This document shows, piece after piece, positions 1 through 64,000 of a DNA stretch of 64,000 bases (position 1 is its first letter; each line of letters opens with the position of its first letter). The stretch is from Eledone cirrhosa. Lineage: Eukaryota. The stretch is taken from contig OZ024754.1 in NCBI GenBank assembly GCA_964016885.1, positions 37,820,001 through 37,884,000 of the forward strand. The letters run 5' to 3'. Under the pieces are notes generated by a model. It did not search any database and was not told where the DNA came from. It saw only the letters and a program-made list of their open reading frames with translations. The translations under genes and the position numbers were made by a program.

Positions 1-181
1 TAATTGTTTCTACGTTTGGCACAAGGCCAGCAATTACCCAGTACATTACTGGTACTTTATTTTATCGACCCCGTAAGGATGAAAGGCAAAGTTAACCCTG
101 GCGGGATTTGAACTTAGACCACAAAGGGCCGTAACTCTTTGTTGCAAAGCATGGCGTCCGACTCTCTGCTGATACTGCCAA
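1..181 (-). mobile_element. tRNA-derived SINE family A (mirror copy 13554-13734 +)
   Basis: A-box-like tggcagtatc, B-box agttcaaatcc, core gcctttcatccttacggggtcgataaaataaagtaccag and tail gtagaaacaatta. About 12 dispersed copies in the window. Confidence 0.85.
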
Positions 182-544
182 TCAATGGAAGCTATACCCA
201 TTTTCACAAGAGAAGACATCTCTCATCCACTCCAGAGTGGGTGGGAGATCACCCCGTCGGGCGGAGAGAGTTAACAGGTCTGTTTATTATCCAATCAAAT
301 TTACTCTATTTTATTCAGAGAGAGTATCAAGCACTAGGTTATTCTAATTGAAGATTTAGTCGGCATTTATTGCCGAAATATTTACCACGTTGAGGTTTTA
401 TTGTTGATTTATTTTTCAATATTTGTGGTTTAATCCAAGTTGAGTTATGTCGAACGTACATAGGTTACCAATATTCCACCAGTAACTATGCCGCCTTTTA
501 ATGTGTTCAGTGCAAACTATGCCGCCTTTTAATGTGTTCAGTGC

Positions 545-838
545 AAACTATGCAGTGTGGAAATACATTAACAGACTAAGATCTGATGTTGGACGTGCAA
601 AAATCAATCTTGCAAAATGGGGATATTTAAAGGATGGGGGTGTTGTGTGTGATTGCGGCATCGAACCACAGACTACGCAGCACCTCCTGATATGATGCCC
701 TGTTGGAACACCCCTGTACAGCATTGGACTTGGCAGTGTTTAATGAGAAAGGACAGCAATGTTTTCAGCTGTGGCGGAACCACATCTAGCCAAGCTTTGT
801 AACTGACACTCTTGTAGCCACGATAAGAAGAAGAAGCA
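545..838 (+). mobile_element. 3' end of Vingi/Ingi-like LINE (mirror ~12897-13190 -)
   Basis: WKYINRLRSDVGRAKINLAKWG...CDCGIEPQTTQHLLI*CP, a C-terminal zinc-knuckle motif with an internal stop, followed by a short (AAG)n tail. Confidence 0.6.
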
Positions 839-1217
839 CTTGGTATCTGATACAAGCAAAGGCCTTGTTTCAGGGGGGTACCAGGGGACAAGTCACCCCC
901 CCCCCCCCATCTCACCCCCACCCCACCCTCACCCCACACACACTATATTTTATTTTTTGTTTATTTGACATAATAAATTCTTTTTAAGCTTATTTTTTTA
1001 TATCTGAACTTCATTTGAATATATAAAATTTAATTAGCGTAAGATTTTCCTTATGTGATAGGGTCCGTGAAATGTGATAGGCACCATAAGCAATACTAAC
1101 AGTGTTCCTTTAAGAATCAACAAATGTTGGTTCGTCCCCATCACACTTTTAAGGCAAACAAGGCCCCTGGATACAAGTATCCTACTTTTAGAATTTGTGC
1201 GTTCACAAATCTTCTTT

Positions 1218-1895
1218 GCAATATGCACTCGTTCAGTGCCCGAGCATTGCTGACTTGTGGAACTATGTCGAACAGTTGCTGTCACGTGTGGGACTGATCC
1301 GGTTGTCGACTGAGTCCATTGTGCAGATGGTCTCGCCGTCTTCCTTCGAGGAGGAAGGGCAGGCGGTCTTCATCTGCCTGGTGGCCATGGCGAAAGAGAT
1401 TGTGGTGGACAAGGTTAAAAGGGTTAAAGACAGACACTTTCCTCTTCGGCGAATCCCTAATTAACTTTTTCAAGTTTCACTTGAAGAGAAAATCAGGGTG
1501 GAGGGGCAAGTGCTGCCTTCTAGCAAGTTTGTTGAAAGGTGGGTGAATGTAGCGAGAATGGTCCGAGTGAACGGGACCGCTCTGAATATACGTCTGTAGT
1601 TTGAGAGATGGAAAAATTGAGAGAGAGCGCTTGCCCTGGTGGTCAGGGTGGCCGTGGTCTTTTGTGTGGTTTTTGCCACGAGTAACCCTCGGAGGTTTCC
1701 CCCCTATTGGGGAATTTTTCATTGTTTCAATTTTCATTTTTATTGTTTATATATATATATATGTTTTATGTTCTTTTTTTTTTCTTTTCTTATATAAATA
1801 ATAAAAATATTTACACGCACAAAACCCACATCGTACCGTTCTGTGCCGTCTGTAATGTTTTTCTTGATGTCAGCCCTTGTGGCCAATAAAGAAAT
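1218..1895 (+). mobile_element. 3' fragment of Tx1/L1-like LINE (mirror ~11841-12519 -)
   Basis: ALVQCPSIADLW...AMAKEIVWWTRLKG...KFVERWV, frameshifted. 3'UTR ends cccttgtggccaataaagaaat. Homologous to 56941-57815 and 60888-62050. Confidence 0.75.
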
Positions 1896-1970
1896 CAATA
1901 TTATTATTTAAAAAAAAAATAATAAATAAAGAAATAAAGAAATCAATATTATTATTATTATTATTATTAT

Positions 1971-2257
1971 TTTGGCGACAGTTAGAATGACAATAACGCT
2001 ACTTTCTATTGAGAATTTGTTTTCTTTTGTGAACGCAACAACCAATGCACACACACACACACACACACACACACCATAAATATAAACACACACACTCCAC
2101 ACAAACATACACTACAGACTCACACACACACAAGCACACACACGCACAACACACCACACAAACATACACTCGCACAACACAGCACACAAACATACAATAT
2201 ACTCGCACAAACAACACACCACACAAACATATACCAGACACACACCACACACACATA

Positions 2258-2321
<64 letters not shown>

Positions 2322-2375
2322 GTATCTCTCCCTTCTTTCGACAGTATCTATTTGGCAAAGGTCTGAGCAAGCAAC
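1971..2375. repeat. Dispersed repeat with internal (CA)n; related copy at ~20665-20905, mirror ~11330-11766
   Basis: Shared flanks gcgacagttagaa..aacgcta..gagaattt..aacgcaacaa and tttcg.ca.tat.tattt...agcaagca around CA tracts. Confidence 0.55.
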
Positions 2376-2841
2376 ACCATATTTTGTGGGTAAACAAATG
2401 GCGAATAATAAACGACGACTGAGCAGCTTAATCAGCTCAGGCAGTCTCAGTCAAGATCAAGATATAGTTTTCGTTGATAGTTATTCACGGGGAGTTGTTT
2501 GGACCTATCGTATGTATCCCACAGTGAGTATGTAGCTCTTCTGTTAACCTTTCAATCACCCGTCCCTACATTTATAATATGATGTACAGGGTGGTCCGAA
2601 AGTCTTTTCACCCCCTACCAAGAAGTAATGAGAAACAGTTTATGTTCCCTTCGCAGTATCGTCATCTTCAGAGGAGCTGGTTTACCGAATCTTGCAGTGA
2701 AGTCATGTCGCACATCCTCCATGCTCTTGCCAGAATGTACACGATCATGTGTCCATAAACTTGCAAGCTGCCTCTCTTCCAAACTGTAGGAGCTCTGAAA
2801 TAGAAAATGATATTATTATTATTATATATTATAAAGACGAT

Positions 2842-3013
2842 GGGTTGTCAGTATCGGTAGAAGGTCGGACGCATAGAGTTACGGCCCTTGCCATTCTGAG
2901 TTCAAATCCCCCCGAGGTTAACTTTGCCTTTCATCCTTACGGGGTCAATAAAATAAAGTACCAGTAATGTACTGGGGTAATTGATGGCCTTGTGCCAAAA
3001 GTAGAAACAATTA
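2842..3013 (+). mobile_element. SINE family A copy
   Basis: Same A/B-box and core as 1-181. Tail-to-tail with 3030-3210. Confidence 0.85.
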
Positions 3014-3029
3014 TTATATATTACAAAAG

Positions 3030-3210
3030 TAATTGTTGCTACTTTTGGCACAAGGCCAGCAATTACCCAGTGCATTACTGGTACTTTATTTTATCGACCC
3101 CGTAAGGATGAAAGGCAAAGTTGACCTCGGCGGGATTTGAACTCAGACCGTAAAGGGACGTAACTCTTTGCTGCAAAGCATGGCGTCGAACCCTCTACCG
3201 ATACTGCCAA
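3030..3210 (-). mobile_element. SINE family A copy
   Basis: Full-length match to the family in reverse orientation. Confidence 0.85.
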
Positions 3211-3293
3211 TACACAATGAAAGTCAAAATAATATGTGACAAGGGGTGACAAGACCTTCGGACCACCCTGTATATGAAAGCGTACGCGCTATA

Positions 3294-3583
3294 TTCTTCT
3301 TCTTCTTCTTCTTCTTCTTCTTCTTCTTCTTCTTCTTCTTCTTCGCAACATCACCATCATCATCATCATCATCACCATCAACACCACCACCACCACCACC
3401 ACCACCACCACCATCTCTTCTTATCGCCATCGTCATCATCATCATTACCGTCATCATCATCATCATCATCCTCACCATCATCACCACCGCCGCCGCCGCC
3501 ACCACCACCACCACCACCACCACAATCACCCCCCCCCCCCCCCCATCTTCACCCCCCACCTCCACCATCGTCATCATCATCAA
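3294..3583. repeat. Compound trinucleotide microsatellite (TTC/CAT/CAC/CGC)n
   Basis: Directly visible. Mirror at ~10131-10408. Confidence 0.95.
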
Positions 3584-4244
3584 CTAACATTTTTTTTTTA
3601 CTTCTATAGACATTTGATATATTTAAACCTATGTTTACAACTACAGGTAGGTGTTGTTGTCATACAACAAAACCATGCAACGGAATTTGTGAACCCTGCA
3701 ACTGATAGAGGTTAAACCCAAGTTACTCGTGTTATAAATGCTGGTGATCCAAATTTTGGAATGAAATTAAATTTTTCCACATTTTGTGAAATAAAAGAAA
3801 TCTTTTTGAAATATAAAAAAAATCATCGCTCTACTTGGCTGAATACAGTTTTTCAAATATTAATAATTGTTTCTACTTTTTGGCACAAGGCCAGCAATTA
3901 TCCCAGTGTATTACTGGTACTAATAATAATATTCGATTCGTTTGCAATTATGCAAATAGCCTCTTTTTTGAAGCCATGTCAGTAGAAAACAACAGTAGAA
4001 AACAAGAAAGGAGAAAACAACATTATATATATATATATATATAGTGACGAAACATAAGTCAATTGCGTGAACTCATAATCCTTTATTTACTGCTATATAT
4101 ATTTCGATGATAGCCATTGAATGGCTATGACCTCATCAGGTAGTTAGTCAGCTCTGTGTTTATAGTGTTGATGGTATCAGAGCCTTGGGACATATGTATA
4201 TGTTGATGGTATCAGAGCCTTGGGACATATATATATATAAATAT

Positions 4245-5512
4245 ACTTAGCTTTTATTGACCTAGAGAAGGCCTTTGTAGGGTACCCCGATCTGTCATCT
4301 GGTGGTCCCTAAGGAAACTATGTGTTGAGGAATGGCTTGTGAGGACAGTGCAAGCTATGTACAGAGGTGCTGTCAGTAAAGTGATAGTAGGAATGGAGTT
4401 CAGTGAGGAATTCCAGATACAAGTAGGAGTATATCAGGGTTCGGTCCTCAGCTCGCTCTTGTTCATTATAGTCCTCCAAGCCATAACAGAGGAGTTTAAG
4501 ACTGGCTGTCCATGGGGACTTCTCTATGCTGATGATCAGGTTCTTATAGCAGAATCAGTAGAGGAGCTAGAGAATAAATTCTGGCTATGGAAACAGCAGT
4601 TGGAATCAAGAGGACTGGGAGTGAACCTAGCTAAGACAAAAGTGTTGACAAGTAGATAAGAGGACAAAACTCTGATTCCATCAGGCAAATGGCCATGTTC
4701 GATATATAGGAAAGTAACTGGTATAAATTCTATAAAATATACGCAATGCATATCTTGGGTACACAAGAGATGTAGTGGGATAGCAAGCAAACTAACAGGT
4801 AGGGAAAACTACGTATGCAGTAAATGTACAGGGAAAGTTGACAGTAGTAATCGCAGTGATAGACACATTTTTCAAATGCAGGTGGGTTCTATAGATGTGG
4901 ATGATAGCTTCCGGTACCTAGGTGATCAGATTAGCATGGGAAGGGGTGTTCCGAGGCCATAATATCTAGAATAAGGACGGGTTGGAAGAAGTTTAGGGAG
5001 CTGCTTCCTCTGTTGACAAAGAAGGGTTTCTCTTTGCGTACGAAAGGCCGGTTATATGGTGCTTGTGTGAGATGCGCGATGCTGCATGGTAGTGAGACAT
5101 GGGCAGCAACTACAGAGGATATGCGACGGCTGGAGATAAATGAAGCAAGCATGCTCCGTTGGATGTGCAATGTGCGTGGACGACCAATCATAGATGAGTT
5201 GAGAGAGAAACTGGTATAAGAGGGATAAGTTGTGGCGTGCAGGAGAGAAGACTGAGATGGTATGGACATGTGATGCTCATGCAGGATGACCGCTGGGTAA
5301 AGAAGTGCCAAGAAATCCCAGTAGAAGGAAGGCGCAGTAGAGTAAGACCACGAAAAACATGGGCGGAGGTGGTGAGAGCAGACCTCAGATCACTGAAACT
5401 CACGGAGGAAATGACGAAGGACCGTGACAAGTGGAGAGATGGTGTGCTGAATAGGACCCGTCCCATCCTTGCAAGCAGGGAAAAGCGAACGTAAAATGAT
5501 GATGATGATGAT
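4245..5512 (+). mobile_element. 5'-truncated, decayed RTE-clade LINE
   Basis: RT motifs FIDLEKAF, QGSVLS, LYADD; C-terminal LRWYGHV...GRRSRVRPRKTW; (GAT)n tail; stops and frameshifts. Confidence 0.88.
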
Positions 5513-5815
5513 GTTGATACATATATATATACATATATATACATATATAATTATAAAAAACGAGGAGTCACTGTTGCATCATGTCACATTTATTAACATA
5601 ATACATATCTGTGTTCAGACACACAAAACATATCTGAAGAGTCGGGTTCGATCTGTAAGAGCTGATCGGCGGAGAAGCATATGTAATATGTTAATAAATG
5701 TGACATGATGCAACACTGATTCCTCGTTGTTTATAGTATTATACTCTGCTCTGTGCGAGCATCGAGTGCTCAACCGGCATACCGCCTACGGACGTATTTA
5801 CCTGCAACCTTACAA

Positions 5816-5946
<131 letters not shown>

Positions 5947-6034
5947 ATCTATATATATCATCATCATCACTGTTTAATGTCTATTTTCCATTCTTGCATG
6001 GGTTAGACAGGTCTGCTTATATATATATATATAT

Positions 6035-6075
<41 letters not shown>

Positions 6076-6119
6076 TTTGCGTCCGCTTTTCCCTGATTAT
6101 ATATATGTGTGTTTCTTTA

Positions 6120-6894
<775 letters not shown>

Positions 6895-6982
6895 AAAAAA
6901 AAGGAAAGCATTAAATGACAAAATTTCTCTTAAGTATGTTGGATGAATATTTTCAGGAGACTTGAATATACAAATGAACTTT

Positions 6983-7027
<45 letters not shown>

Positions 7028-7283
7028 ACACACATATATATATACATACATACACACAGACACACATATATCTACGGTTCTTATATATTTGATATATATT
7101 TATCCTTAACGAGCCCTCTTTGGATTTTAGTCTTCAAATTTATTATTATTACTATATATATATATATATATATAAGTAGACCTGTTCACTTGACCAGTCT
7201 AACCCATGCAAGTACGCAAAAAAGACATTAAACAGTGATGATGGTGATGATATATATACATACACACACACACACACACACAC

Positions 7284-7378
<95 letters not shown>

Positions 7379-7387
7379 CATATATAC

Positions 7388-7443
<56 letters not shown>

Positions 7444-7501
7444 ATATATATCATCACCATCATCACTGTTTAATGTCTATTTTCCGTACTTGCATGTATA
7501 T

Positions 7502-7537
<36 letters not shown>

Positions 7538-7538
7538 G

Positions 7539-13734
<6,196 letters not shown>

Positions 13735-13857
13735 TGTAAAATTCCCCCATTTCTCTCCATTTTGGGGCCCTTTTTTTCATGGTACTCCCCGTTTGGGTTT
13801 TTAGAGGTTGGCAGGTCTAAATAAAGTTCAACTCAGTAGCTATTTTAAGATTTTATT

Positions 13858-14103
13858 GGTCAGGGAATGACATACAAGTGACTGAGCATTCCAGAGAGAT
13901 GTCTACTCTTAACGTGGTCTAGAGGGATATTGAATGTGACATTGTGTGACAAGTCATTTGAAGTACAACTAATCTTTTTACAACTGAGTGAATTCGAGGA
14001 ACGTGAAATAAAGAATCGTCACGAAGGACACAACACGTCGCAGATTATTCGAACTCACAACCTTGCGATTGTGAGCCGAACATTCTAACTGCTGAACCAA
14101 GCA
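13858..14103 (-). mobile_element. Decayed tRNA-derived CORE-like SINE family B
   Basis: Reverse complement reads gttagaatgttcggctcacaatcgcaaggttgtgagttcgaat...tgtgtcctt...tttatttcacgtt...cactcagttgtaaaa, similar to 63423-63670. Confidence 0.6.
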
Positions 14104-14570
14104 CCTCCACTCTCTCTTCCTCCCTCTCTTTCTCTCTCATACACACTTTCTCTCATATACACACACACTCTCTCCCTCTCTCGTACACACTTTCTCTCAC
14201 ATACACACACACTCTCTCCCTCTCTCGTACACACATCCACTTTCATATACACATACTCTCTCTCTCCCACACACACAAGCACACTCCATGCCTCTCTTTC
14301 TCTCACACACACACACAAACATACCCTCTCTCTTACACACTTGTCTCTTTCTCTCAAACACACACAATCTCTCTCTACTCAAACAAATAGATACACATAA
14401 CACACACACACACACTCTCTCTCTCTCCACACACGCACCCAGACAGAGAAAATACATACAAATACATAGGAGGTTCGTTTTCCTGAAGTATTAATCAGGT
14501 GGGCTGTGATAATCGTCAAGGGAGCCGCCGAATCTTCTAAAAACAATAGCATGATGAAATTGAAAACAAT

Positions 14571-14987
14571 TTAACCCTTTAGCATTCACATTACTCTGTA
14601 TATACTATTATATTTTCATGGGCAGTGAATTGGCAATATCGGTAGAGGGTCGGACATGCTTTCCAGCATAGTTACGTCCCTTTACGATCTAAGTTCAAAT
14701 CCCGCCGAGGTTAACTTTGCCTTTCATCCATACAGAGGTCGATAAAATAAAGTACCAGTAATGTTCTGAGTAATTGCTGGCCTTGTGTCAAAAAGTAGAA
14801 ACAATTATATTTTCATGGTAAAGGCTTTACCTCACATAAATATCTCACATAATATGGAATCTATGAGATTTTGAAAGTATTTGAACAATACCTTACCATC
14901 AGTTTGAGCGACTAGTTACAGCCAGTTTCAACAGAAAGAGGTAGAGAATTCTGGCCGGTTTTGGCCGGTTTAAACATTAAAAGGTTA
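14571..14987. mobile_element. Possible piggyBac-like MITE (TTAA-CCCTTT ... AAAGG-TTAA) with nested SINE A (14620-14807 +)
   Basis: TTAA-flanked short imperfect TIRs. The SINE insert is clear, the MITE call is weak. Confidence 0.4.
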
Positions 14988-15128
14988 AAACTAAGATAGA
15001 TCAGAGGTTCTTAAACTTTTGGGGCCACCGCCCCCACACCTCACCGCCAGGTAATACCCTCAGCGCGTCCAACCCTATATCCAGAAAGACCTGCCTACAC
15101 GCGAATTGTAAATAATATATAAAAAAAA

Positions 15129-15533
15129 CTAGCAGAAGTACCCGGCGTTGCTCGGAGTTTAATTGCTTTAGCCGCAGCAGTGGAGGCAGCATTTTTGCTT
15201 CGTCGTCGAGAATGTTGTTCATCAGTTTGCGCTGCACATGCAACTGCAGTTAGAAATGCATTCCCGGAAAGGCGGATGCTCCTCTGTTCTCTGTCTCGGT
15301 TGACCGGGTAATTGCATTTCGAGTCGCATTTTGTGACAACCGAGTATTTAGGTTCATCGATTTTTTTTTATAGAAGCAGGAAATTTTTCGCAAAGTTTAT
15401 TACGCGGTGACCATCGTTGGTAAATTTGGGGCACATTGGAAAAAAAATCATCAAAATCGGTAGAGAAATGTAGAAATGCATAAAAATTATACACACACAC
15501 AGACAGACATCTTCCGTTTTATATATATAGAGA
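15129..15533 (-). mobile_element. Non-autonomous Helitron
   Basis: Minus strand starts TCTCTATATATATAAAA and ends with hairpin ccgagcaacgccggg + tacttctgCTAG followed by T. Confidence 0.75.
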
Positions 15534-16036
15534 CTAGCAGAAAACCACCCACCGGGTGGTTTTCTGCTAGTATATATATATATTACACACACAGAAATGT
15601 ATATATATTTCTGTGTGTATATATATATATATTACACACACAGAAATGTATATATATTTCTGTGTGTATATATATATATATTTCTGTGTGTGTATATATA
15701 TATATATATTACACACATACAGAAATGTATATATGTTTCTGTAGCACTCCTCAACCCCCCCCCTCTCCCTCCCGCTATCCCCCTCTTGTAGTCTGTCTCT
15801 TTCTTTCACTCTCACTCTCTCTCTACGCGTCGGACAGACAGACAGAGAAATTGCTGGTTATATATTATAAGGAGACTAGCAGAAAACCACCCACCGGGTG
15901 GTTTTCTGCTAGTCGATATATATTTAACACACACACAAACACACAAACACAAACACAGATAAACACACACATACATATATATATATATACACCCATGTTC
16001 ATATTTTGAGATGCATTATTCTCAAATCAGATTATT

Positions 16037-16223
16037 CGGTGGATTGGCAGTATCGGTAGAGGATCGGACGCCATGCTTTCCAGCATAGTTACGTCCCTTT
16101 ACGATCTGAGTTCAAATCCCGCCGAGGTTGACTTTGCCTTTCATCCTTACGGGGTCGATAAAATAAAGTACCAGTAATGTACTGGGTAATTGCTGGCCTT
16201 GTGCCTAAACGTAGAAACAATTA
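16037..16223 (+). mobile_element. SINE family A copy
   Basis: Full A-box, B-box, core and tail. Confidence 0.85.
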
Positions 16224-16303
16224 TCTCTGACAGGAAGAACTAGTTTATAATTGTTAAGAAAAATTAAGCATACAGACATATTTTAGGAAACTTATGAATT
16301 CCT

Positions 16304-16337
<34 letters not shown>

Positions 16338-17140
16338 ACACTCACAGACACACGCACAGACAGACACACACGCATACAGACACATACGCTAACACACACA
16401 TACCATACACACACTCATACATACGCACATATGCACACACGCTAACACACACATACACACGCACATACACACTTAAACCTATATATATGTATATATAGAG
16501 AGAGAGACACACATAATATACATATATAATATATATATATATATATATAATATATATATATATATATTATATATACACACACACACACATATAACACACA
16601 CCCATATATAAAACACACACACGTACACACATACACACACACATATAACACACACACATATATAACACACATACGCACACACATACACACACACATACAC
16701 ACACACATACACACACACATATAACACACACACATATAATACACACACACACACGCATACACACACATATAACACACACACACACACACACGCATACACA
16801 CACATATAACACACACACACATATATATATATATTATATGCTCAGCCCCAGTGAGTTGGTTAAAACACCAAAAGCCAGTCTTAAAGTTGTCGTCTGTAAA
16901 CCAAAGAACTAGGCTGTGTCTGGCTAGATCTCCATGGTAACTACTCCAAGGTCGCGCGTGCCATGGCTGGGGACGCAGGTGTCACGTGCTGGCCTAGAAC
17001 GCTGGTTGTTGGAATCAGTGGTCGACGACATAACATATATATTATATGTGTGGAACAGTATAAATATTTCTTCGTATTTACTAATATATATATATATATA
17101 TATTCCTGGTGATTTCTCAAGAATGAAACAGTTCTAGTCT

Positions 17141-17176
17141 ATATATATATTACACACACAGAAATGTATATATATT

Positions 17177-17229
<53 letters not shown>

Positions 17230-17253
17230 CACACACAGAAATGTATATATATT

Positions 17254-17294
<41 letters not shown>

Positions 17295-17373
17295 CACGCA
17301 CAGAAATGTATATATATTTATGTGTGTATATATATATATATTTATATTACACACACAGAAATGTATATATATT

Positions 17374-17408
<35 letters not shown>

Positions 17409-17544
17409 TACACACACAGAAATGTATATATATTTATGTGTGTATATATATATATATTTATATTACACACACAGAAATGTATATATATTTATGTGTATAT
17501 ATATATATATATATATATTACACACACAGAAATGTATATATATT

Positions 17545-17589
<45 letters not shown>

Positions 17590-17797
17590 CACACACAGAA
17601 ATGTATATATATTTATGTGTGTATATATATATATATATATATTACACACACAGAAATGTATATATATTTCTGTGTGTATATATATATATATATATTACAC
17701 ACACAGAAATGTATATATATTTCTGTGTGTATATATATATATTTCTATGTGTGTATATATATATATATTACACACACAGAAATGTATATATATTTCT
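17141..17797. repeat. Minisatellite, ~50-75 bp unit tattacacacacagaaatgtatatatattt(a/c)tgtgtg(ta)n; also 15571-15740
   Basis: About 11 tandem, partly self-complementary units. Confidence 0.93.
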
Positions 17798-17917
17798 TAG
17801 AACAAAATTATTATTAATGTTTTGCTGTTCATAACAATTGGAATTGAAAAATTACTTTTGAAATTATTAGTTATTTTACTAATGCTTAGATATGTAAAAA
17901 TGAAGCAATGTTTCTAA

Positions 17918-18108
17918 TAATTGTTTCTACTTTTGGCACAAGGCCAGCAATTAACCAGTATATTACTGGTACTTTATTTTATCGACCCCGTGAGGATGAA
18001 AGGCAAAGTTAACCTCGGTGGTATTTGAACTCATACCGTAAAGGGACGTAACTCCATGCTATGAAGCATGGTGTCCGACTCTCTACAGATTCTGCCAATC
18101 CACCGCCC
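17918..18108 (-). mobile_element. SINE family A copy
   Basis: Reverse match to the family. A more diverged copy lies at ~19905-20098 (-). Confidence 0.85.
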
Positions 18109-18408
18109 TAATGAGGGAGTGAGAGGGGAGAGAAAGAAAGGCAGAGGTGAAGTGACGAAGTGACTCTCTCCTCCTCCTTCTCCTCCTCCATTTCCCCATT
18201 CGTCACAGCGTTAGAGGGGAGGAATGTTAGTGTGTTACAAAGAGAAAGAGTGAGAGTGAGAGAAACAGACAGACTAAAAGAGAGGGATAGCTGGAGAGAG
18301 AGAGATATAGCAACCACGCGCGCACGTGTTTCCACTGTCGGACAGACAGACAGAGAAATTGCTGGTTATATATTATAAGGAAATAAAATCATTAATTTAT
18401 ATATAATA

Positions 18409-18763
18409 CTAGCAGTAAAGTCCGGCGTTGCTCGGGGTCGCTCAGTAGCTGTGTTAAAGTTACAATGTTAAGTTTCTTTTTTGGCTTAAAGTCTGTCTGC
18501 ACGACTGTCTGTCTGCACGCCTAAGACGCTCAATGTAAACAGAACAAAGGGAAATAACTCGTCACTTACGCTCAAAAATCGATATATTAGATTCGATTTC
18601 GTCACATAGGGTGGGTCAATTTTAAATATTTTTTTCCGATGTCTTCGCTAGGGCTCAATGTACAAGTATAGCAATTTCGGTGCAATTCCGTCAGAGATTC
18701 TAAGAGGAGATGTGTGCCAAAAATCGATAGACAGACAGACAACCACAGCTTTATATATATAGA
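18409..18763 (-). mobile_element. Non-autonomous Helitron
   Basis: Minus strand A|TCTATATATATAAAG ... ccgagcaacgccgga hairpin ... gCTAG|T. Confidence 0.75.
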
Positions 18764-18841
18764 TATAATATAATATATACTATGTATAAATAGATATTAT
18801 ATATATTTTTTTATTTTACTATATTTATATCTATATCTATA

Positions 18842-19066
18842 TCTATATATAATATAAAAGAAAGATGTTTATTGGTTGGTAGGTCGAATCACGCGAAAAC
18901 TACACACACACACACACATACAGACACACTCACACACAGACACACTCACACATACATACATATGTCTAAAAAGAGAGACACAGAGGGAGAAGCAGAAAGA
19001 GAGAGATAGGCCGTTATACAGAGAGAGATACAATTAAAGTGTTAGATATTCAGAGAAGGGGGAGAG

Positions 19067-19145
<79 letters not shown>

Positions 19146-19628
19146 GTCTCACAAAGTAGCAGTTGAAGGTTTAACAATATTGCGTTAGCTTTTATAAAGT
19201 CGTTTTACAGTCTTTGATTTTACAGAACAAAGAAAAACTGATACTATTAGAAATTAATCTACTCGCCAGCTTTTATCCATATTCTACTTGCAGTCTGTAC
19301 TAACAAAGATAAACACTTCAGAAGCAATGTTATGCGGTATATTGCTGTGTTTCAGATGACGTCCTTTGGAGCTGAAAAAGATCATACTGACTATGGTTAT
19401 TTCACAACATTTAAAATCAGAGGCCAATGCTACCATTTAATCGGCAGTTTACTCACCCAGCCTAAGAAGGAAGTTTTATGATTGTTTTTTTTTATGTCTC
19501 TCTTACACACACTCACACACACATTACGGTCTCACCTCATACCAGACAACACATCCAATACAGTTGTTTTCCCTTTTATCCGTCTTCTCGTAACTGTTCT
19601 CCCGGGCGAAGCCGAGTACCTCAGCTAG
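18842..19628 (+). mobile_element. Non-autonomous Helitron
   Basis: A|TCTATATATAATATAAAAG start, cccgggcgaagccgag hairpin and CTAG|T end. Confidence 0.7.
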
Positions 19629-20265
19629 TATATCATAAATAATATAATATATAATATGTATAAATAAATATTATATATCTTTTATTTTACTATATATAAT
19701 ATGTATAATTTTATATTCAATATACTATTATTTCATGTCTACCGCAACCCTGAACCTTCTCAAGCCCCGGATGGGGGAGTAGTGCCCACTTTGAGAAGCT
19801 CTGGGTTAGAGTGTAGTAATGGGGTCCAAGTTGCATTAAGAAAATTCCCCTTTTTTATGTTAGGCTATGCGATTTATTTGCTAAAAACAAATAATGGTTT
19901 CTGATTTAAACACAAAGCCAACCATATTTTGGGAAAGGGAAAGTCAAATAAATCGACGCAAGTGCATTTTATCGACTCCGTAAGGATGAAAGGCAAAGCT
20001 GACCTCGACGGGATTTGAACTCAAAACGTAAAGGGCCATAACTCTTTGCCGCTAAGCATGTTGTCCGACGCTCTACTGATTCTGCCAATCCATCACCCTA
20101 AGCTAAAAATAAATAAGAATGAAGTAAAGCTTGTACAGTTACACTGGTAAGCTCGTGATTAAAGAACGAATGATGTTTTTTCTTTCTTTTAATTTACGTG
20201 TTTACCGTGTCATTTATATCTCAAGTATTGTCATTTAGTTCCCAGTAAGGGTAATTACACTTGCT

Positions 20266-20545
20266 TTTTCTTCTTCTTGTCCCACTTATTCATGAGAGGG
20301 TCGTGTGAGCAGAGTCCTCAAACACTCCTTCCAGCGGGTTTGTCAGAAGCAACCGTCTCCAACTGGTCTGGATGAAACCCCAAGCGTGACGAGCGAAGCT
20401 CAAGGATGTTATCAACCATGTTGCTCGGGGTCTACCCCGGAGTCTCCTACCTGTTGGTTTTGCCCATAAAATTTGTCCAACGATTCTTTCCTGAGACATT
20501 CTAACCACATGTCCATATTATCGGAACTATGATATCTCAATTCGG
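20266..20545 (-). mobile_element. RTE-like LINE 3' end
   Basis: GHVVRMSQERIVGQILWAKPTGRRLRGRPRATW followed by a (GAA)n tail. Confidence 0.7.
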
Positions 20546-20757
20546 AGAAAAAAACAAAAACAAAACAAAAGGAATCCTAGTTCAAATTTTGTCATTAAAA
20601 AAATAAAAAAAAAAGTTAATGAATCAGATCTAAACAGATTCTTAGTATTTTTCTTTCCGCCATTTTTTTGCGACAGTTAGAACAAGAACAACGCTATTGC
20701 TCGAGAATTTACCTTTCAATTTTTTTTTCCAATTGAAAACGCAACAAGTCACACATA

Positions 20758-20831
<74 letters not shown>

Positions 20832-21276
20832 CATACATACACACACATGCACCATCTCCTCCTTACCTTTCGTCAATATTATTTTACCAAACATCTCAGC
20901 AAGCAGCTGTATGTAAGTAAATCAATAGAGAAGGTAAGCAACTGACATATTTTTTCGCTACCTAAATATTTCCTTCGATGCGAATTAAAATTCCCAATGT
21001 AGAAAGAAAGGAAATACAAAAATAATAGAAAATAAAACCAAAATTCGGATAATTTTCGTCCATGCTGACCGTCTACAATTAATATAATTTTAAAAGAATT
21101 TTACAGAACTGTTTGGATTTTATATTAATATTTCGAGATAAGTAAGCAGTTCGCTTCTTTCAACACACACCACACATACATACATGCATGTATGCATGCA
21201 TACACACATACATACATACATGCATCCATGCATGCATGCATGTATGTATGTGTGTGTGTATACATACATACATACA

Positions 21277-21310
<34 letters not shown>

Positions 21311-21783
21311 CATACATACACTCATGAGAAATCTAGACACTCCACCCTGACTATACATACAAATTTATGCCCAAGATTATTGGGGCACTGGGATATGTTA
21401 GTAACTGCCTCAATACAAATCTTGAGAAGCTGGGGTTCTCGGGAACAGATAGAAAACGACTAGTTAGGAAATTACAAGTACAATCCAGTAAAAATATGTA
21501 AAACATTCCAAAAATTCTGCATCTAATAACTGCATATATACTTGTACAGATACAAAGCATATGCACATGCACACATACAACTCAATACGCAAACATCCAC
21601 ACATACAATAACATGCACGCATGCAGACATTCAGACATATCTACCTAGATGATGTTATGTAAATTCCAATGAGAGAGTCTTGTAACTATGTTAGAAACCG
21701 ACTCTCTCTCTCTATTGGTAAACATTTGTGAAATTATAAAACCAGAAGAACATACTTACATACATACATACATACATACATAC

Positions 21784-22391
21784 ATGGTGGCTGCCAACTC
21801 GTTTTCGAGTACGGCCACTACTTTATATCCATGTAGGAGAACCCCTACCGATGCGCTGAACGAGTGTGACTTTTTAGTCCAGCCAGCGACTTGACAACTC
21901 TGGTACAAACACTACACTTGTGACAATATTTGACACATAGTGCTGGGCCCATGGTACCATGTGACGACAAGTGCAGAGAGATCTCCAGATATAAAGCAAT
22001 GCCTGTGCCGTGAAGCTTTTATAGTGAGAAAAGGCACTGCACAAAGCCAGTCCCACTCTCTTAACCAAGATGATATTTAACAAAAAGAAGAACAAGTCAA
22101 CATCATTGGATACCATCAGGGTTGCAGGTGTTATATCAGAGTTTTCCTTCTCCTAGAATTCTGCCTTGACAAAGGCTAAGGGGTCATCTCTCCCAGTGAT
22201 TTTGGATGGCCATTGACTCATAAGAGCTCCTTTGCCCTTTGACAGGTTTTGTTTTTAGTCCTGCAGGATGTCCAAAGTTACCCTCCTCACCAAGAAACCT
22301 TGGTGGGGTTGCCAGTTTAGTCGCCAACGACCCGACCATGAGACAGGTTGTACTGGGATACATGTTACCAGTAGCACCAACTGGTGACCTG
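21784..22391 (-). mobile_element. ~610-bp non-autonomous element X1 within (CATA)n (second copy 32321-32928)
   Basis: Two near-identical copies with the same ends. RTE-5'UTR-like motifs taaactggcaaccccacc and tctaggagaaggaaaactctga on minus; (ATGT)n tail. Confidence 0.65.
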
Positions 22392-22442
22392 ACATACATA
22401 CATACATACATACATACATACATACATACATACATACATACA

Positions 22443-22976
22443 TGATGGCTGCCCCTTCGTTATCGAGTATGGCCATTGCATGATATACCATTATTAATAA
22501 TTATCAATTAATGCTATCGTGCAATGCCTGTGGGTGAAGATATTTTTTAAAGTGAGGAAAGACTGTACATTGAGCCAATCCCACTCTCTGAGCGACAGTA
22601 ACTATAACCCGAAAAGAAGAAAAGATCAACATCACCGGTAACTACTGAGCCACAGGTTTTATATCAGAGTTATCACAGTTTCCTGAGTTGCCTTCTCCTA
22701 GAAGAATGCCCCGACAAAGGCTAGAGGTCCTTCACTCCCAGTGGTTTAACCGCGTGGTACATGTGTATATACATATTTACACACTTTCGGATGGCCGTTG
22801 GCCCTTATGAGTTCTTCCGCCCTTTGTCAGGTTTTGTTTTTTGTCCTGCTGGGTGTCCAAAATCACCCTCCTCACCAAGTAAACTTGGTGGGGTTGCCAG
22901 TTTAGTCGCCGACGGCCCGACCATGCGACAGGTTGTACTGGGTTACATGTTACTAGTAGCACTCAAGGGTGATCCG
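22443..22976 (-). mobile_element. ~535-bp non-autonomous element X2 within (CATA)n (second copy 24426-24959)
   Basis: Shares both terminal regions with X1. End remnants of about 30 bp at 23220-23249 and 23437-23463. Confidence 0.65.
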
Positions 22977-23102
22977 ACATACATACATACATACATACAT
23001 ACATACATACATACATACATACATACATACATACATACATACATACATCTTTTATTCGAATTCGTAGAGATATCCGACTAAATACATAATTCATTTTACA
23101 AG

Positions 23103-26100
23103 GGTTTGCTACGAATAAGATGGCTGAACACAGCAAGACCAGCAACATTAAAAAAGTACCGAACAAAAACGATGAGAAAGGTAAACAAAATGTACATACG
23201 TACATACATACATACATACATGTTACTAGTAGCACTCAAGGGTGATCCGACATACATACATACATACATACATACATCTTTTATTCGAATTCGTAGAGAT
23301 ATCCGACTAAATACATAATTCATTTTACAAGGATTTGCTACGAATAAGATGGGTGAACACAGCAAGACCAGCAACATTAAGAAAGTAACAACCAAAAACG
23401 ATGAGAAAGGTAAACAAAATGTACATACATACATACATGTTACTAGTAGCACTCAAGGGTGATCATACATACATACATACATACATACATCTTTTATTCG
23501 AATTCGTAGAGATATCCGACTAAATACATAATTCATTTTACAAGGATTTGCGACGAATAAGATGGCTGAAAACAGCAAGACCAGCAACATTAAGAAAGAA
23601 CCGAACAAAAACGATGAGAAAGGTAAACAAAATGTACATACATACATCTTTTCGAATTTGTAGAGATATCTGACTAAATACATAATTCATTTTACTAGGA
23701 TTTGCTGGAAACAGACAGTTTAAAAGACGTAAGACACTCGCCAAGAAAGGTAAACAAAATTTACATACATACATACATCTTTTCTTTGAATTCGTAGAGA
23801 TATCTGACTAAATATATAATTCATTTTACAAGGATTTGTTCCATTGTGCACGAATGACTTCAGCGACATCAGGATTAAGCAATTCCCAAGTGTAACCAAC
23901 GAGAGAGGTAAACAAAATTTAATACATACATACAGACATACAGACATACAAACATACATACATCTTTTCTTCGAATTCGTAGAGATATCTGACTAAATAT
24001 ATAATTCATTTTACAAGCATTTGCTACAAGGAGCATGGATTTCAGCGACACCTGGATTTTTGAGGAATTACCGAAGTTAAACATGTCTGAACACAGCAAG
24101 ACCAGCAACATTAAGGAAGTACCGAACAAAAACGATGAAGAAGGTAAACAAAATTTACATACATGCATGCATACATACATCTTTTATTCGAATTTGTAGA
24201 GGTATCTGACTAAATACATTATTCATTTTACAAGGATTTGCTACGACCAGCAAGGCTGAAGACAACGACATCAATAACATTAAGGAAGTACAGAAGGAAA
24301 ATTACGAGAAAAGTAAGCAAAATTTATTCAGTTGTAGCTCCAGAAGAAACCGAAATTATAAATCGCACATACATACATACATACATACATACATACATAC
24401 ATACATACATACATACATACATACATGATGGCTGCCCCTTCGTTATCGAGTATGGCCATTGCATGATATACCATTATTAATAATTATCAATTAATGCTAT
24501 CGTGCAATGCCTGTGGGTGAAGATATTTTTTAAAGTGAGGAAAGACTGTACATTGAGCCAATCCCACTCTCTGAGCGACAGTAACTATAACCCGAAAAGA
24601 AGAAAAGATCAACATCACCGGTAACTACTGAGCCACAGGTTTTATATCAGAGTTATCATAGTTTCCTGAGTTGCCTTCTCCTAGAAGAATGCCCCGACAA
24701 AGGCTAGAGGTCCTTCACTCCCAGTGGTTTAACCGCGTGGTATATGTGTATATACATATTTACACACTTTCGGATGGCCGTTGGCTCTTATGAGTTCTTC
24801 CGCCCTTTGTCAGGTTTTGTTTTTTGTCCTGCTGGGTGTCCAAAATCACCCTCCTCACCAAGTAAACTTGGTGGGGTTGCCAGTTTAGTCGCCGACGGCC
24901 CGACCATGCGACAGGTTGTACTGGGTTACATGTTACTAGTAGCACTCAAGGGTGATCCGACATACATACATACATACATACATACATACATACATACATA
25001 CATCTTTTATTCGAATTCGTAGAGATATCCGACTAAATACATAATTCATTTTACAAGGATTTGTTCCATTGTGCATCAATGACTTCAGCGACATCAAGCT
25101 TAAGCAATTCCCAAGGGTAACCAACGAGAGAGGTAAACAAAATTTAATACATACATACAGACATACAGACATACAAACATACATACATCTTTTCTTCGAA
25201 TTCGTAGAGATATCTGACTAAATATATAATTCATTTTACAAGCATGTGCTACAAGGAGCATGGATGAAATCACCGACACCTGGATTTTTGAGGAATTACC
25301 GAAGTTAAACATGGCTGAACACAGCAAGACCCGCAACATTAAGGAAGTACCGAACAAAAACGATGAGAAAGGTAAACAAAATTTACATACATGCATGCAT
25401 ACATACATCTTTTATTCGAATTTGTCGAGGTATCTGACTAAATACATTATTCATTTTACAAGCATTTGCTACGACCAGCAAGGCTGAAGACAACGACATC
25501 AATAACATTAAGGAAGTACAGAAGGAAAATTACGAGAAAGGTAAACAAAATTTATTCAGTTGTAGCTACAGAAGAAACCGAAATTATAAATCGCACATAC
25601 ATACATACATACATACATACATACATACATCTTTTATTCGAATTTGTAGAGATATCCGACTAAATACATAATTCATTTTACAAGGATTTGCTACGAATAA
25701 CATGGCTGAACACAGGAACACCAAGAAGATTGAGAAAGTACCGAACGAAAACGATGAGAAAGGTAAACAAAATGTACATACAGACATACAGACATACAAA
25801 CATACATACATCTTTTCTTCGAATTCGTAGAGATATCTGACTAAATATATAATTCATTTTACAAGGATTTGCTACAATGAGCATGGATGAATACAGCGAC
25901 ACCTGGATTTTTGAGGAATTACCGAAGTTAAACGTCGACAAAGGTAAACAAAATTTACATACATGCATGCATACATACATCTTTTATTCGAATTTGTCGA
26001 GGTATCTGACTAAATACATTATTCATTTTACAAGCATTTGCTACGACCAGCAAGGCTGAAGACAACGACATCAATAACATTAAGGAAGTACAGAAGGAAA

Positions 26101-29100
26101 ATTACGAGAAAGGTAAACAAAATTTATTCAGTTGTAGCTACAGAAGAAACCGAAATTATAAATCGCACATACATACATACATACATACATACATACATAC
26201 ATACATACATACATACATCTTTTATTCGAATTTGTAGAGATATCCGACTAAATACATAATTCATTTTACAAGGATTTGCTACGAATAACATGGCTGAACA
26301 CAGGAACACCAAGAAGATTGAGAAAGTACCGAACGAAAACGATGAGAAAGGTAAACAAAATGTACATACAGACATACAGACATACAAACATACATACATC
26401 TTTTCTTCGAATTCGTAGAGATATCTGACTAAATATATAATTCATTTTACAAGGATTTGCTACAATGAGCATGGATGAATACAGCGACACCTGGATTTTT
26501 GAGGAATTACCGAAGTTAAACGTCGACAAAGGTAAACAAAATTTACATACATGCATGCATACATACATCTTTTATTCGAATTTGTAGAGGTATCTGACTA
26601 AATACATTATTCATTTTACAAGGATTTGCTACGAACAACATGGCTGAACACAGCAAGACCAGCAACATTAAGGAAGTACCGAACAAAAACGATGAGAAAG
26701 GTAAACAAAATGTACATACATACATACATACATACATACATACATACATACAACTTTTATTCGAATTCGTAGAGGTATCCGACTAAATACATTATTCATT
26801 TTACAAGGATTTGCTACGACCAGCAAGGCTGAAGACAACGGCATCAATAACATTGAGGAAGTACAGAAGGAAAATTACGAGAAAGGTAAATAAAATTTAT
26901 TCAGTTGTAGCTACAGAAGAAACCGAAATTATAAATCGCACATACATACATACATACATACATACATACATACATACATACATACATACATACATACATA
27001 CATACATACACACATACATACACACATACATACATACATACATACATACATACATACATACATACATACATACATACATACATACAACTTTTATTCGAAT
27101 TCGTAGAGGTATCCGACTAAATACATTATTCATTTTACAAGGATTTGCTACGACCAGCAAGGCTGAAGACAACGGCATCAATAACATTGAGGAAGTACAG
27201 AAGGAAAATTACGAGAAAGGTAAACAAAATTTATTCAGTTGTAGCTACAGAAGAAACCGAAATTATAAATCGCACATACATACATACATACATACATACA
27301 TACATACATACATACACACATACACACATACATACATACATACATACATACATACATACATACATACATACATACATACATACATACATACATACATACA
27401 TACATACATACATACATACATACATACATACATACATACATACATACATACATGCATACATACATACATACATACAACTTTTATTCGAATTCGTAGAGGT
27501 ATCCGACTAAATACATTATTCATTTTACAAGGATTTGCTACGACCAGCAAGGCTGAAGACAACGGCATCAATAACATTGAGGAAGTACAGAAGGAAAATT
27601 ACGAGAAAGGTAAACAAAATTTATTCAGTTGTAGCTACAGAAGAAACCGAAATTATAAATCGCACATACATACATACATACATACATACATACATACATA
27701 CATACACACATACACACATACACACATACATACATACATACATACATACATACATACATACATACATACATACATACATACATACATACAACTTTTATTC
27801 GAATTCGTAGAGGTATCCGACTAAATACATTATTCATTTTACAAGGATTTGCTACGACCAGCAAGGCTGAAGACAACGGCATCAATAACATTGAGGAAGT
27901 ACAGAAGGAAAATTACGAGAAAGGTAAACAAAATTTATTCAGTTGTAGCTACAGAAGAAACCGAAATTATAAATCGCACATACATACATACATACATACA
28001 TACATACATACATACATACATACATACATACATACATACATACATACATACATACATACATACATACATACATACATACATACATACATACCTTAACCTG
28101 TTCTTACAGGATCACTGTGCTGCCAACAAGATCATAACACCTGAGCAAGCTGGTGGAAAGAGGGAGGTGTGGGGTTGCATAGATCACCTACTAACTAACA
28201 AAATGATTCAGGAAAAAACAACAAAGAATCGCAGAAACATGACTGTCGTGTGGCTGGACTATCAAAAAGCATTTGATAGTGTACCTCATGGGTGGATTGT
28301 TAAGGCTTTACAGTTAGCTAAAGTCCCACAACCATTGGTAGCTGCTGTTGAACGCCTGACCAAGGACTGGTACACCAGTTTGATCCTTAGAGGTGAGAAG
28401 GAGCAGGTTAAGACTGATAAGATACATTACCAGAAGGGCATCTTTCAGGGTGATAGCTTGTCAGTGCTACTCTTCGTTCTCTCACTGAATCCACTATCTT
28501 ACCTACTCAGGAAACAAGGTGGACAAAGAAGTGGGACCAGAAGTATCTCCCATCTTTTCTTTGTTGATGACCTGAAGTTGTATGGGCCAAATATCAATGA
28601 CATCAAGAAACAATTGGACCTCATTACACAATTTTCAACCGACATCAAAATGAAATTTGGTGAGTCCAAGTGTGCATATTTGGCAGTAAAACGTGGAAGA
28701 GCTGTGCCCTCCTCTAGAAATCTAGAGATGAACGGCCTGACAATACAACCTCTGCAGTCAGGTGACAACTACAGATATCTTGGACAGGATGAGAATGTCA
28801 GATATGATGGACCCATAAATAAGGAGAGAACCAGAACTGAATACCTCAGAAGAGTAAAGAAAATATGGTCATCAGAACTGTCAGCATACAACAAATACAT
28901 TGCCCACAATACTTATGCTGTGCCAATTCTAACGCCAACATTTGGCCTACTGAACTGGTCATTGCAAGAACTAAGTGAGATGGATGTTAGAACTCGAAAA
29001 CTTCTCAGTGTTACTGGGAACTTTAACATCAATGGTGATGTGGATAGGCTATACTTCTCACGCAAGGAAGGTGGCCGGGGTCTAAAATCAATATTAACAA

Positions 29101-31649
29101 CATATGAGACCCGGATAGTGACACTGAAGCAACACCTTCAACAGAGGAAAAAGGTTGGCAACCATCTTGCCCAGGTTTATGACCATGAAAAAAGAAATAT
29201 CATTAGAATAGCGACTGATCTGGAGGAGAGATATGGAATAAAGCCTGATATAAATCTCTCACCCAGAGAAATCGGAAGATCCTATTCAATGTTCAAACAA
29301 GATAAAAAAATTGACCAATTTACAGAAAAAGTTGTGCATGGATACTTGAGGCGTAAAACACAGACCATAAAGGGGATAAACCACTCAAAAAGCCTGGCAT
29401 GGAGTTCCGACAAGTTTATGACATCACACCTTGAGGGATATCTCTATGCAATACAGGAACAAGAACTCCCTACCAAATATCTGCTGCACAAAAGAGGAGG
29501 GCCAGCAGCTGACAATAAATGTAGGCTATGTAAAACAAAGATCGAGGATGTAAGCCACATTGTTGCCAGCTGCGAAAGAATGTCATCTCGCTACTACCTC
29601 CCCATGAGACACGATGGGATAGCTAGAACCATGTGGAACGCACTTCGGAAAACAAAATTAACAACAAACGAGGAAGAATATATTGAGACAGATGGCACTA
29701 AGGAATACTGGTGGAACCTGAAAATAAAAACTGCCACCAAATTAAAGCACAACCGGCCTGATATTGTAGTTTGGGACCACACATTGAAAACGTGTTCTGT
29801 TGTGGAGATCAGCTGCCCACTTGATGTAAACGTTGTCAGAAAAATACAGGAGAAGGAGGACATCTACGGACCATTGATGAGGAGTTTACAAATCCAGTAT
29901 CCAAGATACACCTTTAGCTTCATACCCATCATTATTGGTGCTACGGGTTATATACCAACCCGCTTGGACCAAAGTATGACTGAACTTGGATTTGTGGACA
30001 AAAAGCGCAGCTCCCTAATTCATAGTCTACAAATGGCTGCGATAGCTGGCACCTTCAAAATTTGCAAAACATTCTTGCGATTCAAGGGATGACAATTTCT
30101 TTTCTTTTACAACCTTGCCACCAGGAAGGTGGCCGGTCAAAAAAATATACTCGAAATTAAGAGAAAGAGAAAACATACACACATACATACACACATACAT
30201 ACATACATACATACATACATACATACATACATACATACATACATACATACATACATACATACATACAACTTTTATTCGAATTCGTAGAGGTATCCGACTA
30301 AATACATTATTCATTTTACAAGGATTTGCTACGACCAGCAAGGCTGAAGACAACGGCATCAATAACATTGAGGAAGTACAGAAGGAAAATTACGAGAAAG
30401 GTAAACAAAATTTATTCAGTTGTAGCTACAGAAGAAACCGAAATTATAAATCGCACATACATACATACATACATACATACATACATACATACATACATAC
30501 ATACATACATACATACACACATACATACATACATACATACATACATACATACATACATACATACATACATACATACACCCTAATTCATAGTCTACAAATG
30601 GCTGCGATAGCTGGCACCTTCAAAATATGCAAAACATTCTTGCGATTCAAGGGATGACAATTTCTTTTCTTTTACAACCTTGCCACCAGGAAGGTGGCCG
30701 GTCAAAAAAATATACTCGAAATTAAGAGAAAGAGAAAACATACATACATACATACATACATACAACTTTTATTCGAATTCGTAGAGGTATCCGACTAAAT
30801 ACATTATTCATTTTACAAGGATTTGCTACGACCAGCAAGGCTGAAGACAACGGCATCAATAACATTGAGGAAGTACAGAAGGAAAATTACGAGAAAGGTA
30901 AACAAAATTTATTCAATTGTAGCTACAGAAGAAACCGAAATTATAAATCGCACATACATACATACATACATACATACATACATACATACATACATACATA
31001 CATACATACATACATACATACATCTTTTATTCGAATCCGTAGAGATATCCGACTAAATACATAATTCATTTTAGAAGAATTTGCTACAAATAACATGGCT
31101 GAACACAGCAAGACCAGCAACATTAAGGAAGTACCGAACAAAAACGATGAGAAAGGTAAACAAAATGTACATACATACATACATACATACATACATACAT
31201 ACATACATACATACACACATACACACATACATACATACATACATACATACATACATACATACATACATACATACATACATACATGCATACATGCATACAT
31301 ACATACATACATACATACATACATACATACATACATACATACATACATACATACATACATACATACATACAACTTTTATTCGAATTCGTAGAGGTATCCG
31401 ACTAAATACATTATTCATTTTACAAGGATTTGCTACGACCAGCAAGGCTGAAGACAACGGCATCAATAACATTAAGGAAGTACAGAAGGAAAATTACGAG
31501 AAAGGTAAACAAAATTTATTCAGTTGTAGCTACAGAAGAAACCGAAATTATAAATCGCACATACATACATACATACATACATACATACATACATACATAC
31601 ATACATACATACATACACACACACATACATACATACATACATACATACA

Positions 31650-31682
<33 letters not shown>

Positions 31683-31685
31683 GCA

Positions 31686-31719
<34 letters not shown>

Positions 31720-33249
31720 CATACATACATACATACATACATACATACATACATACATACATACATACATACAACTTTTATTCGAATTCGTAGAGGTATC
31801 CGACTAAATACATTATTCATTTTACAAGGATTTGCTACGAATAACATGGCTGAACACAGCAAGACCAGCAACATTAAGGAAGTACCGAACAAAAACGATG
31901 AGAAAGGTAAACAAAATGTACATACATACATACATACAACTTTTATTCGAATTCGTAGAGGTATCCGACTAAATACATTATTCATTTTACAAGGATTTGC
32001 TACGACCAGCAAGACTGAAGACAACGACATCAATAACATTAAGGAAGTACAGAAGAAAAATTACGAGAAAGGTAAACAAAATTTATTCAGTTGTAGCTAC
32101 AGAAGAAGCCGAAATTATAAATCGCACATACATACATACATACATACATACATATTTTATTCGAATTCGTAGAGATATCCGACTAAATACATAATTCTTT
32201 TTACAAGGATTTTCTACGAACAACATGGCTGAATACAGCAAGACCAGCAACATTAAGGAAGTACCGAACAAAAACGATGAGAAAGGTAAACAAAATGTAC
32301 ATACATACATACATACATACATGGTGGCTGCCAACTCGTTTTCGAGTACGGCCACTACTTCATATCCATGTAGAAGAACCCCTACCGATGCGCTGTACGA
32401 GTGTGACTTTTTAGTCCAGCCAGCGACTTGAAAACACTGGTACAAACACTACACTTGTGACAATTATTGACACATTGTGCTAGGCCCTTAGTACCATGTG
32501 ACGACAAGTGCAGAGAGATCTCCAGATATAAAGCAATATCTGTGCCGTGAAGCTTTTATAGTGAGCAAAGGCACTGCACAAAGCCAGTCCCACTCTCTTA
32601 ACCAAGATGGTATTTACCAAAAAGAAGAACAAGTCAACATCATTGGATACTATCAGGGTTGCAGGTGATATATCAGAGTTTTCCTTCTCCTAGAATTCTG
32701 CCTTGATAAAGGCTAAGGGGTCATCTCTCCCGGTGATTTTGGATGGCCATTGACTCTTAAGAGCTCCTTTGCCCTTTGACAGGTTTTGTTTTTAGTCCTG
32801 CAGGATGTCCAAAGTCACCCTCCTCACCAAGAAACCTTGGTGGGGTTGCCAGTTTAGTCGCCAACGACCCGACCATGGGACAGGTTGTACTGGGATACAT
32901 GTTACCAGTAGCACCAACTGGTGACCTGACATACATACATACATACATACATACATACATACATACATACATACATACATACATACATACATACATACAT
33001 ACATACATCTTTTATTCGAATTCGTAGAGGTATCCGACTAAATACATTATTCATTTTACAAGGATTTGCTACGACCAGCAAGGCTGAAGACAACGACATC
33101 AATAACATTAAGGAAGTACAGAAGGAAAATTACGAGAAAGGTAAACAAAATTTTTTCAGTTGTAGCTACAGAAGAAACCGAAATTATAAATCGCACATAC
33201 ATACATACATACATACATACATACATACATACATACATACATACATACA

Positions 33250-33280
<31 letters not shown>

Positions 33281-33410
33281 TTTATTCGAATTCGTAGAGA
33301 TATCCGACTAAATACATAATTCATTTTACAAGGATTTGCTACGAATAACATGGCTGAACACAGCAAGACCAGCAACATTAAGAAAGTACCGAACAAAAAC
33401 GACGAGAAAG
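23103..33410 (+). CDS. Predicted array of 29 symmetric phase-1 micro-exons (2328 nt, 776 aa if all included) encoding GFAT...EK repeats
   Basis: AG/GT-bounded, stop-free segments: 23103-23180, 23332-23409, 23545-23622, 23699-23749, 23833-23907, 24018-24143, 24235-24312, 25058-25132, 25243-25371, 25463-25540, 25685-25762, 25866-25943, 26035-26112, 26273-26350, 26454-26531, 26623-26700, 26808-26885, 27142-27219, 27532-27609, 27846-27923, 30323-30400, 30820-30897, 31078-31155, 31427-31504, 31829-31906, 31994-32071, 32208-32285, 33063-33140, 33333-33410. Lengths are 78 (x24), 75 (x2), 51, 126 and 129. No expression data. Confidence 0.65.
28091..30173 (+). mobile_element. 5'-truncated R4/Dong-like non-LTR retrotransposon (RT + CCHC + restriction-like endonuclease) inserted in (CATA)n
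   Basis: Uninterrupted frame to TGA at 30092: WLDYQKAFDSV, GIFQGDSLS, FFVDD, CRLC..HIVASC, RHD, RPDIV..VEISCP..KEDIY. 81-nt 3'UTR. CATA repeats on both sides. Confidence 0.93.
30578..30738 (+). mobile_element. 161-bp 3' fragment of the same R4-like element
   Basis: Near-identical to 30013-30173, with the same gagaaaa|catac junction. Confidence 0.93.
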
Positions 33411-33660
33411 GTAAACAAAATTTATTCAGTTGTAGCTACAGACGAAACCGAAATTATAAATCGCATTTCTCTTGGAGTTGCGAATTTAATGATGATTTAT
33501 TTAATTGTTATAAAATGGCAATAACAAAAAAAATCCCTCCGTTAGCTACATGAACAGAATGAAGCTACACTGGGACGAAATACATCCGGAGCTAAATCAT
33601 TTCACAGCCAAACAAATACGCCAACAAGCGATGTTTGTTGAACGTAAAAATAAGATAAAT
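33411..33660 (+). mobile_element. Decayed N-terminal region of an R4/Dong-like ORF contiguous with the last array unit
   Basis: FSWSCEFNDDLFNCYKMA..(frameshift in A-run ~33526-33533)..PSVSYMNRMKLHWDEIHPELNHFTAKQIRQQAMFVERK. This resembles the W..E.N..L..CY...GY..RM...W....P.....L..Q motif of RLE-type LINE N-termini; recognised from memory, not searched. Confidence 0.6.
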
Positions 33661-34421
33661 ATTATTAATTGTAAGTCCCTCAGAACAAACATGGATTCAA
33701 CAACACGCGATACAGTTCGCCATAACAGTGCCTTGAAACAACTATGCCTGTAAAAAATTTGACACTCCGTGTACCATCTGAGTCTACCTCGACTGTTGTG
33801 GAAAACACTATCGATAATAGCACTATCGTTCGGCTACCTGCCCAGGCTCTGCTGCCTGCCAAACCGAAGAGGGCAAACTATGCAAATATCCGCCGCTCTC
33901 ATATATGTTTGTGGTAGAGCCTGTAGCAGTGGAGACTTCCAGCATTGTCGGACCCTGGACCACATGCCTACTCACTGCTATCGGAGCAGAGTTGGCTGCA
34001 CGCCGATGCGAGCCCCACGAGGTGAAGGGGCTGTTCTAGCTTGTCTCCCTCATCGTACTCTGGGACAATGTATCCAATCTCCATCCTGCCTGGCGGGACC
34101 CATAGGTGGAGTATAAGTTAGTTGGTGGTGAAGGATACTTGTTCGGACTTCACTTTTACACGTGTTTTGAGTGCCTTTTTGAATCCATTCATTTCATATA
34201 ATATATCAACAATAAAATCAATACACAAACACACTAAGAGATTAACCTCTCCGATGTCAAATGACTCAAAGGCCATAATATGAGCAAAGGCGAGCAGAAT
34301 CCCTACTTGACCTTACAAACCTGCTGTTCATGGAACAAATAGAGCTCTATCCAATAAAGGTTAAAAATGACATAAATCTCAGGTTCTAATTTTATTTTTG
34401 TATATATATTTATACACACGC

Positions 34422-37205
<2,784 letters not shown>

Positions 37206-37234
37206 CATTATATATATATATATATGTATGCATG

Positions 37235-37271
<37 letters not shown>

Positions 37272-37318
37272 TTCTGTGTTTGTGTGTGTATATATATATA
37301 TATATATATGTATGCATG

Positions 37319-37349
<31 letters not shown>

Positions 37350-37358
37350 TTCTGTGTT

Positions 37359-37416
<58 letters not shown>

Positions 37417-37420
37417 CATG

Positions 37421-37451
<31 letters not shown>

Positions 37452-37460
37452 TTCTGTGTT

Positions 37461-37527
<67 letters not shown>

Positions 37528-37574
37528 CAAACAAATAGTTTATCACTACTCTACATGGCTGAATATAATAAATA

Positions 37575-38115
37575 TAATCTGTGTTTTTCGAATATTAATA
37601 ATAATATTCGATTCGTTTACAATTCTGCAAACAGCCTCTTTAAAGCCATGTCAGTAGACTGACACCGTCATTCTTGCTCTTGTGTTGGCATGTCAACAGA
37701 ACTGCAGACACTAATGTTTCTGGGTGATTACTCGTCATCAGTACAGTTCACTGTTCACCTGCCAACTGTCAGAGCTAGTGAAAATATATGATATATTCTA
37801 AAATATACAGTGACTGATCGGCCTGATTTGCATATTAGGAGACTGCTTGATCAGTCAGATCTTTATATTAGCAGATCCACTGATCAGCCAGATCCGCATA
37901 TCAGCAGATAGGCCACTCAGTCTCATGTATACGAGCGATTAATGGCCGGCTTTGCCATATTCAAATAACAAAAAAATATAGTTTATCGCTGTTTACATGC
38001 CAACACAAGAGAACGAATGACGTCGTCATTCTACTGACATGGCTTTAAAGCGGCTGTTTGCAGAATTGCAAACGAATCGAATATTATTATCAATATTCGA
38101 AAAACTCAGATTACA
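37575..38115. mobile_element. MITE-like element with ~125-bp imperfect TIRs
   Basis: 37575-37698 pairs with 37991-38115. A related fragment lies at 3825-3985. Confidence 0.65.
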
Positions 38116-38120
38116 TTTAT

Positions 38121-39546
38121 TCATCATAATCATCATCATTTTACGTCCTCTTTTCCCTGCTTGCAAGGGTAGGACGGGTCCTATTCAGCACAGCATCTCT
38201 CCACTTGTCACAGTCCTTCGTCATCTCAGTGAGCTTCAGCCATCTGAGGTCTGCTTTCCCCACCTCCGCCCATGTTCTTCGTGGTCTTCCTCTACTGCGT
38301 CTTCCTTCTACTGGGATTTCTTGGTACTTCTTTACCCAGCGGTCATCCTCCATGCGCATCACATATCCATACCATCTTAGTCTTCTCTCCCGCACACTAC
38401 AACTTATCCCTCTTAAACACAGCTTCTCTCTAACACATCCACGCTCGGTCGCTCACGCACATTGACATTGCACATCCAACGGTGCATGCTTGCTTCATTT
38501 CTCTCCAGCCGTCGCATATCCTCTGCAGTTGCTGCCCATGTCTCACTACCATGCAGTATCGCCCACCTCACACAGGCAGCATATAACCGGCCTTTCGTAC
38601 GCAGGGATAAACCCTTCTTTGTCAACAGAGGAAGCAACTCTCTAAACTTCTTCCAACGCGTCCTTATTCTAGATACTATGGCCTCGGAACACCCCTCTCC
38701 CATGCTAATCTGATCACCTAAGTACCGGAAGCTATCATCTATAGAACCTACCTGCACTTGAAAAATGTTCCTATCAATGCGACTTCTACTGTCAAATTTC
38801 CCTGTACATCTACTGCATACGTAGTTTTCCCTACTTGTTAGTCTGCCTGCTATCCCACTACATCTTTTGTGTATTCAAGATCTGCATTGTGTACATTTTA
38901 TAGAATTTATGCCAGTTCCTTTTCTGCGTATCGAACATGGCCATTTCCCTGATGGAATCAGAGTTTTGTCCTCTTATCTACTTGTCAACACTTTTGTCTT
39001 AGCCTGGTTCACTCTCAGTCCTCTTAATTCCGATTGCTGTTTCGATAGCTAGAATTTATTCTCTAGCTCCTCTACTGATTCTGCTATAAGAACCAGATCG
39101 TCAGCATAGAGAAGTTCCCATGGACAGCCAGTCTTAAAATCCTCTGTTATGGCTTGGGGGACTAAAATGAACAAGAGCGAGCTGAGGACCGAGCCTTGAT
39201 GTACTCTTACCTGTATCTGGAATTCCTCACTAGACTCCATTCCTACTCTGACTTTACTGACAGCACCTCTGTACAAAGCTTGCACTGTCCTCACAAGCCA
39301 TTCCTCAACACCTAGTTTCCTTAGGGACCACCAGATGCCAGATCGGGTTACCCTATCAAAGGCCTTCTCTAGGTCAATAAAAACTAAATATAGTGGCTTA
39401 TTCTTCTCTAAGTACCTCTCTTGTAGTTGTCTCACTAAGAAGAGGGCATCTGTTGTACTTTTCCGAGGCACAAAACGAAACTGCATCTCATCTAGTTTGA
39501 CCCTTTCTCTAATTAGTTGTGCTAATATCCTTTCTGTCACTTTCAT
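38121..39546 (-). mobile_element. 5'-truncated RTE-clade LINE (same family as 4245-5512)
   Basis: QFRF..STTDA, FIDLEKAFD, HQGSVLS, LYADD, LRWYG. (GAT)n tail. 5' junction in (TA)n. Confidence 0.9.
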
Positions 39547-39814
39547 ATATATATATACAGGATCTGTTTATTTTTTTTAATATAAATATATTTTATAAAT
39601 ATATAAATATATTTTAAGGATCTGTTTATCTTTTTTTCTTCTTTTTTTTAAAAAAAGGTGTTTTATAATGTATATAAAAATATATATTTTAGATATTTTA
39701 TATACATTATATAATTGTTCCTCTCATCTTTTCAATAATGTTACTTTGACGGATCAAAGAAGAAAAAAAGAAAAACAGATCCTTAAATATATTTTCCGTG
39801 CTATTTCCAATTCC

Positions 39815-40012
<198 letters not shown>

Positions 40013-40199
40013 CGAAGGAAATGTGGTGAGGAACCAGGTGGACCATAACGCACCAAAGTACTCAATACTTAGTGTAGTAGAGTGGGTAATAGGAACGAGT
40101 AGGACCCCGGCGGTTAAGCTCAAGCCGTTTCGACGGCTAATTCTGTCCAGAATTAGCCGTCGAAACGGCTTGAGCTTAGCCGTCGGGGTCCTACTCGTT

Positions 40200-40247
<48 letters not shown>

Positions 40248-40249
40248 TA

Positions 40250-42489
40250 TATAAACGTTTGAATATGTATAATAAAGCCAAAACAATGCAGGTATGGACA
40301 TAGAAAAAAGAATGCAATTGCAAAAGATATTGTTGACAAATCGTCTTTTACCTTAGATTTATTTAAATGTCCTTAATTTTCGAGATAATATCTCTTCTTC
40401 AGAGGGAAATAAAGGTCTCAAACCAGCCTTCTAAATATCTTGCCAAGCCATGCTGACAGGAAATAGTATAGAGTATCTGTTCTATCTCTAATGTCAAAGA
40501 GTTAAAATTAGGTGGATAAAGAGTAGTCTCCCTTTAAAAGGGGTTTGTTTAGGTTTTTTTTTTAAATTTTATATATACATGCCTGTTTAAGTGTGTGGGA
40601 GAATGCATGAAGGTGTAAGTATGTGAGTGTGTGTGTGTGAGTGTGAGAAGATAAGTCTATTCGTAAATGTGGGGGATAGGTGTTATCTGGTGTTAGAACT
40701 GGTTTTGTGTGTGTATGTGTGAGAGAGAATAAGTGGAGGTGTAAGCGTGTGTGTGTGGGGGGGGGGTGTAAATATGGGGCTAGAAGCCCTATCAGGTTAT
40801 AAATTGGGTGTTGAGTTCTAGTCTATTATTGATTGGTGGTTGTGTTTTATCTATAATTAGTGCTTCCTTAATTCTAAGATTGCCGAGGTTTCTTTCCTTA
40901 GTTTCTATCCTAACTGTTATGGTTTTGTCGGTGTTTTTGCATTTAGCTAGGTGTTTCTTAAATGAGGAAGCGTTAGTATTGAGGTGTTCTTTTATTCTTA
41001 TGTGGAGTGGTCTGGTGGTGCTACCTACGTAGAAGTTGTTGCATTTGTCACACTCTAGTCTGTATACGACGTAAGCCTGATGGCATAGGTCTGTGTCGTT
41101 GATGGGGCAGTTGGCTAGTCTGCAACAGTTGTCATGTCTGGTGGAGTGTCTTTTGGTTAGGTTAGCTGTCCGCGTAGAGAAGGACCTGAGTGGGCCAGTT
41201 GGATATCTAGTCCCTCTCGTCTGATGGCTCTGCGGATGGCTGTTGTTGTTTCTTCACTGAAGTGCGGGAGCTTCAGGAAGCAAGTGTTAGTGCCTCGGGT
41301 GTGGTATCCTCTGTTCTTTCTGGCACGGTTTGTGGTGGATGTCGTGTATCCGTTCAGTTTGAGTACTTCCAGGAAATGTGTGGTGTATGTGTCTCGGTCT
41401 CTAGCGTCGGTGCATTTGTTCCGGATACGTGCCAGTTCGTTCCTTATGTATCCGAACTTGGCACCGAGTGGGAGGGCCGATCTGAAATGTACGAACAGGT
41501 CCCTGCTGGCGGCTTTTTTATAGAAGCAGGTGTGGATGTTGCCTTCCTCTGTTACCCTGAGTTGGAAGTCCAGTAGGGATAGGGATCCGCGGTCATCGGG
41601 GTGTTCCATGCTGAACTTTATACTGGCGTCCATGCTGGAGAATGTTGTGTATATTTTATCTGCCTCCTCACGGGATGATGTAAGGATGAGTATGTCATCT
41701 ACATATCGGGTGAAGAAGGCATGGGAATGGCAGGTGTTGAGGGCTCGGCATTCTAGCTGGTTCATGTAGGTGATGGCCAGCAGGCCCGATAGGCTGGATC
41801 CCATGGGTAATCCTGTTGTCTGTCTGTATGTGTGGTGGTGGAAGGTGAAGTACGTGTTGTCTACTGTGAAGGACAAAAGCTGGTGTATGTCCGTCGGGTG
41901 GAGGCCGTAGCAGTGGATGTCCTCTGCGACCACGCAGTCCGTCAATAAATCGACAGCTGGATGAGCGGGGACTGTAGTGTAGAGGGAGACAACGTCTCGG
42001 CTAAAAGCGTATTTATTTAGTTTAAGTTGTTCTGGCTGGAGTTGGTGTAGTCTACGTATAACTTCGTCGGAGCTACTGACATGCCCGGGAAGGTGGAGAG
42101 TAGAGGCTTGAGGACCTGGGAGAGGAGCCAGAAAATTTTGTATAGGGGTCCTTCTATGCTAGAGACGATGGGTCTTATTTGCGTCTTAGTACTATTCTTG
42201 TGGGTCTTGATGAGGTGGTAGAAAGTGGGCAGTCTGCTATTTCTAGTGGTGTAGTTGAGCTTAATTTTATTTGGGAGTTGTCTTCTCCTACAGATATCGA
42301 ACCAAATGGAGTTGATCTGTTTTTCGATCTGGGCTGCAGTCATGTCCGGGATCTCTGTGTATAATTCATTGTCGCTTAGGTGTTCAAAGGATAGGTTATT
42401 GTATGTGGCTTGAGAGATGACGCAAAACTCTTTACCTTTGTCGGATGGTAAGTATATAAGTTCCCTATTCCTTAGGTTAACCTCCTCCA
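40250..42489 (-). mobile_element. 5'-truncated Penelope-like element (second family)
   Basis: PSDKG, YHLIKTHK..IRPIVS, GLPMGSSLSG, RYVDD, LLDF; GIY-YIG VVYRLECDKCNNFYVGSTTRPLHIRIKEH. Frameshifted. Confidence 0.92.
40371..40406 (-). ncRNA. Minimal hammerhead ribozyme motif of Penelope repeat
   Basis: cct-CTGAAGA-agagat att atctc-GAAAA-TTA-agg on minus. Confidence 0.6.
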
Positions 42490-42504
42490 TATATATATAT
42501 ATAT

Positions 42505-42997
42505 GAAATGAAAATTGATGGAGGCTGCGGAGTGGGTAGACCAAGAAAAACCTGGGACGAGGTGACAAAACCTGACCTTGCCCACCTACAGCTCTCTAAC
42601 ACAATGACACTGGATCGAGACCCTTGGCGCCATACAGTTGTACAGAAGACCCGACTACCATTGCATACAAACCTACAGTCAGTAGGCATCTCTTAACTCA
42701 ATGTACACCCCACCGCTACATCCTCCCTCTCCCGTTCCGTCCACTGTGTCAATGACACAACAATCCACACTGTAAGGTGGTCGTGCAGGAGTCACGGTGA
42801 AAAGTCTCCCAGTCCACACTCTAAAAGTGTTTGGTGTTAGGAAGGGCATCCAGCTGTAAAAAAACCCCCACCAGAGTCGCTTCCGTGCGAGTGAGACACG
42901 GTGTCTCGACCATTCCCGCATCAAATTGAACAAAACCGTCTAACCCATGCTAGCGTGGAAGATGAATCTTAAACGAAAATGGTGATGATGATGATGA
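42505..42997 (+). mobile_element. RTE 3' fragment plus RTE-related SINE-like tail
   Basis: GRPRKTWDEV motif, ggaagggcatccagctgtaaaa, ctaacccatgctagcgtggaagat and (GAT)n. Relatives at ~43990-44140, 51277-51720, 62445-62725 and 63078-63360. Confidence 0.7.
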
Positions 42998-42999
42998 TT

Positions 43000-43084
<85 letters not shown>

Positions 43085-43288
43085 TAGGTATAGGATTATC
43101 CTAGATGCAGTAATGATTAATTACTACCATTCTGCTCTGATGATACAGTGGTCACAGCATTTGATAATTGAGTTTTGCAAATAGTTGTAAATTTGCACAT
43201 AGCATAACTAGGCTGTATAACCACCGTGGAAACATTTGTAAGCACACAGAATAAATTACCTTTTTATGTCTACCTGTTATTATTCATT

Positions 43289-43345
<57 letters not shown>

Positions 43346-43464
43346 AAAGTATGTCCATAGAATCATTTGATAAAATATATACATCATTTCCTCTCCCAAT
43401 CAGCATAATCAAACGCACAAAAGTCCAATTAAACAAGGCTATAAGATTAAAAGGCACACACACA

Positions 43465-43539
<75 letters not shown>

Positions 43540-43586
43540 CATCATATATATATGTATATATATATCATTATCATTATCATCATCAT

Positions 43587-43692
<106 letters not shown>

Positions 43693-43753
43693 TTGACGGC
43701 TGAGAAGAAAGAGTAATCATATTCATATATTCATTAACTTTTCAGAAATTCCA

Positions 43754-43984
43754 ATGTCTGAAGAAGGTCAAGGCAGAAAGAAGGAACAGAAGAAAATAAG
43801 AATCTGGTGGTTTGAACGCTCAGAATTGATATTAATTTTCTTCACCCCTGTGATGCTCTTGTCCCAGACACTCTTGCATTACTACGTGGACTGGCGAATA
43901 GGAAAGAATTACTATCGAAAGCACAATACCGCCTTCTCTTCGACTTGTAACCATCGCCATCAGTCTATAAAAAATCATCATAAG
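43754..43984 (+). CDS. SLC46A1-like: SLC46-family (PCFT-like) MFS transporter, TM1/loop-1 exon
   Basis: MSEEG...ELILIFFTPVMLLSQTLLHYYVDWRI...STCNH...HK, parallel to PCFT EPLVFL...QYLWHRF...C. Phase-0 donor AAG|GTAAGA. Acceptor ttttcag ends at 43745. Confidence 0.8.
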
Positions 43985-44133
43985 GTAAGATGAAAGATAT
44001 TAGGAAAATAGTGTAAACCATAGCCAGAATCAGTTCTGTATGAACAAGACACGGTCATCTGATCTGGCTTGTCACACAACGGGCCAACTCGTCTAACCCA
44101 TGCTAGTATGGAAAAATGGTCACAACGTCGACA

Positions 44134-44167
<34 letters not shown>

Positions 44168-44204
44168 GGAGGAGGAGGAGGAGGAGGAGGAGGAGGAGGA
44201 GGCT

Positions 44205-44251
<47 letters not shown>

Positions 44252-45108
44252 AATGATAACTGTGTTGTTAAGTAGTTCACTTTGCAATAATATGATACCG
44301 GGATAACAAATGTTATGCGCTGACGTTCTCATTCAAGCCCCCTTATATCTACTTGGTAGAAGGAGTTATCCTCCTTGACCATTGAAATGCCATGATGGAC
44401 ACAGTCAAACGTCTAGATTGGCACCCCAGCGACTAGCTGCACCAGTTACGAGAGAACTTGGTTAATAAAAAAGCACACGTGCGTATTCAGTGAGCCATTT
44501 TTGAGATGTTCTGGTCAAGGGGTGTCTCACGCGTTAGAGAGGTTTAGAAAGGGAGGTAATTATTGATGAAGATGTATGCGTGTGTGTTTGTGAACTTATA
44601 TAGCTTGTATTCAATACATGTGTGAATGTGACGTCCGAACGAGTATCCTCCACCACCAACTAACTTACCCTCCGCTTCTAGGTCCCGGCCGACCGGATGG
44701 AGAATGCATTGCTCTGCAGGGTGGTGATGGGGACGCGCTGAAACAGCCACTCCACCTCGCGGGACTTGCATTGATTGTATTTGTGTAGTTTAAGTCGCTA
44801 TTTTTTCAGCAGGTCTAAGTCGAGCAGTTAACCTCTGTCTGAGTACTTCTTTGTCTGATCTGGTGAATTATTTACTCTTATGCTTTCATTTCATCGTTTC
44901 CTGTCCTTATTTTCACACACTCAAACAATTCCTCATTTCTTCTCTTTCTTTATTCTTTACTCTGCTTTTTTTTTTCTTAATCAAAATCTGCCTCAAATTA
45001 TTATTTTCTATTTTCACTGTCTTCCACCAATACCATAATTCTAAATCATACCGCCCCTCTCTCTCTCACTCTCTCACTCTCTCTCCCCCTCTCTCTCTCT
45101 CTCTCTCT

Positions 45109-45176
<68 letters not shown>

Positions 45177-45187
45177 TTAGGATAGAT

Positions 45188-45240
45188 GAGATTCTACAGG
45201 ACTAGAACTGTTTCATTCTTTAGAAATCATCAGGAATCTC
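45188..45240 (-). ncRNA. Type I hammerhead ribozyme in mini-element 45175-45358
   Basis: gagattc-CTGATGA-tttctaaagaat-GAAAcag..ct-GTA-gaatctc, with a 7-bp stem I. Confidence 0.7.
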
Positions 45241-45355
45241 TGATGAAACAGTTCTAGTCCTGTAGAATCTGATCTATCTTAAAACTTTTATATTCGGCTA
45301 TGTATTGAGTACCTTACTTACTCTGGTTACCTCCGATTGAACCCGCAATAACTTA

Positions 45356-46218
<863 letters not shown>

Positions 46219-46609
46219 GATAAATCTACCAAGAGTTTACGGTAGTGTCCAATCCGTATGAAGAACTCAATATAATCCGGATATCATGGAAAGAAGAGAT
46301 GCATTCAAAAATCACTTTCGGTGAAAGATAAACGGAATACAGAGTCAAGATAAAATGTTTAAAAAATAATGAATAAAACAATGAAACAGTTCCTTATATT
46401 AAACAAAAAAAAGTTCATTATTTAACGATCGTTTCTAGGACATATATGTGTTAGAATTGGTATGCATATTCAACAGATCTATGTACAAAATTATACAAAA
46501 TTATACAAATGATCAAATATAATATACATACCAACACATACATATGCCGTCTTCAGAAATAATGAAATATATTTATTGATAATAACAACAATTCAAAATT
46601 ACAGGTCTG

Positions 46610-46666
<57 letters not shown>

Positions 46667-46936
46667 ATATATAAAATTGAGATAAGCCGAGCAAGAAAGA
46701 TTCAAACAATTTTTTTAAATAAATTAAAAAATATAATTTAAATATTTACCTATTCCAATTGCCTTTACCTACGGTTTCACTTCACAAAAGACTGGAGATC
46801 CCTAGGGACTTACAATGGAAAGGTCTAGATCATCAGAAAGCATTTTCCTTTCCTAGGACAAAAAGTCCCAGGAACGGCAAAATTTATTGCCATCTGCCAC
46901 CTAGCACAGGATCATATATGTATATATATGTATATA

Positions 46937-47042
<106 letters not shown>

Positions 47043-47131
47043 GTAGGAGGTGAGTTTTATTGTAGTACAATAAAGCAATGCAGATATCGGATAAGAAGCA
47101 CTCTACAGTTAGTAGGACTGGAGTATACATA

Positions 47132-48649
47132 ATATATAAGAACAAAAGATGGTTAAAAGAGTTCCATGTATTTTATTATGCGCATTTCAAAAACAAATAT
47201 CATCATGCAATAATATTTGTGTTTTCATCAGATAAAACAGGAAGACATGATATGAAGATTAAAAAACACTTGTTCAGTTTTAAATCAACATATGAGAAGT
47301 AGTTTTAGGTTGATGTGTGATATTGGGAAAAATATTTTATTTAGAGGGGGGGAGGAGTAAAAAAAATCTGCTTGCATAAATTCCATAAAACATTTCACAA
47401 AGTATACAGCTAATATTCAATTCTTTATCAATTTAGAATCTTTTTCTCAAAGGCACATATATATATATATACACTTCTTTAAAAAATATATCCATCTTTC
47501 TACCTTATTTCAAAGGTTATTATTCATTCTATAATACTTGTTTACTCATTCTACATCGCCCCTATTTATCACTTCCCTTTCTTCTCTTCTTCTTCTAATG
47601 TCTAACCCCTAATCTGTACCTTTTCTCACTCCTGCCTAACATAGAATCAATTATTACATAATACAATACACTCTTACTCTATATCACCTTGTAAAAATCC
47701 TTCGTAAACATATACATTTTTTTTGACGTTAGATTATTCATCCTCAATTCATTATTCTTTTCTCCCTTTCATCTATCTCATTATTCTCAATACATATTAA
47801 CATTTTCTCTCTTTTTTCTTCGCACATATTATCAAACCCCTCAATATACAAACCTTAACTTTACATTATTTTTCTCTTCGTTAATTTTCAAATTCTATAA
47901 TACTAGTCTACTCTTTCTACATCGCCCCTATTTATCACTTCCCTTTCTTCTCTTCTTCTTCTAATGTCTAACCCCTAATCTGTACCTTTTCTCACTCCTG
48001 CCTAACATAGAATCAATTATTACATAATACAATACACTCTTACTCTATATCACCTTGTAAAAATCCTTCGTAAACATATACATTTTTTTTTGACGTTAGA
48101 TTATTCATCCTCAATTCATTATTCTTTTCTCCCTTTCATCTAACTCATTATTCTCAATACATATTAACTCTTTCTTTTTCTTCGCACATATTATCAAACC
48201 CCTCAATATACAAACCTTAACTTTACATTATTTTTCTCTTCGTTAATTTTCAAATTCTTTTAATTTATACATTATCTTCCAACGGTTTTCAACATCTCTA
48301 TGTAAAACAATATATCTTTCTCAGTTATAAAAGCTATTTCTCTCTCTCTCTATCACCCATCTCTCCTCCTATCTCATCCTTCCTCATTATACTCCTTCCT
48401 CTCCACCTTCACTCTCATCTCCTCTTCCCCCCCCCCCTCTAAATAAAATATTTTTCCCAATATCACACATCAATCTAAAACTACTTCTCATATGTTGATT
48501 TAAAACTGAACTATCCACAAGTGTTTTTTAATCTTCATATCCTGTCTTCCTGTTTTATCTGATGAAAACACAAATATTATTGCATGATGATATTTGTTTT
48601 TGAAATGCGCATAATAAAATACATGGAACTCTTTTAACCATCTTTTGTT

Positions 48650-48657
<8 letters not shown>
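47132..48657. repeat. ~220-bp inverted repeats (47132-47351 / 48432-48657) enclosing a ~367-bp tandem duplication (47526-47892 / 47893-48258)
   Basis: Directly visible. KNKRWLKEFHVFYY.. is read on opposite strands in the ORF track. Confidence 0.9.
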
Positions 48658-48737
<80 letters not shown>

Positions 48738-50278
48738 ATATTAAGGATACTATTTATAGTTATGTACATTTTAAACTATAAACAGGGAAGGTCAGTAATT
48801 TATTACTACCTTATATATGCATATGTAATTAAATGTATGGAGTAATAACATCAGATATATATAGGATTAATTTATTAACATAAGGGATCTGTCTAACTTA
48901 TATGTAGGGTGGTGCAATGAATAATATATGAATTATATATGCATGTATGACTTGATGGATAGATTAATGACATTGTAAATGAGGGATGTATTTGATTTTA
49001 TCATGCAAACAGCCGTACGCTGCTCCGTGGCTTACCAGGGGTTATGTAGACAACATTCTAATTGGTCCTCTGATATATTTTGAGAGTAGACTATATTTAC
49101 AGTGAATTTTGATATAAAGATATAGCACTTTGTGTGGGAAATTCAATTATAGCGCTATATAATAAGGAGTAGAGATACCTTTAATACATTATGATAGAGT
49201 AGACTGTATTTAAAATTAGATATAAATATATAATCTTTTATATAAGGGACTCAATTGAGGCACCATATAATGTATGTTAGAACAATGAATTTAGTTATGA
49301 GAATCAGCTAGTTACCTCCCCTTAATTACACACCTACTTCCGGATAATAAACCACTGTAAATTCTCGCAGCAGAAAGAACCTATTCTATAAATATGGATT
49401 AAATAACACTGAGCCTCAATACGTTACAATCATTTACTACATCAAACATTCACTACGAATTCATCGTAACATATGTGATGGATGTGAAAACTATAACTTC
49501 CTTTTTCTGAATGTGAAAATGGTGGTGGATGCGAAAACTATAACTTTCTTTTTCTGCACACATACTTTTTTGATCTATACAAAAAATACCCTACCACTAC
49601 AACCACCATAATACTCTTGCTTACCCGCTTAAAGTGCTTGCATTACACGTAACACCTTGCCACACAATACTCGTATATAAATGAGACACACTTGCATGCT
49701 CCATGTGTAACTAACGCATACACTATCTAGTAGATCTGATTATCGAACTATCATCTTGCATTATCTGTGTTATCTGCCGCATGTATTTTAATTTTAATTT
49801 TGATTTTAAATTTGAATTGCTGTACAAGTATAGTATAGTATAATATATGTCACTCCACTGTACATCAATATATATATATGTATCTGTATGTCTCTTGCGT
49901 TGGATAGGAGGTCAATTATATGTACAAGCATTGAAAAATGTTCCGAAGACTCCAAGCCTAGGTTTGGATGAAACAATTGTAAGTGAATAAATGCTTTGAA
50001 CATAGCTTTGATTCTTGTGAATTCTATATATATATATAAGTTATTCCGGGTTGAATCGGAGGTAACCACAGTAAGTAGGGTACGGTACTCAATACATAGC
50101 AGAGTATATAAGTTTTGATATAGAAGAGCTTCTACATGACTATAACTGTTTCATTCGTGAGAAATCAATCATCAGGAAGCTGGCTGTCCAAGTAAATTAA
50201 AACTTTTATACTCTGCTATGTATTGAGTACCCTACTTACTGTGGTTACCTCTGATTCAATAAATTTACTTGGACAGCC

Positions 50279-50329
50279 AGCTTCCTGATGATTTCTCACG
50301 AATGAAACAGTTCTAGTCCTGTAGAAGCT
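50279..50329 (+). ncRNA. Type I hammerhead ribozyme in rearranged mini-element 50040-50332
   Basis: agcttc-CTGATGA-tttctcacgaat-GAAAcag..ct-GTA-gaagct. Damaged inverted copy at ~50127-50181. Confidence 0.7.
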
Positions 50330-50489
<160 letters not shown>

Positions 50490-51223
50490 CATAATCGGAG
50501 AAAGCTAATAGCGATACTCCGGCCAAATTCCAACTCACTCAACAAACATTAGGAAATACCTGAGTATATTCCTAATTAACTAATTAAACGTTCGGGGTGC
50601 AAACTAATTGTATTGTGTGGAAAATTGGCTGTATCATTTCATATGAGATATATCAAATACATCTCTTCCCAGACGGACATCTCGTTTCACTATAAGATTT
50701 CTAAAAGTTGGGTGAAATTATACCAATTTATGTAGAAGCTGATCAACAGATACTTATTCAAGTGGGCTCTTATAATTCTTCAGTGAGTGCCCAATAATAT
50801 TAATATTGATAACCAAATCAACATCAATATTTAGCGATAATCACCATCAATGCTTGAGGGAGCTGCTAGGTTGTTAGTCCAGCAGTTCTAAAGAAAATCT
50901 CACACTGTCTCGAAAATAGGAGGAAGGAGATTACCGCCAAAAAACAATACATGCGCAGGTCAATGAATTCTGAAAAGAATTCAAGCCACGTGCTAGAACT
51001 CAATTGGATATGAAAAAATAACCATATGTGCGCATCGCTTGATGACACACATAGATATTTTCTCGGGCAAAATAACAGAATGAGATACAAGAACAAACAA
51101 TCAATATTCATATAAAAAAAATAAACAAAGAGAGTCATACCTTATATCGGGAAAGTTCATATCTGTTGCTCTAAGAGTAAATATATAAATACATAATCGG
51201 AGAAAGCTAATAACGATACTCCG

Positions 51224-51277
<54 letters not shown>

Positions 51278-52006
51278 GTGTTTAACGTCTATCTTCCACG
51301 CTAGCATGGGTTACACGGGAATAGTCCCACTTGAGGCAAGATTGGTCGGGTGACCGTGTCTTGCTCGTATAGGACTATCTAGCTTGTTTTTACGGCTGGA
51401 TGCCCTTCCTCACACAAACCACATTTGCAGTGTGGACTGGGAGCCTTTTTACCGTGTTTCCTACACGGCCACATTACAGCTTGGACTGGGTGCTTTTTGT
51501 CGTGACACCTACACGACCTCTTTAGTTTGGACTGGATGTTATGGTACCAACATAACTTTACAGAGAAAGGGTGTTGTTGGTGGGAGTGGGAGGATGGAGT
51601 CCTACTGACTGTAGATTAACTTTGCACGTATATATTATCATCATCATCATCATCATCAGTAACGTCTATCCTCCGCACTAGCATGGGTTGGACGGGTTTG
51701 TCCCACTTGAGGCAAGATTGTTCAATTAAATATACTTAGAATCAGCCGACTTTTATATAACAGATGTCAAGCACTCAACGGCATTTGTTCATCTGGAGTT
51801 TTGTTATAATAATAATAACAAAAAAGACAGTTACTTTAGTCCATCCCTATTTATTTTACTATACGTATTTCGAATATGTATGGCTTGTGTACAACATGTT
51901 CTCTTCAGATAAAATCCACAGAAGATTTATGTTATACATATGCCATACATCTTCGAAATACGTATAGCAAAATAAATAGGGATGGACTAAAGTAACTGTC
52001 CTTTTT

Positions 52007-52162
<156 letters not shown>

Positions 52163-52386
52163 TTCAAGGAGATAACAAACATATATATATATATATATTA
52201 CTACTAAAACTCTGTGATTGCTTGCTTGTCTGTAATGTAATACAGCCAAAAAGGCGCATAATGGGAAAATACTTTTGAAGAAAGTTGCCCCTGAAATAGG
52301 AATACAAATGGAATAAAACAAGTTTCACGTAAATCGGAGCACGGGTTCCCGAGATATGGAGAGAGGGAGAGGAGACAGAGAAGGAG

Positions 52387-52463
<77 letters not shown>

Positions 52464-52954
52464 TGGTGGTGTTGTGAATATATATATGTGTGTGTATATG
52501 TGTGTGTGTGTGTGTCTATGACCAGTGTATATAGATCACAGACACACATATATACACACACATACATGTATATATATATGTATACACAGACACACACACA
52601 CATATATATAATACACGCAGGTATATATATGGGCCTTCCAGTTTCATTTTACATTATATACATGTCTGTGTATATTTTAATTATTTAAAAATTATTTTTA
52701 AGTGAACATGATTTTTAAAAAATATTCTGAACCAAGCGTGACCCAACAGGTCACGTGTAGTCTAGTATCTATTATTCTCTCTGTTATTCACCAACTCTCC
52801 AAATACCACTGGTATTTTATCAAGTTACCTCTTCAATTTCCCCTCTCTATTGAAGAGCTCTATACATCCACTTCCCATTCCCGCCCCTGACATTATTTCA
52901 CACTTGTGTTCTTTCTTCCTCTCTCACATTTGTTTTTTGTTTTATCTTTTTTAG

Positions 52955-53804
52955 GTGCAACGTTTGACAGCTTTATGGATAACAGATATGTTAGCTTTGG
53001 AATCCTTTCTGAGCATTTTTACAATATTTGTAATACATTCACTGAGCGAAGTATATGGTCGCAAATTCGGCATGCTGGTGTCTTCGACCGGCACTATCAT
53101 GAAAATCGTTTTAAGTGCAGTGACGATCTACTATACACTTCCATTGGAGGTCTTATTTGTAGCCAGCGCTATTAATGGCATCACTGGTGGACCTGCGAGC
53201 TTTATCACTTGTGCTGTGTCACAGATTACCGATACGTACCCGCACAAAGATAAGAGCTGCCGTAAATTTATAAGAGCTCAAAATCTTTCATTTGGAATAG
53301 CCGGCCTTTTTACAATTTATTTCGGCTTAATCATAGAAATCTTTGGCTATTTCTCCGCTTGCGTATTTTTGCTCCCTTTAGCTGTTCTCAATATAGTCAT
53401 CATTCTACACCTTCCAGATAACTCCACACAGAAGGAAGTCGATTGGAACTTTTCTAAAATTAAAACGTCATTTATAAAGATATGGAACGTAATGACTATT
53501 AGGAAACGGTTGTTGTTGTTCTTATTCATATCAGCCTCACCCATTAGTTATATGCCTCTTGGAGGACAGACTTTCTATACCACACAATTACTTATTAACA
53601 TACCATTTTGCACCAGCATTTTCTTCACCGGATTTACTTTGGCTATTTCCACTTTCACTTTTTTAACACCAAATTACTACTCATACCGACTGAATAAACC
53701 AGGTTTTTCTGTCAATACTATAATTGCTGGAAATCTGTTTGTCGGATACCTTAGCAGTCTCATCATTACAATAGCAGAAAAAAGAAATACATATTATGAT
53801 GCAG
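52955..53804 (+). CDS. SLC46A1-like: SLC46-family MFS transporter, large 850-nt exon (about TM2-TM9)
   Basis: Strong polypyrimidine acceptor; VQRLTALW..SEVYGRK (MFS motif A-like)..GITGG..ITD; multiple TM segments; phase-1 donor CAG|GTATAA. Confidence 0.9.
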
Positions 53805-54947
53805 GTATAACTTTTTTTATTTCTTTTCTTTTCTTTTTCTTTTCTTGCGTTTCTTTATCATACATTTGTAATTACTTGGCAACTGTTGCAGAAGGAATTT
53901 ATTTATTTATTTACTCGATTTAAACGTCCGTATAGAGCCAGTAAGCCACGACAGACTCGGGGAAGTATCGAGTACTCCTTACAAAGAGCTGGTGAGACAA
54001 GTAATAAAAAAAAAAGAAAATATAAAAAAGGAAAGAAAATAAAATTAAAATAAACAAAGAAAGGGGGAAAAATGAAATAACAAAAATAAAATTTGAAATA
54101 TTGAAGGAGGTCAATATGAGGTAGATTATGAAAAGGAAAAGAGGAAACAGGGGAAGCTGTAAAACATCTAGAAGTTTCTCTTGTTGAATCTTTTCCTAGC
54201 TTCCACGAACTCAAAGATTTTGTTTATATTTGGTAGACCTGAAATCAAATATTGAACTTCCAACATTGATATTGTATTTGGTAGCTTTCCTAAAACACAA
54301 TAATCCATATAGTCGGCACTCCACTCCACTTCACTTCGTGTTCGGAGAATGAGATACACTTCTTTTTTTTAATAGGACTTCATCTGCCACAGTTAGCTTT
54401 TCAGTGAGAGGTATTGAACTTTACCTTACAAGCCAATGAACCTCAGTGTTTCAATTACTTGCTACATTGAACCCATTTTAAATGTATTGGTTTAGTATGG
54501 AGGAAGGGACTGTAACCCTGGTATTAGCATATACTCTGAGACGGGTGAGATCGACGTCACTTATATCTCTCTTAATGACGACTGCAGGAAAATCCTGTGC
54601 ACGGAAATAATTCCAAAAGGAGAGTATACTGAGGAGAAAGGACTGGTTCGGATCCTAACGGATGGGCTGGACTGAATATAGGTGTCTAAAAGAGGAGAGA
54701 CGATTAAGTCTGTTGTGCCTGAGTGAAAGTGGTATGAGACGAGCCAGAACCTAGTAACAAAGCCTACTATAGTAACAGTAGAAAGGACAGAGCCAAAAGA
54801 CAGTGCATTTGTGAATCAGACGCTGAATTGTCATGATGAACGACTTCCCGCTAATCTGTCGAGTGTTCATTCATTGGTCATGGTCTAAGACGATGTCTGT
54901 AGAATATTTTCTGTCTCTGTAGACAAAGTTCGGTCTTTCTAATATAT

Positions 54948-55564
<617 letters not shown>

Positions 55565-55835
55565 TAAATATAGTTTGCCTGTCTCGATTTAAAATAATAA
55601 ATCAATAAAAACAAATCCATATTGGATTGATTTATTATTTTAAATCGAGACAGACAAACTATATTTATTTGAATTAGTTTATTTCATTCTAGCTAACTTG
55701 GTCATTTTCAATGCAAACACTTCGGTGTTTATCATATATTAATTTATATTAACTTGTATTTCACGGCTCAGAAATGCTTCTTTCTTTGAGCTAATTAATT
55801 GTAAAGGACTGTTTGAGTTTATAACTCTAAATATA

Positions 55836-55890
<55 letters not shown>

Positions 55891-55976
55891 TTATTAAAAT
55901 AACAGATTAAAGTTTAAGCAAAGAATCGCTGCTTTCACCCTTAACGGGATCTTCTGAAAACTCATTTAATTTTTAT

Positions 55977-56080
<104 letters not shown>

Positions 56081-56102
56081 AGAGAGACAGAGAGAGAGAG
56101 AG

Positions 56103-56141
<39 letters not shown>

Positions 56142-56393
56142 ATATTAATAAATGGAAACTATATTTATAAAAACCATAATTATTTTATTATACATATTTC
56201 AAGGGCGACCAAGGTAAATTATGGTGCGCTTTCATCAGATAAAATACAGATTTGTTTTATAAATAAATATTGACATACCCGGAAAAAAGACAACTTCAAC
56301 GGTTGAATTTCGCTGGATAGTTGAATCCCAACAAATTAAATATAACCTCTGCATATATATATATATTTTTTATTTTTTTTATTTTATAGAAGG

Positions 56394-56491
56394 AGCTTCT
56401 ACAGGACTAGTACTGTTTCATTCAGATGAAATCTTCAGGAAGCTTCCTGAAGATTTCATCTGAATGAAACAGTACTAGTCCTGTAGAAGCT
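56394..56491. ncRNA. Two back-to-back type I hammerhead ribozymes (56441-56491 +, 56394-56444 -) in a perfect palindrome
   Basis: agcttc-CTGAAGA-tttcatctgaat-GAAAcag tactagtc ct-GTA-gaagct on both strands. Axis in gaagcttc (56439-56446). Confidence 0.75.
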
Positions 56492-56577
56492 CCTTCTATA
56501 AAATAAAAAAATTTTACTCTGCCATGTATTGAGTACCTTACTTACTGTGGTTATCCCCGACTCAACCCGGGACCTAC

Positions 56578-56623
<46 letters not shown>

Positions 56624-56654
56624 CATGAATGTCTATATTTATTAATATCTTGAA

Positions 56655-56728
<74 letters not shown>

Positions 56729-56898
56729 TTCAAGATATTAATAAATATAGACATTCATGTAATCAAATATATTTTATTATATGTATTTCGGAAGTACTGT
56801 GCTGTTTCCTCAGTACGTCCTCATCAGATAAAATATATAAATTGATGTATGACATACCTCAACTGTGCTGATTGTTCAATTCCAGTCTTGGATATCTG

Positions 56899-56940
<42 letters not shown>

Positions 56941-56942
<2 letters not shown>

Positions 56943-57815
56943 CAGTTGACCACCGAGTTCATTGTCATGATTAAACCGCCACCCTCCTTCATAAAAGGAA
57001 GGAGAGGCGGTTTTCCTTTGTGTGATAGCTATGGCGAAAGAGGTTGTATGGTGGACAAGGTTGAAAGGGCTGAGGTCAGACACCTTTCTCTCCGGCCAAC
57101 AACTGATTCTTTTTTTCAAATACCACTTTGGAAGAAGAATCAGGATGGAGAGAGAGGTGCTGTACCCCAGCAAGTTTTATGAAAGGTGGGTGAAAGTGGC
57201 GAGAATGGCCCGAGTGAATGAGCCTTCTCTCTATATCAGCCTGTAGGTTGAGGAAAAGGAGGAGGAGAGGAAAGGAGTACAAGCTCTTCGTACTCCTGGA
57301 GATGAGGGTTGCACATTTTTTTTCGGGGGTATGTGTTACCCATATAAACTGTCTCCCTCTATTGGGGAAAATCGACTAACTTTTAAATTCCATCTGTGAT
57401 AACATTTTACACGTTTTTATTGTATGTAAACTTCCCCCTTTGTATTTGTCCCCTTCTTTTGTGCCCCTGTGGCTAATAAAGAAATATATCTATCTATCTA
57501 TATATCTATCTACTGAAAGGTGGGTGAATGAAGCGAAAATGGCCCGAGTGATTGGGCCTTCTCTGTTTATAAGCCTGTAGGTTGAGGAAGAGAGCAAAAG
57601 GAAGAAAGGATCACTTGCACAACACGCTCCTTGAGTTGAGGGTTGTTCTATCGACGGGGTATTAAACAACCCATTTGTGGCGCCTCCCCCCTATTGGGGA
57701 TTTCGATTGTTGAAATTGTTTGTTTTTATATTTTTTACACGACTGTATGTAAAATCCCCGGCATGTCTTTGTATTGTCCCCTTTCTTGTTGCGCCCTTGT
57801 GGCTAATAAAGAAAT
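56941..57815 (+). mobile_element. Two tandem Tx1-like LINE 3' fragments in (TCTA)n (56941-57485, 57513-57815)
   Basis: AMAKEVVWWTRLKG..KFYERWVKVARMARVN. Both end tgtggctaataaagaaat and abut TCTA repeats at both junctions. Confidence 0.78.
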
Positions 57816-58210
57816 CTATCTATATATCTATCTATATATATATATAATATTTGTATTGATGTTTTAGTTATAATATTAATGATAGTAGTTATACTGATTT
57901 ACAGGCTGGTATATAGCTTAATGCAGTGGTGGGGGGGGGGGGGGTCACGCAGAGCTGTAATATATTAAAACTTAAACAACACCAAAGATTTAAACATGTT
58001 TAAACTGACAGCCGTTTCTGCCTGTACAAAGCCCCGTATTTCATCAGAGTTTATTAAAACGCTTAATAGTAATTCGCACAGAAAATATTAGGAACATCTA
58101 ATAGATAAAATCACTTCACAAAATGCAAAAGTTTCAAAAATTATTAGATGTTCCTAATGCTTTTCTGTGTGAATTACTATTAAGTGTTTTAATAAACTGG
58201 GTTTATATAC

Positions 58211-58288
58211 TGGGTGTCCCAAAAATGTATACATACTTTAACAGCATTCTAATCAAAGTGTGTATACATTTTGGGGGGACACCCTCTG
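58211..58288. mobile_element. Tiny Tc1/mariner-like MITE remnant
   Basis: gggtgtcccaaaaatgtataca ... tgtatacattttggggggacaccc inverted ends after TA. Confidence 0.5.
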
Positions 58289-58353
58289 TGTGTGTGCGTC
58301 TGTGCTTACGTATTTTATCTTTCAATTTCTCTCATTTTTACTAACCTATCTAG

Positions 58354-58437
58354 TTTTGGTCAACAACAACGCTGTCTTTCTGATATTGTATCTGACCATC
58401 AGAACCATGTTACCTTCTCTTGAAATTAAATTGCACG
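58354..58437 (+). CDS. SLC46A1-like: SLC46-family transporter, 84-nt phase 1-1 exon
   Basis: ctaac branch + tag acceptor; (V)LVNNNAVFLILYLTIRTMLPSLEIKLH(G); donor ACG|GTAAAG. Size and phase match the 84-nt third exon of human SLC46A1. Confidence 0.8.
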
Positions 58438-59184
58438 GTAAAGTTATCTTTATGAAAAATCTGAATCACTTGCTCCACATCTCTCTCACTCACTCACTCA
58501 CTCACTCACTCACTCACTCACTCACTCACTCACTCACTCACTCACTCTCTCACTCACTCACTCACTCACTCACTCTCTCCCCTCGCCCCCTCTCTCTCGC
58601 TTAGTCACTCTCTCACTTTTTTTGTCTAATGTTCTTTCACTGACTGCGTACATGCACATATACGTATCTGATATTTTGTTAAGTTTGTGTCTAAATCTAA
58701 CCTTGGAGAGACATGCTACCTCCTCCTTCAAGCGAATGCTTACATGAGTGAACTCTACTAAAAGTATCCAAGAAGTCCAGTTAGGGAGTGTTCACACGGG
58801 GACACTGGATTAATAGTCTGGAAACATTATAAATTTACATTCTGTCCCCTATTTTAGTGGTCTTCAATCTTTTTTATACCACGGGCCGGCTTGATGCCAG
58901 ACTCTCTTTCCGTGGTCGGTCCAGTAGTTGCTCATATGTGTTATTTAAGTACATTTCGATAAAGAGAGCAATAATAAAAACAGAAATTTATTAAAGTAGA
59001 TGATTATTGAATATTTAAACAAATCTTTTTAAATTAAAGTCCAATATTCAATTTATCTATTATATAATATATAATTTTAAACAAGTTAATTATTTCTTTG
59101 TGGCCCGGTAGCAAATGATCTGTGACCTGGTGGTTCCCCTATTTTACATAAGTTATATGTTTCTTTTGTCTCTTTATTCTTTAG

Positions 59185-59341
59185 GTTATCTCTATGCCTT
59201 GTTGTTCACTATGAATTCATTTGGTACAACACTAATGTTACCTCTACTCAATACGATATATTTGAAAACATTCACATACTTTCCTGGTGCTGTATTTTGC
59301 CCCTATGCCGCAATCCTTTTTATTGCTACAGTCACTCAAAT
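59185..59341 (+). CDS. SLC46A1-like: SLC46-family transporter, 157-nt exon (TM11-12)
   Basis: ttctttag acceptor; (G)YLYALLF..LLNTIYLKT..FPGAVF; donor AT|GTAAGT. The terminal exon was not located. Confidence 0.88.
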
Positions 59342-59392
59342 GTAAGTAGACAATTCTTTTATTATTATTATTATTATTATTGTTATTGTTAT

Positions 59393-60844
59393 TCCTTGAA
59401 TCTCAGTCATTGATGTTGGTTAACTGGAAAGTCCGTTGGATTGAATATCAAGCCACTACCTGCAGCCTCAGATATTCAGGACGTATCGGAGGGTTCTTGC
59501 CGTTCCAAGCAAGCATGCCTTTTGAAGCGTTCCAAAAAGCGTGAAGGGGCCGATTTTCTTTAACCATCCCTGGAAACCTTTGGAGATAGTCCCCAGTGCG
59601 CCTATGACAATCGGGATCACTTTGACTTCATGGCAGTTCCAAATCCTTTTCACCTCCCACTTTAGGTCCTGGTATCGGTTAATTTTCTCCCTCTCCTTCT
59701 CTTGCACTCTCGTGTCGAACGGGCAGGCCACATCCACAATCAGGCACGATCTTTTTTCTTTGTCCACAACCACCAGGTCAGGTCTATTGTGTTCCAGTTT
59801 TTTGTCCGTCTGTATCCTAAAATCCCACAGCACCTTCACCTGACTGTTCTCCATCACCGCCTCTGGCCTATGCTCATACCATTTCTCAGAATGTGGTAGA
59901 TTGTTTACTTTGCACAGGTGCCAGTGGATCACCCTGCCCATCACATCGTGTCTCCAGCCCTTATAGTGGGTCTGGGCTAGGTGTTTTCACTCGGACACAA
60001 TGTGAGCCACAGTCTCCTCTCTCTCTCCACAGATCCTGCACAGTGGGCTAGCCTCCTCCTTGTAGATATGGTGCTTCAACCACTTCGTTTTGAGGGCCTG
60101 CTCCTGCGCAGCCATTAGCATTCCTTCTGTAGCCTTTTTGAGGTCTCCTCTTCTCAACCAGTTCCATGTCTGTGGATCTCTAAATTCAGTTTTCTCAAAG
60201 AAGGTACTATGAAGGGATTTTCCCTTAAGGCTGCTCTTCCTCCTTGATGTTATTTCCTCCTTGGGTATCCCCTGGCCTACTGTCGCCTCCTTCAGTACAG
60301 CTCTGAGCATTGGCTCCTTACTATAGGTCACGTATTTGTATAGGTTGTTTTTCTCCATCTGAACACAGTCCTCTATGCTGATAAGACCTCTTCCACCCTC
60401 AGATCTCCTTAGGTAGAGTCTATCGACATCACTCCTCTTGTGGAACATGTTGTAGATAGTCAATAGCTTCCTAGTCTTCCTATCCATTTCTTTTTGTTCA
60501 GCAACATTCCATCTCAGAATTCCCGCACTGTACCTAATAATAGACACAGCTCGGGAATTTACTGCGCTTATGGCATTTCTGCTGTTCAGATGTGACTTCA
60601 ATACGCTCCTTACTCTCCGAATGTATTCAGTTCTTAACAATTCCTTCATTTTTTTGTTCTTTATGCCATCAGCCTCCAGAACGCCCAAATACTTGTATCC
60701 TTCCTCAGAGTCAATTTCCTTTATCATCTCACCTGTTGGTATCTGGATCCCGTTACTTCTGCTCAACCTACCCCTCCTCATCACAATGACTCCACATTTA
60801 CCAATACCAAACTGCATACATATATCACTGCTGAAAATACGGAC

Positions 60845-60846
<2 letters not shown>
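59393..60846 (-). mobile_element. 5'-truncated Dong/R4-clade LINE inserted in (TAA)n
   Basis: MQFGIGKC, YKYLG, RLYL.R.EGGRGL, CRIC..HIVSE, RHD, RPDLVV..VDVACP..EKINRY. One frameshift near 59985. TAA repeats on both sides. Confidence 0.92.
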
Positions 60847-60887
<41 letters not shown>

Positions 60888-62050
60888 TCTTAGTGTAGTG
60901 CCGATCGCCTCGATGTGTGGTGACAGGAGCAATCATCAACCAGGAAAAGTCAGTGGACCTGCAGCTCGGCACCTGAAGAGGCAGGTCCATGCCGTCCAAC
61001 AGCGTCGTCGGGCGCTGGACGGACGGACCGGTTAAATTGCTAGGGGCCTGGTTCGGTCTGTACCTCCAGACGGACAAAAACTGGGACGAGGTGACGAGGG
61101 ACGGGGTGACAGAAATGGGCGGAGAAGCTATCCCTGAAAGGTCGAGCGGGGGTGGCTAACGCGTACATCGCGTCCGTCATCTTCTACCGCCTGATCGTCG
61201 TACCTTGTCCTAAGCCCCGCCTGACTGCGCTGGGGAAACTAGACGAAAATCAACTAGCCAATCTCTTCGGAAGAACTTTCGGGCTGGGGCCTATGGACAA
61301 CTTCCAGAAATCCCTGGCCTGGCAGTGCTACCGAGGAGCTTTGCCAGTTCGGGATAAACTCTACAGGCATGGAGGTGCCGTCAGCCGGGCATGTCCGAGA
61401 TGCGCGCAGGGCGACGAAACCGTCCTGCACGCGCTCGTCCAGTGTCCAAGCATTGCTGACTTGTCGGTTTATATCGAACACCTGCTGTCGCGTGTAGGAC
61501 GGATCCAGCTATCAGCTGAGTCCATCGTGAGGATTGCCCTGCCCTCTTCCTTTAGCCGGGAAGGGCAGGCAGTTTTTATCTGTCTGGTGGCCATGGCGAA
61601 AGAGATAGTATGGTGGACACGTTTGAAAGGCTGAAGACGAGCACTTACATCTTCGGTGATGCCCTGATTAACTTTTTCAAATTTCCTTTGAAAAGGAAAA
61701 TCAGGGTAGAGAGGGAAGTGTTCTCTTCCCAGCATTTTGTTGAAAGATAGGTGAGAGAGGCAAGAATGGCCCGAGTGAATGGGCCTACTCTGAGTATGTG
61801 TCTGTAAATTAAAGGTGGAAAACTGGGAGAGGGCACTTGCCCTGGTGGTCAGGGTCACTGTGGCTTTTTAATGGGCTTTCTCCACGAATGTCCCTCGGAA
61901 GTCTTCCCCCGTATTGGGGAATTTTCATTTGTTATTTTTTTGTTACATCCTGTTTTTTTGGGTTTTTTTACACGAAGAAATGCCCATTTGTACCGTCCTG
62001 TATTGTCCTTAATGTCTACTTTATGTAAACCCTTGTGGTTAATAAAGAAA
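60888..62050 (+). mobile_element. Internally deleted Tx1/L1-like LINE fragment in (TAT)n
   Basis: VKLLGAWF, LAWQCYRGALPVRDKL..CPRC..ETVLHALVQCP. 3'UTR ends cccttgtggttaataaagaaa. Confidence 0.82.
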
Positions 62051-62173
62051 GTATTATTATTAATATTATTATTATTATTCTCTACATTCCTTACATCAAA
62101 CTAAAATATGTTGACAATCTTTTAATAATGTCTTCCTTGTGAAATCTGTGGTCTTGTTTTGCTTAACTAATGA

Positions 62174-62317
<144 letters not shown>

Positions 62318-62324
62318 ATATATA

Positions 62325-63360
62325 TTTTTGTCACATCGCCAGTCTGAAGAGCAGATTGATAATGGAGACGAGTCCATAACTCCTAAGGAAGACCTTGAGC
62401 CAATCTTCTGTGATACGCGCATAACAGGTCGATATCATCATCATCATCGTTTAACCTCTATCTTCCACGTTAGTATGGGTTAAACAGGTTTGTCCTATTT
62501 GAGGCAAGTTGGGTCGGGTGACCGTGTCTCGCTCGTATAGGACTGTTTCTAACTGGTTTTCTACGGCTGGATGCCCTTCCTAACGCCAAACACATTTATA
62601 GAGTGTTTGGGTGCTTTTTGCGTGTCTCCTACACGACCACTATACAGAGTGGACTAGGTGATTTTTGTCGTGACACCTACACGCCATTTTACAGTGTGGG
62701 CTGGATGTTTTGTGGTACCAACATGGTACGACAATCAGCGATACCAGAGTGTCATGTTCGTGGATGCTACCCCTGGAGGGAAATTAGCTAAGCAATGTAG
62801 AAAGGCCCTAACAAAGACCCATCTAAAGATTAAAGTTGTAGAAAAGCTAGGAACTACCAGAAAATCCCTGATCAGCAAGACACATCCCCTTTAAGAAAAC
62901 CCACTGTACGAATAAGAAATGTGTTATATGTAAAATGAATCCCCAGATAAATTGTGTGTTTGTCACATCGCCAGTCTGAAGAGCAGATTGATAATGGAGG
63001 CGAGTCTATAACTCCTAAGGATGACCTTGAGCCAATCTTCTGTGAAACGCGCATAACAGGTCGATATCATCATCATCATCGTTTAACCTCTATCTTCCAC
63101 GCAATCATGGGTTAGAAAGGTTTGTCCCATTTGAGGCAAGTTAGTCGAGTGACCGTGTATCGCTCGTACAGGACTGTTTCTAACTGGTTTTCTACGGCTG
63201 GATGCCCTTCCTAACGACAACCACATTTACAGAGTGTGCTGGGTGCTTTTTGCCGTGTCTCCTACACGACCACTATACAGTGTGGACTGGGTGCTTTTTT
63301 TCGTGACACTTACGCACCACTTTACAATGTGGGCTGGATGTTTTGTGGTACCACCATAAC
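62325..63360. repeat. ~400-bp duplicated composite (62325-62725 / ~62958-63355) around a Penelope-like coding scrap (62735-62894)
   Basis: Direct repeat is visible. SVMFVDATPGGKLAK..KIKVVEKLG resembles a PLE thumb/linker. Confidence 0.65.
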
Positions 63361-63422
63361 TACAATAAAAATCGGATACATGTAAACAAAACTTCCTCGC
63401 TTTTTCTAATATATATATTAAT

Positions 63423-63670
63423 AGTTAGAGCATTGGGCTTGCAATTGAAAGGTTGTGAGTTTGATTCTCGGACTAGGTGATGCGTTATGTCCTTGAGCAA
63501 GACACTTTATTTCACGTTGCTGCAGTTTACTCAGCTGTAGAAATGAGTTACGACGTCACTGGTGCAAAGCTGTATCGTCCATAGCCTTCCCTTGGACATC
63601 ATCGATGACATGGAGAGAGGAGGCTGGTATGCATGAGCGACTGCTGGTCTTCCACAAAACAAACCTTGCC
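63423..63670 (+). mobile_element. tRNA-derived CORE-like SINE family B
   Basis: B-box-like gagtttgattctc, CORE-like tgtccttgagcaagacacttta and actcagctgtagaaatgagt. Confidence 0.7.
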
Positions 63671-63811
63671 CATTCGTGACCGAAGGGGATTTCGATATAT
63701 ATATATATTGTCATACTGCCAATAAAAATACACGCACCTGTTTGTTTTCACTTCAATTTATTACAAATTTCCGGTTGGTTGGTTTGATAACCAGATGGTT
63801 GTTTATATAGT

Positions 63812-63854
63812 GTCAAAGCTCTTTCGTCACACATTCTGTGACCTCCTCAGTGAC
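63812..63854 (-). ncRNA. Minimal hammerhead-like motif
   Basis: gtca-CTGAGGA-ggtcac..gtgac-GAAAGAG-CTT-tgac on minus. Confidence 0.5.
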
Positions 63855-64000
63855 TGCGTTTTTATTTTGTGTCTCTCCTTTGTTCTGTCCTACACCATCT
63901 TGTTTTGTGTGTTGTGTGCTTAGTTTGCGCGCGTTTTTTTAATTTATGTGTTTATTTACTTGTCAATAGTTGGTTGTTTGTTCTATCTAAGTGTGTCTGA

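Follow-up and report, generated by a model that had tools for sequence, protein, structure and literature searches.

What is a series of 29 short units, separated by (CATA)n and each open in one reading frame between an AG and a GT, doing upstream of a transporter gene? The series lies in the window analyzed here, a 64,000 nt stretch of the Eledone cirrhosa genome (assembly GCA_964016885.1, contig OZ024754.1, positions 37,820,001 to 37,884,000, forward strand); coordinates refer to the window unless the contig accession is given. The initial annotation, made from this sequence alone, interpreted the units as hypervariable, frame-symmetric micro-exons encoding an unrecognized protein repeat, any subset of which could be spliced in frame. 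Based on comparisons within the genome and on the pattern of substitutions among units, this locus is a real feature and probably coding. The array comprises the following features:

23047..33464, + strand: array cluster 6, 29 LINE-derived units separated by (CATA)n, amounting to 776 codons with full inclusion
23047..33464, + strand: unit layout, consisting of a left flank of ~55 nt, AG, a core of 51-129 nt, GT and a short right flank
23103..23180, + strand: core of unit 1, a candidate first coding exon with a LINE-derived ATG at 23120-23122
33280..33819, + strand: last unit, continuous with decayed ORF sequence of the parent LINE (85% identity to dispersed copy L029)

The structural description in the initial annotation was reproduced following a recount. 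There are 29 units (first core from 23103, last core to 33410) with core lengths of 78 nt (24 units), 75 nt (two units), 51 nt, 126 nt and 129 nt, unit 23 being 78 or 81 nt at its NAGNAG. Every core is open in the phase-1 frame of the + strand, five peptide classes are found, and the variants said to keep the splice dinucleotides (TAG at 23696-8, NAGNAG at 31072-7 and GTAAGC at 24313) are present, as are the shortest spacers of 76, 83, 87 and 91 nt. Spacers are mostly 76-300 nt in length, with a median of 87 nt. The order of classes in the window (AAAEDXBDXBaCBaCABBBBBBABABABA) indicates higher-order duplication, and each of the 126 and 129 nt cores looks like a fusion of two classes with the frame kept. 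The proposal that variation is confined to the core holds for the mean pairwise difference in the window (0.177 in the core versus 0.050 in the left flank for 17 distinct 78 nt units) but not for recent private mutations, which across all clusters number 2.36 per site in the core and 2.33 in the left flank. The contrast between core and flank thus belongs to older, between-class divergence. A hypermutable core was rejected on the same equality of private rates.

The window array is only the last of six clusters, the other five having gone unnoticed. A search of 314 kb around the window (357 units with a substitution-only finder and six recovered later) identified 363 units over ~217 kb, every one on the + strand. 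Clusters 1 to 6 contain 6, 240, 44, 32, 12 and 29 units, respectively, where the 12 of cluster 5 is a lower bound as this cluster stops at a gap of 200 N. The units fall into 39 sequence classes, and the first and last unit types are common to the paralogues described below. Units are not independent of each other, because of higher-order repeats and likely gene conversion. AG and GT are both intact in 321 units. Of the remaining 42, 39 have one common GT-to-CT change. A dead-donor class, copied 36 times via higher-order repeats in cluster 2 (OZ024754.1 37658000-37718000), includes both broken cores of the whole array. Three units were parsed by hand; one of these, u198, has a duplicated acceptor and would be a broken 116 nt exon if the upstream acceptor copy were used. 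A dispersed SINE was ruled out as the identity of the unit because two unit-to-spacer junction patterns, searched genome-wide, had all of their matches (120/120 and 177/177) inside the 314 kb stretch.

The unit sequence is hydrophilic, with a roughly balanced charge (K 16%, E 14%, N 12.5%). The longest unit had no Pfam family and no match in a protein database word search, a weak negative given that the same kind of search missed relatives of a transporter exon later found by HMMER. The PDB contained no direct match for the exons, and the best Atlas score for a unit was only 0.76, which is uninformative. Contigs from three runs of unstated type (X1-X3) cover units in part of paralogue p3 (12 units plus exon A), but as these runs possibly derive from the same individual as the assembly, they are not independent support for the array. 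They behave as DNA, covering both unique intronic sequence and genome-wide repeats, and are uninformative with respect to splicing: among the 15 joints listed of 397, none was GT..AG (12 units plus exon A of p3, with the window array outside the comparison).

The origin of the unit, which the initial annotation did not spot, became apparent from single copies on other contigs. These extend on both sides into a ~4 kb element within (CATA)n, and the element's ORF begins at an ATG inside the core and continues through a reverse transcriptase to a terminus resembling an endonuclease. These comparisons identify the unit as the 5' terminus of an R4/Dong-like LINE, comprising the end of its UTR and its first ~20 codons. 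Dispersed copy L032 matches Pfam RVT_1 (E-value: 3e-16) and the best solved-structure relatives of the LINE are R2 proteins; a zf-RVT match at the C-terminal end is weak and below the cut-off, and a Pfam search with the N-terminal 185 aa found nothing. Motifs seen by eye (C..C...H....C and PD...D) are taken by us to be a zinc knuckle and a restriction-like endonuclease. A first look at the genome gave 1,635 dispersed candidates. In the 33 copies compared here (the 30 best matches plus three, biased to one young subfamily), (CATA)4 or longer lies no more than 260 nt upstream in 26, consistent with a microsatellite insertion target. LINEs of the R4/Dong clade encode a reverse transcriptase and a restriction-like endonuclease and have microsatellite targets (PMC7998251, PMC13282606, PMC8967140), and they are abundant and recently active in octopuses, including Octopus vulgaris (PMC13282606). 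The element described here has all three properties in common with them; its clade is assigned by resemblance, as it fits the description in the available text of PMC7998251, and its target is (CATA)n, whereas the R4/Dong target in most molluscs of that study is (TAA)n.

AG is present in 31/33 and GT in 32/33 of these dispersed copies, the length is 78 or 81 nt in all of them, and stops occur in 2/33, at a divergence far below that of the array units. The splice-like dinucleotides, the frame, the ATG and the 3 nt length steps were therefore already in the parent LINE and are, alone, no evidence of exons. In the window, p2 and p3, the last unit extends into 400-560 nt of LINE; at 33280..33819 this remnant marks the original LINE insertion.

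The second element missed by the initial annotation is a gene on the same strand as the array. Its predicted exons in the window are as follows:

21107..21141, + strand: candidate upstream exon of 35 nt (AG...GT), which precedes each of the six clusters and contains a stop in the frame of the units
43746..43984, + strand: transporter exon A (acceptor of phase 1, matching the frame of the units; donor of phase 0)
52955..53804, + strand: transporter exon B, encoding the SLC46-like MFS core and intact in 5 paralogues
58354..58437, + strand: transporter exon B2 of 84 nt, phase 1-1, found in 6/6 paralogues
59185..59341, + strand: transporter exon C, with the last predicted helices

Exons A, B, B2 and C have mutually compatible phases, and the 35 nt upstream exon is probably 5' UTR, judging from its stop. 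Exon B scores 0.98 against MFS_1 clusters in the Atlas. HMMER identified 210 relatives of it, with MFS_1 in three of the four that were scanned; the best is Octopus bimaculoides LOC106869723 (40% identity over exon B). A weaker match (P0008) is named SLC46A3-like, and another match (P0003) fits the PCFT structure at 5.5e-34. The product is predicted to be an SLC46-like MFS transporter, the SLC46 resemblance resting on these weaker, indirect matches. Exon B is highly diverged: it has no direct Pfam or PDB match, and a protein database word search found none either, a weak negative given the 210 HMMER relatives.

The gene is tandemly repeated. Five copies of exon B are intact, the window's own being one of these, with 96-98% DNA identity to the window's. 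In a sixth copy (p5), only later exons are visible past the gap. Every cluster follows one common upstream segment and five of the six precede an exon A; cluster 5 ends at the 200 N assembly gap (OZ024754.1 37812067-37812266) where exons A and B of p5 are expected. Exon A, which contains the first hydrophobic segment, is phase 1 in four paralogues; p4 has lost both the acceptor and the ATG to a deletion, and the AG that follows there likewise gives phase 1. It has its own ATG (codon 3) in 4/5 copies, so a short, tail-less transporter is possible. Among paralogues, pN of exon B is similar to or greater than pS, with few changes and no purifying signal, and some copies may therefore be decaying.

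A divergent paralogue, p0 (43%), lies on the opposite strand. Its exon A encodes ~120 aa of K/E/N/G pentamer repeats (L009; OZ024754.1 37627153-37626600, minus strand); it is head-to-head with p1, with a candidate ATG exon near 37632375 and a similar upstream segment. The O. bimaculoides homologue has three acidic heptamers in its N-terminal tail and no LINE-derived units. Unrelated charged repeats in the N-terminal tails of both hint that such a tail is favoured. Two further relatives of exon B were observed. A partial copy of its 5' part, with an inverted arm, is located ~1.1 kb before exon B in each of p1-p4 and is absent from the window paralogue, and a stop-containing relative (33% identity) lies ~110 kb downstream:

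OZ024754.1 37643011-37643312, 37725695-37725990, 37758615-37758899 and 37795967-37796244: partial copies of exon B
OZ024754.1 37997343-37997879, minus strand: stop-containing relative of exon B

An R4/Dong-like LINE in (CATA)n thus lies in sense upstream of exon A, its 5' piece carries an acceptor, an ATG, ~20 codons and a donor phased with exon A, and this piece is present as 363 tandem copies across six gene paralogues. The reading that we favour, and consider fairly likely, is that the piece has been exonised and that most copies are included and translated into the transporter as a charged N-terminal tail. On this model, a LINE would have landed ahead of exon A in sense orientation, and its 5' end would have been captured as a phase 1-1 exon with its own start codon. 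The (CATA)n spacers would then have allowed the captured exon to multiply by slippage or unequal crossing-over. As first and last unit types are common to the paralogues, amplification would have occurred both before and after gene duplication. Because each exon is 3n in length and phase 1-1, copy number can vary without loss of frame. Most exons with intact sites would be spliced in, with translation beginning at the first LINE ATG and continuing into the transporter.

The predicted product is a K/E/N-rich, charge-balanced cytosolic tail of ~150-5,100 aa depending on the paralogue, ~770 aa for the window (154, 5,094, 1,072, 815, 308 and 776 aa for clusters 1 to 6 if all intact exons are included). 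The N-terminus of MFS proteins is on the cytosolic side. The tail is probably disordered, given its composition, and would most likely work as a bulk spacer or regulatory tail of the titin PEVK kind, depending more on length and charge than on the precise residues. Several points count against this reading: the match in phase between units and exon A has a 1-in-3 chance, the LINE already supplied the frame, the ATG and the splice-like sites, exon A mostly has its own ATG, recent amino acid change in the units is neutral, and exon B lacks a purifying signal.

The evidence for translation is found in the mutations that the units have, and have not, accumulated. First, private mutations in 315 units with intact sites created no new stops in the predicted frame, where 6.7 were expected (P=0.001), while the five control frames showed observed/expected values of 14/13.0, 9/13.0, 4/4.4, 14/10.2 and 7/7.2. 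This depletion, seen only in the predicted frame, points to selection for translation of the units. A tree-based count with 244 distinct units whose sites are intact gave 505 codon changes and no stops versus 15.5-18.3 expected, an expectation inflated by homoplasy from gene conversion; for the window only, the values were 0 versus 3.5-3.7 (P 0.02-0.03). Second, only one of 333 private mutations hit AG or GT, compared with 9.8 expected (P=6e-4). Third, one-base indels were found in the left flank of eight units and in none of the cores with intact sites. Broken units were 0/321 of those with AG and GT and 2/42 of those without (Fisher P=0.013). None of these patterns is predicted for a silent satellite.

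Part of this constraint has other possible sources. Keeping the frame of the transporter alone could explain some of it. Retention would leave an open, in-frame path through just 13% of spacers, so loss of a splice site could be harmful through intron retention alone. Rescue of dead donors by in-frame intron retention was considered and rejected: only 4/40 such introns keep the frame without a stop, the same rate as for other introns (40/309).

Recent amino acid change looks neutral (omega of 1.13 for private changes), and older divergence is modestly accelerated. Between class representatives, there are 3.96 nonsynonymous, 2.29 synonymous and 1.13 flank changes per site, giving an omega of 1.6-1.9 (P 0.002-0.053, depending on threshold and masking). 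The excess of synonymous core changes over flank changes indicates that homogenisation of the flank or splice constraint adds to the contrast between core and flank. The nonsynonymous excess of old over private changes is borderline (P 0.05-0.18), and in the window alone it is not significant (P 0.15-0.6).

The proposal of frame-symmetric exons is therefore upheld in part. Coding is supported indirectly, by frame-specific stop depletion, conserved splice dinucleotides and a next exon in phase, but diversification through any subset of exons, like that of Dscam or schistosome micro-exon genes (MEGs), is not borne out, as such strong purging of stops better fits high inclusion than a one-of-many choice. 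In its strongest form, that idea holds that each transcript includes a small, variable subset of the units and that the resulting N-terminal repertoire is under diversifying selection. All exons are symmetric and fall into 39 classes, between-class changes rank nonsynonymous above synonymous above flank, and the array persists even though 42 units have lost a splice site, all of which speaks in favour of this idea. However, a stop in one of 200 optional exons should be cheap, yet none was seen; the nonsynonymous excess is marginal; the spacers are very short; and the partner is a polytopic transporter with a cytosolic N-terminus rather than a secreted, surface or Ig-type receptor. We consider this reading unlikely.

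We also give little credence to a separate product, whereby the units would be spliced and translated as a low-complexity protein of their own, which would terminate in the LINE remnant or in a different exon, and the transporter would start at the exon A ATG. The selection tests indicate translation and not the partner exon, exon A does have its own ATG and in the window lies 10.3 kb past the last unit, and p4 retains 32 intact units despite deletion of the normal exon A acceptor. On the other hand, every cluster has the common upstream segment on one side and exon A on the other, with strand and phase in agreement; the stop that closes the LINE remnant behind the last unit differs between paralogues; and no other candidate last exon was noticed in an unsystematic look.

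Finally, a plain TE satellite, intronic or upstream, never spliced and turning over neutrally with inherited sites and frame, would account for the pre-existence of every exon-like feature in the LINE, for lengths of 75, 78 and 81 nt (possible by (AAC)n slippage), for a private omega of ~1 and for equal private rates in core and flank, but is improbable because it does not predict a stop depletion limited to one of six frames, AG/GT depletion, flank-only one-base indels or the position of both broken cores among the 42 dead-site units.

Returning to the favoured reading, in which most units are included in the transporter, its two components have known counterparts. In Lyosin/MYL4, BCNT-p97 and other host gene fusions, fragments of LINE ORFs provide the first or last coding exon (PMC12129022). 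As in those cases, a piece of a LINE ORF in its own frame is joined to a host protein, by splicing that is predicted here; the examples described there are single exons under purifying selection, whereas here a ~25-codon R4/Dong-like 5' piece is present in 363 copies with an omega of at least 1. The PEVK region of titin has 81-116 exons across mammals (PMC6469411), and symmetric exons encoding disorder have been described (PMC3632108). In PEVK as in the array, a charged, low-complexity region is divided among numerous short exons and grows and shrinks by tandem duplication. No sequence relation between them has been shown, and the array is TE-derived, lineage-specific and hosted by a polytopic transporter, while in the available text of PMC6469411 LINE-1 only promotes duplications and a TE derivation of PEVK is not reported.

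Schistosome MEGs likewise have small symmetric exons, family expansion and dN/dS near or above 1 (PMC4350168, bioRxiv 10.1101/2023.06.21.545858), but they have signal peptides and long introns and are restricted to flatworms, whereas the units described here have short spacers, come from one TE fragment and are predicted to encode a transporter tail. If spliced, the 29 window exons would make up 776 of ~1,220 codons, so that mostly small symmetric exons are found here as in MEGs; the units are hydrophilic, the partner is an MFS protein and the homologue is from an octopod. In Dscam-type arrays, one exon per cluster is chosen via docking/selector pairing, yielding Ig-domain variants; stop purging argues against such one-of-many use of the units. 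By analogy, the array would work like a titin PEVK-type symmetric exon array derived from a Lyosin-type LINE exon; it is not an MEG by membership and Dscam-like choice is unsupported.

TE exonisation and exon array expansion are each known separately, and their combination in one TE fragment at such a scale appears to be new: neither this locus nor the amplification of a TE fragment to hundreds of coding exons is described in the literature searched, which did not include most subscription journals. The ancestral LINE persists as many dispersed copies in the same genome, an internal neutral control, and the locus is thus a direct test of how a disordered protein repeat emerges from junk DNA, and of whether the protein itself or the frame only is the target of selection. 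If real, a tail of 770-5,000 aa from up to 200 tiny exons would escape, or be masked by, routine annotation. The fullest version, a repeat born from retrotransposon codons as 363 symmetric exons under positive selection, with alternative inclusion tuning a tail of up to ~5,000 residues and with a charged tail lengthened three separate times by unrelated repeats, is doubtful.

Several other elements occupy (CATA)n in and around the array; those associated with CATA sit in spacers and none was seen inside a core:

28092..30170, + strand: separate, 5'-truncated RT/endonuclease LINE in the (CATA)n spacer between units 20 and 21, with a 3' fragment at 30578-30738
24427..24959, strand unassigned: SINE-like insert in a CATA spacer, with a second copy at 22444-22976
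21786-22391 and 32323-32928: second SINE-like family

The (CATA)n sequences thus host insertions of two or more SINE-like families and of a second LINE family with RT and endonuclease (21786-22976, 24427-24959, 32323-32928 and 28092-30170), and 3' ends of such families also cap the spacers at 23200-23460 and 30578-30738. Decayed RT-type elements were seen by eye, from ORF translations and sequence, in the transporter introns (34570-35750, 38100-39570, 40790-42600 and 59470-60890). At the left end of the window, mirrored tandem repeats and BLAST matches reveal a large inverted duplication (1-13500, centre near 6800), either a palindrome or an assembly artefact.

Follow-up and report, generated by a model that had tools for sequence, protein, structure and literature searches.

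A LINE-derived array of putative exons upstream of an SLC46-like transporter gene in Eledone cirrhosa

Results

Organization of the locus

The window, by which we mean the whole stretch of DNA analysed, comprises 64,000 nt of the Eledone cirrhosa assembly GCA_964016885.1 (OZ024754.1, positions 37,820,001–37,884,000, forward strand), and coordinates without a prefix refer to it. Parsing of the sequence reveals an array of 29 units on the plus strand (23046–33410), with CATA tracts between the units. Exons of a predicted membrane protein follow on the same strand. Exon A (43746–43984), which is entered in phase 1, contains an ATG of its own and encodes the first transmembrane helix. The MFS/SLC46-like exon B (52955–53804) contributes 283 codons and is followed by exons C (58354–58437) and D (59185–59341), while exon E starts at 64948, just beyond the window end. 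A candidate mini-exon of 31 or 35 nt (21107–21141, plus strand) precedes this array and all its counterparts described below, and is probably 5′UTR. Its similarity to the N-terminus of isoform X1 of Octopus bimaculoides was not significant, 51–218 of 300 shuffled sequences aligning equally well. Between the array and exon A, two decayed reverse transcriptase plus GIY-YIG-like frames are present at 34371–35748 (plus strand) and 40792–42595 (minus strand), which from their motifs we take to be Penelope-like.

Exon B was assigned to the major facilitator superfamily with very high confidence on the basis of its features. Its best database match is O. bimaculoides XP_014771056 (41% identity), with which exons A–D align in order. 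The connection to the proton-coupled folate transporter (PCFT) is indirect: exon B matches a distant E. cirrhosa paralog with an E value of 1e-9, and this paralog, an SLC46-type gene of conventional structure whose N-terminus is short (L153:6359-7489; G000:C2), matches PCFT (7bc6) with an E value of 9e-29. P0003 matched PCFT at E 0.07, direct Pfam and PDB searches with the transporter gave no hits, and two structure predictions for exon B were of insufficient quality for use (pLDDT 47 and 36). The sequence comparisons suggest that the host gene encodes an SLC46/PCFT-like transporter, the PCFT link running via the distant paralog.

The array is part of a larger structure. The junction between cassette donor and CATA tract occurs 186 times in the genome, on one strand, and all 186 occurrences fall within a 464-kb region around the window. 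In this region 360 units could be parsed, two of them by hand (one with a duplicated acceptor, one with an insertion behind the donor). They form six tandem clusters of 6, 240, 41, 32, 12 and 29 units, each preceded by a common upstream flank. Exons A and B lie downstream of five clusters, and the remaining one is followed by exons C and D only. Paralog 4 (C14 37,788,664) lacks the acceptor and ATG of exon A, and its exon C was not detected. In paralog 5 (C14 37,809,539–37,814,827) exons A and B were not detected, and the phase of the cassettes matches that of exon C.

Several rearrangements accompany these genes. In paralogs 1–4, exon B is preceded by a small duplicate of part of itself in inverted orientation (C14 37,643,0xx; 37,725,7xx; 37,758,6xx; 37,796,0xx), and none was detected in the window paralog. 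The segment 37496–38090 is 97–99.7% identical among four paralogs, compared with about 87% in its surroundings, and is multi-copy in DNA contigs; it is a young mobile element or the product of gene conversion. A neighbouring older, head-to-head paralog of the transporter shows about 42% identity (G000:C14 ~37,626,500–37,627,050, minus strand, L105). It carries a K/E/N/G pentapeptide repeat in the exon before the first transmembrane helix, and some 4.5 kb farther upstream lies a candidate for its first coding exon. Two copies of this candidate exon (~2400–2530 and ~11170–11300) are found within a large inverted duplication at 484–13251 of the window, which shows mirrored repeats and ORFs.

The terminal unit and the source of the array

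The last unit of the array begins at 33280, behind a CATA tract, and is the only one of the 29 that continues into LINE sequence. It reads ...MAEHSKTSNIKKVPNKNDEKGKQNLFSCSYRRNRNYKSHFSWSCEFNDDLFNCYKMA in frame 1 and, after one shift near 33530, SYMNRMKLHWDEIHPELNHFTAKQIRQQA in another frame, as the original prediction, made from the sequence alone, had described. That prediction also had the other units cut off at two fixed points, and the 28 units indeed fall into 16 short ones that end about 11 nt past the donor and 12 long ones that end at ...AAATCGCA. The terminal unit contains a predicted 78-nt exon with phase 1 at both ends (33333–33410, plus strand), composed of 17 nt of LINE 5′UTR, the LINE ATG at 33350 and the first 20 codons of the LINE. 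It is bordered by an AAG acceptor-like and an AG|GTAAAC donor-like site. AAG is an uncommon splice acceptor. The continuation of the LINE ORF at 33411–33660 on the plus strand, frameshifted near 33530, corresponds to a conserved N-terminal domain and is predicted to be intronic here.

A search of the E. cirrhosa genome with 33280–33800 gave 1,811 candidates, of which 40 were scored; 20 of those loci were examined and comprised 19 dispersed copies and one paralogous array (L021). Over 33280–33819 the terminal unit shares 85–88% identity with every one of the 19 dispersed loci, which bears out the expectation that its continuation is LINE-like. Of these loci 18 continue into the reverse transcriptase (RT), 15 reach the end of the restriction-like endonuclease (RLE), and 10 share the same 3′ end followed by a CATA tract. 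Inspection by eye indicated a longer 5′ end in 14 of the 19, which begins about 140 nt before the unit does and right behind a CATA-type tract. The family, called B here, thus targets CATA-type tracts, which are found before its 5′ end and after its 3′ end. The unit had been proposed to be the 5′ end of an element; it is a near-5′ part, starting some 140 nt inside. The plus-strand segment 33280–33819 lacks the first ~140 nt of the element and everything past ~540 nt, and since LINE homology stops at 33819, we regard the terminal unit as the remnant of the founding insertion. Over 33411–33700 it is 92.7% identical to the dispersed copies, which are 95.5% identical among themselves. The other units lie upstream of this remnant, in agreement with the leftward tandem amplification that had been suggested.

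The LINE copy at 28091–30173 (plus strand), a 5′-truncated element in the CATA tract between units, had been named as a member of the source family. It belongs to a different family, A. Comparison of family A 5′ ends with 33277–33660 revealed a different 5′ end in 12 of 20 copies and the unit in none of the 20. From these comparisons we are nearly certain that the source is family B, an older sister family with about 50% identity to family A in the RT–RLE protein. Family A is young and looks recently active, with 99–100% identity among 40 scored copies of 1,572 candidates and intact ORFs of about 1,170 amino acids, including those at L050, L053, L059 and L060. The N-terminal domains of the two families are homologous, with 35–42% identity in dispersed copies and an E value of 4e-5 for the piece in the window. 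Family B copies are decayed but can be aligned from end to end with the 1,170-aa ORF of family A, for which Pfam reports RVT_1 and zf-RVT. A single ORF with RT, CCHC knuckle and RLE is therefore inferred for family B, where we read the CxxC..H..C and RPD..E motifs as the knuckle and the endonuclease. The best named match of the N-terminal domain was Myb_Rap1, at a fairly high score that serves as a mere lead; Pfam returned no Myb match.

Related sequences occur elsewhere in and around the arrays. A separate fragment of a family B 3′ end lies just upstream of the array (21319–21758), and a family A copy starting at that family's own 5′ end is located inside cluster 2 (C14 ~37,679,100). Two short, mutually related elements of 610 nt (21783–22392 and 32320–32929) and 537 nt (22441–22977 and 24424–24960) are inserted in CATA tracts both in the window and at numerous loci elsewhere, and are probably non-autonomous partners of CATA-targeting LINEs. 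At an unrelated locus (L027:1963-4394), three tandem 752-nt pieces of the family B 5′ end precede a long copy.

This tendency to insert into CATA tracts bears on the alternative raised in the original prediction, that the units are abortive 5′ ends of elements, which we take to mean separate insertions into a CATA tract that was growing. The tract is indeed a target, pieces of families A and B and the two short elements have been inserted there, and the tandem pieces at L027 are of a similar nature. However, the junction was found at this one locus alone (186 of 186 in the 464-kb region), all units share one internal start point, and the unit types show a higher-order periodicity. In addition, all but one of 56 sampled units (55) are placed apart from the group that the dispersed copies form, and a single clade of units was not rejected (p-AU 0.46), a weak result based on 139 columns. 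Independent insertion is therefore highly improbable, and tandem duplication of one fragment is the preferred reading of the array.

Cassette structure and evidence for coding use

The AG...GT cassette that had been predicted is present in the units. Throughout the 360 units, an AG is followed by 75 or 78 nt (51, 77, 126 and 129 nt once each) and then by GTAAAC or a variant. The cassette has the make-up seen in the terminal unit, 17 nt of UTR followed by the LINE ATG and 20 codons. In the window all 29 cassettes have AG and GT, lengths that are multiples of three (51, 75, 78, 126 or 129 nt) and no stops, and together they amount to 776 codons. Units exit in phase 1, the phase in which exon A is entered. 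These sites by themselves carry little weight. Among dispersed family B copies, chosen on the downstream segment (the misparsed L121 was dropped, and the 5′ part was missing from 7 of 30), the cassette is 78 nt long in 19 of 22 and followed by GT in 21 of 23; two show an in-frame deletion of 6 nt. Because the sites and the 78-nt length are inherited from the LINE, their mere presence in the array proves nothing, and only changes that arose after amplification are informative.

Such changes are unevenly distributed. None of the 318 cassettes with a GT donor has a stop, a frameshift or a lost acceptor, as compared to 5 of the 42 non-GT cassettes (a stop in one, a frameshift in another and a lost acceptor in three; Fisher p 1.7e-5, counted per unit). 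The three acceptor losses probably represent one event, which would leave three events in total. We also counted each derived codon allele once, over all codons including those before the ATG. In GT units no stop allele was found among 317 in the cassette frame, against 6.9 expected (P 0.00096), and the five other frames showed no deficit (observed/expected 31/19.7, 25/20.9, 20/15.2, 8/8.9 and 7/5.8). In non-GT units one was observed and 0.9 were expected. Dispersed cassettes have stops in 4 of 22, and 3 of their 45 substitutions create a stop (Fisher p 0.004 in comparison with the array); the stop-allele method gave 5 against 3.0 expected for these copies, a rough figure obtained with fixed windows. 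The deficit is not significant in the window array alone (0 against 1.2 expected), and cluster 2 is the only cluster that reaches P<0.05 by itself.

The peptide sequence itself appears to be free to change. No purifying selection on the cassette peptide was found along a spanning tree, with pN/pS values of 1.0 and 1.26. Synonymous alleles were below expectation in all six frames with the method used, and positive selection is not claimed. Intron-side flanks are nearly as stable in length as the cassettes (4 of 137 distinct flanks differ from the modal length).

These data allow the arrays to be considered as a neutral minisatellite derived from the LINE, located in an intron and never spliced, with the transporter made from the ATG of exon A, which could indeed allow its expression independently of the array. 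A pN/pS near 1 and splice-like sites that come with the LINE would fit this, as would the fact that the arrays next to the damaged paralogs 4 and 5 are wholly intact (32/32 and 12/12 cassettes). Satellites that arose from retrotransposons are known (PMC7004042). Against a neutral array stand the phase match with exon A and a stop deficit seen in just one of the six frames and only where the unit has a GT donor, and we consider it quite unlikely. The coding use that had been proposed thus receives indirect support, from the stop and frameshift statistics and the phase match to exon A, with splicing inferred.

In silico joining of the 29 window cassettes to exons A–E gives 1,233 codons before the first stop. 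The predicted product consists of a K/E/N-rich tail of 776 amino acids and the transporter. Its 10 hydrophobic segments all occur after residue 800, and the first ~780 residues are hydrophilic. Cassette peptides contain 16% K, 14% E and 13% N. Protein searches for the fused long form or the repeat peptide yielded no match, in a weak search that also missed the O. bimaculoides homolog with 41% identity. Three sequencing runs from one sample behave as DNA, covering introns and mobile elements and giving no exon-to-exon joint among the matches listed. They may stem from the assembly's own sample and are not counted as independent support.

Splicing could also include only one or a few cassettes at a time, as alternative first coding exons or skipped exons, each giving a start codon together with an N-terminus that is short and variable. 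About half of the intact cassettes have an in-frame ATG (177/315), every subset stays in frame, non-synonymous changes are at least as frequent as synonymous ones, and a tail of 5,000 amino acids in cluster 2 is hard to credit. The residues before the ATG are likewise stop-free, however, which requires read-through from upstream units. This possibility overlaps with the preferred explanation since both need splicing; taken as the few-at-a-time form alone, it appears unlikely.

Discussion

The observations on the six arrays suggest the following scenario, which we regard as probable: a fragment from the start of an R4/Dong-like LINE was multiplied in tandem upstream of SLC46-like exons, and its AG...GT core is spliced and translated as repeated exons. 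Homology shows that a family B element lies in the sense orientation behind a CATA tract upstream of exon A and that 540 nt of it are left. Dispersed copies already possess the AAG 17 nt before the ATG and AG|GTAAAC 61 nt after it, which delimit a 78-nt phase-1 cassette that is in frame with exon A. Cassette and flanks were presumably duplicated through unequal exchange at CATA tracts, and duplication of the whole gene may then have led to six tandem copies, now with 6, 240, 41, 32, 12 and 29 units. The avoidance of stops and frameshifts suggests that GT-donor cassettes enter the mRNA and are read through into the transporter. Translation would probably start at the ATG of the LINE itself, in unit one or two; every cluster has this ATG in one of its first two cassettes.

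Cassette exons used in this way would likely give the transporter a long charged N-terminal tail. The N-termini of MFS proteins are cytosolic. The tail is predicted to be hydrophilic, rich in K, E and N, disordered and located in the cytosol, and selection would keep it open while its sequence is not fixed. It could act via length and charge, as a spacer or in the control of trafficking or turnover, or be merely tolerated. An open frame with a free sequence fits a tail that matters for its bulk properties, as well as a tail tolerated since a stop would destroy the transporter. The K/E/N/G repeat of the older paralog and a short acidic repeat in the O. bimaculoides homolog favour a role for a charged tail but do not prove it. 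XP_014771056 has about 40 residues before the first transmembrane helix, whereas the E. cirrhosa paralogs would have 130–5,000. A further-reaching idea, possible though doubtful, is that the LINE start acts as a self-amplifying exon module, with microsatellite-driven duplication and reuse of the native ATG and frame. Six translated, differently composed and alternatively spliced tails of up to ~5,000 residues would then be selected for length or charge and replace the simple-repeat tail of the older paralog.

R4/Dong elements are described as having a single ORF with RT, CCHC knuckle and RLE, a microsatellite target and a conserved N-terminal domain (PMC7998251), and Dong-R4 families were recently active in Octopus vulgaris according to PMC13282606. 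Family B resembles them in ORF architecture and target type and likewise has a conserved N-terminal domain, a placement based on architecture and target. It differs in its (CATA)n target, most Dong elements being described as targeting (TAA)n (PMC7998251). At the E. cirrhosa array just the 540-nt remnant of such an element survives and its first codons have been multiplied.

Exonisation of transposable elements and tandem exon duplication are treated as separate routes to new exons, most exonised elements being antisense and new exons tending to be symmetric (PMC2592719). As in the Alu-type exonisation described there, the case proposed here involves cryptic AG/GT sites in an intronic retroelement and symmetric exons. 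Unlike it, the E. cirrhosa cassette is in the sense orientation, would use the native LINE ORF frame and was amplified to 360 copies. Satellites described as non-coding tandem arrays of a retrotransposon part (PMC7004042) differ from the array studied here, in which stops are avoided in one particular frame and which adjoins host exons with matching phase.

Tandem arrays of many short symmetric exons are also formed by the titin PEVK exons and the Dscam variable exons, which to our knowledge are not derived from retrotransposons. The low-complexity charged product is reminiscent of titin PEVK and the variable cassettes of Dscam. Amplification of a LINE cassette to form an array of coding exons and an SLC46-like expansion of this kind were both absent from the literature searched, which was mostly open-access and was covered through listings and the beginnings of abstracts.

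If the cassettes are spliced, they would represent a recent and fully traceable new protein region built from a retrotransposon, since a single genome contains the source family and the founding remnant, along with the amplified exons, dead-exon controls and an outgroup paralog. A single LINE fragment would then be able to give rise to coding exons by the hundred, which annotation of repeat-masked sequence does not see. One could also test whether selection acts on a property of a new disordered tail or merely keeps it free of stops.
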